This document shows, one piece after another, positions 1 through 49,322 of a DNA stretch of 49,322 bases. Source of the DNA: Promethearchaeota archaeon (GTDB lineage Archaea > Asgardarchaeota > Lokiarchaeia > Sigyniarchaeales > SOKP01). Every line of letters starts with the position of its first letter. Position 1 is the stretch's first letter. The position numbers were made by a program, and so were the translations under genes. Below the pieces are notes generated by a model. The model had not been told where the DNA came from. It saw only the letters and a list, made by a program, of their open reading frames with translations, and did not search any database. The stretch spans positions 1 to 49,322 of the forward strand of contig JAFGGO010000182.1 in assembly GCA_016930515.1 (NCBI GenBank), in the 5' to 3' direction.

Positions 1-1
1 G

Positions 2-136
2 AAAAAAAAATTATCTCTTAAAGAAATATATGAAGATTTCTGGGAATATATTGAAGACGATAACTTGGAATTCAAGCAATTTATTGAAAAGGATCCAAGA
101 AGAAAATTTTACGAAAATAAAGCCAATATTTTCTAG
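2..136 (+). CDS. 3' end of a gene truncated by the window edge (hypothetical protein)
   Basis: Open frame from base 2 (KKKLSLKEIYEDFWEYIEDDNLEFKQFIEKDPRRKFYENKANIF) to TAG at 134-136; same strand as the downstream ubiquitin-like gene. Confidence 0.55.
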   Translation, partial: KKKLSLKEIYEDFWEYIEDDNLEFKQFIEKDPRRKFYENKANIF

Positions 137-193
137 CTTGAGCAATTTCGTTTCAATCGAAAAAAAATAAAAATATAATGGAACTAAACCCAT

Positions 194-445
194 ATGACAG
201 AATATAGATTTAGACTCACGGGAGTACCTCCCGACAGGGCAATAGAACTCATTAATGTAGAACCCCGCCGTTTAGTAGGAGAAATCAAGAAAGATGTACA
301 AAAACAATATAGGCTAAACCCCATTGTAGCGATCCAATTCATATTCAAAGGAAAGGTAATTCCAGACAAGCTTAAATTTGGACAAATTGGGATTCATCCA
401 AAAAAGGACATTATCACCGTGATGGCCACTCAAGCGGGGGGATAA
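194..445 (+). CDS. Ubiquitin-like (beta-grasp) protein with exposed C-terminal Gly-Gly
   Basis: 83 aa; VGEIKKDV helix; QFIFKGKVIPD resembles ubiquitin LIFAGKQLED; ends QAGG directly before the stop. Confidence 0.85.
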   Translation: MTEYRFRLTGVPPDRAIELINVEPRRLVGEIKKDVQKQYRLNPIVAIQFIFKGKVIPDKLKFGQIGIHPKKDIITVMATQAGG

Positions 446-705
446 CAAAGATTAAATTGATATTAATTTGGAAAAGTAGGGTAGAAAAAGGAAAAAAAAA
501 GATTTGTTGAGATTAAAAGGTGGTAATTGAAAGAAGGATAAATAAAACGCAAATTAAAGAGATAATACTAACACATCCAACTAAATTATATTTTATTCCC
601 TCTGGATTTTTCGTGTGTTCACTTTTCATGATAATCAATTTTTTATTTTTTTGTGTGTAAAATTAGATTTGATTTTGTGTAACACAAAAGCATCCTATTT
701 AAATC

Positions 706-1926
706 TTATTGTTCAACAACGAGATGATGGTTAAAGTGTTTTGACACGAGGGCATGCGTCGAGAGGAAAAGTTTTGGTTTTGGTACTTTATCATTAAGAA
801 TGTCCTTGAAAGCTTTTTGAAAGTCACTTAGGAACGCCTTCATTTTTTGTCGGATAATTGGGTGTTCTTGAAGGGCGATTACAACAACGAAGATGTTTTC
901 TCCCTCTTCAATAAGAATTGAAAATTGTTCTTGTTCGATCAGCTTTAAGGGTTTTTTTTGCGAAGATAATTCTTTAAGAAGGTATGAAACCGCAGTGAGT
1001 ATACCACCAAGGAGGTAATCGTCAATAATTGGCGTTTTTGGCCTCAATTCCTGCGAATATAACGTCATACCTGATTTTTGCACGACATTTATGTGTAATA
1101 GTGATTGTCTCCAATCGTATTTATCCACGAGATCGAATTCAACTTTTGAAAGTCGGAATAAAGATTCTCTAATATCAATTTTTTTAGTTGGACGAAGTTT
1201 TTGTTCTTTTTCTTCCCGCAATCCAAAATAGAAGAATAAAAAGCTAGTAGCCATTCCAATCCTATATATTAAATTTAAGATGGGATTTTGAACTATATAA
1301 TTAAATATTACGGGGAATCCAGTGAAAATAAAGTATCCACTAGATAAAAATAAGAATTTTTTTTTTACTAGAGCAGTTTCTTTTGTTGCCTTCCAGAGAA
1401 ATCCAAATCCACAAAAGATCATTCCTGATAATAAGAAAACGAATGTTATTGAAAACATAAAGATGTGGTTATCAGATAATTCAATGTCCATCACATCAGT
1501 CCCTAAAATAGATGGTTCGTTTAGGGTCAAAGAACCACTTGGGTTAGTGAATAAAATCAATTCATAAAGCAAAGCTAAAAATCCAAATATTGAAACAAAA
1601 TGCCAAATCTTGCTTGGATCAACAAGTTCACAAAAAATATACAAAGATATTAAGAGGACTATAGGGGTCCACATCCAGCTGACAATTCCATAAAAAATAT
1701 AATTCTGCTCATTTATTAAATTCGAACCTGTTAACACGATTGACATAAAATCTAAACTTTTATAAGACCAAAACATCCCTGCTAATACAACATTAATACC
1801 CATATAAAAGAGGAGTCTTGCTCGAAGCTTGCGTGCGTTATAAATGATGACCACCCCTAAAGTTAAAGCAAAAAAAAAGCAAAATGTTGCTGAAAGTCCA
1901 TTGAGCAGTCCTTCGGGCGATATCAT
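706..1926 (-). CDS. Multi-pass (about 7 TM) membrane protein fused to a C-terminal longin-like domain
   Basis: About 7 hydrophobic segments in aa 1-237, a charged linker, then HINVVQKSGMTLYS...DDYLLGGILTAVSYLLKE...LKLIEQEQFSILIEEGENIFVVVI, the Asgard longin/roadblock-type pattern. Confidence 0.75.
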   Translation of the reverse strand: MISPEGLLNGLSATFCFFFALTLGVVIIYNARKLRARLLFYMGINVVLAGMFWSYKSLDFMSIVLTGSNLINEQNYIFYGIVSWMWTPIVLLISLYIFCELVDPSKIWHFVSIFGFLALLYELILFTNPSGSLTLNEPSILGTDVMDIELSDNHIFMFSITFVFLLSGMIFCGFGFLWKATKETALVKKKFLFLSSGYFIFTGFPVIFNYIVQNPILNLIYRIGMATSFLFFYFGLREEKEQKLRPTKKIDIRESLFRLSKVEFDLVDKYDWRQSLLHINVVQKSGMTLYSQELRPKTPIIDDYLLGGILTAVSYLLKELSSQKKPLKLIEQEQFSILIEEGENIFVVVIALQEHPIIRQKMKAFLSDFQKAFKDILNDKVPKPKLFLSTHALVSKHFNHHLVVEQ

Positions 1927-2337
1927 AATAGCACCTTTAAATTCACCAATCCAATAAGTAATAACTCATTAATATCCCATTAGATTAAGAAAGAAAGTAT
2001 ATTTATATCTTTTTCATTCTTCAAATTTTTCGAATCACATATTTTTTTCTTAAAACGAGAAACATGGCTGTTGGAAATATACAATAATAACTCACATTTA
2101 ATTTTCTTGTTTTTAAATCGATCATTGAAATTATTCTGTTTTTCCTCTCGGAACCTTTTTTTCTCCGTTTCGATCGAAATCGAACTTAATCACGAAAAAC
2201 ATACACATGAATTATAAGAAAAAGACATTAAATTCCCGAAACGCATAGTCGTAATATTAAAATTCAGTCGTTAATTTTCAAAAATAATATAATTTCTAAT
2301 TATAAAACTTGTCTAAAAATAATAAAAACTGATAAAC

Positions 2338-3828
2338 ATGAGCTATAAATTACCAGACGAAAAAGATCTCGAGGCAATGATAGGCATTGTTGGTAAGAAT
2401 TATGCCACCAATAACAAGGCCATTACTGCTTCGTATCTCGCAAAATCGGTCATGGGGCTCGAATCACAAATCGCTGACATCGTCGTACGTCCCAAATACG
2501 TCGAAGAAGTGCGAAAGATCTTGCTCTATTGCTCCGAAGAAAAAATAGCCGTGTCGCCGATTTCGGGGGGATTATCTGGCGGTTTCGCGTGCCCGACTAT
2601 CAAACCTGCAGGGGTTCAAATGGACTTGGGGCGAATGAACCGTATCTTGGAAATTGACGAAGATAATAGATACGCCGTTGTGGAACCAGGTGTCACGAAC
2701 GGTGAGCTCTGGGCGTACATGCATAAACATCACCCCGATTGGGCACCTCCCATCGCAGACGGCGCTCCACCAGCTGCAACCGTCATGGGTGATGCCATCG
2801 ATAGAGGGTTTGCATTATATACTTCAAGCACCGGCCCACAAGGCGATAACTTCATGTGCGCAGAAGTCGTGTTCCCAAACGGTGACATCGTGCGAACTGG
2901 TTCCTGGGCCCTGCCTTTTGCGAAACCTTTCTACAAGTACGGTTTAGGACCCGACATGTGGTCTTTCTTAATGGGAAGCCAAGGCACTATGGGTGTCATC
3001 ACCAAGGCCGCCGTGAAAATCTATCCACATCCAGATTCAAAGACCGTCATTGCTTGGGGAATGGACAACCCATACGACATGCAGGACGTCACCTTAGATG
3101 TTGGTAAGCTCGAGTTCGGCGTTTCGCACAATACCGTCATGGTACAAGGTGGAAACTGGCCGCTCGTCATGACGCGATGGCCGAAGGATAAAATCCCACA
3201 GGACTACGAATTCTACGAAAAAGCAGGCATATCACAATGGTGGATGAACTGGGAGTGTTGGGCTCAAAGTCAAAAAGAGCTTGACAATGTCGTAGAAACA
3301 ATCAACGGCGTATGCGAAAAATACAAGAAATCAAATCGATGTCGAAATCCGGACGCAATGAAACCCTGGGAACTTCATCCCAAGCAAATCGCTTCGAGAA
3401 TGAAGAAACCCAACAAGATAGCTGTTCCCTATTCCTTCTGGGAGGCGGGGTTCTTGTTCATCACCTGGTACACCCCCTGGAACGAATGTGCTCATTTTGC
3501 TGAGATGTACAATGGCGTCTTGGAGAAATACGGCTTTCCACCCGTCATGTGGATTGCGAGCATCGAACGCTGCCGACAAGCAATTTGCATGCCTATTATC
3601 TGCTTCGATAGTACCAAGGACGAAGATTTCGAGCGCGTGCAAGAAGTGAACCGGGAAACCACTGAATATTCCTTGAAACAAGGCTGGCTCAATTACAGGC
3701 CAGATCCATACATTCACGCGCCCTTGACCTACAGTCAAGCCGCCATGTACTGGAAATACTTGCGAGCATGGAAAAAAATCGTGGATCCAAACATGATAAT
3801 GCATCCCGGAAGACTTGGTCTTCCGTAA
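2338..3828 (+). CDS. FAD-binding oxidoreductase (VAO/PCMH, GlcD-like family)
   Basis: VVRP, MDLGRMNRILEIDEDNRYAVVEPGVT, EVVFPNGDIVRTG, GSQGTMGVITK and C-terminal DPNMIMHPGRL motifs. Confidence 0.9.
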   Translation: MSYKLPDEKDLEAMIGIVGKNYATNNKAITASYLAKSVMGLESQIADIVVRPKYVEEVRKILLYCSEEKIAVSPISGGLSGGFACPTIKPAGVQMDLGRMNRILEIDEDNRYAVVEPGVTNGELWAYMHKHHPDWAPPIADGAPPAATVMGDAIDRGFALYTSSTGPQGDNFMCAEVVFPNGDIVRTGSWALPFAKPFYKYGLGPDMWSFLMGSQGTMGVITKAAVKIYPHPDSKTVIAWGMDNPYDMQDVTLDVGKLEFGVSHNTVMVQGGNWPLVMTRWPKDKIPQDYEFYEKAGISQWWMNWECWAQSQKELDNVVETINGVCEKYKKSNRCRNPDAMKPWELHPKQIASRMKKPNKIAVPYSFWEAGFLFITWYTPWNECAHFAEMYNGVLEKYGFPPVMWIASIERCRQAICMPIICFDSTKDEDFERVQEVNRETTEYSLKQGWLNYRPDPYIHAPLTYSQAAMYWKYLRAWKKIVDPNMIMHPGRLGLP

Positions 3829-3832
3829 ACCA

Positions 3833-3839
3833 GAGGTGA
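3833..3839 (+). promoter_or_regulatory. Shine-Dalgarno site GAGGTGA
   Basis: GAGGTGA with a 6-nt spacer before the ATG at 3846. Confidence 0.75.
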
Positions 3840-3845
3840 AAAAAA

Positions 3846-5222
3846 ATGGCAAAAACAGGAATGGATAGGTTAACGGAATTAAAAGGCGAAATCTTCAAGT
3901 GCATCCACTGTAAAGCGTGCAGGTTTGCGTACTCTGGAGAGCCGAGCAGGAAAGGAATTGGAGAATTCAAAGGCAAGCAAGGCTCCGTTCTCTACGAGGG
4001 AATGGTCGATTCATGCCCTGCTGGAATCGAATACGGCTGGGAAGCGTTCTGGAACGCAGGAAAGATCTGGATCGCTCGTTCGATATTAAGCGGCGATTTG
4101 GATTTTACCGAAGAAGTGCGAGATGTAATCATGCCCTGCATCACATGCGGTCAATGCTCTGCCCAATGTGAGAACAAGATCCCAACGGTGGACATCATCG
4201 AATCCCTAAGGGCTGCCTGTATCGAATCAGGAGTACCTTTAATCGACAAGCACGAGTTAGTCGTGAAATTGGTTAAGGAACTTAACAATCCTTACGGTGG
4301 TAAAAAGGACGAAAGGATGAAATGGGCAAAAGATGCCGGATTGGAAAAGTTCGTCAACAATAAAAACGCCAAGATAGCGTATTATGTTGGATGCACGGCG
4401 AGTTATCGTCAAGTCGAGGTGGCAATTGCCACGGCCAAATTATTTGAAGCATTAGGAATGAATTTCACGCTTATCGACGAAGAGGTGTGTTGCGGTAGCC
4501 CCTTCTTTAGGATAGGTGCGATTGACACTGCTCAAGCGCTAATGAAAAAGAACCTTGAAAACTTCAAGAATGTGGAAAAAGTCTACTTTTCGTGTGCGGG
4601 CTGTTACCGGACGTTTACGATCGATTATCCCAAGTGGATGGACGAGGAAAAGCTTCCATTCACGACACAACACGCATTTGAATTGATCGCAAAGCTTATT
4701 ACCGATAAAAAGATTAAGTTCAAGCCGAACGCCGAACTGAAGGGCAAGGTCGTCACATATCATGATCCCTGCCATACGGGTCGTCATTTTGGCATTGAAT
4801 TCGAGCAGGAACTCATCAAGCAAAGTAAGAACTTGATGCTCGATATGAGAAAGCTCGATCAAAAGCTCGAAGAATGGTTTGAAAAGCCGAGGACCATCTT
4901 GAAACAATTGGAAAAGGATGTTGGCATCAAGTTCGTCGAAATGTACCGCATTAAGATGAATAGCATGTGCTGCGGTGCCGGAGGCGGTGTAAGAGCGGGT
5001 TATCCCGACTTTTCCTTGAGAACGGCCAGCCTACGTTGCGACGAGGCGAACGCCGTGAACGCCGATATTTTGACCACTGAATGTCCCTTCTGCTGGAGGA
5101 ACTTGACCGATGCCAACGAGATGTACAATCATGGCATGAAAGTAATGGGCGTTCTCCAGATGATCACGGAATACGAGCTCTTGGACATCACCACGAAGCC
5201 TACGGAAAAAGATTTCTTATAA
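3846..5222 (+). CDS. Fe-S oxidoreductase with CCG domains (GlpC/GlcF/HdrD-like)
   Basis: CxxCxxC...CP and CxxCxxCxxxC ferredoxin-type motifs, YYVGC, EVCCG, CAGC, YHDPCH, CCGAGGG, CPFC; 17 nt after the FAD oxidoreductase. Confidence 0.9.
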   Translation: MAKTGMDRLTELKGEIFKCIHCKACRFAYSGEPSRKGIGEFKGKQGSVLYEGMVDSCPAGIEYGWEAFWNAGKIWIARSILSGDLDFTEEVRDVIMPCITCGQCSAQCENKIPTVDIIESLRAACIESGVPLIDKHELVVKLVKELNNPYGGKKDERMKWAKDAGLEKFVNNKNAKIAYYVGCTASYRQVEVAIATAKLFEALGMNFTLIDEEVCCGSPFFRIGAIDTAQALMKKNLENFKNVEKVYFSCAGCYRTFTIDYPKWMDEEKLPFTTQHAFELIAKLITDKKIKFKPNAELKGKVVTYHDPCHTGRHFGIEFEQELIKQSKNLMLDMRKLDQKLEEWFEKPRTILKQLEKDVGIKFVEMYRIKMNSMCCGAGGGVRAGYPDFSLRTASLRCDEANAVNADILTTECPFCWRNLTDANEMYNHGMKVMGVLQMITEYELLDITTKPTEKDFL

Positions 5223-5227
5223 ACGAG

Positions 5228-5270
5228 CTTTTTTACTCTTTATTTTTTTTATTTTTTTTATTCTTTTAAC
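5228..5270 (+). terminator. Archaeal oligo-T terminator
   Basis: Several T-runs directly after the stop of the two-gene oxidoreductase operon. Confidence 0.55.
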
Positions 5271-5415
5271 TTTATATCTCATTTAATTAGTATATAATTG
5301 ATTTTACCTTGCTATGGAATTATTACCTTTGATTCATCCATTTTTCAACTCAAAGAAAAAAAAATTTGATTTATTCAAAATAAAGTATTCATAAGAATAA
5401 TATGAATGTAATTTT

Positions 5416-6222
5416 TTAAGTCCTATACCTTTTTTGGAGCGTTTTTTCGTGAAGCTTAAACGACAGCGCTAAAATACCTAATCCAAATAGCATGAGAACG
5501 CCAAAATCAAGTAATAAACCGAAAGGTCCAAATGTGCTTGTACCCGAAAGTCCGGAATTTACGATATCAATAAAGTAAGTAATTGGAGATATTATGGATG
5601 TTGGCCAAATGTTAATTGCCACGAATATCGGGCTTATCATTACAATAGGGAATTTTATCGTGATTGACATTATCATTGTACTTGAAGGATGGGAAAACGG
5701 TGGCACTGACATGAGAATGCTGAAACACGAGAACGAGAAAGAGGCTACAATGATTCCAAGAATTAGAACTAAAATATTTAGTGAAGTCCACAGGGAAAAC
5801 GCAATTATTCCTAGAAAAAGCGGTACTAAAGATATCAATGTCCCATACAAGAAAGAAGCCCAAATATCTCCAAGGAGGATCGTTTTGATCGTTATGGGCG
5901 TTGTCATCGTTCTCTCCAGCGTTTTAAGCAAGGTTTCCCACGGAAATGTTATGGGAGCGATCGCCGTTGCGGAATAAAATAGCACCAATGCCATTATTCC
6001 CGAGACAATGTACACTACTTCAACATTCCTTCCCACGGTAAACGAAAACAATAATATTACGGGAAAGAGAATCGATTGTAAAATCACGGGAAATTTGTTA
6101 TAGTACATTCTCAAGTCTTTTACGGTAATGCCAAACGATCTCCTTATTTGTGACACCATCTTAAGAAGCGCAGATTCTTCCAAGTTTAGATTATCAATCT
6201 CGGTAATTTTTAATCCCTCCAT
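5416..6222 (-). CDS. ABC-2 type exporter permease
   Basis: About 6 TM; E...KTLERTMTTP and SPITYFIDIV motifs; coupled to an ABC ATPase. The true start may be downstream (MVSQIRRS). Confidence 0.85.
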   Translation of the reverse strand: MEGLKITEIDNLNLEESALLKMVSQIRRSFGITVKDLRMYYNKFPVILQSILFPVILLFSFTVGRNVEVVYIVSGIMALVLFYSATAIAPITFPWETLLKTLERTMTTPITIKTILLGDIWASFLYGTLISLVPLFLGIIAFSLWTSLNILVLILGIIVASFSFSCFSILMSVPPFSHPSSTMIMSITIKFPIVMISPIFVAINIWPTSIISPITYFIDIVNSGLSGTSTFGPFGLLLDFGVLMLFGLGILALSFKLHEKTLQKRYRT

Positions 6223-7174
6223 TTATTATCTTCAAGAATATTTCTTCGAAGCTAGACTGAATAGAAGAAATTTGCGTAATCTTTATACTATTAGCTCGAA
6301 TAAAATTTAATATTTCTCCAATAGCAATATCGATATCTTCCACTTCAAATATCCATTCGCCATTTGGCTTTGATTTTTTACTCATAACATTTAATTCTTT
6401 CAAATTTTCCATTTGTACCTCGTGATTGAAGGTCACACTGATCATCTTGCTTTTTTCGTAAAAAATCCTCAAATTATCAGGTGTATCAACGCATAAAATT
6501 TCCCCTTGGTTTATTATTGCAATTCTATCACATAATTCGTTTGCAACCTTCATGTCGTGTGTCGTCAGAAAAACCGTGATTCCCATCTTGTTGTATTCCT
6601 TGATGGTTTTTTTTATAATGCGTGCCGATATAACATCTAGACCGCTCGTTGGTTCGTCGAGGAATAGAATTTTAGGATCGTTTATTAATGCCATGCATAA
6701 AAGGATTCGTTGTTTCATCCCTTTTGAGTAAGATTTAGTTTTCACATGTCTTTTTTCAAAGAGTCCAAATTTACTCAATAAATCTCCTGCTTTTTTTAAT
6801 CGGATGGTTTTTGGAATATCATATAACTTTCCTATCAACATGATATTTTGTAAGCCCGTGAGTTCGGGAAAAATATTGGCCATTTCGGGGACGTTTCCGA
6901 TGCCTTGTTTCACAGAAACAGCATTTTTCCAGATATCTTTACCAAAAATCTCTGAATGTCCTCTGGTTGGTTTCAATATTCCCGTGAGCATTCGAATCGT
7001 GGTCGTTTTTCCAGCACCGTTTGGTCCAAGAAAACCAAATATTTCTCCTTGTTTCACCGCAAAATTTACCTTATTTACGGCCAATATTGATGTATTTGCG
7101 CTTGCTTTTTTCAATTTTGAGCGCTTGGATAGTTTAAATTGCATGGTCAAATCCTTAACATTAATGGCTTTCAG
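6194..7174 (-). CDS. ABC transporter ATP-binding protein (DrrA/CcmA-like); start extended to a CTG
   Basis: Walker A GPNGAGKTT, signature YSKGMKQR, Walker B LFLDEPT. The frame extends to CTG at 7174 (KAINVKDLT), 6 nt after GAGGTGA at 7187-7181. Confidence 0.9.
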   Translation of the reverse strand: MKAINVKDLTMQFKLSKRSKLKKASANTSILAVNKVNFAVKQGEIFGFLGPNGAGKTTTIRMLTGILKPTRGHSEIFGKDIWKNAVSVKQGIGNVPEMANIFPELTGLQNIMLIGKLYDIPKTIRLKKAGDLLSKFGLFEKRHVKTKSYSKGMKQRILLCMALINDPKILFLDEPTSGLDVISARIIKKTIKEYNKMGITVFLTTHDMKVANELCDRIAIINQGEILCVDTPDNLRIFYEKSKMISVTFNHEVQMENLKELNVMSKKSKPNGEWIFEVEDIDIAIGEILNFIRANSIKITQISSIQSSFEEIFLKIINGGIKNYRD

Positions 7175-7204
7175 AATTTTTCACCTCTAATTTTATTGGA
7201 ACTA

Positions 7205-7402
7205 TTATTTCCCTTGAACACATCTACAACTGCAAGCTTTCTGAAATATCAACACTAAGTCCTTGAGAGTTATTTCACCATGACTATCAATGATTTGGTT
7301 TAAACTATAATTCCCAGGATATCCATCAAAAAGCTTGGGGCATTCAAATTCGCAATTCGTCTTATCTATTTCGTTATTTTCATTTTCAGTCATTTTATTC
7401 AC
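7205..7402 (-). CDS. Small Cys/His-rich protein, possible metal binder
   Basis: 65 aa with CEFECP, QIIDSHG and CSCRC; first gene of the unit containing the ABC exporter, divergent from an ArsR-like gene. Confidence 0.6.
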   Translation of the reverse strand: MNKMTENENNEIDKTNCEFECPKLFDGYPGNYSLNQIIDSHGEITLKDLVLIFQKACSCRCVQGK

Positions 7403-7420
7403 ATGTTAATTAGATTTTTA

Positions 7421-7447
7421 ATTTGTTAAACAATTGACTTAACAAAT
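7421..7447. promoter_or_regulatory. Palindromic operator candidate in the divergent promoter
   Basis: ATTTGTTAA-acaattgac-TTAACAAAT, perfect 9-bp arms. Confidence 0.6.
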
Positions 7448-7513
7448 CAAGGTAATTATTTAAATATTTTGAATTTCTTTATTAACTAAAAAGTAGAATA
7501 TAAAGATTTTAAA

Positions 7514-7855
7514 ATGAAAGAAATCGATTTTTCCGATTTTGTCAATTTTGCGAAAGCTTTACATTGTCAAAGCAGGTACCTGATAGTTGAATTTCTCCGA
7601 TCTGGTCCTAAAACTTCCGATCAATTATATAAGCTCATGAAGGAGAGCAAAATACAAGCTGGTAAGTGTAAGGGCGAATGCAAAAATCAAATTAACCAAA
7701 ACATGAAAAAACCAGCTTTTTATTACCACTTGCGAGAGCTTGAATCTGCTGGAATCATCGAATTGCAAGATTACAAGCCGAGCGAGAAAAAAAAAGCACC
7801 AAAAAAAGTGTGGCGACTAAAAATCGATAAGTTCTTCATGAAAGTAAACGAATGA
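7514..7855 (+). CDS. ArsR/SmtB-like winged-helix regulator
   Basis: FAKALHCQSRYLIVEFL and FYYHLRELESAGII; CKGEC insertion. Confidence 0.8.
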   Translation: MKEIDFSDFVNFAKALHCQSRYLIVEFLRSGPKTSDQLYKLMKESKIQAGKCKGECKNQINQNMKKPAFYYHLRELESAGIIELQDYKPSEKKKAPKKVWRLKIDKFFMKVNE

Positions 7856-7944
7856 TAGTTCTTTTGAGTGATTACCAAAAATCATATAATAAGGTATTTT
7901 ATAAAGAGTGGTATTCATTAATATTTTAAAAATATGATGATTCC

Positions 7945-8760
7945 ATGAAAATTAATATTAAGGAAGCTAAAAGCATTATAACCAAAAGTAATATTCCGTC
8001 AATAGATTTCGTCATTAATCCTTATGTGGGCTGCCAGCACGGCTGCATTTACTGCTACGCAGAATTCATGATAAGGTTCACTGGGCATAAAGGAGAAAAA
8101 TGGGGCGAGTTTTTAGATATCAAACAGTGCGATTTAAGCAAAATTAATCCTCATAAATACGATAGGACCTCGATCTTGTTTAGTTCTGTGACCGATCCAT
8201 ATTTGCCCTTGGAAAAGAAGTACGGAAACACCCGAAAAATACTGAAGAGCTTGATTGGCACAAGCGCCGAAGTTGAAATTCTCACGAAATCGAAACTCGT
8301 GACGAGAGACATCGACTTGTTCAAGCAATTCGATAATATTAGCATTGGAATATCAATCTCTACCTTGGACGAGCCATTTTCACGAATCGTCGAACCTAAG
8401 GCTTCCAAGCCCTTAGATCGATTGGACGCAATTAAAGAAATTCACGATCGTGGTCTAAAAACATATCTATTTATTTCTCCTTTCTTTCCCGGAATTACCG
8501 ATTATCGGGCAATAATCGAAAATACCTTGGATCATACTGATCATTATATGTTCGAAAACCTTAATTTTAGACCCCATAACATTCCAAGAATAAACGCAAT
8601 GATAAAAAAGTATTACCCTCAATTAATTTCCCTCTATCAAGAACTTCAAAGGAATCATTCTTATTGGGAATTGCTCGAAGAAGAGATAATTAACTTTTGT
8701 GAGAAAAAAGGGATAGATTATAGAATTGAGTTTCATCATGGTGGTTTTTCGAAATCATGA
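7945..8760 (+). CDS. Radical SAM protein, SplB/COG1533-like
   Basis: INPYVGCQHGCIYCYA (CxxxCxxC), SSVTDPY, ILTKS, RDID. Confidence 0.9.
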   Translation: MKINIKEAKSIITKSNIPSIDFVINPYVGCQHGCIYCYAEFMIRFTGHKGEKWGEFLDIKQCDLSKINPHKYDRTSILFSSVTDPYLPLEKKYGNTRKILKSLIGTSAEVEILTKSKLVTRDIDLFKQFDNISIGISISTLDEPFSRIVEPKASKPLDRLDAIKEIHDRGLKTYLFISPFFPGITDYRAIIENTLDHTDHYMFENLNFRPHNIPRINAMIKKYYPQLISLYQELQRNHSYWELLEEEIINFCEKKGIDYRIEFHHGGFSKS

Positions 8761-8769
8761 AGAATATAT

Positions 8770-9993
8770 TTAAGATATGGAAATTTTTTCAATTAAAGAC
8801 AAAACAGATTCGCTTCTATATGTTAAAGTTTCAATTGCAAGTTCTAACTCATCGGGATCTTTAATCCATCCTTTTGCATCTTCAATGTTTTGTTTGAAAT
8901 GGTTTGCTAATTTTTGTAAGCAGTTTACATGCCACGCAAGATTACTCTCTGGATCCACTAATTTAATTTTCAGTTCATCAAGCATCTCAAGGAACTTTTC
9001 AATGGTCATTCCGCACCTTTTTATAAAGGTTTTTTTCATCCATTGCTTGGCAAAAAATCCCAATCCTTCAATTTCTTTCTTTAAGGATAGTAAGATAGTA
9101 TCCACATCATTTAAAAGCTCGGTTACTGATTTTGAAATCAAGTTTCGTTTTGTTTCTAAGCTTTTACTTGATGAATCTTTTTTTTGACAAATCAATCCAA
9201 ACTTTAAAAGAACCTCAAACGGGCTGGCAATTTGCCCATGGTGTTCCTTTGCGTGAACTATTGCGTGTGCCCATCCTGCTGCACAATGTTCTGCAGGCAT
9301 TAACCCGTCGTATCCGGGATTTACTCCTTGGTTCTGAAATTCGTGTTCTGTCATACCAAATTTAGGGGCAAGTAATCGAGCTGCTTCCTGAATGCCAGGA
9401 GTATCCACCATTCCAGGCCCAAAAGTAAAAACAGATATATTAGTATCATCCAATTCAGCAGCAAGGGATTCAGCGATAGAAGCCAATGCAACTTTACTGG
9501 CAAAATAAGGCGCCATATAGGGGGTGCCACCAGCCGAAGTTACGTTCACTATAACGCCATTATCTTGCTTTAGCATGTGAGGAAGGAAAGTTTTTATAGT
9601 GAACACCGCCCCTCTAATGTTTACATGGTACATCTCATCCCATGCTTCCATTGGTAATTCCATTAAAGTTCCTGCAGCGTAAACTATTGCGTTATTAACT
9701 AGAATATCCACTTTACCATATTTTTCTAGAATAGACTTTTCTAAATTTAAAATATCGTTCTCTTTCGAAACATCTGTCTTGACATAAAGTGCCTCTCCTC
9801 CTTCTTTCCGAATCAAAGTTTCTACATCTTTACCTTCAGGAGTAATTTCCGCAATTACAACTTTCGCACCCAACCACGCTAAGCATCTTGCAAGTTCTTT
9901 TCCGATACCCCTACCGGCACCTGTAATAATGGCAACTTTATTGTAAAGACAATTTTTTTCTAATTCCAGCTTTTCAATGAACAAACTTATCAC
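8770..9993 (-). CDS. Short-chain dehydrogenase/reductase with a C-terminal helical extension
   Basis: TGAGRGIG, DILVNNA, catalytic YFASK, PGMVDT; about 140 extra C-terminal residues. Confidence 0.88.
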   Translation of the reverse strand: MISLFIEKLELEKNCLYNKVAIITGAGRGIGKELARCLAWLGAKVVIAEITPEGKDVETLIRKEGGEALYVKTDVSKENDILNLEKSILEKYGKVDILVNNAIVYAAGTLMELPMEAWDEMYHVNIRGAVFTIKTFLPHMLKQDNGVIVNVTSAGGTPYMAPYFASKVALASIAESLAAELDDTNISVFTFGPGMVDTPGIQEAARLLAPKFGMTEHEFQNQGVNPGYDGLMPAEHCAAGWAHAIVHAKEHHGQIASPFEVLLKFGLICQKKDSSSKSLETKRNLISKSVTELLNDVDTILLSLKKEIEGLGFFAKQWMKKTFIKRCGMTIEKFLEMLDELKIKLVDPESNLAWHVNCLQKLANHFKQNIEDAKGWIKDPDELELAIETLTYRSESVLSLIEKISIS

Positions 9994-10059
9994 TCTGCAG
10001 TTATATATAATAGGAAGAGTGATTATTTTTTAAAACTAATAGAGACCAATTATTGAGTA

Positions 10060-11244
10060 CTATTTTAAAAATTCTTCAATTTCGTTGTATACCATTTCCA
10101 AGGTATCTAAATCGGGTAAAAAGGTGATTCGAATGTGGTCCTTACCGTAATTACCAAAACCCGATCCGTAGACCGTGCAAATTCCCGTTGTTCTAAGCAA
10201 ATCCACGACGAATTCCTTGTCATTGTTCCATTTCGGAAATTCTTTGAAATCGATTTTAGGAAAGAGGTAAAACGCCCCGTCGGCGTTTATAACACTCACG
10301 CCCTCAATTTGACGCAATCTCTTGTAGGAATAATCCCTGCGTTGTCTCAGTTTAACAACCATCTCGTCGGTGTGAGGGCCAGGATTTCTCAACGCTTCGA
10401 TGGCAGCGTATTGAGCAATTGAGTTTGCGCAAAGTCGCGCTCTTGCCATTTTAGCAATGTTTTCCTTAAGATCCTCGATTTTATTTTCAGGATCGTAGTA
10501 ATACAAATAGCCAAGCCGCCAGCCCGTTGCCAAGTGAGCCTTGGAAAAGCCGTTCATGCCAATTATGGGCACGTCCTTGCTATATGAGGCCGGACAAGAA
10601 TATTGCTTTTCGAAGACTATTTGATCGTATATCTCGTCTGAAATGACCACAAGATCGTGTTCTCCAGCGAGATCTATGATTTCCTTGACTTGCTTATTAC
10701 TAAATAAGCCTCCGGTGGGATTATTGGGAGTACCCATTAATATTGCCTTAGTTTTATCGGATATTTTACTCCTTAGATCGTCTATGTCTGGTTCCCACCC
10801 ATTTTCTTCGTCAAGTCGATATTCGACGGGCACGCCGTCGAAGAATTTCGAATAACTTATATACAAGGGATACGATGGTCCAGGAACGAGTAGTTCGTCT
10901 CGATTTTCCAAGAGAGCTGACAATGAAAAAAAGATTGCTTCTGTAACACCTGAAGTAACTAAAATATCGTCAGTCGCAATATCAATGGAGTTCTTATTTC
11001 GCTCGTACTTGCAGATCTCCTCTCGAAGTTCTGGAATGCCTAGCGAATCCACATAAAAGTTTTGTCCATCTAAAGCGGCTCGAGCCATAGCGTTACAGAT
11101 ATACGCTGGCGTTTTGAAGTCGTATTTCACGGGATCTCCTATATTTAAGTGAATGACATTCTTTCCTTGCTTTTTAACCTCGTCAGCAATGACCGCAATG
11201 TCTCGAATGGGATATTCTAACTCGCGTAATCTCCGAGAAACCAT
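10060..11244 (-). CDS. PLP-dependent class I/II aminotransferase (alanine aminotransferase-like)
   Basis: LNIGDP, PNNPTG, SDEIYD, NGFSKAHLATGWRLG, GAFY, GSGFG. Confidence 0.92.
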   Translation of the reverse strand: MVSRRLRELEYPIRDIAVIADEVKKQGKNVIHLNIGDPVKYDFKTPAYICNAMARAALDGQNFYVDSLGIPELREEICKYERNKNSIDIATDDILVTSGVTEAIFFSLSALLENRDELLVPGPSYPLYISYSKFFDGVPVEYRLDEENGWEPDIDDLRSKISDKTKAILMGTPNNPTGGLFSNKQVKEIIDLAGEHDLVVISDEIYDQIVFEKQYSCPASYSKDVPIIGMNGFSKAHLATGWRLGYLYYYDPENKIEDLKENIAKMARARLCANSIAQYAAIEALRNPGPHTDEMVVKLRQRRDYSYKRLRQIEGVSVINADGAFYLFPKIDFKEFPKWNNDKEFVVDLLRTTGICTVYGSGFGNYGKDHIRITFLPDLDTLEMVYNEIEEFLK

Positions 11245-11495
11245 TAATATTAGCTCTTAATTCTTGAAAAATGAAGTATCATGAGATCCTTGAGTGTTTA
11301 AAATGGTGCTTTGCTAAATAAATTTATGAAAAAGTATGAAATTCGTTTTTACCTCTTCAAATATAATATTATTTAAATCGAATTTTTAAGACCTAAAATT
11401 TAAAAGTTGTCACTTTACTATTTATTGAGAAGGAAACGGTATCTTAATACATTTTATCTGAAGAATTTACTGTAAAATGTGATTTCAAGGAGAGC

Positions 11496-12878
11496 TTGAT
11501 GGTTTATTTTGAAATAAAAAATGTGGGGTTTAACTGCGATAAAGACAAGGATGCATGTCCAGAATACCCTGATTCGTGCGAAAAATGCGTGCTTGAGCGA
11601 TTGAAATCACTTGGATTCAAGTTCGATTCTCACATTAAGGTAATGGAAATGGATTCTGAGGAAAAGCGTCTTGAAATGTATCAAGAACAAATATGGCAAA
11701 AATTCTTGAACATCCTCAATATCAAACATATTATTATAATGGACAAGAACTCGGGAGTGCCAATCACAAATTACGCTGTATCTGAAGCGGGTATTGATGC
11801 AGGAATGCTGTCGGGATTCATCCAAGCGAATATCACCTTTTCCGAAAGATCAGGCAGCACAGATCAGCAAGATAGCGTGATAGATTATCATTTTTACCAC
11901 TTTCAATATAAAGATTTTAACATTTTACTCAAGAATGGTGAATTTTCGCGTGTTTGCTTGATACTCGACCATAAACCATCAAAAACATTAGAGTCAATCA
12001 CGCGAGAATTTGTAATTGACCTTGAGAAGAAATACGCCAGCGAATTTAAATCATTTCAAACAAGAAAAATATTAAACTTTCCTTTCTTGGAAGAATTTAT
12101 AATTGAGGGCTTTAGCGTGCAATTTCTTTTTCCAATGATTTTAACTCACACGATTCCTCCCGACGCCATGGAATCTATCAACGATAATAAAATAAAAAAC
12201 GCCGTTTTCAAGCTCGCAAAAGAGTTTCTTTCAAAAAAGCACTTTTTTTTCATCAATACCTTACTTAGTGAAATCAAAAAAATCATTGATGTCGAATCAA
12301 AAATAATAATATACGAAATATATCAACTTCTAAAAATGAGTGTCATGATTCCAACTACCATCGAGACCGTAGAGTCAAGCGTAAAGGAATTTGAAGAAAA
12401 GCGAGCTCGAAAAATTGCAAATAGTCACGTGATTTCTCACATTATATCTACGGAAAATTCAATCACTGCCTTAGACGAATTGAAAAAGGCTGCTAAGACC
12501 ATGGATCAAGACACTGCTAGAAAGCAAATGGAACAGTTCATAAAGAAGGGTAAAACCGCAGAAAGAAGTAAAATTTACAAAGAGGCACAAAAAGAATACG
12601 AAAAAGCCTTGTATCTCGCTACGGGATTTAATTTTAATGATGATATAGGGAAGATTTCGTTCATGATCCTCGAACTGGACAAGATCATTGGTGATATTGA
12701 GCTCGAATACGCAATTAATGCAGGTGAAACCGCTGAAAGAAAGAAGGATTTTATCGATAGCATCAGGCATTACAAGAAAGCAATCGCTATCTTAGAAAAA
12801 GATGTTGGGTCTGGAAGTTCCGAATCAAAGATTAAAAAATTGGAAAAAAAAATATCAAAATTACAGGATTTAATCTGA
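11496..12878 (+). CDS. Longin-like domain protein with an N-terminal Cys cluster, a winged-helix-like segment and C-terminal TPR/MIT-like repeats
   Basis: CDKDKDACPEYPDSCEKC; IKHIIIMDKNSGVPI...DAGMLSGFIQANITFS...FNILLKNGEFSRVCLIL; two helical repeats (GKTAERSKIYKEAQKEYEKAL, GETAERKKDFIDSIRHYKKAI). Confidence 0.7.
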   Translation: MMVYFEIKNVGFNCDKDKDACPEYPDSCEKCVLERLKSLGFKFDSHIKVMEMDSEEKRLEMYQEQIWQKFLNILNIKHIIIMDKNSGVPITNYAVSEAGIDAGMLSGFIQANITFSERSGSTDQQDSVIDYHFYHFQYKDFNILLKNGEFSRVCLILDHKPSKTLESITREFVIDLEKKYASEFKSFQTRKILNFPFLEEFIIEGFSVQFLFPMILTHTIPPDAMESINDNKIKNAVFKLAKEFLSKKHFFFINTLLSEIKKIIDVESKIIIYEIYQLLKMSVMIPTTIETVESSVKEFEEKRARKIANSHVISHIISTENSITALDELKKAAKTMDQDTARKQMEQFIKKGKTAERSKIYKEAQKEYEKALYLATGFNFNDDIGKISFMILELDKIIGDIELEYAINAGETAERKKDFIDSIRHYKKAIAILEKDVGSGSSESKIKKLEKKISKLQDLI

Positions 12879-12998
12879 TAATAATTTCAATACTCACGCT
12901 TTTTCTAAAAATGATATGATAATGATATAATCAACAAAAAAGTAAAAACAAAGAGATAAAATTAAATGACCAAGTTTTTATGATAATAACTAAAAGCA

Positions 12999-15900
12999 TT
13001 GAGTATAAATTTTGAGGGGTTGGACAATCGTTTGACGGTCGTTGAAAATAAAACTGCATATCCCTACATCACAACTTTTAAAAAAGAACCATTCAAATCC
13101 TTTGCATTAATGAAAAGAAAGGATATTGGGCATTTTTATTTCAGCGAATACGAGAGAGTAGTAAAAGTTTATAAATATTACAACGAAAATTTGTTAAAAG
13201 ATAAAATATTAAATCTTGAAAACATTTACTGGTTTCTCTTGCTTAGAAAATACCTTCGGGAGGATAAGCAAGAGCATTCAGACGAGATCTACGATTTTAT
13301 AATCAAATGCGAGGTTATTTTAGGCGATAAGATAGGGTTCAAATTCTCTCCATCCTCAAAACAAAAATATCCCGATATATGGTCCACATATTTTGCCTTA
13401 GCAAGTTTAAAATTATTAGGTGCACTTAAGGTCTATCTCAGCCCAAAAGGAAAGCTGAATGTGAGGAAAGCTATATTAGAGTTCATTGATTCACACAAAA
13501 CTGGACATGGATATCTTCATTGCCTGGATAAGGATTGTCCAATTGACAAGAAAACTTCCGTCGTGAGGACTCTATACTTTATTCTTGACGCGTTAATATT
13601 ATTAGGTGTAGATGTACGAGCAAATAAAGAAGAATTTAGCGAAATAATTGGAGATTTAAAAAAGGATCCAACGATCGTTTTCAAACTGCTCTGTTCAAAG
13701 TTCATCGAAACGGACATCAATATAAGAGATAAAGAAATTCAATATTTATATTCTTATCAAAGAGAAAACAAGGGATTTAGTTTTAAAAAAGTTGAGGGTC
13801 AGATAAATACAACTTTTTGGGTCGTCTACGCTCTTAATAATTACTCGTGGATTTTAGATTATAATCCGATGGGAATATATTCGTTCATAAATGCTAAATT
13901 TCAAGATATCCTTGTTGCCGAACTAAATCCTATAAAGTTAATGGAACTTTCGAAATTAGCGATCTTATTTTCGATAATTTGGGAAAAATTCATCCAAGAA
14001 ATCGAAAGAGTCTTATTCAAGCAATTAGAACAGGAAAAATATGTTGATTTAAATCAAATAAAAAATACTTTTGGACTTGTTCATGGAATCGAAGAAGTTA
14101 TATCGTTCATTAATCTTAATTATACTTTTAATCTAAGGATTTTAGACAATCGAGTTGAATTTAAAAATTTTATCAGAAATTTGGGTAAGGGATTGCAATC
14201 TATTGCTAGGGAATTTTACGATAGACTGAGTAACAATAGTATAGTTTCTCTTTCAGATATATCCAAGAGGTACAAGTCAAGTTATTATCCTGAGAATGTT
14301 AAACTAAGAGAGGACGTGCTACCAATGATAAGAGATTTAGCAAGACGAAATTTCTTCAAGGGCACTATTCGCTCGAAGAGAAAACCAATAAAAAAGAAAT
14401 ACTTGTTCTACTTGAATTTTTTCTTGGAAAAAATTATCGTGTCCGACACTGAAATAAACTTGGAGCAATTACTAAGCGAAAAAGAAAAGCTCAAGGACCA
14501 TAAAAACACCATTTACAACATGATCTTGAAATTAAAGACCGCCACTAATAAAACGAGAGAAGAAATAGAAAGTTACCTCTTAATCGACGAAATTGACATT
14601 GCTAAGGAAAGAATCAGGTATTTAATTCACAACACGCTCATGGACGCCGAATTTTTGAACGAGAACATTGAACTATCGTTTAGCGAGGATTTATATTATA
14701 TTAACCTCCAAAAAGCGCTTGAGCCAGAAATTAACGCTTGGAAAAAGCAATATTCCGTGTTAAAAAGCAAGTTAAGAGACTTGGAACTTAATTTACAGGC
14801 AAGAATTGAAGAAAAGGAAGAAATCAGGAGCATTACGAAGATCCTTAATAGTTTAAAGGAAAAAATCTCGAACATAGAGGTTGATATACATAACAAAATT
14901 GAAAAATTCAGGTCATATTTCAGGGAGACCCTTGAAACAGAGTATAGCGACGAGATTTTTAACCTTCTCACCCGGGAGTTCGAAAAGATTTCTCAAAGAG
15001 TGCAAAGATACGATAATATCATCTATAGGGTCTCGCAACAAATCCAAACTCGAGAAGGGAAACTAAAACGCAAGCATAAAAAGATCATTGATAAGTGGAT
15101 CACCATCAAGCAAGAGTTTGACGAGATTTTCGGGTATTATACCGATGGTTTTGAATTTTTTCACAAAAGCATTAACGAAATTGAAGAAATTCGAAACACT
15201 ATCCGTATTGAATTCTCTGAGATTGGAAAAAAGATAAATCAACAAATAGCAGAAAACGAATACGAGATAAAAATCATTTTAGACGCCATTAAAAAAGAAA
15301 CGGATGCAATTTTAAGTGAAAAAATGAACAAGATTAAAGATTTACAGAAAACATTCAAAAAAGAGATAAAATCAAAACAGAAGTTGTACTTACTTTATAG
15401 ATATTTACCAGAAAAATTAGATGCTTTAGAAGAAGATATATTGGAACTAATGGCGCAACAAGTTCAACTTTTAAAAAATAAAGCCCTTGAAGAGAGAAAG
15501 AGAGCAAAAACGGAGGATTTCGACAATTTCGTAAACCAAGAGATGGCAAACCTGAAAACAAAAACAATTTCGTTTAATAATTATTTAAACCAACTAAAAA
15601 GTATCAGAATAAAGGATGTGAACAAGGGAGTTGAGAAGCTACAAAAACAACTTGAAGAAGCAAACCAACTATACAAGGCAAAATTAAACGAAGGTATCGC
15701 AGAAATTAGCGATTTCGAAGAAAAGTCAAATGTTACAATCATTCAATGGGAAAATTTTAAAGTTTATTTTTACAACGAAATTGAGAACTTAAAAAACGAA
15801 AGAATTAATACCATCATTACTAACAAGATAAAAGCTGTTTCATTAGAGAAAAAGACGAATAATATAGACATTAACGAACTTAAAAAGGAACTTAATCTTA

Positions 15901-17426
15901 ACTGCAAGGTTTTACTAACGCGCATACGTGAAATGATTGAGATATCCCAGATAAGCGCAAAACTTTACGAAGATAAGAAATGTTTGTTATTACATACGGA
16001 TCATTTTTACAAGAACGAGGATCTCAAGAATCACATCGATAACAAGATTTTAAAACCGAATAACGAGGCAATTGGTAAAATTTTAGCGTTATACGATTCA
16101 AGCATAAAAAATAAGACATTAGGCATCAATACTTTAGAGCTTAAGAATAGGATACAGGATTTGAGAGATTTTGAGAAATTTTCAAAGGAACAATTCTCAA
16201 AAAAAATCGAAGAGTTAGAAATTGATAGAACCAGATCAGATTATAAAAGAACGAAAAAATATTTCAAGGAGACTCTAGAAAATCAAAGCAAGGCCCTTAA
16301 GAATATCAAGGATTCCTTAATATTTTTTATTGAAACGAAAGATTTTATTTTCAAGGAATTTAACAAATTAAGCGTGGATCTAAAACAAAATTTTGAAAAC
16401 ATCGCAGAGGATAAAGAAAAAATTGATGAAGATTTTCAGGGTAAGGTAAAGCGATTCGATTTAAAACATAGGGACATAATAGAAAAAATAGAGATAGAAT
16501 TAAAAGAATCTTTAAGTAAAAACTATGAAATTGGAAAATTAAACCCTGAAATTAGAGAATTTTATGTCCAGACGAAAAACGAATTCCAAAGAGAATACGA
16601 AAACAAGATAGAAAAATTAAAAGAGCAAGTGTTTAACATCAAAAACGACTCGTTCAGAGAGGACTTCCTCAATTACTTAAACGAAAACAAGATACAACTT
16701 AGTCAGTTACTTGGAAATCTTGAAAGAAGTGTTGAGGACGATGTGGAAGTGAAGTTTTACAAGAGAGCGTATCTGAAAATCGATAAAAGAGTAAAGCGTA
16801 TCGAAAACGAGATAAAAGATAAGACTAAAAGCTTAAAAAACTATGTTAAAAAAGCAACAAAAAAGTCAAAGGATTTCGAAACTAGGAACAAGTATCTAAT
16901 CGATGATTTCGGCCAATTCCTCCAGAAATTCTGGGAGATACTAGGAGAAAAAGTTAAACAATTAGAACAATTGATAATTAAATCCTATATTGAAACAACA
17001 ATAAATGCCGTGGCAAACGGATTTCTTACTACGAGTTTTTTAAACGAAGAACTTAAGATAAAAAAAAAAAACATCCAAGAAGCCATAATTATCCTTATTA
17101 GTAATGGAGAGCTTGAAGGTAAATACGACATTCGATTAGGAATTTATTACGAGGATCCTGAGATTCTCAACAATATAAACGAAGAGGAGCTCGAAGTAAT
17201 CAAGAAAATGCCTTTTAAATTTTACATGTTTATCACACATTTAAAAAGTTTCACGGGACAATACGCCTCGATCATCGCCATGTTCGCTTCTGTGTTGACG
17301 ATAACATATACTTTATTTGCCATTACTGGTAATTTATTTATTGCGCTAATACCTTTTACTGTTATAATAATACTTCTTAGCTATGCGTGGTATAAGAAGA
17401 AGAAAGAAGCAAAAATAAAAATCTAA
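12999..17426 (+). CDS. 1475-aa protein: prenyltransferase/squalene-cyclase-repeat barrel, winged-helix (PCI-like) domains, long coiled coils, two C-terminal TM helices
   Basis: Repeats DEIYDFIIKCE..GF..PDIWSTYFALASLKLLG and IQYLYSYQRENKGFS..GQINTTFWVVYAL; PCI-like FLNEELKIKKKNIQEAIIILISNGELEGKYD; E/K-rich heptads; hydrophobic hairpin followed by KKKK. Confidence 0.7.
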   Translation: MSINFEGLDNRLTVVENKTAYPYITTFKKEPFKSFALMKRKDIGHFYFSEYERVVKVYKYYNENLLKDKILNLENIYWFLLLRKYLREDKQEHSDEIYDFIIKCEVILGDKIGFKFSPSSKQKYPDIWSTYFALASLKLLGALKVYLSPKGKLNVRKAILEFIDSHKTGHGYLHCLDKDCPIDKKTSVVRTLYFILDALILLGVDVRANKEEFSEIIGDLKKDPTIVFKLLCSKFIETDINIRDKEIQYLYSYQRENKGFSFKKVEGQINTTFWVVYALNNYSWILDYNPMGIYSFINAKFQDILVAELNPIKLMELSKLAILFSIIWEKFIQEIERVLFKQLEQEKYVDLNQIKNTFGLVHGIEEVISFINLNYTFNLRILDNRVEFKNFIRNLGKGLQSIAREFYDRLSNNSIVSLSDISKRYKSSYYPENVKLREDVLPMIRDLARRNFFKGTIRSKRKPIKKKYLFYLNFFLEKIIVSDTEINLEQLLSEKEKLKDHKNTIYNMILKLKTATNKTREEIESYLLIDEIDIAKERIRYLIHNTLMDAEFLNENIELSFSEDLYYINLQKALEPEINAWKKQYSVLKSKLRDLELNLQARIEEKEEIRSITKILNSLKEKISNIEVDIHNKIEKFRSYFRETLETEYSDEIFNLLTREFEKISQRVQRYDNIIYRVSQQIQTREGKLKRKHKKIIDKWITIKQEFDEIFGYYTDGFEFFHKSINEIEEIRNTIRIEFSEIGKKINQQIAENEYEIKIILDAIKKETDAILSEKMNKIKDLQKTFKKEIKSKQKLYLLYRYLPEKLDALEEDILELMAQQVQLLKNKALEERKRAKTEDFDNFVNQEMANLKTKTISFNNYLNQLKSIRIKDVNKGVEKLQKQLEEANQLYKAKLNEGIAEISDFEEKSNVTIIQWENFKVYFYNEIENLKNERINTIITNKIKAVSLEKKTNNIDINELKKELNLNCKVLLTRIREMIEISQISAKLYEDKKCLLLHTDHFYKNEDLKNHIDNKILKPNNEAIGKILALYDSSIKNKTLGINTLELKNRIQDLRDFEKFSKEQFSKKIEELEIDRTRSDYKRTKKYFKETLENQSKALKNIKDSLIFFIETKDFIFKEFNKLSVDLKQNFENIAEDKEKIDEDFQGKVKRFDLKHRDIIEKIEIELKESLSKNYEIGKLNPEIREFYVQTKNEFQREYENKIEKLKEQVFNIKNDSFREDFLNYLNENKIQLSQLLGNLERSVEDDVEVKFYKRAYLKIDKRVKRIENEIKDKTKSLKNYVKKATKKSKDFETRNKYLIDDFGQFLQKFWEILGEKVKQLEQLIIKSYIETTINAVANGFLTTSFLNEELKIKKKNIQEAIIILISNGELEGKYDIRLGIYYEDPEILNNINEEELEVIKKMPFKFYMFITHLKSFTGQYASIIAMFASVLTITYTLFAITGNLFIALIPFTVIIILLSYAWYKKKKEAKIKI

Positions 17427-17457
17427 TCTAAAAATACCTGATAAAATTTATAAATGA

Positions 17458-17964
17458 CTACATACACCTTTTTATTTCCTCGAGCCTTCTCATTCTCCTA
17501 TTAGCTCTTCGCTTGTAATGTCTTTCGATCTGGTCGATCATCAGGAGTTTAACATTTAAAGGTTTTCGATTCACGATTTCTTGTAAGTCATTAGAGAAGG
17601 ATTTAACTTTCTTAAATTCTTTAACCAAGTGCTTGTTTTTGATAAGGTAATGAAACGAGGAATTAAATTTTTTGACTATGGATTTTACAGTCATTCTAAT
17701 TAATTCGTGACTAGCGTCTGGGTCGCTCACTGCCACGATAAAAAGGTTTTGATCTGATAATTCAAAAATTATTTTTCGGCTTCTGAATTGAATGAATTCG
17801 ATGTCCTCAGAAAATGCTTCTTTGGTGAAACTGCGAATAGCCGCCAAGAAGCTCGATATGAGCTGCGTGTCTTTTAAAGACCACTTCACATAATTTTCCT
17901 CGAAGAAACACAAGCCACTATCAATGTCCATTATCCATAATCCATCTATTAGAAATTCATTCAT
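17458..17964 (-). CDS. Stand-alone longin-like protein
   Basis: IDGLWIMDIDSGLCFF...DTQLISSFLAAIRSFTKE...IEFIQFRSRKIIF...FIVAVSD. Confidence 0.7.
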   Translation of the reverse strand: MNEFLIDGLWIMDIDSGLCFFEENYVKWSLKDTQLISSFLAAIRSFTKEAFSEDIEFIQFRSRKIIFELSDQNLFIVAVSDPDASHELIRMTVKSIVKKFNSSFHYLIKNKHLVKEFKKVKSFSNDLQEIVNRKPLNVKLLMIDQIERHYKRRANRRMRRLEEIKRCM

Positions 17965-18150
17965 GATATTTTGGTAAATTTTATATCCTCGTGAAAAAAT
18001 CTCGATTATAATATATAAAAAATATACATCTTAATGAATTTATCTTAATGGAAAATAATAAAAATTAATTTAAATAATTCTTTGGAAAGAAGTTTAAGTA
18101 TTTCCTCTAAATATTATCAAATTATACTATTAGAATTTATTTTTAAAATT

Positions 18151-20280
18151 TTAATCAAAGGTTTTTAAAAATCGGATTTTATTCCCTTCTTTCTGGAGGA
18201 ATCCCAAATAGCACGCTTGGTTCAAATGAGTATAAAATTTTTTCTCAACTAGATCCTCCTCCTCTGCAAGTCCTTCTAATTTTGATATTTCAATGGATCC
18301 TTTGTTGGAATATATATCCACGAGATTAATCAATGTTTTTATATTGTTATTTATATATTTTTTTGGTTGTTTTGTTTCTTTTTTCAAATTTTTGCACTTC
18401 ATTTTTTGTATTTTTTTCGCTAAACTCATACGATCGAGCTTTATCACCTCAGAATAAAGCGTTATGCCAAATTTTTTTAATTGCCTTAAATATTGACTTT
18501 CTTTAAATTCGTCAAGTTCCGAAATTATTGTCTCGATTGAGCGATTTGTTAACAAATCTTTTTCTTTTTCTTTTATAGCCCTATATTTATTTAAAATTTC
18601 AAATTCAGAAATCTTATTCTTTGCCGAAAAGCTAATCTGTTTTCGAGGAACAGATTTGATTAATTTAAGTTTATCAGGTGAAGCTAAAACATCTTGCATT
18701 TGGTTTTCTTTTCTTACAGCAACCTTATGAAATGGTACATCAACCGTATTTTCGGTAATTAATATGAAACACCTTCCATAGTTAAAACGGCCAGTCCTTC
18801 CCCTTCTTTGAATTGTTCTGATTTCAGAAGGAACGGGTTCGTAAAAGATTATCGAATCCACGCTTGGAATATCTAAACCTTCCTCAGCAACGCTAGTGGC
18901 AATTAAAACATCAATCTTTCCTTCCTTAAATTCTTTTATAATCTCAATTTGTTTGACTTGAGAATACCCCACATCTCCATCTGCTTTAGATTGTTGACCA
19001 ATGAATTTTTCTATAACGAGTTCGTCTGCAAATTCATTTTTAAGTTTTGTTTTTAATAATTCTGCCATTTCGCGATATTGGGTAAATATCAATACTTTTT
19101 TGTTCCTCTTGAGATTTATCTCGTCTTGAACGATAGAAACGACTTTTTTAAGTTTTGGGTGCTCTAAATTTTCATTTTTCCCTTCATCGTGAAAACAAGT
19201 AATAAGTTTGAAATGCTCCGAATTTGCTATTCTTTCGGCAGATCTTACTCCTTGAGCTGCACGAGATGCTATTTTTTCTAAAAAAGACATGAATAGCGAT
19301 ACATCTTGAGTTTCTAGGAGATCTTTTGCGTGTAATATGGATATACAACTCGCACAATAAGAAAAAATCGATTGGATGTTCAATTTTTTTTCTCGAACAA
19401 TCTCTAGGATTGTTGGAGATTGAAAGTATAATGTTTCAAGATTTGAATTATCGGATTGTAAGCAAACAGTGAGGTCGCGTGTTATCTTCAAGAAGTCCAA
19501 TTTGGAATGATAATTTTTTGAAGGATTAATTAATCCTCTCTCGATAAAAAATCTTAGAAACTTATGAAATAAGTGGTTCCATATTTCGCAGATCTCTATC
19601 ATCCTAAGCGGTAAATCTACGATTTCTAGTATCTCTTCTATATCTTGTATATAATTCTTTATATCTTCGTCTTGACGTGTCTTAAATACAATATTTTCTA
19701 TGAGCAAGTTGTTACAAATTATTTGGATTTGTTCTTGATCTCTTCCGGGAGATGCTGTCAAACCTAAAACAATAGGATCAGAACAATCTTCGAAATATTT
19801 TCGCGAAACGAAAGTATAGGCATAATTTTTTTTGGATCTATGAGCTTCGTCAAAAATAATCAATGAAACTTCTTTTAAATCATATCTATCTCTTTCTAGA
19901 TCGTTTTTAATTACTTGAGGTGTTGAAATTATGATTCTTGAATTATGAAAAAACATCATTCTTTTTTCTGGAGGTGTTCTACCTGTAAGAGTAACAATTT
20001 GTTTTTGTTCAACATCGAGGAATTTATAAAGCGAGTCGTAGTGCTGATATATAAGGGGTTTTGTAGGAGCTAGCAATAATATCTTAGCATTTTTATATTT
20101 TTTTAAATAACGACTCACGAGTAAGACGGCTATGATTGTCTTTCCTAAACCAGTTGGAAGCACGACTAGGGAATTTTTATCAAAACACGAATTAACGATA
20201 TTTAATTGATATTTTCGATGGAGGATAGTGTCTTGCTTTAGAAATGGTCCATTAACATATTTAGAAATTACACCATCCAT
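18151..20280 (-). CDS. hef: Hef/FANCM/Mph1-family SF2 helicase
   Basis: RKYQ, LPTGLGKT, FDEAHR, GLTASPG, HPKL, IFTQYR, ATSVAEEGLDIP, IQRRGRTGR; no ERCC4 nuclease motif seen. Confidence 0.88.
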   Translation of the reverse strand: MDGVISKYVNGPFLKQDTILHRKYQLNIVNSCFDKNSLVVLPTGLGKTIIAVLLVSRYLKKYKNAKILLLAPTKPLIYQHYDSLYKFLDVEQKQIVTLTGRTPPEKRMMFFHNSRIIISTPQVIKNDLERDRYDLKEVSLIIFDEAHRSKKNYAYTFVSRKYFEDCSDPIVLGLTASPGRDQEQIQIICNNLLIENIVFKTRQDEDIKNYIQDIEEILEIVDLPLRMIEICEIWNHLFHKFLRFFIERGLINPSKNYHSKLDFLKITRDLTVCLQSDNSNLETLYFQSPTILEIVREKKLNIQSIFSYCASCISILHAKDLLETQDVSLFMSFLEKIASRAAQGVRSAERIANSEHFKLITCFHDEGKNENLEHPKLKKVVSIVQDEINLKRNKKVLIFTQYREMAELLKTKLKNEFADELVIEKFIGQQSKADGDVGYSQVKQIEIIKEFKEGKIDVLIATSVAEEGLDIPSVDSIIFYEPVPSEIRTIQRRGRTGRFNYGRCFILITENTVDVPFHKVAVRKENQMQDVLASPDKLKLIKSVPRKQISFSAKNKISEFEILNKYRAIKEKEKDLLTNRSIETIISELDEFKESQYLRQLKKFGITLYSEVIKLDRMSLAKKIQKMKCKNLKKETKQPKKYINNNIKTLINLVDIYSNKGSIEISKLEGLAEEEDLVEKKFYTHLNQACYLGFLQKEGNKIRFLKTFD

Positions 20281-20360
20281 GTTATCATTTTATTATGGAT
20301 CGTGTATTTAAAGTACGAAGACCCGATAGAATTAGTAAATATTTGATAGAATATGAGAGT

Positions 20361-21362
20361 TTAAAAATTTGGTTGAAAGAAAAAGTCTTCCTTACCAGGA
20401 ATGCATCTCACATGGTCTTGATGGATCAACATTTTAAGCGTGACAAATATCCACCCGCGTGCGATTCCAATAAAGAATCGACTCGCTCCAGGGTAGAGAT
20501 TGTTTACTATTCTCGTCGTACTTATTCCCTTAGGGTGATTTTGAACTAATTCTAAAACTTGATTAGATCTTTTTTCTCGATGCGATAAGATTTCGCGAAT
20601 TCTCTCTTTTGGATGCTTAATCAGAGGTCCGTGAGCTGGAAGAATTAATTTTAGATTTTTTAAGTTGTAAATATATTTGAGAGATTTGATGTAATCCTGA
20701 ACATCTGAACTTGGAGGTCCCAACCAAGTTGTGGTTGTGTATAGAATGTTATCACCAGAAAATAAAATCCCCTTTTCTTCATTGTAAAGTGATAGATGAT
20801 CAAATGAATGTCCAGGAGATGGAAAAATGCGCCATTCATCGCCGTTTATATTAATAATCGTCTCTTCATCAACAATCTCGTCAGGATCTGATATGAAGTT
20901 AATGCCATAACCGAATCGATAAAAAGAACGATATAAATTTTTCCTTAATTTTTCCTTGAATTTTTTTTTTGTATTATCTTTTCGTTGGGGAGCGTGATCC
21001 TGCGAATCTTCAAAGAAGGCATAAAAATTTTCCTTGTTGTTTATGGTTTGAGCCATTTTATCTGTAAGAATTATTTTAATGCGTAATTGATCTCTAAGTG
21101 CTTTGAGTCCTGAAAAATGATCCGGATGAATATGGCTTGGAAGTGCTCGAGTGAGTTTAAAAAAAATTCCTTGACGAGTGTATTTGGTTTTTATATGATT
21201 AATTTCTCGAAGAAGAAACCTTATCGCACTTCTTGTCCCATACCCCGCGTCAAAAATTAACCCATTTTTTCCTGCAATAACATATATATTTTCAGTCGGT
21301 TTTATAACACCAAAATTACTTTTTTCTTGTATCAAATATATTCCATCGATAACTTCCTTCAT
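20361..21362 (-). CDS. Metallo-beta-lactamase-fold hydrolase (LACTB2-like)
   Basis: SHIHPDHFSG (HxHxDH), PGHS, FSGD, PAHG. Confidence 0.88.
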   Translation of the reverse strand: MKEVIDGIYLIQEKSNFGVIKPTENIYVIAGKNGLIFDAGYGTRSAIRFLLREINHIKTKYTRQGIFFKLTRALPSHIHPDHFSGLKALRDQLRIKIILTDKMAQTINNKENFYAFFEDSQDHAPQRKDNTKKKFKEKLRKNLYRSFYRFGYGINFISDPDEIVDEETIININGDEWRIFPSPGHSFDHLSLYNEEKGILFSGDNILYTTTTWLGPPSSDVQDYIKSLKYIYNLKNLKLILPAHGPLIKHPKERIREILSHREKRSNQVLELVQNHPKGISTTRIVNNLYPGASRFFIGIARGWIFVTLKMLIHQDHVRCIPGKEDFFFQPNF

Positions 21363-21418
21363 TCAAACTAACACCTTAATATGAAGTTAAGGTTTAAAAT
21401 ACATACTAAAATAAAATC

Positions 21419-22366
21419 TTATTTAATGAGAATGTATTTTGAAAGCTCCGTCCTTCGTTTTCTCAATGTTAATTGCGTGACTTGGGCGATCTCACAAATT
21501 TCTTTTTGAGTTCTTTTTTCCCCGAATACTTTTGAGGCCGAATAAATAAATGCTGCCGCCAAACCCTTTGGATCCTTTCCAGAAGTATTATATCCTCTTT
21601 CTTTTGCTTGCTTTAAGAGTTTTATTGCGTAATTCCTGCATTGCATTGGTAATTTTAATTCTTCAATAAACCTATTTATATAGGAGGAGGCATTCAAATT
21701 ATTGACTTTAAGGTTTAGGGAAGGAAGAACTTCCAAGAGAATTAATTTGAAATTTTTTATACATTTTTTATGAGGAATATTCGTAATCTCTAAGATTTCA
21801 GACATAGTTAAAGGTATTTCGTGAATTCTCATTGCCGCAAACATCGATGCTGAAAGTAGAGATTCAATGCTTCTCCCCACGGTGAGCTTTTTTCTTACGA
21901 CTGACTGATAAATTTTAAGAGCGTTTCTTGCAACAACATTTGGAATTTGTAGACGTTCCCTTAAGTTTTCTAGTAACGGAATTGCTATTTTGAGATTCCT
22001 TTCGAAGGAATCTACAACAGAGTTTTGAATTTTTGACAAGCGAGCGAACTTAGAAGCGATATCTGAAGTCAATAGACCCCCACTTGCGTCTCGTTTACCT
22101 CGAATGACCGTTCGAGGACCTATTTTGTTTTTAACTACTTCGTTTATGATTCGATCTTTCTTTTCCTCTGCTGTATAAGTTCTCCTTGGAGCATCGTCGA
22201 AGATTTTCGATATAATAAATCCACAATTCAGACAAACATAATATCCGTCTTCCTGACTAATTTGGGGCATCGGGCAACAAGATTTTTCTTCGAATTCTTC
22301 GAAAAAGTGATCTTCCCTTTTCGGTTTTTCGGAGTGGTGAGAATTTTTTTTCGTGTATAAACCCAT
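21419..22366 (-). CDS. tfb: Transcription initiation factor IIB (TFB) paralog
   Basis: Zn ribbon (CCP...VCLNCG), ERNL, GRSIES, GKDPKGLAAA, RTQKEICEIAQVTQLTLRKR cyclin repeats. Confidence 0.9.
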   Translation of the reverse strand: MGLYTKKNSHHSEKPKREDHFFEEFEEKSCCPMPQISQEDGYYVCLNCGFIISKIFDDAPRRTYTAEEKKDRIINEVVKNKIGPRTVIRGKRDASGGLLTSDIASKFARLSKIQNSVVDSFERNLKIAIPLLENLRERLQIPNVVARNALKIYQSVVRKKLTVGRSIESLLSASMFAAMRIHEIPLTMSEILEITNIPHKKCIKNFKLILLEVLPSLNLKVNNLNASSYINRFIEELKLPMQCRNYAIKLLKQAKERGYNTSGKDPKGLAAAFIYSASKVFGEKRTQKEICEIAQVTQLTLRKRRTELSKYILIK

Positions 22367-22650
22367 TTATAATCCCCAAAAATTGTAAAACCATAAATCT
22401 AGGCAATTTACACAACCAAAGAAACATTTATCATATAAAATTAGATCGAATTTGCTTTAAAGTGAGAGCGTAGGTAACGAACATTTTTTTGATTTTGTAT
22501 TATTTATGATTTATGGAAAAATTCTAGGTGAAAAAGAATGTATTCATTAATTACAACATATAGCTTATGCCCTAACACAAAAAATAATTAAACAAGGAAG
22601 AATATTTGTAATTATTATAAAAAATTCCATGTAATTTGAAATTATAAGCA

Positions 22651-23094
22651 ATGAAAGGCTTGGAGAGCGTATATCTCATTAATAGCAACGGAAAACTCGT
22701 ATTCTCCATCGAAAATTCTACGAGAAAAACCCAAATAAATCGACCAGAAGCTTTATCTGATTTCTTAGGGCTCATGGAAGCCATCGCAAGTCGATTGGGA
22801 AACCAACAAATAAATCTCATTGAATTGGGAAGAAGTACCATATACTCCAACCTCGATAAATATAATAATATCCTATTTGTGATAAAATGCGATAAAAAGA
22901 CGAAAAAAAAAAAAATTGATGAGCTTTTTAGTAGATTGAGGTATGAGTTTGTTAGAATTTTTGATGGTAATTTGAACAAACCAAACGAGGTTAAACGAAG
23001 TTTAATGAACGAATTTGCAAATATTATGATCAAATTATGTGGCACCGAATTTGAAACCTCTCATTCAATAGAAGAACTTAAATTTATATTGTGA
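22651..23094 (+). CDS. Longin-like small protein
   Basis: LESVYLINSNGKLVFS...LSDFLGLMEAIASRL...INLIELGRSTIY...ILFVIKCD. Confidence 0.65.
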   Translation: MKGLESVYLINSNGKLVFSIENSTRKTQINRPEALSDFLGLMEAIASRLGNQQINLIELGRSTIYSNLDKYNNILFVIKCDKKTKKKKIDELFSRLRYEFVRIFDGNLNKPNEVKRSLMNEFANIMIKLCGTEFETSHSIEELKFIL

Positions 23095-23520
23095 ATCAAA
23101 CGAGCTAACTCGTTTTTAAAAGAATAGATCTTTAAAATTTAGATGATTTGCCTTATATTTCTCATATTCAAATTAAATAATAAGTTGTTTATCTAAATCG
23201 CGTGATAATTAAGAAGAAAAAACCCCAGAAAAATTATAATTTACTGAAAGATTATAATTTGGGAAAATCTTTGATTCACTTTTATACCATATTCCTTTAA
23301 ATATGACACGAAAGGTTACTTATGTAACTTCAGAAAAATATATAATTCTGAGGTTATTCAAAAGACAAACACTTGTGTTCGAACGAAGTAAGATAAGGAG
23401 GGCGATAAGACTTAATCTTACTTCAAAACCCACCAAGAAATCATTGGTGGGTTATATATTTTATTAAAATATGATGTATTTGCGATAATTTTATAGGTAT
23501 TTATTACCTTGTTTACCTAA

Positions 23521-24297
23521 ATGAGTATTAAAGGGGTCGTGTTTGACTTCGGATTCACGCTTTTTTATTTTAAGGACGTTTCTCTTGAGAAATATCTAGC
23601 TTGTTATAATAAAGGTTTAGAAGAATCTATCAAGTTCTTAAGGAATATAAGAATCTTGAACGATAAAAGCAGGGAAATGGAGTTTAAAAGCATTTTTATC
23701 GATCGGAGGAATCAACGCTTTAAAGAAAGCAGAATAACTAATTTAGAATTCACGACATTAGGAATCTTTGAACACGTCTTAGATAAATTAGATTTAAGCA
23801 GTAAAATTATAGATAATTTAATTGATTTTAAAGATCTTACCAAGAAGTTAGCAGATATTTATCATTCTTACGAGGAACGCGAATGGATACCGTTCCCTAA
23901 AACCATTTATACTCTTGATCAATTATCAAAAATCAACGATTTGAAAATAGCATTGCTTTCAAATCATCCACATCACAATATGATTGTTAATATTTTAAAG
24001 AAGCATCACGTTTACCATCTTTTCGATGTAGTTCTTACATCGGCGAAGTTTGGAAAAAGAAAACCCGATCCAAGCATCTTCCTCCACATTATAAAGAAAA
24101 TGGGATTAACTGGACAAGAGCAGAATTGCTTCATGTGCGGGGACGAACACGCCGATATAGTTGGGGGGCACGCTATAGGTTTAAAAACAATATTGTGCGA
24201 ACGAGCATATAAATTTCCCTCCGAAAAAGAAATTAAAATATCAGATTATTTTAACATCAGCGAAATTTCTGAAATTTTGGATCTTATTCACGAATAA
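23521..24297 (+). CDS. HAD-superfamily hydrolase
   Basis: VVFDFGFTL, LLSN, KPDPSIF, GDEHADIVGG. Motif I reads DFGFT, without the second Asp of DxD. Confidence 0.85.
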   Translation: MSIKGVVFDFGFTLFYFKDVSLEKYLACYNKGLEESIKFLRNIRILNDKSREMEFKSIFIDRRNQRFKESRITNLEFTTLGIFEHVLDKLDLSSKIIDNLIDFKDLTKKLADIYHSYEEREWIPFPKTIYTLDQLSKINDLKIALLSNHPHHNMIVNILKKHHVYHLFDVVLTSAKFGKRKPDPSIFLHIIKKMGLTGQEQNCFMCGDEHADIVGGHAIGLKTILCERAYKFPSEKEIKISDYFNISEISEILDLIHE

Positions 24298-24330
24298 AAC
24301 GAATATCTATATCACCGCAAGCAATATTAA

Positions 24331-24405
24331 TGACCCTGGGGCGATTTGAACGCCCGATTTCTTGCTCCGCAAGCAAGCGCCCCATCCAGGCTAGGCTACA
24401 GGGTC
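24331..24405 (-). tRNA. tRNA-Arg (anticodon GCG), no intron, CCA not encoded
   Basis: Reverse complement folds as acceptor GACCCTG/CAGGGTC, anticodon arm CTTGC-TTGCGGA-GCAAG, T arm GGGCG-TTCAAAT-CGCCC. Confidence 0.95.
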
Positions 24406-24546
24406 GAAAATGTAATTGTTTAATCATTTATTCAGATTTTTAATAAATGATCCAATGATTTATTTTAGTTAAAGTTTTATTCACTTGATATTGCATAAAA
24501 ACCATTCTTACAAATAAAATTAGTTAAAGAAAAAAAAAGTTAATGA

Positions 24547-27500
24547 TTATTCTTCAGGGATTGTTACCGAAATAATGCCCATTTCGAAAAATTCTCCTCT
24601 CCTTGTACCATCAACGAAGAGTTCGCATTTATAATTGAGGAGAAGGTCGTTCTGAGTACAATTCAAGTACGCGGAGAATCCTTGAAGTTCACCTGGGTGT
24701 AGCGTTGCGTTGAATAAGGTAAAAGTAATGCTATAGCCATCATTATATGTTGTAGTAAAATTACTAATGGAGGCAAGACCCAATAACTTGATATTGTTTG
24801 GATCATTTAGCGATTCGGAATATATCGTAAGATTGAGTACGATTTGGTAACCGGGATTGTCAATGTTATCGTCAATGTTCTCTAATGAATAGTGAAATTT
24901 AGCGTAATCGTTCGTATTGTTTGCGGGATATGAAATTACTGACTCCATGGAAAAATCAAAATCAATAAAGATCGGCGAAGTAATGTTTACTCTAAGTAAA
25001 TTCGAAAAAACCTGACCATAATCGTTGTAAGCTCTTAACCTGTAATAAAAAGTTCCATTGTGATTCTCGTTAATATAATAGCTTGTTGTGGTTAATCCCA
25101 CGGCAATTGGTTCCAAGCCCGTTATATCTGTAATTGGTTCAGTTGAATTATATAACTCGTAATATTCCGCCTTGATTGAAGTTGTCCAATTCAAGTAAAA
25201 CGCACCGTCTCCGTCGCTGAAGTTGGAATTAATGAAATTAAATGCACTAGGAGGTCCAATATTGAGCGAATTATAAGCTTCAGAAATGTTCCCACCAACC
25301 CCAAGGTCTCCGGTAATTGCGTTTACAAGCCCCACTCTCGAGAGGCTTTGGAGATCTTCTTGCACAGTAGCGTATACAGGGACATAATAATATAAAGAAT
25401 CTCCCATTGGATAAATCAATGTATTACCTAATCTATAGGGTTCTATGAGATTAAGCTTGTCCTTATCTGTCGCTTCGTAGGTATCCCTGGCTGTTTTTGG
25501 ACCAATTAATGTTGCTTCTGACTCACGAACGCTATAAAATATGATTTCCCCAAAATGCGTTCCATGTCTCACGACATAAAATCCCGCTAGACGGCGCGCT
25601 TGTTGACCGTAATATTCAACCAAGTCCATTCCAACATATTCAATGCCATTGCCTAAATCGGTTTCTACATAGAATAAATCTCCATTTTCAGGTCGCTCAT
25701 GAAAGTCGTCTCCCCTCTTCCAAGTAGTTGGATTCGTCACGTGATATTTATAATACGCTTCTAATTGCAGCTCAAACAGCGATTCGGGGTATCGAAGTTG
25801 CGACGCCAACCATTCGGGTGCATTTTGCCAATTGTAATTTCTCATATAAGCCTTCCAGAGATTGTAGGTAGGATCGGATGTTGATTCGACCAGAGCAGGG
25901 TTTTTATAAAAATTCATGACTCCATCCAAGACATCAACCAAACAAACGCCTAAGAAACGATAAATGGGTGTTTGAGAATAAGATCCTACGAAAATCGAGG
26001 TGTATATCGACGCCGCATAGTACATTTTTCCTTCAGCCATATTGAAGACCAGATAAGGATCGTAATCTATTTCTAGACCGGGCATTAGAATTGCGTTCAC
26101 CCTCGTTTTAATGTTTCGATTGATAAGGTATTCTTGTGTTGGTTCATAGGCATATGTTAAAAGCCCTAAATTAGTCGTAAACCACCACGCTTCCAAACCA
26201 GAAAGAACGCCGTCAGGTGCCCCTTCATAATTATATTCGTTAAAAGGACTTCCACGCCAATCCGTTCCCAGAAGAATGTCTGGATCGTACGCCCCCGTGC
26301 TCGTTTGCCGCTCGTGTTCTCCAAAAAAAATTGGATATTTTTCCGAAATATTAAACACTTCAGTGACATTAACAATTTTTCCCGAAGATGTTTCCATCGC
26401 CAAGAAACCTTCCACGTGATCGTATAATTCGGTATGAATTTGCGTTGGATCGCTTTCAAGTTCGCTCCATTTTATGGTTTTGGGGGCAACCCAGTATTCA
26501 GTTCCGTTTATGTAGACGATATCAGAGTCCGCGAGCCCTTCGAAAGTTGTGCCAATAACTACCGCAAAACGAGGGATGGCGTATCCTTGATCGTATTGCC
26601 GAATTTGAGAGAGAATCTCCAAATCTGATGTACTAGTCGAGTCGGTATAGTTTTGAATGGAAAGTTCTTCGAAAGTGTCCAATCCAGCACAGGATTGCGT
26701 CCAAGTAATTTGTCGCAAAAATCCCTTGTTCCACGCTAGGTCGTTCCAAGTAGCCGTGTTGTTTAAGTTCACATAAGATGGAATGCTGTAAAATAGTGGA
26801 AAAAACCCAATAAATAATACGAGTGCCATTGGTATGGCAATCCGTTTTGCTTCCCTTTTTGTAATCTTATAGTTTCTCCTATCTTTTCTTACTTTATGCT
26901 TACCAAATGCATAAACCGCTAGACCAAACAGCATGAATCCAATGAAAAAAACGATGATGGAATAACTCTGAATTAGTTCCAAACCGTTTAAGGAATATGT
27001 AGGAAGAGCAAAGAAGATGAGTCCAAAGATTAGACCAACAATCATTACTGCATTTGAAATCACATTGTAATCGTTCCTTCTCAAATAGAGGTTGCTTGCG
27101 ATATTTATAGTCGCTCGAAATAAAAGAACACCAATTACGAAATATATCAAGGGAAGAATGATATTTGAATATACAAAGATCGTTTCAATGCCGATTACGG
27201 TTGGATTAAATAAAACATTAAATGAATCAAAGATAATTGTAAATTGAAATTGTAGTTCTCCCGTTTCTATCAAATACATGGCCCACGCAAAATTATTTTC
27301 AGTATTGATAAAATATCCAAATAAATAAAAAATAAAAAATCCAATTGACCACCAAAATATCAAGCATTTTAAAGTAGATGGTTTACCGAATCTTAATTTT
27401 GTCCCAATTATTGTCAATAAATTCCTATTTGGAGGTAAACTCATGAGAAGACTTCCAATGATTGCGGTCATTAGACATGTTTTATTGAAGAAGAAGTTAG

Positions 27501-27909
27501 TTGACCACATGTTTAAGAAATATACTTGTCCGTAATCCAATCCGCCCGCTTTATTTGAATATAATTGTGTATTTAAGTTAATAGGGCCGTACCAATTTGG
27601 CCAGAACCACACGAGACTTAATATTGTGAAAAGGATGATTATAAATGGTACAATGATTTTTGCATATTTCCTAATCTTTCTTTTATTAAATCTTAGATTG
27701 GAATCTGCTACTTTTACATACTTATATCGCCCCTCATCGTCCTCTTGTTTCTCAGGCCTGGGGGAAGGGACTTCCTTCTCTTTTGTTTCGTCGTAATCGG
27801 GATATAGGCGCTTATTTTCTGCGCTTTTAGCAAACTCTTTTGCCGCTTCCCGGCAATCCTTACAACTATAGTGAAATCGCGAATGTTTTTCGCAGTGTTT
27901 ATCTACCAT
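24547..27909 (-). CDS. UPF0182-family membrane protein with an N-terminal Zn-knuckle-like motif and a C-terminal FN3-like domain
   Basis: Multi-TM N-half; IDYDPYLV, QLRYPESLFELQ, YHVT, RLGNTLIYP, YYVPVY; LNWT...YYYRLRAYNDYG. Confidence 0.8.
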   Translation of the reverse strand: MVDKHCEKHSRFHYSCKDCREAAKEFAKSAENKRLYPDYDETKEKEVPSPRPEKQEDDEGRYKYVKVADSNLRFNKRKIRKYAKIIVPFIIILFTILSLVWFWPNWYGPINLNTQLYSNKAGGLDYGQVYFLNMWSTNFFFNKTCLMTAIIGSLLMSLPPNRNLLTIIGTKLRFGKPSTLKCLIFWWSIGFFIFYLFGYFINTENNFAWAMYLIETGELQFQFTIIFDSFNVLFNPTVIGIETIFVYSNIILPLIYFVIGVLLFRATINIASNLYLRRNDYNVISNAVMIVGLIFGLIFFALPTYSLNGLELIQSYSIIVFFIGFMLFGLAVYAFGKHKVRKDRRNYKITKREAKRIAIPMALVLFIGFFPLFYSIPSYVNLNNTATWNDLAWNKGFLRQITWTQSCAGLDTFEELSIQNYTDSTSTSDLEILSQIRQYDQGYAIPRFAVVIGTTFEGLADSDIVYINGTEYWVAPKTIKWSELESDPTQIHTELYDHVEGFLAMETSSGKIVNVTEVFNISEKYPIFFGEHERQTSTGAYDPDILLGTDWRGSPFNEYNYEGAPDGVLSGLEAWWFTTNLGLLTYAYEPTQEYLINRNIKTRVNAILMPGLEIDYDPYLVFNMAEGKMYYAASIYTSIFVGSYSQTPIYRFLGVCLVDVLDGVMNFYKNPALVESTSDPTYNLWKAYMRNYNWQNAPEWLASQLRYPESLFELQLEAYYKYHVTNPTTWKRGDDFHERPENGDLFYVETDLGNGIEYVGMDLVEYYGQQARRLAGFYVVRHGTHFGEIIFYSVRESEATLIGPKTARDTYEATDKDKLNLIEPYRLGNTLIYPMGDSLYYYVPVYATVQEDLQSLSRVGLVNAITGDLGVGGNISEAYNSLNIGPPSAFNFINSNFSDGDGAFYLNWTTSIKAEYYELYNSTEPITDITGLEPIAVGLTTTSYYINENHNGTFYYRLRAYNDYGQVFSNLLRVNITSPIFIDFDFSMESVISYPANNTNDYAKFHYSLENIDDNIDNPGYQIVLNLTIYSESLNDPNNIKLLGLASISNFTTTYNDGYSITFTLFNATLHPGELQGFSAYLNCTQNDLLLNYKCELFVDGTRRGEFFEMGIISVTIPEE

Positions 27910-27964
27910 TATTGATCAATATTTTCTATAATTTTATGATAAAAAGTAATAAAATACTCTCTTG

Positions 27965-28567
27965 TTATTGATCATTTTCTTTTCTTAAAAAATATTTTTG
28001 ATAGTAATCTCTTCCTCGCTTGATTCGTTTGAGATACCTTCCATAAATGACCGCACAGGTAATTGCAAAAAAGATATTAATAATGCTAAATGTCGTGTAT
28101 AAAGGATTAATAAATACCAAATTGTCAATTATAATTAAAATTGAGAGAAACAAGTAGAACTTGATGGAATAGGATCTTCTCTTGTATTTTTCCATAAAAC
28201 TATTACTTTTTAGAGAATCGTAGCAACTGCAACAAATTAAGGGTATATCGACATCGTATTTTATTTCATTATAAAGGCTATAAAGAACGGTCCAGATTCT
28301 ATGAATTCGATTTCCGCATAACTTGCATAAAAATAGTTTTGTTTTTGTCCGATCGTGTTCTATTTTATCAATATCCGATTTAGTAAAATAGCAGTTGTCA
28401 TTAAGATATTCTTGACAAGTGGCACAAGTAAGACTCACATCGCAACTATATGAGTTGTTAGCTGCAGCTTTTTCACATAATTGTTTCAAGTAATCGTAAT
28501 TCGTGTGTTGCCTGCAAATAACTCTGCCTTTTTTATCTATTTCAAAAGTTGGTTCTACAAATCCCAT
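27965..28567 (-). CDS. Cys-rich (Zn-finger-like) protein with two C-terminal TM helices
   Basis: CRQH, CATC, CKLC, CCSC, then a hydrophobic hairpin and a basic tail. Confidence 0.7.
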   Translation of the reverse strand: MGFVEPTFEIDKKGRVICRQHTNYDYLKQLCEKAAANNSYSCDVSLTCATCQEYLNDNCYFTKSDIDKIEHDRTKTKLFLCKLCGNRIHRIWTVLYSLYNEIKYDVDIPLICCSCYDSLKSNSFMEKYKRRSYSIKFYLFLSILIIIDNLVFINPLYTTFSIINIFFAITCAVIYGRYLKRIKRGRDYYQKYFLRKENDQ

Positions 28568-28641
28568 CTCTATATAAACAAAAAGATACCAATATTTAAA
28601 TTTCTTTGTGAGATTTTATTAGTATTCAACTCTTAAAAACG

Positions 28642-29322
28642 ATGATGATAATTCTCTGTTTAGGTGATTCGCTCACGGCAGGTTATCCGGGATATGGTCC
28701 CGCAATTGATGGCATATCATATGGATATGGAAATGAGAAATCCCAATACGAATATTGGCTCGAAAAAATGTGCTATGAATATTCAATACAGAAAAATTGC
28801 TACTTATTAAAAGATAAATCTTACCATTTTTCATTCATTAACAAAGGAATCCCTGGCGAATTAACAAGCAACCTCTTAGAAAGAATAAATGTAGATTTAA
28901 TTAAAAATAAACCAAAACCAGATTATTCCATTATAATTGGAGGTACAAACGACTTGGGATGGGGTATATCTCCTGATCAGATAGCATTTAACATCAAGCA
29001 ATTACACGAAATCTCCCGAGAAGGAGATATTGTATCAATAGGATCGACCATTCCCCCTATCAGAAGGGAACAATCCAGCACGGAATATCGTCAGAAAAAA
29101 AATCAATTAAATAATTTACTCGTTGAATACTTTGTTGAAAATGGCATTTCTTTTGCTGATCTATATGTAGGCATGATGAATAAAAATGGAAACTTAAAAA
29201 AAGATTGCGCATATGTGGATGGACTCCATTTTTCGGAAGAAGGATACAAGCAGATGGGTATGATCTTGTTTAATGATGTTTTTAAAAATCTTCTTGACGA
29301 CAGGATTTTGAAAAGGAGATAG
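28642..29322 (+). CDS. SGNH/GDSL hydrolase
   Basis: GDSLTAG, NKGIPG, GGTND, DGLH blocks. Confidence 0.92.
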   Translation: MMIILCLGDSLTAGYPGYGPAIDGISYGYGNEKSQYEYWLEKMCYEYSIQKNCYLLKDKSYHFSFINKGIPGELTSNLLERINVDLIKNKPKPDYSIIIGGTNDLGWGISPDQIAFNIKQLHEISREGDIVSIGSTIPPIRREQSSTEYRQKKNQLNNLLVEYFVENGISFADLYVGMMNKNGNLKKDCAYVDGLHFSEEGYKQMGMILFNDVFKNLLDDRILKRR

Positions 29323-29656
29323 GAAAATCAGATCATGTAAAAGCGCGAGAATAAGTAATTAACATTTACAACAACAACAACATGAAATTTTGAATAGGGA
29401 ATAACTCGCGAGATTTTACATTTTCTGAAATTCCTTAATTTTATAATGGAAATGATCTATTTAAACCTTATCGTGAAGATCCAAAAGATTCAGAGCAGTA
29501 TTGTTCATTTCTTGAATTTGTCGATAAAAAAAGAGTCTTTTTTCATATAAAAAAAATTTCTCATTCATACTTTAAATAATGAGGATTTTCAGTTTAGAAA
29601 TTATAAATATTGAGAAATTATAAGAAGTAAAAATAATCCGACTAAAATTTTTTTTT

Positions 29657-29947
29657 TTAATCGGAAAAGTCATTTCTTGAACCCATGAGAGTCGTTGTTT
29701 CTTCTATCCAAGATCCAAGTTCTGGATCGACCCGACAAAAAGTCACAATCTTATCCAAGTCGTTTAACTTGCTGAAACTACACTCCACGATGAGATCCCA
29801 GCCACCGTAAACTGGGGTGGCGTAGGTTATTTTCCAATCTTCTCCAGGTTCGGTCGAAGTTTTTCCTCTCAATTTATTTACTATATCCCATTCCTTTCCA
29901 ATCAATTTAAGTCTCATTAATATATATCCACGATAGTAAATTTTCAA
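29657..29947 (-). CDS. Stand-alone Lrp/AsnC ligand-binding (RAM)-like domain protein
   Basis: 96 aa, VYGGWDLIVE...IEETTTL; no HTH; TTG start preceded by AGGTG. Confidence 0.65.
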   Translation of the reverse strand: MKIYYRGYILMRLKLIGKEWDIVNKLRGKTSTEPGEDWKITYATPVYGGWDLIVECSFSKLNDLDKIVTFCRVDPELGSWIEETTTLMGSRNDFSD

Positions 29948-30091
29948 AACACCTTTTAACCATATATATTATCTGTGTAGAATTTTTCGTATTTAATTTT
30001 TCTTGATAATGGTTTAATTTTTTTAAAAGCCAATATTGTATATATCTTAAACAAATGGAAATAAATTAAGTTTATTCTTTAGGTAAATAAC

Positions 30092-31870
30092 ATGGACGAG
30101 GACGAGATAAAAGACCTTATTTGGGATTTTTGCATGTTGGCTGCTTTAAAAAACGCATATCAGTTCGGAGGTACTCCAAATCCAGGTGCAGTTAAAGGGA
30201 AAGTAATGAAAGAATTTCCAGAATTAAGAAAGCTTGCCAATCAAGTCGACCCCTTCATTAAGGAGGTTTGCGAAGAAGTATCAAAGATGAATCTTGATGA
30301 ACAAAAACAATTGCTCTTGGAAATAGATCCAAAAGCGTTAGAAGGTGAGAAACCAACAGTGGAATTCAAGGAACTTCCCGAATTACCAAATCTGGATAAG
30401 TATGAAAAAGTCGTCATGCGTCTAGCACCATATCCAAGTGGCGCCTTGCATGTTGGAAACGCGAGAATGATTATCCTGAACGATGAATACGCAAAGAAGT
30501 ACAATGGCGAGCTCATTCTTTTTTTTGACGACACTATTGGAAGTCCTAAAGCATTGAGGGATACTTCTAAGGCAAAATATGTCCTACCCGAAGCGTATGG
30601 AATGATCGAAGAAGGATTAAAATGGTTAGGCGTGAAATATTCACAAGTATATTATAAGAGCGATCGCTTGGAGATCTTTTACGAATATTGTGAGAAATTA
30701 ATTAACGAAGGAATGGCTTATGTTTGTTTTTGCGATGCGGGTGTTTTTAAGAACGAATATAAGAATCATAGTAAATCATGTCCACATAGAGACTTATCGG
30801 TTGAAGAAAATCTCAAAGAATGGAAAAACATATTGGCAGGAAAATACGAGGAAATGTCGGTAGTCGTCAGGTTAAAAACGGGAATGGATCAAAAAGATCC
30901 TGCCCTAAGAGACCAAATTATCATGCGCATTTCCGAAGCAACACACCCTCGGGTTGGAAATAAGTATCAAGTATGGCCAATGTTGGAATTCTCATGGGCG
31001 ATCGACGATCACTTAATTGGCGTGAGTCATATCGTTCGAGGCGCCGATCTTGTCAAGGAAGACTTCATCGAAGACTTTGTTTGGGATCATTTCAAGTGGA
31101 AAAAAGCCGAATTCACGCATTATGGAAGGTTACGCTTTCCAGACATCAAATTGAGTAAGACTGAAGCGAGAAACAACATTCAGGCTGGAACTTACGACGG
31201 GTGGAATGACCCAAGGACCTGGAGCTTGCAGTCGCTTCAAAAGCGAGGAATCAAACCCGAAGCGCTCAGAGAATACTTGTTAGATCTCGGATTATCGATG
31301 TCAGGGATAAATTTCGATGTTAAGAAGCTTTACGCGAAAAACCAAGATATTATCGATCCAATAGCAGATAGGTATTTTTATGTCGAAGATCCCGTTGCGG
31401 TAACCATTGAAGGATTGCCAAAAGCGTTCGAAGCGTACGCCGAACCGTTATTATTACCATCTAATGTGAAAAAAGGAAAAAGAATTATCAAGGTCAAGGC
31501 AGACAACCACAATAAGCTTCATATATTTGTTGCACTCAAAGACGCTCAGAAAATGAAAGCAGGTCAAGTCGTACGCCTTAAAGATTTGCTCAACATACAG
31601 CTTCTCTCCATTAATCTAAAGAAGAAACAAATCCTAGCGTGTCACCACAGCATAGAACTCAGCAGGGATTATAAAATCATTCATTGGGTTCCAAAAGAAG
31701 ACCACATCAAAGTATCAATAATGAAAGTAGACGGAACCATCTCAAAGGGTTTCGGAGAGTCGAACCTGCTCAAGATTAAACTGAATAAAGTCATTCAATT
31801 CGAGCGGTATGGTTTCGTAAATCCGTTAAAACTAGAAAATAATGAACTTTATTGTTATTTCACGCATTAG
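30092..31870 (+). CDS. gltX: Glutamate--tRNA ligase, archaeal type
   Basis: RLAPYPSGALHVGN (HIGH), YKSDR, AYVC, HIVRG, KLSK, GWNDPR, QFERYGF. Confidence 0.97.
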   Translation: MDEDEIKDLIWDFCMLAALKNAYQFGGTPNPGAVKGKVMKEFPELRKLANQVDPFIKEVCEEVSKMNLDEQKQLLLEIDPKALEGEKPTVEFKELPELPNLDKYEKVVMRLAPYPSGALHVGNARMIILNDEYAKKYNGELILFFDDTIGSPKALRDTSKAKYVLPEAYGMIEEGLKWLGVKYSQVYYKSDRLEIFYEYCEKLINEGMAYVCFCDAGVFKNEYKNHSKSCPHRDLSVEENLKEWKNILAGKYEEMSVVVRLKTGMDQKDPALRDQIIMRISEATHPRVGNKYQVWPMLEFSWAIDDHLIGVSHIVRGADLVKEDFIEDFVWDHFKWKKAEFTHYGRLRFPDIKLSKTEARNNIQAGTYDGWNDPRTWSLQSLQKRGIKPEALREYLLDLGLSMSGINFDVKKLYAKNQDIIDPIADRYFYVEDPVAVTIEGLPKAFEAYAEPLLLPSNVKKGKRIIKVKADNHNKLHIFVALKDAQKMKAGQVVRLKDLLNIQLLSINLKKKQILACHHSIELSRDYKIIHWVPKEDHIKVSIMKVDGTISKGFGESNLLKIKLNKVIQFERYGFVNPLKLENNELYCYFTH

Positions 31871-31927
31871 AAATCTAACCATGATGCAAAAAGCACTATA
31901 AAAATATTTAACATTATTGATTAAAAA

Positions 31928-32944
31928 ATAAGCGAGGAGTCGAGAATTCGTAGGAAACAAAAATATTGTACGAACTGTGGAAGCAGAATACACGACGATC
32001 AACGCACCAAGTTCTGTACCGTTTGCGGAAAAAATTTGATTCTTCAATTATCGGGTGATATATCGCAAGATAAATCCTCCAATCAACACCACCAAAATAT
32101 TCAAGAGAGAAGTCCAAAAAAAGAATATCAGAACACATCATTACTATCTCGAGGGACATTATGGGGATTATTGCCCTCGTTAATAATCCCGATCGTGGCG
32201 CTTATTGCCATGCTTTTATCGTCAGAGCTTATTATAGCATTTATTTTATTAACCACAGCGAATTGGAGTCTTGTATTAGACTTGGCATCAAATCCACTTT
32301 TTTTATCCTTATTATCGCTTCTTGAATATATATTTTTATTAATTCCAATCGTACATGTTGGTAAATACCTCAGAGAACCGACCATTAAGAATCGATTAAA
32401 AATATTAGGATACACGCTTGAGGAACCAAAAGAATTCAATTTAGCAAAAGAGGCGTTAATAGGATTACTTTTAGCTTTATTTGCGGTTTTTATGGTCACG
32501 ATCATATCGATTCTCATGGAACTGATATTTAGTTCAGTCGAGATATCTGTTGACGATCCATTACTTGATTTAAATGCATATGAGTTGATATTGTGGATTT
32601 TTATAATGTTTTTAGTAATAGCCCCTTCCGAAGAAGTACTTTTTAGAGGATTTATGCAGAAGGGCTTTGTAAGGAGTAGGTTAGGAAACGCTCTTGGAAT
32701 CGTTTTCTCTGCGCTAATTTTTGCTTTTATTCACTTGTTAGCAACAATTCTCGATTTTGCTCTTAGTGGAATTTCGCTAGATGTTTTTATAGCTACTTTC
32801 GCGTCGCTCTTTGTGCCATATCTTGCGTTATCATTGTTACTTGGCCTCGTATTTCAATGGAGGAACGAAAACTTATACACTGTAACGATCATGCACGGCA
32901 CTTACAATTCCCTTCTCCTCTTATTAGGATTTTTATTCTTTTAA
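31928..32944 (+). CDS. CPBP (CAAX/Abi) intramembrane metalloprotease with an N-terminal zinc ribbon; start extended upstream
   Basis: EEVLFRG, FAFIH, HGTYN. The frame stays open upstream of 32036 through CTNCG...CTVCG back to ATA at 31928 (TAA at 31922). Confidence 0.85.
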   Translation: MSEESRIRRKQKYCTNCGSRIHDDQRTKFCTVCGKNLILQLSGDISQDKSSNQHHQNIQERSPKKEYQNTSLLSRGTLWGLLPSLIIPIVALIAMLLSSELIIAFILLTTANWSLVLDLASNPLFLSLLSLLEYIFLLIPIVHVGKYLREPTIKNRLKILGYTLEEPKEFNLAKEALIGLLLALFAVFMVTIISILMELIFSSVEISVDDPLLDLNAYELILWIFIMFLVIAPSEEVLFRGFMQKGFVRSRLGNALGIVFSALIFAFIHLLATILDFALSGISLDVFIATFASLFVPYLALSLLLGLVFQWRNENLYTVTIMHGTYNSLLLLLGFLFF

Positions 32945-32977
32945 TAATAAATACGAGATGAAAATATCATAAAAATA

Positions 32978-33829
32978 ATGGATATTTTTGAGGATCTTGC
33001 GAGGGAAAAACAAGCAACTATTGGAATAGGATTAGGGACGGATAAGGTACACAACCAAAAGCTTCTCGAAGTAGCAACATGTTTTTTAAAAGAAAGAAAG
33101 GCAAAAATTGTTTTGTTCGGAAAAGAAAACTCGATTGAACAAATTTCACAAGAAGAAGCAGATAAACTCGACAAAAACAGAAAAATAGAACTTGTTAGAA
33201 ACGAGAATCCAGAAAAATCAATCTTGAAATATTTAGTTAGAGATAAATTAAAGGCTGTCGTAAGAGGATCGTTGGAATCGAGCAAATTTCTTGCAAATAT
33301 CAAGGAAGATTTTCATGTTTTACATATTAATCGCCTCACGCTTTTAGAGACTGTTAAAGGACACCAATTTTTTTACGGCCCCGTTGGCATAGACGAGTGC
33401 AACGATTTCGATAAGAAAAAGGAATTCATCGAAAAATCATTAAGGGTTTTCAACTCGTTAAAAATCGATCCAAAAATAAGCGTTCTCTCGGGAGGCCGAA
33501 AAGGAGACTTGGGCAGGGACGAGATAGTGGATCGAACCATCGAAGTAGCTGATAAAGTTGTGGAGTATTTTAATAAAACCAATCCTGGGCTTAATATTGC
33601 TCACGACGAAATTCTCATCGAGCAAGCAATTCAGAAGAAATCAAATCTCGTTATAGCTCCTGAAGGCATATCAGGTAATTTAATTTATCGCACATTAGTT
33701 CATCTCGGAGGAGGAAAAGCATATGGCGCCATCTATATGGGATTGGAAAAAGTAATCATAGACACCTCCAGAGTAGGACCCCCATCAGAAATAATGGGCG
33801 CATTGTTGTTGGCTCTTTCTTTGAGTTAA
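32978..33829 (+). CDS. mtxX: MtxX / methanogenesis marker 4 family protein (phosphotransacetylase-like fold)
   Basis: AVVRGSL, GPVGIDE, VLSGGR, ILIE, APEGISGNLIYR, DTSR. Confidence 0.8.
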   Translation: MDIFEDLAREKQATIGIGLGTDKVHNQKLLEVATCFLKERKAKIVLFGKENSIEQISQEEADKLDKNRKIELVRNENPEKSILKYLVRDKLKAVVRGSLESSKFLANIKEDFHVLHINRLTLLETVKGHQFFYGPVGIDECNDFDKKKEFIEKSLRVFNSLKIDPKISVLSGGRKGDLGRDEIVDRTIEVADKVVEYFNKTNPGLNIAHDEILIEQAIQKKSNLVIAPEGISGNLIYRTLVHLGGGKAYGAIYMGLEKVIIDTSRVGPPSEIMGALLLALSLS

Positions 33830-34488
33830 TTCATTATCGAAATTTTTATCGTTATTGAAGTTACAACGAATAAAATTCCTATTTTTTTCCAGATAGAGAT
33901 TTATATTACTCTCTATTTTTTATTTTAAATAACAATTGAACAAAAAATTGCAAAAGGTTAAGTCTTCAAATAATGAAATAACAACAAAATCTGTTCTTGA
34001 AATTTTTTAACTCATCCTATTATGGAATTGATGTCGAACAATACAATTGGTCAACCCAACTTAGAAAAATTGTTCCCATGAAACAGAAACACGCTCCACT
34101 CCCAGAAGTATAACTTTTTTCAAAAGACATTATTTCTCCTAAAAATGCCTTCTACAATCCGTAAAACCCCCATAAAGAACCGAATCGAACAAACACAAAA
34201 AGACTTGCTAAAAATCGAAGAGAAACAAGTTTTTAGCGTCTCTGTGTCCTATTTCAATATTACCCATCCATCTCGATTTCCAATAATGTTTTAAGGAAAG
34301 TATATTTTATTAATGATGATTAAAAGTTCAAGGGATAATATTCAAATTATATTTTTAAATTACAATTCACATTGAGGACATCTAAACTATTAAATATAAA
34401 AGACTGAATTTTTTATGGTTTGTATTCTTATCAAAAGCAAATAAAAGAAATTGGAAAATTTGGGGGATCTATTAATAATACCTAAAAA

Positions 34489-35421
34489 ATGAAATATGTG
34501 TATGGTCCCGTACCCAGCAGGAGATTAGGAAGCTCGTTAGGAATTGATCCCATTCCTCTGAAGACATGTAATTATCAATGCGTTTATTGTCAATTGGGTA
34601 AAACCACCTGTTTTACCAACATGAGAAAAAATTACGCTCCAAAATTTGAGATCCTCCGGGAAATAGAGATTGCTCTTAAAATAAGTGAAAATATTGTTGA
34701 TTATATAACTTTTGTTGGCAGTGGAGAGCCAACACTCTATAAGGATTTAAAGGATTTAATCATTAAATTAAAGGAATTATCCAATAAACCCGTTTGTATA
34801 ATTACAAACGGAGGATTATTAAATAATAATCAAGTGCAAGAAGCGTTAATGCTTGCTGATGTGGTATTGCCAAGTTTAGACGGAGGAGATAAAGAAACAT
34901 TTTTAAAAATAAATCGACCACATCCCGCCATTAAATTCGATGAAGTTATTCAAGGTTTTATTGATTTTAAGAAATTTTTTAACGGTAAATTTTGGATAGA
35001 AATAATGCTCGTGAAAGGAATAAACGACTCAAAAGACCAATTACTTAAGATAAAAAATATAATTGACAAAATTGAGCCTGATAGAATTGATATCAATGTT
35101 CCAATTCGCCCTCCTGCAGAAAAATGGGTTAAAATTCCTGATGAAAAGATCATTTCGGTATTGGATGAAATTTTAGGAGACTACAACAATATTAATTTTC
35201 CTGAGATCGGAAATTTTGCTTATTATTCCTCTAATTTTGAAAAAGAGTTCTTATCACTCATTCAAAGGCATCCCATGAGGCAAGAACAGATCATAGAAAC
35301 ATTTACTTCTGAAGGACTAGATGGTGACGCAATTTTATCAAAGCTTCAAACGCTTGCTCATCAACAAAAGATTGAACGAATAGATTATTTGAATAGCACC
35401 TATTGGGAACTGAAGAGATAA
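34489..35421 (+). CDS. Radical SAM protein (COG0731-like, uncharacterised)
   Basis: YGPVPSRRLGSSLG, CNYQCVYCQLG, GSGEPTL, ITNG, INRP, GIND. Confidence 0.88.
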   Translation: MKYVYGPVPSRRLGSSLGIDPIPLKTCNYQCVYCQLGKTTCFTNMRKNYAPKFEILREIEIALKISENIVDYITFVGSGEPTLYKDLKDLIIKLKELSNKPVCIITNGGLLNNNQVQEALMLADVVLPSLDGGDKETFLKINRPHPAIKFDEVIQGFIDFKKFFNGKFWIEIMLVKGINDSKDQLLKIKNIIDKIEPDRIDINVPIRPPAEKWVKIPDEKIISVLDEILGDYNNINFPEIGNFAYYSSNFEKEFLSLIQRHPMRQEQIIETFTSEGLDGDAILSKLQTLAHQQKIERIDYLNSTYWELKR

Positions 35422-35499
35422 TGAAATGAACCATAATATAGGCATACATTGCGTGTTTACTTGTTTTTTATTCATTTGCCATGATATTTGACCGAAATT

Positions 35500-36274
35500 T
35501 TAAAGCAAGGCACTAAAAATCTTTTTAACTTCTTTGTAAGCCTCGTTATCAATAGATAGATTCAATAAATTTTCGTTCAATAGATTATATTTCATTAATT
35601 CATTATTATGAGGGATGAAACCTAATAATTGAAGTTCTGGATTGTTTAATTCATTGAGTTTCTGGATTAACACATCCTGGTTATCTGTGGAATATTGATT
35701 TCCCAAAACCCAATAATTCTCAAATTTCAATGACACTTCTTTTGAAATAACTAATATTCGCTCGAGTGTATGTATTGCCATCTTGCTTGGACCTACCACG
35801 ATGATTAAATCCGTCACATCTTTTCCCGTTTTTCGAGCAAAATGCTCTAAACCGGCAGGGCTATCAAAGAGTATGAAATCATAATCTTCTGAAATGATAT
35901 CAAGCGTGTTTTTCAAGACATTGTTGACCGAACAGTAACATCCTACCTTCGGAACGCCCCATTTCTAACAAGTCAAAATCCTTTGCGTGGATGATCGAAC
36001 CGAGAAGCTCGGCTTCAATTGCTTGCTTATTGCTGGTATATGGCGCTATGGTTTCTCGATTAATTTTATACATTACTGATTGCATTTTTCCAGCTATGGT
36101 ATCGTTAAAATTCAGACTCGTCCCTATTCTATCGGCGATATTAGCGTCAGGATCCGCGTCTATAACAATAATTCTATATTTTTTACTATTTTCAATCAAA
36201 GATTTGAGAAATAAAACCAACATTGTGGTTTTTCCAACGCCACCTTTTCCGCTAAATGCTATTATTTTTTTCAT
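35500..36274 (-). pseudogene. cooC: Frameshifted CooC/AcsF-type (MinD-like) nickel-insertion ATPase
   Basis: GKGGVGKTT, DADPDAN and MGRSEG in one frame; GCYCSVN...DSPAGLEH in another; junction at about 35944. Confidence 0.8.
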
Positions 36275-36407
36275 GTTATTTCTACTAGTTCGTAATTTAA
36301 TACAAAATTGATTATAGATTTAAATTAAACACATAAGATCTCTTCTAATTTCAATTTATAATTCTAAATATAACCGATTCTTTTGGGAAATTATATTTTT
36401 TTTGAAG

Positions 36408-36950
36408 TTATATTTGATTTAGACTAATGATTTGTTTGCTAATACGTTGGATATTTTTTAGCGCCTCTTCGTCTTTTAAAACATCTCCTTTATGAAAGCC
36501 AAATCCAAAAACACCGGCAACTTTATTTAGTTGCAATCTTGAGAGATATTCTTCCATTTCGTTTATACCCGCACCCAAATCACGCCTTCCAACTAATATA
36601 TAACTTCCTATTTTACCTGCTAACTGCCCTTTCCTTAAATGCCAAGTTCTTTCCATGAAAGCTCTTAAAGTTGCCGATATTCCTCCCATAAATATGGGAC
36701 TGGATAATATTATTACTTGGCTTTCTTTTAGCTTGCCGTACAATTCTTGCATATCATCTTCAATCGAACATTCGTCTTTATCAATGCAATGATAGCATTC
36801 CTTACATGGGCTAATGTCGTGTTCAGAAAGAAAAATTTTTTCAATTTCAAAATTATCCTCTAATAATTCTGCAAACTTATCAGTTAGCAATTTTGTATTT
36901 CCGTTCTTTCTCGGCGATCCCATAATAAAAAGCGCTTTCTTATTTTTCAT
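36408..36950 (-). CDS. Iron-sulfur flavoprotein / NADPH-dependent FMN reductase family
   Basis: GSPRKNGNT, CKECYHC...C..EDDM, SPIF, FMER. Confidence 0.88.
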   Translation of the reverse strand: MKNKKALFIMGSPRKNGNTKLLTDKFAELLEDNFEIEKIFLSEHDISPCKECYHCIDKDECSIEDDMQELYGKLKESQVIILSSPIFMGGISATLRAFMERTWHLRKGQLAGKIGSYILVGRRDLGAGINEMEEYLSRLQLNKVAGVFGFGFHKGDVLKDEEALKNIQRISKQIISLNQI

Positions 36951-37488
36951 AACTATCTCCCCAGCATATCACTAATTTATCTTTTTTTTTGCTATTATTT
37001 TTATTGTTACTTTCAATTATTCTTCTTTTTATAAGACTTGATGAATTTAATTCATATTTGCTGTAATATTGATTTAATCGCTTAATTTCAATGTGGTCCA
37101 AACCCTGTTTTTTCAGGTTTTGTTTTAAAAAATTAATATCAAATCCTTGATCTGGTCCTAATAGGATAATATCGGGATTAATTTCTGAAATTGAAAATAG
37201 AATTTTATCGTCATTCCTTCCTATTTGTGCAGTTTTTACTTTTTTCAAATTTTTTACGACTTCTAATCTTTGTTTTTCTGGTATTATCGGTGCTACTCCA
37301 GTAAATCTTTTTCTATTTTTATCCGTGGCAACAATCACATGAACTTCTCCTAATTTTGCAGCTTGATTGATTAGAAAGATATGTCCTGGATGTAAAATAT
37401 CAAAAGTTCCAGCAACAACTATTTTTTTACTGATCACTTGAAAATTTGACCCCATTTTTCTATTAGAATTAATCATCGCTATTATCAT
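36940..37488 (-). CDS. ribL: Archaeal FAD synthase (cytidyltransferase-like)
   Basis: AGTFDILHPGH, PDIILLGPDQ, SSSLIK. The start is probably a later Met. Confidence 0.8.
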   Translation of the reverse strand: MIIAMINSNRKMGSNFQVISKKIVVAGTFDILHPGHIFLINQAAKLGEVHVIVATDKNRKRFTGVAPIIPEKQRLEVVKNLKKVKTAQIGRNDDKILFSISEINPDIILLGPDQGFDINFLKQNLKKQGLDHIEIKRLNQYYSKYELNSSSLIKRRIIESNNKNNSKKKDKLVICWGDSYEK

Positions 37489-37562
37489 AGCTTCTGATGC
37501 AAAAAATTATCAATAGAAAGAAATGATTTAAGCATCAATTACTCAATATGGGTTAATAGGGA

Positions 37563-37907
37563 TTACATTTGTTTAATGATTTCTTTTAAAATGATTTCCC
37601 CAGTAGCACCAACCATTACGCCATTATTTACCATTGTTTCGCCCTCTACTTTAATGTCCTTATCTAAGAGTTGCCCATCCTTAAAAAATAATAATGTAGG
37701 TACTGCATAGATTTTCAATTTTTGACCTAACTCTCGGTTTTCATCAATGTTGATTTGAATCAAGTCTATTAAGCCACTATCTCGAATTTTTTCTAAGACA
37801 GGAGAAAGCAACTTGCAAGGACCGCACCAATTAGAAGATAAGTCAATTATTAATTTACCTTTATCAGGTCCTTCGATTCCATATTTTTCTAGATCTTTTA
37901 TATTCAT
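37563..37907 (-). CDS. trxA: Thioredoxin
   Basis: WCGPC active site, AVPTLLFFKDG. Confidence 0.88.
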   Translation of the reverse strand: MNIKDLEKYGIEGPDKGKLIIDLSSNWCGPCKLLSPVLEKIRDSGLIDLIQINIDENRELGQKLKIYAVPTLLFFKDGQLLDKDIKVEGETMVNNGVMVGATGEIILKEIIKQM

Positions 37908-38160
37908 TCGATAAACCTCAATTTAACAGAATTCATAATTTCTTGCATTTTACTCCTCAAATGCATTCATGTGCAAATTATGTTTTTCTGAATAATTATT
38001 CGCAATTATAATTCTATATAGAAATTGCATGCTTTCTTTTTAAACTTTCTGAATATAAATTCAATAATTTTTTGAAATAAAGAGTCAATACTTTTGAAAT
38101 CAGATAATAATTTCGATAATAAATCTGAGAGTTTTTGTTGGATTTTAAAAAATCCATAGA

Positions 38161-38769
38161 TTAATTTTCAAATTCAGGATGGTTGGCATCTATACAAGGA
38201 TGAGTACGAATATCTGAGTTGTTGAAAGTAGTCGGATCGCTTAATTTAGCGTCATTTCTCATATTTTTAAACCTATCCATTAAAACATACATCCAATCCG
38301 CTAGTTTAACATTTAAAGGCGAATCTGAAAATGGTAGATGTGGTTTAATGTCTATCACGGGAGTGTCGTTTATGGCGTCCAACCCTTCAACAACGAGAAT
38401 AGCTGCGTTTTTATATAATAATCTAACGGTTGTCTTGCAAATTGGATTGGGTCTTACAGGAGAGCGCGTGGCAAAAATACCTTTCAATGGCATTTCCATC
38501 AGTCCTCCAGGGTGTACTCTTTTAATTTGACGAGCCTCATCAGGAACCCCGTTAGTCCAAAAAATTACAATGATGTGAGAAAAGTCTTCAATCCCATCCA
38601 AGCAGTCGATATATTCCTCGTTTATTACAATTTGAGAAGTTTTTAAATCTCTTACTTGATTTTCTGTCGTTTGGAGATCTAATTTTATATCCTTGTTCGA
38701 ATATTTTAAGATCGCCTCGTTCATCGTGCTCTTTACGAATCCTATTGGTTTTATGGTGTATTCCTTCAA
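38161..38769 (-). CDS. trmO: tRNA m6t6A37 methyltransferase, TrmO/TsaA family
   Basis: KPIGFV, LDGIEDFSH, GIFATRSPVRPNPI, GLDAINDTPVIDIKP. Confidence 0.88.
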   Translation of the reverse strand: MKEYTIKPIGFVKSTMNEAILKYSNKDIKLDLQTTENQVRDLKTSQIVINEEYIDCLDGIEDFSHIIVIFWTNGVPDEARQIKRVHPGGLMEMPLKGIFATRSPVRPNPICKTTVRLLYKNAAILVVEGLDAINDTPVIDIKPHLPFSDSPLNVKLADWMYVLMDRFKNMRNDAKLSDPTTFNNSDIRTHPCIDANHPEFEN

Positions 38770-39199
38770 GATGAAATTACTCCACTTGCTCTAAATCGCT
38801 GGTCATACTATCTTATAGTTTAGTATTATTATTAAGTTATTAGCTTTTTTAAAAGACTAACAGTTAAAATAGGATCTTAGAAGCTTTATCTAGATATTCT
38901 ATTTTTTAAAAGAATCTTATTAACTGATAATTCCCATTTGTTTGTGTCCCATAATGTTCTGACACTTTTTATGTTAACTTAAAGATTTTACTACAATAAT
39001 ATTGTAGTATTATTCAAAACAATATTAAAGAGCGTGAAACTCTGCTTTCACGAAAAAAATCTTCAATTGATTTGAGAAGTTATTTCAAAATGTTAGGAGG
39101 TAAAAACCTAATTAGATAAATTAAAAATCCATTAAAACAAATTCCCTCAAGATTTTTTCTTTACCTCCACTAAAAGATGATACTACAAGCCAACAAGCT

Positions 39200-39643
39200 C
39201 TATAAAATAGAAGTAAATTTAAAAGTTAATTTTTCTGGCTTATTAATTGGTATTCGCCATTGATAAGAATTGGGATATTCTTCAGAAATGGCAATGATCG
39301 TATCATCTTTTACCTCAAGAGATCTAAAAATTTCGCTAAAAGACACATTTAATATCCATTTTAAAGTATTATCTTTGTTCTCTACAACTGCCACCCACCC
39401 TTCTTCTTCCCAACTAGTTCCTCCCCCAAAAAAGGATAGAGATCCTAAAGTAAGATCACATTTTGGATTTTTATATATCAAATGCCACCCCTTATAAATT
39501 ACTTCTTGTATTGGATGCTTTTCACCCATATATATATTTTTTGTACTATAGGAGTAGGAAATTGGAATATAATAATCAGGGAAAATTATTCCATCAACAG
39601 TAAGACAACATTTTTTTTCTCATTTTTTTTGAATAATGTTCAT
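39200..39643 (-). pseudogene. Probable pseudogene of a hypothetical protein with an in-frame TGA at codon 8
   Basis: ATG at 39643 is in frame with the 109-aa ORF: MNIIQKK*EKKCCLTVDGIIFPD...MGEKHP; TGA at 39622-39620. Confidence 0.5.
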
Positions 39644-39894
39644 ATTGTCATCCCTTATTTTTATATTATGATTATTATTGTGAAGATCCTAAATCAATAA
39701 TCTTATCATGCATTATTAATGAAGAAAAAATGCCATAATATTTCAGGAATAAAATTGATTCATGAGATTTTCTTTTCTTTATTTTTTACCTTCTATCTTA
39801 TATATTTCCTAGCACTGCTTAATGATAAAGAATTCATTTACCTAAATGATATATCTGTAAAAAATTATAAATAAAAAGTAGTATTTTCTCCATC

Positions 39895-40941
39895 ATGACT
39901 ACGAAATTTCTTGTTACGGGCGGAGCTGGGTTTCTTGGTATTAACCTATGTCGATATCTACTCAAAAAAGGATACGATGTTCGAAGTTTAGATATGGCAG
40001 AGTTCGATTATCCCGAAATTGATCGCGTTGAAGTCGTAACTGGAGATATAAGAAACGAAAAAATTGTTAATCAAGCACTGGAAGGTATAGATATTGTCGT
40101 TCATTGTGCTGCAGCCTTGCCTTTGTACACTCCCGAAGAGATTTATGCTGTAGATGTTGTTGGTACGGAAGTTGTCATGAAAAGCGCATTAAAGCATAAA
40201 GTCGATCGAGCCGTGATGATCTCATCAACGGCAGTGTACGGCATCCCAGATCATCACCCCCTTTTCGAAGACGATCGATTGGAAGGAGTTGGTCCATACG
40301 GAGAAGCAAAAATTCTCGCAGAAAAGGTATGTGAAAAATACCGAAAAAATGGACTGTGCGTATCCATATTGCGCCCGAAATCTTTTATAGGGGAAGAGCG
40401 CCTTGGAGTGTTTGCGATTTATTACGATTGGGTAGTAAGTAAAAAAAGCGTGCCAATAGTGGGAAACGGAAAGAATCGCTATCAACTTTTAGATGTTCAG
40501 GATTTATGCGAAGCGTGCCACCTAGCGTCCACCTTACCAAAAGAAAAGGTTAACGATGTGTTTAATATAGGGGCCAAGAAGTTCACGACCATGAAAGAAG
40601 ATTTTGGAGCCGTTCTAACCAAGGCGGGATTTGGCAAGAGAATAATTCCCACACCCCCAAAATTAACCATTTTGGGATTGAGAATCCTTGAAAAGATGAA
40701 ATTATCGCCATTATACAAATGGGTATACGAGACCGCTCCTGAAGACTCCTTCGTTTCGATAGAGAAAGCCGAAAAAGTGTTGGGTTTTAAGCCCAAGTAC
40801 AGTACCAAGAGAACGCTGGTAAAAACCTATGAATGGTACAAGAATAACTATGAAAAAACCATTAATAAAACGGGCATTTCCCACCGGGTACCCTGGTCTC
40901 AGGGAATTCTGAAATACGCTAAAAAATTAATGATATTATAA
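39895..40941 (+). CDS. NAD-dependent epimerase/dehydratase (extended SDR)
   Basis: TGGAGFLG, HCAA, SSTAVYG, YGEAK. Confidence 0.92.
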   Translation: MTTKFLVTGGAGFLGINLCRYLLKKGYDVRSLDMAEFDYPEIDRVEVVTGDIRNEKIVNQALEGIDIVVHCAAALPLYTPEEIYAVDVVGTEVVMKSALKHKVDRAVMISSTAVYGIPDHHPLFEDDRLEGVGPYGEAKILAEKVCEKYRKNGLCVSILRPKSFIGEERLGVFAIYYDWVVSKKSVPIVGNGKNRYQLLDVQDLCEACHLASTLPKEKVNDVFNIGAKKFTTMKEDFGAVLTKAGFGKRIIPTPPKLTILGLRILEKMKLSPLYKWVYETAPEDSFVSIEKAEKVLGFKPKYSTKRTLVKTYEWYKNNYEKTINKTGISHRVPWSQGILKYAKKLMIL

Positions 40942-41162
40942 TACTTTCATTTCAATTTGATTTTTGAAAACTCGGGATTAATTTTTACATCAATTAGATT
41001 CTAATTTCAACTCTGGTAAAAATAATTTTACAAGATGTAAAAATTGTTTTACAAATATTATTGATGAAATCCTCAGAAAGACTTAAATAGTACCCCAATT
41101 TATTGTTTATGTAAATTAGCTCGAAGCAAGGCTAATTAGCATTAACATTTCTTGGAAGAAGA

Positions 41163-41185
41163 AATTAAACATGACATGTTTAATT
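41163..41185. promoter_or_regulatory. Perfect palindrome upstream of the transglutaminase-like operon
   Basis: AATTAAACATG-A-CATGTTTAATT, 11-bp arms, ending 32 nt before the ATG. Confidence 0.6.
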
Positions 41186-41217
41186 ATTTAAAAAAAAGAA
41201 ATTAGAGAGACAAAAAA

Positions 41218-42462
41218 ATGAATACAAAAAAAAAATCGATTTTAAAATATACGACATTAGCTTTTGTAGTATATGGACTGATTCTTTCGGCAACGAGCGC
41301 ATCTTTCTCAACTGATAGACCTAGCGAGAGTTTTTCAATTGCTTTAAGCACTTCAATTGCGACTAATTATACAATTCCACAAAGTATTAAATGTGAAGTA
41401 GTGCTTGATTTTAACTTCACTCAAACTGACTCGACCCCCCAAAATTTCTCTTGTAAAGTACCTCGTTTCGATACAAGAGGCCCAAGTTCACTTTTATCCG
41501 CGGATACACCTCCTTATCAAGAAAGTGTGTTATTAGAACACGAGATCGAGGGATCTCAATACGAACCATTTGCAACTCAAGACCGATTTAACAATACTTT
41601 TGATGTGTTTAACTACACGAACATGCCACAAGGCCAGGAGATGAGTTACCATGCGAAATACAATGTGTATCTAAACCAAATAATATTTGACGACCTCGAA
41701 GAATACAATCCATCATACGATTATTTCGATCCTATCTTCGACTTGTATTGCAATGTTTCTGATGTATTTGCTAATACGAGCGATCCACAACTCATCAATT
41801 GCGCGTTGAACGAAGTTGGAATTAATGCTGATGATTCCCCAATGACTAAGGCGCGAAAAACATGCGCTTTCGTGAGCGATCATCTGATCTTTCAATCAAT
41901 GTCTGGCGTACATAGAGGTGCATCATGGGCGTACGAAAATGGAAAAGGTGATGGATCGGAGTTTTGCGACCTAATGATAGCCCTTCTTCGGATATATGAT
42001 ATTCCAGCCCGAAAAGTCGAGGGATATTTTATAGGTCCAAACCTGCAATTCAGACCGTATGAGGGTTATTCCCAAACGAATTACTTTAACTCGGCCATCT
42101 GGGTGGAATATTACGTGCCTAACGTTGGATGGATTGCGTGCGAACCACAAGTAGCAAGTAAATACAAGACGAGTTATTACACGCTCTTAAATATTGTTGC
42201 GGGCTCTTGGTTTGATTTCCCTAGAATTGACAATTCCACGCTTTTGCTTTCAGAATGGGGTAATGCAATGTATTTAAAGAGTTCTTCCTACGACGCTGCA
42301 ATTAATTTCACCGTTACGGTCTTAGATACGAGTCTAACAAGTTTGCCAGAGAGTATTGGAATTAATTCAATTTTATCAACAAGCATGGTTCTATTTTGTT
42401 CTATTGCGTTGATTTCGCTTGCAGTGTTTCGTAAAAGAAAAACAAGGATCAGAGCTGATTAA
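41218..42462 (+). CDS. Secreted, C-terminally anchored transglutaminase-like protein with a degenerate catalytic triad
   Basis: Signal peptide; GDGSEF...ALLRIYDIPARKVEG...AIWVEYYVPNVGWIACEP; C-terminal TM followed by RKRK. Confidence 0.82.
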   Translation: MNTKKKSILKYTTLAFVVYGLILSATSASFSTDRPSESFSIALSTSIATNYTIPQSIKCEVVLDFNFTQTDSTPQNFSCKVPRFDTRGPSSLLSADTPPYQESVLLEHEIEGSQYEPFATQDRFNNTFDVFNYTNMPQGQEMSYHAKYNVYLNQIIFDDLEEYNPSYDYFDPIFDLYCNVSDVFANTSDPQLINCALNEVGINADDSPMTKARKTCAFVSDHLIFQSMSGVHRGASWAYENGKGDGSEFCDLMIALLRIYDIPARKVEGYFIGPNLQFRPYEGYSQTNYFNSAIWVEYYVPNVGWIACEPQVASKYKTSYYTLLNIVAGSWFDFPRIDNSTLLLSEWGNAMYLKSSSYDAAINFTVTVLDTSLTSLPESIGINSILSTSMVLFCSIALISLAVFRKRKTRIRAD

Positions 42463-42464
42463 TC

Positions 42465-43364
42465 TTGGGAGAAGAATTAAAGGTATCAAAATTTGAGCAG
42501 ATGAAGTTGTTGTTACGGAAAAAGGATGTGATCTTTTTTATTGGATTGTATTGTTTTTCGTTAATTGTCGTGTCATTATTTTCTGACCAAATTGGGTTTT
42601 CTTACATAGATTATATAACATTTTATGCAGGGATTTCGATACTCCTTTGTTTGACGCTAATTGTTACAAAAAACATTAAACCAAGAGAGATAACAACGAA
42701 AAATGATCTTACAGAAAGTTCCGTCTTGTATGGCTGGACAATTTTGATGATTTTAACCCTATTTAATTTTATATTTACCTTGCGGAGTTTAGGCATTACG
42801 AGTGGAATATATATAACTGTCATTAACGCTATATTTAACAGTATAACCCTGTTTTTAATTCCCTTAATTACTTTAGTATATATCCGAAAGTATTCCTATG
42901 ATTCCCTTGGTTTTTCTAAAGACCAATTAAAGAAAAACGCAATTGCTTCTATTATCGTGTTTGTAGGAATATTAGTGGCGATTTTTATCGTCCAAATAAC
43001 CATCTTTGAGAACGATATTTCTTATGTGATTACTCAACTACCGTTAGCACTCATTCAGAATCTCTTTATTGCAGCCTTGCCAGAGGAATTTATTTTCAGG
43101 GCAACGATTCAAACCCGCATGTCAAACAAATACGAATCCAAGGTACGTGGGATAATCATCACCACCTTGTTATTTGGTGTCTTACATGCCATTTCATGGG
43201 GTCAATCTGGTAATTACAGCATTGAATTAATTTTCCTATTGATATTTAGAGCTATTGTATTTCAAGCATTAATAGGTCTAGTGTTTGGAATAATGTGGGC
43301 AAGGACACACAATTTAATACTTCCTATTATAGCTCACATGGCGTGGAATTGTATATACCTTTAA
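42465..43364 (+). CDS. CPBP (CAAX/Abi) intramembrane metalloprotease
   Basis: PEEFIFR, FGVLH, HMAWN; multi-TM; starts 2 nt after the upstream stop. Confidence 0.88.
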   Translation: MGEELKVSKFEQMKLLLRKKDVIFFIGLYCFSLIVVSLFSDQIGFSYIDYITFYAGISILLCLTLIVTKNIKPREITTKNDLTESSVLYGWTILMILTLFNFIFTLRSLGITSGIYITVINAIFNSITLFLIPLITLVYIRKYSYDSLGFSKDQLKKNAIASIIVFVGILVAIFIVQITIFENDISYVITQLPLALIQNLFIAALPEEFIFRATIQTRMSNKYESKVRGIIITTLLFGVLHAISWGQSGNYSIELIFLLIFRAIVFQALIGLVFGIMWARTHNLILPIIAHMAWNCIYL

Positions 43365-43410
43365 TTTATTAAATATCTCTTTTTTTTTCTTCTTTTAAAT
43401 ATATGATAAT

Positions 43411-44139
43411 TTATTTTTTATATGAAAGGCTAAGATATACAATAGAACATATAATGGTAATTAACAAAAACATCAAACCTATTAGTTCTTTAACGGGGCT
43501 TGACACATTCTTGCCAGCAACTTGAAGCGTGCCAAAAATTATTATAACGCTTACATAACCTAAAATACTAATCAAAAAAACAAGTATTTTATTTATTTTT
43601 TTTTTTAGAAAAAAGATCCATATAAACATTTGAATGAAAATGTACGAAAAAATCGATTTTGTACGATAGGAGACGAGGACGATTGTCAATACCCAGAAAA
43701 TCGTGAGTATTATGCCTATGAGTAAAATGTATTGGAGCATCATTATTAATCCTAAAGTAAATAGAAAATACGACCACGCAGTTAAAAAAATTATAATTGG
43801 ACTTAATCTACTAAAATTGTGTCCTATTTCAGAGACTTTAAGGATAAAAGAATTTTTCGTTTCGCTAAACAAAATCATGGATTTTTTTCCTTCTTTGGTC
43901 AGGTAATAATCCCCCTCGTTCGTTTTTTCTACTAAATTCGCGTCTACCAAGATCTTTATATGATACGCTATGTTACTAGAGGCGGGTAATTCCAGAGTTT
44001 TTAATAGCCGAGAGTATGAGACTGGTCCGTTATTTTCTTCAATAACGCGAATTATATCGCGCCGTACATAATGCCCTAAAGCTTTAAGGACGCTTTTTAT
44101 TTTTCCCTCATTTTCTTCCATTTCAGAACAGGTCTCCAT
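43411..44139 (-). CDS. ArsR-like winged-helix regulator fused to a multi-TM domain
   Basis: LKALGHYVRRDII...IAYHIKIL...YYLTKEG followed by about 4-5 TM segments. Confidence 0.8.
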   Translation of the reverse strand: METCSEMEENEGKIKSVLKALGHYVRRDIIRVIEENNGPVSYSRLLKTLELPASSNIAYHIKILVDANLVEKTNEGDYYLTKEGKKSMILFSETKNSFILKVSEIGHNFSRLSPIIIFLTAWSYFLFTLGLIMMLQYILLIGIILTIFWVLTIVLVSYRTKSIFSYIFIQMFIWIFFLKKKINKILVFLISILGYVSVIIIFGTLQVAGKNVSSPVKELIGLMFLLITIICSIVYLSLSYKK

Positions 44140-44301
44140 ACGATTTTGTAAATATTAAAACATGAAGAGTAATAAAAATCCATCTGGTAGATTTGTGAAA
44201 TTTAGAAATTTTTCAAAGAATGTTTCAATCGTTGTTAATAATAAATTTGTCTTGAAGAATGCTTATTTTTGATTTAAACTGGGTTAAAGAGAGTTATTCT
44301 A

Positions 44302-44823
44302 TTACTTGTTGTTTTTCATTATACTGTGAATTAATTCAGTGAACACTTCTTCGATGTTATAGCCAGTTTTAGCAGATGTGAACAAATGAATCCCGATATT
44401 TAGCGTTTTCAAGATATTATCGATACTTTCTGCATCGATTGGTTTATCATCACTAAGATCTATTTTATTACCAACCACGATAAAAGAGATTTGTTCAATA
44501 TTGTTGATAATTTTATTGATCTCGTTGTTCCAAAGGATAAGGTTATTAAATGTTTCCCTTCTGGCAATATCATAGACTAGAACACATCCACTGGATTTTT
44601 TTAGGATAGTATTAAGTACCTTATTGTTAGGATATCGAGCTCCACATAAATCCCAAAAATTCAAAGTGTATTTATTTTTGTCAACTTTAATCGTTAGCAC
44701 GGTGTAATCCACTCCAACTGTTATCATTTGAGATTCGTGAAATTTATTGAGCATATATCTTTTTAAAATTGAAGTTTTTCCAACAGCACCATCTCCAATG
44801 ATGATAATCTTAAGATTTTTTAT
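44302..44823 (-). CDS. Rab-like small GTPase
   Basis: G1 GDGAVGKTS, G2 TVGVDY, G3 WDLCG, G4 NKID, G5 SAK. Start is ATA 44823 or TTG 44841. Confidence 0.88.
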   Translation of the reverse strand: MKNLKIIIIGDGAVGKTSILKRYMLNKFHESQMITVGVDYTVLTIKVDKNKYTLNFWDLCGARYPNNKVLNTILKKSSGCVLVYDIARRETFNNLILWNNEINKIINNIEQISFIVVGNKIDLSDDKPIDAESIDNILKTLNIGIHLFTSAKTGYNIEEVFTELIHSIMKNNK

Positions 44824-44932
44824 TATTTTACACCATCTCAAGTTAAACGAAAAAGCATATTTTTACAGAATGTTCTATGGTTTTACTGTAATATTTGTTT
44901 GAAATTTAAAAGAAAGAAGGTATAATTATAAT

Positions 44933-46099
44933 TTATTTTTTTTTCATCTTGAAAAAGACCACGGCAAGTACCAAGAAGGCACCCGTCAACAAGAGCAAGA
45001 TCAAGAAATCCATGTAGAACATGTCCATTCCAAAGCCGTTTATCATAATGGCCCTGCTGATGTTTATCGAGTAAGTCATGGGGATGAAATAAGAGATGAC
45101 TTGAAATACTTCTGGAAAAGAGTTTATTGGGAATATAAACCCGGAAAAGAACATCGAGGGAATCAGGAGCAACGGTATGAATTGAAACGCCTGGAGCTCG
45201 TTCTTTGCAAAAGTTGAGGCAAAGATGCCCAACCCAACGCACGACATCGCATAGACGAATAAGATGAAGAATAAAAGCAAGATGTTGCCAACAATATGGA
45301 TTTGAAAAAAGAGCACCGAAATCACCAATAACAGAACACTTTGAACCAAGGCGATAAGCGAATTGCCGAGCAAGTAACCCAGCACGAATTCGGATTTTGA
45401 TGTCGATGTTGTCTTGACCCTGAACAAGGTTCCCGTCAATCTTTCCTTGGTAAAACCACCAGTAACCGTTAAGATCATGAATAAAAAGATAGCAAAACTG
45501 AGAATACCCGGCCCGAGAGAATCAATGGGCCTGAGGTCTGAGCTTCCCGCAACATAGATGGTGTTAAGCTCTAAATGTGGGTCTTCCGCGCCAGATATTT
45601 CGTTGAGAACCTCCCCTATTGCTTCTGTAACTGCGGCAAACACAGAACTAATCGTCTGAGGGTCGCTTCCGTCCACATAGATCGATAGTTGTATGTGTGT
45701 CGAGAAATTGAGCATTTCTTCAGAAAAGTCTGCAGGAATTACTAATAAAGCGTAATAGTTGTTTCCTCCGTAAACTTTTGCACGTTCGCTGGCAAGATCA
45801 AAACTAATCGAATTTAATATCGACACGGAAACTCGATCGTCTGCTTTAAGTACATTAATAAAAAGGTCAGAAAATTGCGTGTCGTTGACCATCATAGGTA
45901 TTCCCGTCCCACCCTCGTCCAGATTGACGATCTTTATTGGCACGTGTTTTACAGGTTGCCCAAAAGCGAGACCAAACAGGACCATTAAAAGGATTGGCAT
46001 AAAAATAAGTAAACCCACGCTACGCTTATCGTGCGCTAGGGCTTGGAGATTCTTTCTAGTGATGGCTAAAACTCGCTTCATGCTAATTCTCATGGCCAT
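44933..46099 (-). CDS. ABC-2 exporter permease (YbhR/S-like)
   Basis: N-terminal TM, extracellular domain (VDGSDP), ERLTGTL, FSGFIFP, PMTY. Confidence 0.88.
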   Translation of the reverse strand: MAMRISMKRVLAITRKNLQALAHDKRSVGLLIFMPILLMVLFGLAFGQPVKHVPIKIVNLDEGGTGIPMMVNDTQFSDLFINVLKADDRVSVSILNSISFDLASERAKVYGGNNYYALLVIPADFSEEMLNFSTHIQLSIYVDGSDPQTISSVFAAVTEAIGEVLNEISGAEDPHLELNTIYVAGSSDLRPIDSLGPGILSFAIFLFMILTVTGGFTKERLTGTLFRVKTTSTSKSEFVLGYLLGNSLIALVQSVLLLVISVLFFQIHIVGNILLLFFILFVYAMSCVGLGIFASTFAKNELQAFQFIPLLLIPSMFFSGFIFPINSFPEVFQVISYFIPMTYSINISRAIMINGFGMDMFYMDFLILLLLTGAFLVLAVVFFKMKKK

Positions 46100-46853
46100 T
46101 ATCTCTCATTTTTTTCTCTTGATGCGTAAAGTAAATAAATACATCTTCCATATCCGGCATTTCGTCAAGATTTTTGGCGCTTTTGACATTTTTCATGAGT
46201 TCCTCGGGTGTTCCCGATACAACAATTTTTTTATTCATAAGACCGATCCGATCGCAGTTTGTAGATTCCGCCAAGTAGTGTGTAGTGATGAGAATGGTTA
46301 CCTCTTTTTCTCTCGAGATTTGTTTGAAGAAATCCCAGAACTCGATCCTGAGCTCTGGATCGACCCCTACAGTGGGTTCGTCCAAGATCAAAATACTTGG
46401 CTCGTGGATTAGGGCCACGGCAAGCGAGCACCTCCTTTGCATGCCACCCGAACACTTCGACACGATCCTCTTTCGAAATTCTTCCATATCGACCAATTCA
46501 AGGATCTTTTGAATTCGTCCAGCAATATTGGACTTAGGAATCCGGTATAATTTAGCGAAGAATTTCAAATTTTGCTCGACTGTTAAGTCTAAATAAAGCG
46601 AGAGGTCTTGAGGCATGAACCCAATGAGTTGATAAACCTCGCTAATCTTTTCGGGAATTTTTCTTCCCGCAATGGTTATGATAGCTCCCGGATCAGGGCT
46701 GAGGATATCCAACAAGATAGAAATAGTCGTCGTCTTACCCGATCCATTCGGTCCAATGAGCCCGTAGATCTCACCTTCTCCTACGCTTAAATTGAGGTCT
46801 TCTAGGGCCTTGAAATGCCCAAAAGTTTTTGAAAGGTGTGATATTTCAATCAT
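46083..46853 (-). CDS. ABC transporter ATP-binding protein
   Basis: GPNGSGKTT, CSGGMQRR, ILDEPTVGVDP, ITTH. Confidence 0.93.
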   Translation of the reverse strand: MIEISHLSKTFGHFKALEDLNLSVGEGEIYGLIGPNGSGKTTTISILLDILSPDPGAIITIAGRKIPEKISEVYQLIGFMPQDLSLYLDLTVEQNLKFFAKLYRIPKSNIAGRIQKILELVDMEEFRKRIVSKCSGGMQRRCSLAVALIHEPSILILDEPTVGVDPELRIEFWDFFKQISREKEVTILITTHYLAESTNCDRIGLMNKKIVVSGTPEELMKNVKSAKNLDEMPDMEDVFIYFTHQEKKMRDNGHEN

Positions 46854-47345
46854 TTCTTTGAATGATAATAATTTTAAAAATTAAGTAAGCTAGAAGTGAC
46901 TAACATATATAAAAATTGTTTAAAAAATGAAAGGAATTTAGGAAAACAAGTTAATAGTTCTATTAGGATGAGACCAAGGAAGTTGTCACGAATTTATATG
47001 CTCTAAACGCACTATTCGATGGCCGTTCTAAAAGATGACTGTCAGAAAGATAAGTTTCTCGAAGGTACGAAATTCAACCTAGAGGGTAGATTGGAGTTCA
47101 CGATCACCCTGAAGGGCATCACATTTATAGCTTAGAAGTATATTGTACTTTAAGAGATGAGAAATAAATTATAGCCAAGGAGGAGGCGTGCTTTTCTTTC
47201 CCTCGAACGAACCTCACGGTCATACAATCGAGGGAGAAAAAGGGTACTTTTTCTTCCTTTTCTATCTGTCATTCCATTTATAGGAAAAGAATTAAGATCA
47301 TTTCTTATTTTATAAGCAATCCTGATCAATGAAATGCATCATGAA

Positions 47346-48119
47346 TTAGATTCCTTCCTCTCTTTCAGTGTATTCGACATTTACTGTAAATATTTCAAAA
47401 ATATTTTGTTTATGTGCTATTTTGTGCATAAAGAGATTTCTTCTTTTCTTGCTTGAGTCAAAAAGGAACACGACTGGTAATGAAAGTATCATTAGGAGAA
47501 CGGGAAAAAGTATAAGAAAAAGCATTAGAAAAGTCACTTCAGATGACTTAAAAATCTGTGATATATATGAAATTATCACGCCTATCCCTGAATAACCTTT
47601 CAATAAAAAATCGAACCAATTTCCAACATTTTGTGCTTGAATATTCTTTTTTTTCCCTTTAAAAGCCTTATCGTTTGAATATGAAATTCCAGAATCCTCT
47701 AAACACCAGATCGCAGAAAATATCCCAAATGATAGTATAAATAAGAAAGGGAACAATAGTATTGATATCACTAATGTATCTTCCATTTTAACACTATAAG
47801 CGTGATATAGAAAGAATTGATATATTAAATTATTATCCGAAAGAAGAAATGTAAGATTAATAGTTAATAAAACTGGAAAAATGATTCGAGATTTTTTTGT
47901 ACTTGATATATTCACGCTATTTTCTTGAAATCCATACCTCATTTTTCTCCCAACTGATTTTCTGTGAATATATAGAAAGAATGGCGCAAGAACATAAATA
48001 CCTATAGCATAACCGATGAAAGGAGCTATAAAAAATAGAATACCAATTAAGTTGAGATATATTAAGAAAGGATAAACTAATACTAGAAGGGATGCAAGTA
48101 TGTATATATAATTCTTCAT
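47346..48119 (-). CDS. Hypothetical multi-pass membrane protein
   Basis: About 6 TM; WCLEDSGI...VGNWF...LKGYSGI segment. Confidence 0.7.
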   Translation of the reverse strand: MKNYIYILASLLVLVYPFLIYLNLIGILFFIAPFIGYAIGIYVLAPFFLYIHRKSVGRKMRYGFQENSVNISSTKKSRIIFPVLLTINLTFLLSDNNLIYQFFLYHAYSVKMEDTLVISILLFPFLFILSFGIFSAIWCLEDSGISYSNDKAFKGKKKNIQAQNVGNWFDFLLKGYSGIGVIISYISQIFKSSEVTFLMLFLILFPVLLMILSLPVVFLFDSSKKRRNLFMHKIAHKQNIFEIFTVNVEYTEREEGI

Positions 48120-48371
48120 TTCAAATCAATTAATATTCATTTTCTTTAAGATTATAAATTATAATACAAATATAAAGCCATCACGGTATTTTTTGCAGTA
48201 GTTTGTTGAAAACGGACAATTAGATATCAAATAAGAAATCAAATCTTAAAATATAGTAACGAACTAGAAATGGCGAGTGGTTTATTTAGCATTTACCAAT
48301 TCTCTTGATAAGGTCAATGAATTTGATCAGATTCGATCTATCAACAAGTTAGAAGAAAAAGACAGGATTGT

Positions 48372-49169
48372 TTATTTTCCCTTGTAATTAGGCCTTCTTC
48401 TTTCGAAAAAGGAGCTCATTCCTTCTTGAAAGTCTTGAGTACCAGCCATTTTACTCACGCTTTCCAGTTCTCTATCCAAGTGAGTGTTTAAATCGTTCTT
48501 GTATGAATTTAACAAGAGTTTTTTCGTGTTTCCGTACGCTAGCGTGGGACCATTTTTTATTTTTGCAATGAGTTTTTCGGCACCTTCTTGCATGCATTTA
48601 ATGTCCCCATATACTTTTGAGACTAATCTATTTTCCAACGCATCTTTAGAAGTTAATACCTTGTTTAAATACACCATTTCGTTTGTTAATGGTAAACCAA
48701 TTATTTTTGGAAGGTAATAAGTCAAGGAAGAATCGGGAGTCAATCCTATATTAGTGAACGCCACGTTAAACTTGGCGCCTTGAGCGCAAATTCTAATATC
48801 ACAAGCGCACGCCAAACTGAATCCCACTCCAAAGCAAGGGCCGTTTATAGCTGCAATACTAGGAGCGTTTATTGATTTTAGGATCTTTATACCCCCGTGA
48901 AAGATTGAAGCAAGCTCGTAAAGATGCGTTCCAGGATCCTTTGCCTTTTGAAATTCAGCTAAATCTCCTCCCGCACAGAAAGCAGGACCTCTTGCAGCAA
49001 TTAAGATGCATCGCACGAAATCTTTTTTAGAAATCGATTTCATCGCCGAAATGAAATCCAAGCACATTTGACGATTAATGGCATTAAGCTGTTCTGGTCG
49101 ATTTAAATAAAGCGTTGCACATTCATCAGTTTCAGATATATCCAATTCAATGGTATCGTATTGAATCAT
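48372..49169 (-). CDS. Enoyl-CoA hydratase/isomerase (PaaG-like)
   Basis: LNRPEQLNA, FCAGGDL, AAINGPCFGVG, ACDIR, GLTPD, DFQEG. Confidence 0.92.
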   Translation of the reverse strand: MIQYDTIELDISETDECATLYLNRPEQLNAINRQMCLDFISAMKSISKKDFVRCILIAARGPAFCAGGDLAEFQKAKDPGTHLYELASIFHGGIKILKSINAPSIAAINGPCFGVGFSLACACDIRICAQGAKFNVAFTNIGLTPDSSLTYYLPKIIGLPLTNEMVYLNKVLTSKDALENRLVSKVYGDIKCMQEGAEKLIAKIKNGPTLAYGNTKKLLLNSYKNDLNTHLDRELESVSKMAGTQDFQEGMSSFFERRRPNYKGK

Positions 49170-49269
49170 TCGAATTAATTCCTTTTATATTGGCAAATTT
49201 GATGAGTAATATAATGTAAAATCATCTTTAAATTTATAAGAAAAATTCCTTGCGAACTAGCGTTCGCTT

Positions 49270-49322
49270 CTAATCACTGAACTTTTTTCCTTGAAGCACC
49301 AAGTCTAATTGCCCTGCAAGAA
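49270..49322 (-). CDS. 3' end of a gene truncated by the window edge
   Basis: Open frame LAGQLDLVLQGKKFSD ending in TAG at 49272-49270. Confidence 0.45.
   Translation of the reverse strand, partial: LAGQLDLVLQGKKFSD

Follow-up and report, generated by a model that had tools for sequence, protein, structure and literature searches.

Do a giant membrane-anchored protein and the two longin proteins encoded on either side of it act together as a membrane-tethering and trafficking locus, as an initial annotation had proposed from the sequence, or are they neighbors without a common function? The giant bears on how Asgard cells, whose membrane has no wall and forms protrusions, attach their actin cytoskeleton and the rest of their contents to it. 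We examined the locus within a 49,322-nucleotide stretch of a Promethearchaeota archaeon contig (the window). The three open reading frames are arranged as first described: the gene for longin protein A (11496-12878, + strand, 460 aa) lies 120 nt upstream of, and co-oriented with, the giant gene (12999..17426, + strand, 1,475 aa counted from TTG 12999), and 31 nt separate the convergent stop codons of the giant gene and the gene for the stand-alone longin protein C (17458..17964, − strand, 168 aa). These genes are real but probably do not form a trafficking module, because the three sit together in one genus only. The lasting part of the region appears to be the giant gene, which encodes a conserved Lokiarchaeia protein whose domain order and folds are predicted from sequence comparison and models.

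Gene order and conservation

The giant gene is essentially single-copy in most Lokiarchaeia searched and is present in 26/26 high-quality relatives and in 53 of 55 same-family genomes; it was not found in genomes of family f4 (63-88% complete). A literature search found no paper on the protein. The order longin-giant-longin, by comparison, is confined to this genus and was seen only at giant identities of 60% or more. Besides G000, G004, and G005, three additional assemblies keep it, and G001 and G002 keep it in both halves; A is adjacent and co-oriented in each of the five other members of the genus that were searched. Because several species with proteins only ∼60% identical retain the triple, it is old within the genus. 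Synteny across Asgard genomes, suggested at the outset as a check on a shared role, ended at the genus boundary: there was no adjacent longin at any of 34 giant loci from other genera or at four further giant loci (49-53% identity).

The flanks of the giant gene outside the genus reveal an older arrangement. An aminotransferase class I/II gene (10060..11244, − strand) is its older upstream neighbor, found in that position in 11/34 loci outside the genus. Its older convergent downstream neighbor is a DEAD/DEAH helicase gene (18151..20280, − strand), which we take to be Hef-like from its domain layout and which is adjacent to or near the giant in 22/34 loci in two families, a count drawn from related rather than independent genomes. 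Both longin genes occupy gaps of this aminotransferase-giant-Hef block, and the same two gaps are filled by other genes elsewhere. C is found at the site downstream of the giant in part of the genus only, with an amidase gene in its place in the closest species; being convergent, it shares no transcript with the giant.

[quoted passage not shown] These genes have their own shifting neighborhoods, and with dozens of them per genome, a longin next door says little about what a gene does in these archaea. The giant is the only gene in the genome with longins on both sides, but this barely exceeds chance (∼0.5 doubly flanked genes expected per genome versus 1 observed). We consider it likely that the adjacency of A, giant, and C is nonfunctional.

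The giant gene may also be separately transcribed. It is preceded by a promoter-like element (12958..12981, + strand) made up of an A-rich box, ∼6 nt, and a T-rich box, which is likewise found at loci without the upstream longin gene. When a matrix trained solely on six loci of other genera was applied, the site in the window scored higher than every one of 442 control upstream regions. Judging from the promoter spacing and the lengths of orthologues, translation may instead start at TTG 13020.

Architecture of the giant protein

The initial annotation had described the giant as a membrane-anchored coiled coil. Instead of a plain coil, we predict with high confidence a toroid head, winged helices, spectrin-type repeats, and a terminal membrane hairpin. 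The head (residues 46-330; 13134..13988, + strand) is assigned to the alpha/alpha toroids of the protein-prenyltransferase beta type by Pfam (PF00432, E 7e-8), by profile comparison with RabGGTase beta (E 3e-11), and by VIA comparison of its model, a complete six-hairpin alpha/alpha barrel, with the same subunit (Z 22.6, rmsd 2.9, 258 aligned, 16% identity). VIA ranked protein-prenyltransferase beta subunits (Z ∼22) above terpene cyclases (Z ≤16). The head shares its barrel with the beta subunits of RabGGTase/GGTase-III, GGTase-I, and FTase, but it is fused to a 1,100-residue rod and a membrane anchor, and no counterpart of their typical TPR-like alpha partner was identified for it. This structural closeness matters in that the origin of the eukaryotic beta subunits is debated (PMC4915359, PMC4917890).

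Unlike those enzymes, the head lacks the catalytic zinc triad D-x-C...H and looks inactive. With the register set by repeat order rather than superposition, no Cys was present at the expected position in 68 rows; the D-x-C columns are variable (D in 19/68, then N, D, or E, never C), and the last repeat (repeat 6) has no conserved His. The head instead has its own H-C-x4-C-x2-C/D insert (13518..13547, + strand), a probable structural zinc site judging from its conservation (H174 in 66/68, C175 and C180 each in 65/68, and C at position 183 in 48/68). An F-W pair and a P-D motif are also strongly conserved.

Behind the head, four winged helices, at least two of them PCI-type, alternate with helical bundles. 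Winged helices 1 and 2 are in tandem (residues 333-484; 13995..14450, + strand; model pLDDT 92) and match one another as well as winged helix 3. They are followed by spectrin-type three-helix repeats 1 to 4 (residues 488-937; 14460..15809, + strand), predicted from the model, VIA, and internal repeats; by PCI-type winged helix 3 (residues 938-999; 15810..15995, + strand), from profile and model; by repeats 5 to 7 (residues 1001-1325; 15999..16973, + strand), from the model and internal repeats; and by PCI-type winged helix 4 (residues 1326-1387; 16974..17159, + strand), from sequence profiles. At E up to 0.5, PF01399 (PCI) was matched in 38/44 orthologue stalks, with a best E of 1e-9. The profiles matched by the winged helices are thus those of protein-binding PCI domains, not those of transcription factors.

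The stalk was modeled, as a monomer, as seven three-helix bundles (pLDDT 83, pTM 0.37) with alternating long (52-73) and short (∼30) helices. Internal repeats of 105 to 120 aa matched one another with probability up to 93, versus ≤18 in reversed controls. The best VIA matches were tandem spectrin and plakin repeats, including plectin, with nesprin-2G and alpha-actinin lower; the top match was beta2-spectrin (Z 14.3, rmsd 8.2, 302 aligned), and Z values of 13 to 14 for the stalk are close to the level reachable by unrelated helical bundles. Alignment of multiple repeats to spectrins suggests left-handed helix connectivity, as in spectrin and unlike EzrA. No spectrin sequence signature was found: PF00435 was not matched in the giant gene even at E up to 10 and was not among the families listed for 44 orthologues, and comparison with PDB sequences gave no spectrin match either.

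The description of the giant as membrane anchored was borne out. A two-helix transmembrane hairpin (residues ∼1423-1471; 17265..17411, + strand), recognized from hydropathy and model helices and followed by a lysine-rich tail, is hydropathy positive in all complete orthologues, which also share the basic tail. By the positive-inside rule, and with no signal peptide, the N-terminal body is predicted to be cytoplasmic.

The flanking longin proteins

Protein A probably starts at ATG 11499 (∼459 aa), since its relatives begin MVYF. Near its N terminus is a C-x6-C-x6-C-x2-C cluster (C14, C21, C28, C31; 11535..11588, + strand), invariant in 26/26 aligned relatives and a probable metal site. The initial annotation had overlooked this cluster, as well as the head, winged helices, and three-helix repeats of the giant. 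Its reading of A as a longin-winged helix-TPR/MIT protein held for the longin and MIT/TPR parts. Profile comparison places a longin-like domain at residues 72 to 211 (11709..12128, + strand), which matched the family of the 168-aa protein C with a profile-profile probability of 89.6; iterative profiles seeded from A and from C converged on the same 44 to 45 proteins. Two tandem MIT/TPR-like units (residues ∼340-397 and 398-460; 12513..12875, + strand) match each other (probability 83), and MIT (PF04212) was found in 16/26 relatives (best E 2e-5). The winged helix, at residues 225 to 292 (12168..12371, + strand), is probable from its sequence pattern, with no significant database match.

That C is a stand-alone longin, here with a basic helical tail, was upheld by Fuz_longin_1 matches in 6/20 relatives (best E 6e-7). 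The longin fold is assigned to C by Pfam and to A by its profile match to C's family; the two belong to different longin groups. Both fit the expanded, patchy, domain-shuffled Lokiarchaeia repertoire described in the available portions of work on Asgard multidomain longin proteins, where the exact order Cys4-longin-winged helix-tandem MIT was not found (PMC10936438; 10.1101/2020.10.19.343400).

Soluble paralogues of the giant are known from its own genome (C161), G021, G034, and several Helarchaeota proteins. They consist of a head, winged helices, and repeats, with a terminal longin in place of the membrane hairpin of the giant, and are one hint of a longin link to the giant.

A proposed membrane spacer and its alternatives

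As an overall explanation, we somewhat favor the reading that the region is not one functional locus and that the giant is a membrane spacer or linker; taken alone, a cytoplasmic spacer or linker role for the giant is reasonably probable. Two longins, from a family both abundant and mobile, would have come to flank an older gene, most likely already in the ancestor of the genus. The terminal hairpin would fix the giant in the cell membrane with its body in the cytoplasm, and seven bundles (3 + 4) with PCI-type winged helices as hinges would make a jointed rod. Spectrin-type repeats measure ∼5 nm each (PMC4243239), and those of the giant could span up to ∼35 nm. The rod would carry a noncatalytic prenyltransferase-like barrel able to bind a protein tail or an isoprenoid, with the winged helices serving as docking or self-assembly surfaces. 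Such a protein would be a cortical spacer or linker like nesprins or EzrA, maintaining a fixed spacing between some structure in the cytoplasm and the cell's single membrane, rather than a vesicle tether.

The one-module reading, with a golgin-like tether as the place where a longin heterodimer of A and C acts on a small GTPase, we regard as very unlikely and largely refuted already by synteny. Its attractions are the retention of the order within the genus, the unique double flanking, and the fact that longin dimers are GTPase platforms (PMC10933270), as with Mon1-Ccz1 and TRAPP. However, none of the 34 loci outside the genus shares the order, C is convergent and missing from this site in the closest species, and A and C come from different longin groups; no small GTPase gene in the window lies closer than 26 kb, the stalk does not resemble a golgin, and in MK-D1 GTPase genes generally lie outside operons with longins (PMC10933270). 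What survives of the proposed membrane-associated scaffold is the anchored, elongated, scaffold-like giant itself. An unlikely but less remote partnership is one in which A binds to the giant and uses its tandem MIT units to bring in ESCRT-III-like polymers, mirroring a fusion in the paralogues. Searched with A's longin profile, this genome gives the paralogue longin as the second-ranked non-self hit (E 1e-17). That longin groups as sister to A's subfamily (support 94/81, slightly below the threshold of the tool), and A stays beside the giant throughout the genus members searched. Yet searches with A as the query did not find it in 13/36 same-family genomes (of which eight are ≥96% complete) or in 14/14 second-family genomes, most of which have the giant. 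Genomes of f4 contain A-like genes, but no giant was found in them. An A orthologue lies 420 kb from the giant in G028, and an A homologue lies 275 kb away in G021. A's longin subfamily is, moreover, a common C-terminal module of membrane proteins, including in cytoplasmic tails of single-pass membrane proteins of the host genome, and the giant keeps its own promoter-like element. Equally unlikely is a true spectrin-type membrane skeleton in Lokiarchaeia, with the giant as a nesprin-like linker to Lokiactin filaments, ribosome chains, or the chromosome through its prenyltransferase-derived head, longins as an alternative docking end, and adaptors like A coupling the scaffold to ESCRT-III.

Other alternatives concern the giant alone. 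Its winged helices might form the ring or clamp of a membrane-anchored PCI or UFL1/DDRGK1-like scaffold for protein quality control, recruiting ribosomes, ligases, or proteasomes to the membrane. The PCI matches point this way, as do the match of winged helix 3 to UFL1/DDRGK1 (VIA Z 9.5, rmsd 1.6, 59 aligned) and Foldseek, whose top rows were COP9, proteasome-lid, and eIF3 subunits, none reaching E 0.001; the genomes of Asgard archaea contain ubiquitin-related systems as well as UFL1-like domains (10.1101/2020.10.19.343400). Against these stand hundreds of residues of spectrin-type rod between the winged helices, unlike either complex, weak sequence matches to DDRGK1 (E 0.03-0.06), and the fact that no ubiquitin-system genes were recognized in the neighborhoods examined, and we judge the idea improbable. 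That the head works on isoprenoids as an active or carrier enzyme, transferring prenyl groups or handling lipids by other chemistry near the membrane, seems very improbable: its barrel is well closer to prenyltransferases than to terpene cyclases and its conserved F-W, P-D, and H-C-C-C positions could line a pocket, but the catalytic columns are not kept and the length of the stalk would put distance between an enzyme and its membrane substrate. Least probable is an anchor for the chromosome or for replication or repair machinery through DNA-binding winged helices. Four such domains and the recurrent Hef-like neighbor would suit it, but the helicase gene is convergent and hence not cotranscribed, other genes often intervene, and the profiles matched are those of PCI domains.

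Comparison with known systems

Golgins capture vesicles and bind Rab/Arf/Arl GTPases. Like giantin, golgin-84, and CASP, the giant is long, mostly helical, cytoplasmic, and C-terminally anchored, but the golgin analogy failed at the level of the fold: golgins are extended parallel dimeric coils, whereas the giant is modeled as a monomer of folded-back, spectrin-type three-helix bundles with a head and four winged helices. Its host lineage, moreover, has almost no internal compartments, which cultured "Ca. L. ossiferum" almost never shows (PMC9834061).

The giant shares PCI-type winged helices with PCI proteins and UFL1/DDRGK1, of which DDRGK1 is membrane anchored. PCI complexes, which assemble their winged helices into a horseshoe, combine a helical-repeat solenoid with a single C-terminal winged helix, whereas the giant has several winged helices far apart in one chain, the third and fourth following spectrin-type bundles. 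Tandem winged helices, of EAP30-type sequence and encoded in an ESCRT gene cluster, also characterize ESCRT-II (Vps22/25/36); neither Pfam scan nor profile search gave an EAP30 match in the giant, and no ESCRT genes were recognized in the neighborhoods examined.

EzrA is anchored at its N terminus. This bacterial divisome scaffold resembles the giant in being prokaryotic, membrane anchored, and built of serial three-helix repeats without spectrin sequence homology, but it has five repeats of reversed helix connectivity and no toroid or winged helices (PMC4243239); it was not among the best 50 VIA matches of the stalk. Spectrin repeats are defined as tandem three-helix bundles of ∼100 to 120 aa linked by a continuous helix (PMC4243239), and with nesprins, plakins, and alpha-actinin/spectrin the giant shares tandem ∼105- to 120-aa bundles joined in this way. 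Nesprins also have its C-terminal membrane anchor and N-terminal globular head. It differs from these linkers in that PCI winged helices interrupt the rod, the anchor has two helices, the head is prenyltransferase-like, and neither PF00435, a KASH domain, nor, in a Pfam scan, a calponin-homology domain was found. As a class-wide, single-copy, membrane-anchored rod with predicted spectrin-type repeats, the giant is a concrete candidate for a linker between membrane and cell contents, and an orthologue in a closed genome that is probably that of the cultured "Ca. Lokiarchaeum ossiferum" would make localization feasible.

Three neighboring genes with a genus-limited order

The initial annotation proposed that three neighboring genes form one membrane-tethering or trafficking locus. 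The open reading frames themselves agree with it in position and orientation: protein A (11496-12878, + strand, 460 aa), the giant, a probable membrane-anchored rod protein (12999-17426, + strand, 1475 aa), and protein C (17458-17964, - strand, 168 aa), with the stop codons of the giant and protein C genes 31 nt apart. Homologs carry the names Promethearchaeota or Lokiarchaeota. Protein C is a longin as described, and Fuz_longin_1 was matched in 6 of 20 relatives. Protein A, which has an invariant Cys4 cluster at its N terminus, does contain a longin-like domain (residues 72-211), the profile of which matches that of the C family with a probability of 89.6; iterative searches seeded with A or with C reach one common protein set. 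Its two MIT-like units, also correctly recognized, match each other, and PF04212 (MIT) was matched in 16 of 26 relatives. The winged helix assigned to A shows a plausible pattern but no significant match: the winged helix and longin, searched as separate alignments, gave no known family with significance. A search of the ESM Atlas by features with protein A returned a single Promethearchaeota cluster without a name.

The giant was detected in 54 of 61 related genomes, with no miss among the 26 of high quality, and a profile search recovered it from 53 of 55 genomes of the same family; in the genomes sampled outside its class, we found short partial matches only. The complete order A-giant-C occurs in the window's own genome and two others (G000, G004, and G005) and in three further assemblies in which giant identity is 61 to 63%; G001 and G002 have it in two halves. 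Scanning collections of metagenomes and genomes with sequence patterns yielded just three loci. In the closest species (G003), the giant is followed instead by an amidase gene, with no C at that site. No longin adjoins the giant in any of 34 loci outside the genus, or in four further assemblies in which giant identity is 49 to 53%, and the gaps flanking it hold unrelated genes in other genera. Neighbors of the giant outside the genus include a Hef-like helicase (22 of 34 loci) and an aminotransferase (11 of 34). The helicase gene, at 18151-20280 in the window, is convergent to the giant gene, and this pairing recurs in two families while most other neighbors change.

At 20 A loci and 14 C-family loci elsewhere, the neighbors vary and never include the giant, and in G028 a distance of 420 kb separates the A ortholog from the giant within one contig. 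The query used did not recover full-length A from 13 of 36 same-family genomes, nor from any of 14 second-family genomes. In another family (f4), A-like genes are present and the giant was not found, in genomes that are 63 to 88% complete.

The window's own genome holds 45 longin-like open reading frames among 3,642, such that about 0.5 genes flanked by longins on both sides are expected; one, the giant, was observed. Had the gene been specified beforehand, the probability of double flanking would be as small as 1.5e-4, but the giant was chosen post hoc. Much of the giant's family has a promoter-like element ahead of the gene. When scored with a matrix trained only on loci lacking A, all from other genera, the window site at 12958-12981 outscores all 442 control regions, and because of this score the giant's own promoter was probably retained when A arrived. 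A sigma-70 promoter and terminator scan was uninformative, the host being an archaeon, and complex prediction of the giant's head and winged helices 1 and 2 with protein A (score, 0.00) is evidence neither way. We conclude that the adjacency of A, giant, and C is probably incidental. A partnership of A and the giant alone, two co-oriented genes, is unlikely, and a module of all three, the order of which is confined to the genus, is very unlikely.

A barrel head on a predicted membrane-anchored rod

Residues 46 to 330 of the giant were modeled with a pLDDT of 92 as an alpha/alpha barrel that resembles the beta subunit of RabGGTase (Z, 22.6; root mean square deviation [rmsd], 2.9 over 258 residues) more closely than terpene cyclases (Z, ≤16). 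Ribophorin II was not among the matches listed by this structure comparison (VIA); toroids so labeled do occur in ESM Atlas rows. Beta-subunit homologs in archaea have been mentioned in general terms (PMC4915359). By its sequence features, the giant does not qualify as a prenyltransferase. The catalytic residues have been lost: in a register assigned by repeat order against the RabGGTase sequence, without superposition, none of 68 sequences has Cys at the D-x-C position, and no His is conserved in the last repeat. Apart from that site, the head has a conserved insert, H-C-x4-C-x2-C. That the head is an active enzyme is accordingly highly improbable.

The own genome encodes other prenyltransferase-like toroids with N-terminal hydrophobic segments and without D-x-C (G000:C130:20625-21722, 365 aa, and C76:14695-17976, 1,093 aa), which are probably exported. 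Two winged helices directly follow the giant's head. Proteins of ∼460 aa from another Asgard family (G097:C6:557760-558128, G105:C35:1347-1712, and G078:C105:2320-2661) match only these tandem winged helices, with E values of 1e-9 to 1e-11.

In the stalk model (pLDDT, 83; pTM, 0.37), long helices of 52 to 73 residues alternate with short ones of ∼30, as expected of three-helix bundles that are arranged in tandem and connected through continuous helices. Repeat-versus-repeat profile matches reach a probability of 93, with reversed controls at or below 18 and several pairs at background; these internal matches are independent, sequence-level support for repeats. Among 48,161 chains compared by VIA, the best match was to beta2-spectrin repeats 14 to 16 (Z, 14.3; rmsd, 8.2; 302 aligned), followed by alpha-spectrin 15 to 17 (Z, 13.5) and plectin (Z, 13.2); nesprin-2G and the rod of alpha-actinin ranked further down, and EzrA was not among the matches listed. 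Unrelated helical bundles can reach a Z near 13, and the spectrin match therefore indicates likeness, not descent. No spectrin sequence signature was found in the giant, which by sequence does not qualify as a spectrin, and a PF00435 (spectrin repeat) scan of the own genome gave weak matches on SMC-like proteins and none on the giant gene. For the stalk, Foldseek gave no match at an E value of 0.001 or better, and the ESM Atlas search by features gave no usable match. Winged helices 3 and 4, within the stalk, are PCI type in 38 of 44 orthologs.

The predicted membrane anchor was confirmed, as a hydrophobic hairpin and basic tail terminate all complete orthologs; the analogy with golgins was not, the giant falling outside that group. 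The family is compact (165 representatives out of 1.8 billion). One ortholog (L049:7405-11868, in G055) has an open frame of 1,487 codons, of which the first ATG, GTG, or TTG yields 1,331 aa only; its second codon is an in-frame ATA, and a non-standard start is therefore likely. Database models of this ortholog may be missing part of the head. In the literature that could be searched, catalog supplements aside, we came across no account of the giant or of spectrin-like repeats in Asgard archaea.

Proposed working of the giant

With its body facing the cytoplasm, the giant would act as a jointed rod, the repeats of which could span up to ∼35 nm, at ∼5 nm per three-helix repeat (PMC4243239). The barrel head would serve in binding, the winged helices could offer docking or self-assembly surfaces, and the whole may function as a cortical spacer or linker, comparable in working to nesprin- and EzrA-type linkers. 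We modestly favor this reading, a membrane-anchored spacer or linker beside incidental neighbors. Vesicle tethering is less likely because internal compartments are rare in "Ca. L. ossiferum," where they were seen only twice (PMC9834061). The PCI-type winged helices could also belong to a quality-control scaffold resembling PCI/UFL1 proteins, which we regard as distinctly unlikely, and a role as chromosome anchor, with winged helices on a membrane-bound rod, has the slimmest likelihood.

Longin-ended paralogs and other longin proteins

A soluble subfamily shares the giant's head, winged helices, and repeats, with a longin replacing the hairpin at the C terminus. Members include several Helarchaeota proteins, those at loci L060 and L061, and, in the own genome, a 1,236-aa paralog (G000:C161:19251-22961, locus L062). 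Searched against the own genome, A's longin profile places the paralog longin second among non-self matches; in a rough tree, this longin is the sister group to A's subfamily (support, 94/81). Most simply, the longin would be an alternative membrane dock for such a rod. These paralogs tie the giant family to longins generally, and to the neighbors A and C weakly. At L060 to L062, the paralog lies 4 to 8 kb from a cluster in which a gelsolin-like gene (by eye) accompanies genes for small membrane proteins and one for a coiled-coil protein. A third subfamily (∼1,230 to 1,280 aa; L059:7784-11494, P0148, P0164, P0189, and P0197), two members of which are named Helarchaeota, has head and rod with neither hairpin nor longin.

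A's longin subfamily otherwise consists of cytoplasmic tails of single-pass membrane proteins. Three such proteins, of 1,573, 778, and 783 aa (G000:C130:5551-10272, C119:3772-6108, and C119:6215-8566), carry A's longin or longin-winged-helix module in their tails, and as partners of A they are more probable than the giant. The window holds a third longin gene (706-1926, 406 aa), with about four N-terminal hydrophobic helices, a C-terminal longin (residues 272 to 403), and no Pfam match. It also encodes a 1,120-aa protein matching UPF0182 (24547-27909; E, 6e-16) and, 26 kb from the three genes, a Rab/Ras-like small GTPase of 179 aa (44302-44841).

Follow-up and report, generated by a model that had tools for sequence, protein, structure and literature searches.

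A Lokiarchaeia-specific family of long proteins with a prenyltransferase-β-like toroid head, a helical rod and a predicted membrane anchor

We conclude that the open reading frame at positions 12999–17426 of the window (the whole stretch of DNA analysed, 49,322 nucleotides from a Promethearchaeota archaeon) is a real, evolutionarily constrained gene for a protein of ~1,470 residues, hereafter the rod protein. An α/α toroid resembling prenyltransferase β subunits forms its head, and is followed by winged-helix units, a long helical rod and a predicted C-terminal membrane hairpin. With moderate confidence, we propose that it serves as a cytoplasm-facing, membrane-anchored scaffold or spacer specific to Lokiarchaeia. 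Our literature search found no paper that describes this family.

A conserved single-copy gene of Lokiarchaeia

The reading frame was confirmed and encodes 1475 aa from the first TTG (Table 1). Because the N-termini of homolog consensus sequences align to codon 12, translation probably begins at the TTG at 13032, giving 1464 aa. More than 130 full-length homologs were found (1460–1490 aa, 45–63% identity among them), with column conservation even over the whole length of the protein. The N-terminal peptide at aa 12–36 includes columns that are at least 90% conserved and has the second highest mean conservation of all segments (0.75); aa 1–28 are predicted to be disordered (pLDDT <50 in the AlphaFold2 model). 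The peptide is a candidate linear docking motif.

The gene was single-copy in 67 of 68 genomes of its own family and in five of the seven from the sister family, and was not found in ~220 Asgard genomes outside Lokiarchaeia. Among 1.8 billion representatives, the nearest sequences outside the protein family were toroid proteins from prokaryotes or metagenomes, including several secreted ones, and no eukaryotic affinity was seen. A sequence-only reading of this DNA had considered the gene relevant to the origin of protein prenylation. This link is unsupported, given a family confined to one Asgard class, the lack of eukaryotic affinity and a genome in which no PPTA alpha subunit reached the cut-off.

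Table 1. Features of the rod gene and its immediate neighbours, with positions in the window
Feature	Position	Strand	Evidence or detail
Upstream neighbour P0239, 460 aa	11496..12878	+	Cys cluster, longin-like domain (nt 11679-12062), TPR repeats
Whole ORF, 1475 aa	12999..17426	+	Probable start TTG 13032, from homolog N-termini
Conserved N-terminal peptide, aa 12-36	13032..13106	+	K18, Y21-P22-Y23, T25, F27-K28-K29-E30-P31-F32, S34
Prenyltransferase-β-like α/α toroid head, aa 47-333	13137..13997	+	PF00432, AlphaFold2, VIA-align, Foldseek
H174-C175-x4-C180-x2-D183 motif, putative non-canonical metal site	13518..13547	+	Loop before inner helix 6
Q268-I-N-T-T-F-W274, degenerate counterpart of catalytic D-x-C-Y-S-W-W	13800..13820	+	RabGGTase β register, offset ~30
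Connector helix, partial winged-helix-like unit (~aa 347-393) and winged helix 2 (~aa 397-482)	13998..14444	+	Model DSSP, pLDDT 82-96
Rod part 1, aa 486-950	14454..15848	+	Composition and heptad scan
Winged helix 3, aa 955-999, DDRGK1/PCI type	15861..15995	+	AlphaFold2 model, VIA-align
Rod part 2, aa 1000-1335, three successive spectrin-like three-helix bundles	15996..17003	+	AlphaFold2, VIA-align
Membrane-proximal PCI-type winged helix, aa 1342-1385	17022..17153	+	Pfam PCI match at aa 1317-1377
Helix with basic residues just ahead of the membrane, aa 1406-1421	17214..17261	+	Sequence, AlphaFold2
Predicted two-helix membrane hairpin, aa 1422-1443 and 1446-1466	17262..17396	+	Hydropathy, AlphaFold2, invariant columns
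Basic C-terminal tail KKKKEAKIKI	17394..17423	+	Sequence; homolog tails K+R > D+E
Downstream convergent neighbour P0238, 168 aa, weakly longin-like	17458..17964	-	hhalign, Pfam

The head is a toroid with an altered metal site

Pfam PF00432 matched aa 60–198 (32.8 bits against a cut-off of 26.5, E 6.6e-8) as well as all 38 aligned homologs. The AlphaFold2 model of aa 1–500 (pLDDT 88.4, pTM 0.85) places 12 helices over aa 47–346 in an α/α toroid, confirming the prenyltransferase-β-type repeats read earlier at aa ~70–330. Superposition on prenyltransferase β subunits with VIA-align gave Z 21–22 and an rmsd of ~3 Å over 255–272 residues; the top 50 matches were all prenyltransferase β chains, with residues 47..330 of the model corresponding to 17..304 of RabGGTase β, and a Foldseek search likewise supported the assignment. 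RabGGTase β, a 12-helix toroid of about equal size that aligns end to end with the head, was also its best PDB sequence-profile match (E 0.0017), and GGF-type repeat motifs are common to the head and the PF00432 β subunits (RabGGTase/GGTase-III, GGTase-I and FTase). However, identity to these subunits is just 14–18%, and the head differs from them in lacking the Asp/Cys/His zinc triad and conserved diphosphate-binding residues, in having an extra HC-x4-C loop and in being joined to a rod of 1,100 residues with a membrane anchor.

D238 and C240 of RabGGTase β map to Q268 and N270 of the head, in agreement with the earlier observation that the segment matching the zinc-binding motif reads QINTTFW, and H290 maps within aa 313–320. 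Across the 38 aligned homologs the canonical zinc-ligand columns are variable, none with a conserved Asp, Cys or His, and positions 268 and 270 are never Cys. No conserved basic residues were found at the diphosphate-binding positions of the family alignment. We infer the zinc register, the condition of the central cavity and the ring position of the motif described below from the ranges of the alignments and the logic of the repeats.

No feature of the family is better conserved than H-C-x4-C-x2-[C/D/E/H] at aa 174–183. H174 is invariant, C175 and C180 are at least 90% conserved even in homologs of 16–25% identity, and position 183 is exclusively C, D, E or H (38 homologs). HC-x4-C occurs in 118 of 120 close orthologs, 20 of 23 distant representatives and all 22 paralogs. 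The sequence-only reading had overlooked this motif, which is probably a metal site differing from the canonical one. The non-catalytic head proposed earlier stands insofar as the canonical zinc triad and diphosphate residues are absent, but the head would not be metal-free, as another His/Cys cluster is present. This cluster is better conserved, and its three strictly kept ligands with a variable fourth fit a catalytic as well as a structural zinc, so we regard the head as no more than a likely pseudo-enzyme.

Winged helices and a bundled rod

Clear winged helices occur at ~aa 397–482, 955–999 and 1342–1385 of the AlphaFold2 models, with a partial unit at ~347–393, recovering the wHTH/PCI-like units read earlier at ~335–470, ~945–995 and ~1340–1385. 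The region of the connector and winged helix 2 has no Pfam match; throughout the wide family its G455 does not vary. Winged helix 3 can be superposed on that of DDRGK1 (8c0d_E, VIA-align Z 9.9, rmsd 1.5 Å, 59 aa). Conservation along the protein peaks in the PCI-type winged helix (0.80). Pfam PCI matched 35 of 38 homologs (best E 1.2e-8), the ten nearest ESM Atlas clusters were all PCI families, and the region aligned over 111 aa with a CSN2 PCI cluster at a TM of 0.66 by target and an rmsd of 3.2.

The helical segment between the winged helices and the membrane end amounts to a rod of about 850 aa. Its first part has few Pro and Gly residues, a heptad pattern in its helices and three invariant tryptophans, W581, W700 and W917. 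The second part, modelled at pLDDT ~90 or more, matched 1u4q_B (Z 11.1, 305 aa, rmsd 6.3) and the single spectrin repeat 1aj3 (Z 10.4, 95 aa, rmsd 3.4), these spectrin-like Z-scores (10–11.6) lying below the bar of ~13 that VIA-align states for helical folds. The stalk had been described as winged-helix/coiled-coil; the winged helices are retained, but in the modelled part of the rod the coiled coil is not, since aa 1000–1335 form three intrachain three-helix bundles.

PCI scaffold subunits (proteasome lid Rpn5/6, CSN2/4, eIF3c/e; PF01399) and DDRGK1/UFL1 also have a winged helix placed after a helical segment. In contrast to the scaffold subunits, the rod protein itself scores 18.4 bits for PCI, short of the 22 that Pfam requires. 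We identified no set of lid, CSN or eIF3-like partners, and the PCI/winged-helix modules sit within a rod that is predicted to be membrane-anchored. Nesprins/KASH proteins and plakins likewise carry a binding head at the far end of a tandem three-helix-bundle rod whose C-terminus is anchored in the membrane, and the invariant Trp residues of the rod add to the likeness with spectrin-repeat linkers. Yet there is no sequence similarity to such linkers and no Pfam Spectrin match, and the Z-scores fall short of the helical-fold bar; the anchor is a hairpin instead of a KASH peptide, and the head a toroid instead of a CH domain. The likeness is one of design, from which shared ancestry does not follow.

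Membrane anchor and topology

A 45-aa hydrophobic span with a T-G-N turn and an invariant G1444 precedes the basic tail, and a C-terminal hydrophobic span is present in 126 of 138 full-length homologs. The rod protein has no signal peptide or N-terminal hydrophobic segment, the latter being found in one of the 138. The absence of a signal peptide and the C-terminal hairpin followed by KKKK, both described previously, were thereby borne out. Since basic residues flank the hairpin on both sides, the N- and C-termini are expected in the cytoplasm; the Cys/His cluster, which would suit a reducing compartment, agrees with the same orientation. The protein should face the cytoplasm with its head far from the anchor, as the earlier reading had anticipated, a prediction that draws on the flanking charges, the AlphaFold2 model and the recurrence of the hairpin among homologs.

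A paralog with a different C-terminus and variable neighbours

Paralog P0219 of the same genome (G000:C161; 1236 aa, 19 clusters of relatives) matched the rod protein by BLAST over aa 56–539 (6e-18) and aa 1195–1377 (5e-5) and carries PF00432 and PCI. The two proteins are homologous in the head (HC-x4-C included), the winged helices, the rod and the PCI module, but P0219 ends in a ~150-aa longin-like α/β domain where the rod protein has its predicted membrane hairpin. The paralog type is patchy, occurring in 8 of 91 genomes from the class.

The C-terminal domain of P0219 occurs 13 times in the genome, including in the upstream neighbour of the rod gene, P0239, which its profile matches at E 1.2e-12. 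P0239 is a possible partner of the rod protein; the two genes are neighbours only in L018/L019, the closest relatives, and other genomes have unrelated genes upstream. The downstream P0238, also adjacent in the closest relatives only, matched the same domain by hhalign (probability 86%, E 4.7e-6) and Pfam Fuz_longin_1 at E 0.038. No conserved operon partner was found, the immediate neighbours varying among the genomes compared.

Proposed role and alternatives

As a cytoplasmic scaffold or spacer, the rod protein would insert its C-terminal hairpin with both ends cytoplasmic. Outward from the membrane would come the PCI-type winged helix, three spectrin-like bundles and the DDRGK1/PCI-like winged helix, and farther out ~460 helical residues, another winged-helix unit and, at the distal tip, the 12-helix toroid. 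If aa 486–950 are built like the modelled half, an extrapolation, the rod would comprise ~seven bundles and measure a few tens of nanometres. Rather than acting as a prenyltransferase, the toroid would most likely bind a peptide tail or a hydrophobic/isoprenoid ligand, with the H-C-x4-C(-x2-C/D/E/H) loop probably holding a zinc ion that shapes the ring mouth, while the PCI/winged-helix modules and the disordered N-terminal peptide are likely docking sites for partners. That P0219 keeps head, rod and PCI module but swaps the hairpin for a longin-like domain suggests that these three form the working unit; the C-terminus would only set the address, directly in lipid or via a longin/small-GTPase system.

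The H/C/C triad tops conservation in the whole family and paralog, its three fixed ligands with a variable fourth resemble catalytic zinc sites, and by repeat logic its loop would lie on the ring face of the canonical site. The head could thus be a working metalloenzyme whose zinc site has moved: H174, C175 and C180 would activate a thiol or other nucleophile, making the head an unorthodox prenyl or alkyl transferase carried on the membrane-anchored rod. We consider this unlikely: the diphosphate-binding Arg/Lys and canonical triad positions are variable, the PPTA search gave no alpha subunit reaching the cut-off, and the fourth Cys/Asp/Glu/His of most orthologs would saturate the metal, as is typical of a structural site. 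Published surveys also report Asgard small GTPases without C-terminal Cys boxes (PMC4915359, PMC4917890). The winged helices could instead point to a membrane receptor or platform for a winged-helix/PCI machine, such as archaeal UFL1-like/UFC1-like conjugation, ribosomes or nucleic acid, paralleling the role of membrane-anchored DDRGK1 for UFL1 in eukaryotes. UFL1-like domains have been published for Asgard archaea (10.1101/2020.10.19.343400), and this genome encodes a UFC1-like region and a separate UFL1-like protein (PF09743 E 4.4e-16, three PCI matches). Besides the superposition of winged helix 3 on DDRGK1, Pfam DDRGK matched 2 of 38 homologs (best 3.2e-5) and E3_UFM1_ligase weakly matched three. 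The similarity nevertheless goes no further than the generic winged-helix/PCI fold; searching the genome with PF09743 does not recover the rod protein even when E values up to 1 are allowed, no Ufm1 or UfSP match was found in the 94% complete genome, the rod gene is unlinked to the UFL1-like locus, and the toroid head is left unexplained, so we judge such a platform improbable.

A similarly low probability attaches to a golgin-like dimeric coiled-coil tether whose head captures vesicles or other membranes. The C-terminal anchor, long Pro/Gly-poor heptad-patterned region and globular distal head would fit, and the longin-like end of P0219 hints at small-GTPase coupling; but in the third of the rod that was modelled, a single chain is predicted with high confidence to fold back on itself into three-helix bundles, winged helices interrupt the rod, and Pfam, PDB and Atlas searches found no similarity to eukaryotic golgins. 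We give very little weight to an extracellular surface protein, like the many secreted prenyltransferase-repeat proteins of archaea and bacteria. Its N-terminus lacks the signal peptide of such a protein, the doubly basic-flanked hairpin puts both termini on the same, cytoplasmic side, and PCI and winged-helix modules, like a Cys/His cluster, are typical of the cytoplasm. Secreted toroid proteins do occur among the nearest sequences outside the family, and the same genome encodes one, the small, C-terminally anchored surface protein P0240, with which the head aligned by hhalign at just 1.3% probability.

A single-copy family confined to one archaeal class

The window is archaeal, as judged from its TFIIB gene and a G+C content of about 33%. 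Counted from the first TTG, P0001 (the ORF under study) encodes 1475 aa; codon 12 is TTG too (13032), and since homolog N-termini align there, the protein probably has 1464 aa. An internal ATG (M38) was excluded as start because residues K18 to S34 are conserved. The gene takes up about 0.1% of genome length and, in a whole-genome search, is single-copy per genome. A word-indexed search returned more than 130 full-length relatives (1460-1490 aa, 45-63% identity), annotated as 'hypothetical' or 'prenyltransferase/squalene oxidase repeat-containing', the named ones from Promethearchaeota/Lokiarchaeota metagenome-assembled genomes. P0001 has no NCBIfam family, and phmmer with the whole protein found no match among PDB sequences. 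Column conservation is even along the length (about 0.62-0.69 in most segments), peaking at 0.80 in the PCI winged helix and at 0.75 in the N-terminal peptide.

An exhaustive HMMER search with the first 500 residues against 1.84 billion representatives (E up to 0.001) gave 78 matches in all. About 48 (E up to 1e-10) belong to the family, whole or as fragments, and extend down to Helarchaeota-labelled genomes. The next tier (E 1e-7 to 1e-3) consists of toroid proteins from prokaryotes or metagenomes, several of which have signal peptides, and none of its named near-outgroup clusters is eukaryotic. The gene occurs in 67 of 68 genomes of its own family, in 5 of 7 of a sister family within the same order (full-length matches at 24-27% identity; the closed 4.4-Mb single-contig genome G213 has its ortholog at 25%), in one of two genomes from two further families of the class, and in none of the remaining Asgard genomes sampled (about 220). 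A family limited to one class and without eukaryotic sequence affinity tells us little about the origin of eukaryotic protein prenylation, for which the sequence-only reading had thought it relevant.

Submitter-labelled Thor-, Odin-, Hod- or Hermodarchaeota genomes (L049, L064, L065, L069, L081 and others) also carry orthologs, at 46-51% identity, and these labels clash with the taxonomy-based tally, in which the gene is absent outside the class. One ortholog-bearing contig, L062 (DATKTW010000086.1), is labelled 'Candidatus Nanopelagicaceae bacterium', probably through mis-binning.

A prenyltransferase-type toroid without the canonical site

The N-terminus had been read as a prenyltransferase-beta-type alpha/alpha barrel, and structure prediction bears this out. 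P0001 matches Pfam PF00432 at 32.8 bits (cut-off 26.5), as do 38 of 38 aligned homologs, and the AlphaFold2 model of aa 1-500 (pLDDT 88.4, pTM 0.85) has 12 helices over aa 47-346. Every significant Foldseek match of the head model is a protein prenyltransferase beta chain. VIA-align superposes it on beta subunits with Z 21-22 and an rmsd of 2.8-3.5 Å over 255-272 residues, and such subunits make up 50 of the 50 entries among the matches listed. RabGGTase beta also ranks first, weakly (E 0.0017), in a PDB-sequence profile search.

Catalytic zinc is bound by D297/C299/H362 in FTase beta and by D238/C240/H290 in RabGGTase beta. VIA-align pairs residues 47..330 of the head with 17..304 of RabGGTase beta, an offset of about 30, so that the zinc-site register comes from alignment ranges and not from coordinates. 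In this register the D-V-C-Y-S-W-W segment holding D238 and C240 falls on Q268-I-N-T-T-F-W274, the stretch already singled out as the counterpart of the Zn-binding DxCY motif, and H290 maps within aa 313-320. Q268, N270 and aa 313-320 are all variable columns and, whatever the exact register, neither aa 262-272 nor aa 305-327 contains a conserved Asp, Cys or His in the family alignment. Also variable are columns 263-267, which precede inner helix 10 in the region that supplies the diphosphate-binding Arg and Lys of prenyltransferases. The lack of conserved ligands and the variable diphosphate-site columns argue that, on sequence grounds, the head is without the canonical prenyltransferase catalytic apparatus. 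The toroid fold and a Pfam match above the gathering score are common to P0001 and prenyltransferase beta subunits, but the latter have Asp/Cys/His zinc ligands and a PPTA partner, whereas P0001 lacks the ligands and the best PPTA alpha-subunit match (PF01239) in its genome, which is 94% complete, reaches 22.7 bits, below the cut-off of 29.5. The P0001 head shows that archaea have put the prenyltransferase-beta fold to another use, in a module that is probably non-catalytic.

The most strongly conserved feature of the family, missed by the sequence-only reading, is another motif in the head: H174-C175-x4-C180-x2-X183. Even in an alignment reaching down to 16% identity, H174 does not vary and conservation at C175 and C180 stays at 90% or more. 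Position 183 in 38 close homologs is Cys (24), Asp (9), Glu (4) or His (1), all of them metal ligands. Among close orthologs HC-x4-C occurs in 118 of 120, and among paralogs in 22 of 22; of the distant representatives, 20 of 23 have it, some of them with x3. Repeat logic and alignments suggest an enlarged loop just ahead of inner helix 6, which by the same repeat logic would sit on the canonical site's face of the ring but two repeats off. We regard the motif as a putative zinc site, more likely structural than catalytic.

Winged helices, rod and membrane anchor

Several wHTH/PCI-like units had been noticed, and the models place a partial unit followed by three winged helices, with membrane helices at the C-terminal end (table below). 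Pfam gave no meaningful match to the isolated winged-helix regions (aa 340-490 and 940-1005), and an ESM Atlas feature search with aa 340-1420 gave no usable one. The model of aa 930-1475 has pLDDT 85.9 and pTM 0.54, a low pTM being expected for an elongated chain. With an E limit of 0.1, 35 of 38 homologs match Pfam PCI (PF01399), the best at 1.2e-8; P0001's own match (E 0.0025) is under the Pfam cut-off. The best Foldseek matches of this model are weak and are lid, CSN and eIF3 subunits. The ESM Atlas clusters nearest to the last winged helix carry PF01399 in 10 of 10 cases, one of them at TM 0.66 by target over 111 residues (3.2 Å). We conclude that the last winged helix is PCI-type.

Further PCI-bearing ORFs found in the genome are only a UFL1-like protein with three PCI matches, the paralog P0219 and one 295-aa frame. 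UFL1 orthology of P0001 itself was rejected, since PF09743 misses it in its genome even at E up to 1; the profile finds the UFL1-like ORF instead (E 4.4e-16). A UFC1-like region scores 25.8 bits, just over cut-off, and Ufm1 and UfSP gave no match in this genome at its 94% completeness.

Features of P0001 and related loci (nucleotide positions refer to the window unless a contig or locus is named; G000 is the window's own genome)
Feature	Position	Basis or description
P0001	12999..17426 (+)	ORF
Long connector helix, partial winged-helix-like unit, winged helix	aa 334-482 (winged helix ~397-482)	AlphaFold2 model
Winged helix 3	aa 955-999	AlphaFold2 model
Long helices	to aa 1334	AlphaFold2 model
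PCI-type winged helix	aa 1342-1385	AlphaFold2 model
Basic helix	between PCI winged helix and membrane helices	AlphaFold2 model
Two membrane helices	aa 1423-1443 and 1446-1472	AlphaFold2 model
Longin-like domain of multi-pass membrane protein (706-1926)	730-1092 (-)	profile E 3.7e-14
FAD_binding_4 + CCG pair	2338-5222 (+)	upstream of P0001
Longin-like domain of P0239	11679-12062 (+)	460-aa Cys-cluster/TPR protein directly upstream of P0001; profile E 1.2e-12
P0238	17458-17964 (-)	168 aa, longin-like, downstream of P0001; hhalign probability 86%, E 4.7e-6
DEAD/ResIII helicase + metallo-beta-lactamase-fold gene	18151-21362 (-)	convergent, downstream of P0001
TFIIB	21419-22366	
P0219	G000:C161:19254-22961 (-) = L030:2252-5962 (-)	1236 aa; toroid head, winged helices, rod, PCI, longin-like C-terminus
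P0240	L033:1626-2723 (+) (G000:C130)	365-aa toroid protein, signal peptide, single C-terminal anchor
Toroid-ABC ATPase fusion	L031:2696-5977 (+) (G000:C76)	1093-aa ORF
Additional toroid protein	L032:1069-4089 (-)	1006 aa
UFL1-like protein	G000:C67:17641-18540 (+)	E3_UFM1_ligase match in a 796-aa frame
UFC1-like region	G000:C100:36160-36633 (-)	in an 897-aa frame

The first part of the rod (aa 486-950) is Pro/Gly-poor and strongly heptad-patterned with register shifts, and W581, W700 and W917 are invariant. The rod/winged-helix model was compared by VIA-align, independently of Foldseek, with about 48,000 PDB representatives, taking Z of about 13 as the bar for helical folds. In the superposition, three consecutive repeats of spectrin or plakin type cover residues 1000-1335 (1u4q_B: 305 residues, rmsd 6.3, Z 11.1), and a single spectrin repeat (1aj3) gives Z 10.4 (95 residues, rmsd 3.4). 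The arrangement resembles that of spectrin repeats, which are three-helix bundles of about 106 aa in tandem, but Z ranges from 10 to 11.6, Pfam Spectrin matches neither P0001 nor its homologs, and hhalign between sub-profiles found no significant internal repeat in the rod. As the helical Z-scores fall below the bar of about 13, we propose for aa 1000-1335 an arrangement of intrachain three-helix bundles, which the model shows with confidence, and make no claim of spectrin homology. For this part, the model does not bear out the coiled-coil stalk proposed earlier.

P0001 has no N-terminal hydrophobic segment, and such a segment occurs in only 1 of 138 full-length homologs. Its only strong hydrophobic region lies at the C-terminus, a 45-aa span whose T-G-N turn contains an invariant Gly and which is bordered by basic residues (HLK, KK and K before, KKKKEAKIKI after); 126 of the 138 homologs share it, the most distant ones included. 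A hairpin has its two ends on one side of the membrane, and under the positive-inside rule this side is the cytoplasmic one. P0001 is therefore predicted to face the cytoplasm, anchored by a C-terminal hairpin. The absence of a signal peptide and the hairpin followed by KKKK had been recognised from the outset.

A paralog with a longin-like end

Searching the genome for PF00432 and PCI together uncovered a second such ORF, P0219. BLAST shows its homology to P0001 in two regions, the head with the winged helices (6e-18 at aa 56-539) and the PCI end (5e-5 at aa 1195-1377). P0219 retains HC-x4-C, and where P0001 has its hairpin it carries a highly conserved alpha/beta domain of about 150 aa, whose pattern reads beta-beta-alpha-beta-beta-alpha. 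Longin support for this domain is weak (Pfam Fuz_longin_1 in 2 of 14 members, best 0.0079), and no PDB sequence matches it. Relatives of P0219 form 19 clusters and occur in 8 of 91 genomes of the class, over three families; the paralog is thus old but patchy, whereas the anchored form is near-universal.

A profile of the P0219 C-terminal domain finds 13 copies of the longin-like domain in the genome. With about a dozen other copies over an estimated few thousand genes, one adjoining P0001 is unlikely by chance. Taken with the P0219 fusion, the adjacency to P0239 is a modest hint, of the Rosetta-stone kind, that P0001 and longin-type proteins are functionally linked.

Proposed role and alternatives

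We give somewhat better than an even chance to P0001 being a cytoplasmic rod held in the membrane by its C-terminal module, which would also set its address; the ring at the distal end of the rod would bind some ligand, and the PCI and winged-helix joints and the N-terminal peptide would serve as docking sites for partners. Alternatively, P0001 could be an enzyme with a relocated zinc site. The earlier idea of a non-catalytic barrel is likely to hold in view of the missing canonical ligands, but the other, His/Cys putative zinc site might serve catalysis; we consider an enzyme unlikely. It is improbable, in our view, that P0001 is a DDRGK1-like receptor for the genome's UFL1-like system, ribosomes or nucleic acid: winged helix 3 superposes on that of DDRGK1 (8c0d_E: 59 residues at rmsd 1.5, Z 9.9), but the family profiles fail (PF09743 and PF09756 give weak matches in 2-3 of 38 homologs).

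A dimeric golgin-like tether would account for a long rod, and a two-copy complex prediction for aa 486-952 (score 0.16 against a mark of 0.42) bears neither way on dimerisation; golgin-type tethers, however, are parallel dimeric coiled coils along most of their length, and the modelled aa 1000-1335 form intrachain bundles, so this reading too seems improbable. That P0001 is a surface protein, as toroid proteins with signal peptides can be, has very little to recommend it given the predicted topology. The contrast is made explicit by P0240, an ordinary surface-type toroid protein of the same genome with a signal peptide and an anchor, which is unrelated to the P0001 head at profile level.

A more specific version of the membrane-anchored rod, speculative and rather unlikely, makes head, rod and PCI an Asgard-specific cortical linker, analogous to nesprin/DDRGK1. 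The dead ring would act as receptor for a tail or isoprenoid ligand, the PCI and winged helices would recruit a machine (UFL1-like or cytoskeletal), and the address would be given by hairpin versus longin/small-GTPase. If true, archaea would have built a membrane-identity logic from parts that eukaryotes use differently.

PMC4915359 describes archaeal prenyltransferase-domain homologs as common and not known to form active heterodimers, and Asgard Rab-like GTPases as without prenylatable cysteines. Prenyltransferases are tabulated as absent from Lokiarchaeum in PMC4917890; combinations of PCI, longin and TPR in ESCRT-associated Asgard proteins (PMC10936438) and UFL1-like domains (10.1101/2020.10.19.343400) have been described. 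Term searches of these four sources and of PMC12962969 found no description of the P0001 architecture, and a full-text literature search found no published description of the family.

The cell architecture of Lokiarchaeia is being studied intensely, including their protrusions, their actin cytoskeleton and their many small GTPases and longin proteins, and to our knowledge the only cultured Asgard archaea belong to this class. P0001 is predicted to extend tens of nanometres from the inner membrane face. Being conserved, single-copy and of such predicted reach, it is an obvious structural candidate for tomograms and proteomes.

Neighbouring genes and further toroid proteins

An operon with the longin genes was rejected. 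The 460-aa and 168-aa neighbours flank P0001 only in its closest relatives, with unrelated genes elsewhere, and their adjacency is given little weight for that reason. The helicase/metallo-beta-lactamase and FAD_binding_4/CCG blocks hold their position relative to P0001 across distant Lokiarchaeia, in what looks like general long-range synteny without obvious functional link. The genome also encodes an additional large toroid protein and, unusually, a toroid (PF00432, E 4e-29) fused to an ABC-transporter ATPase domain.
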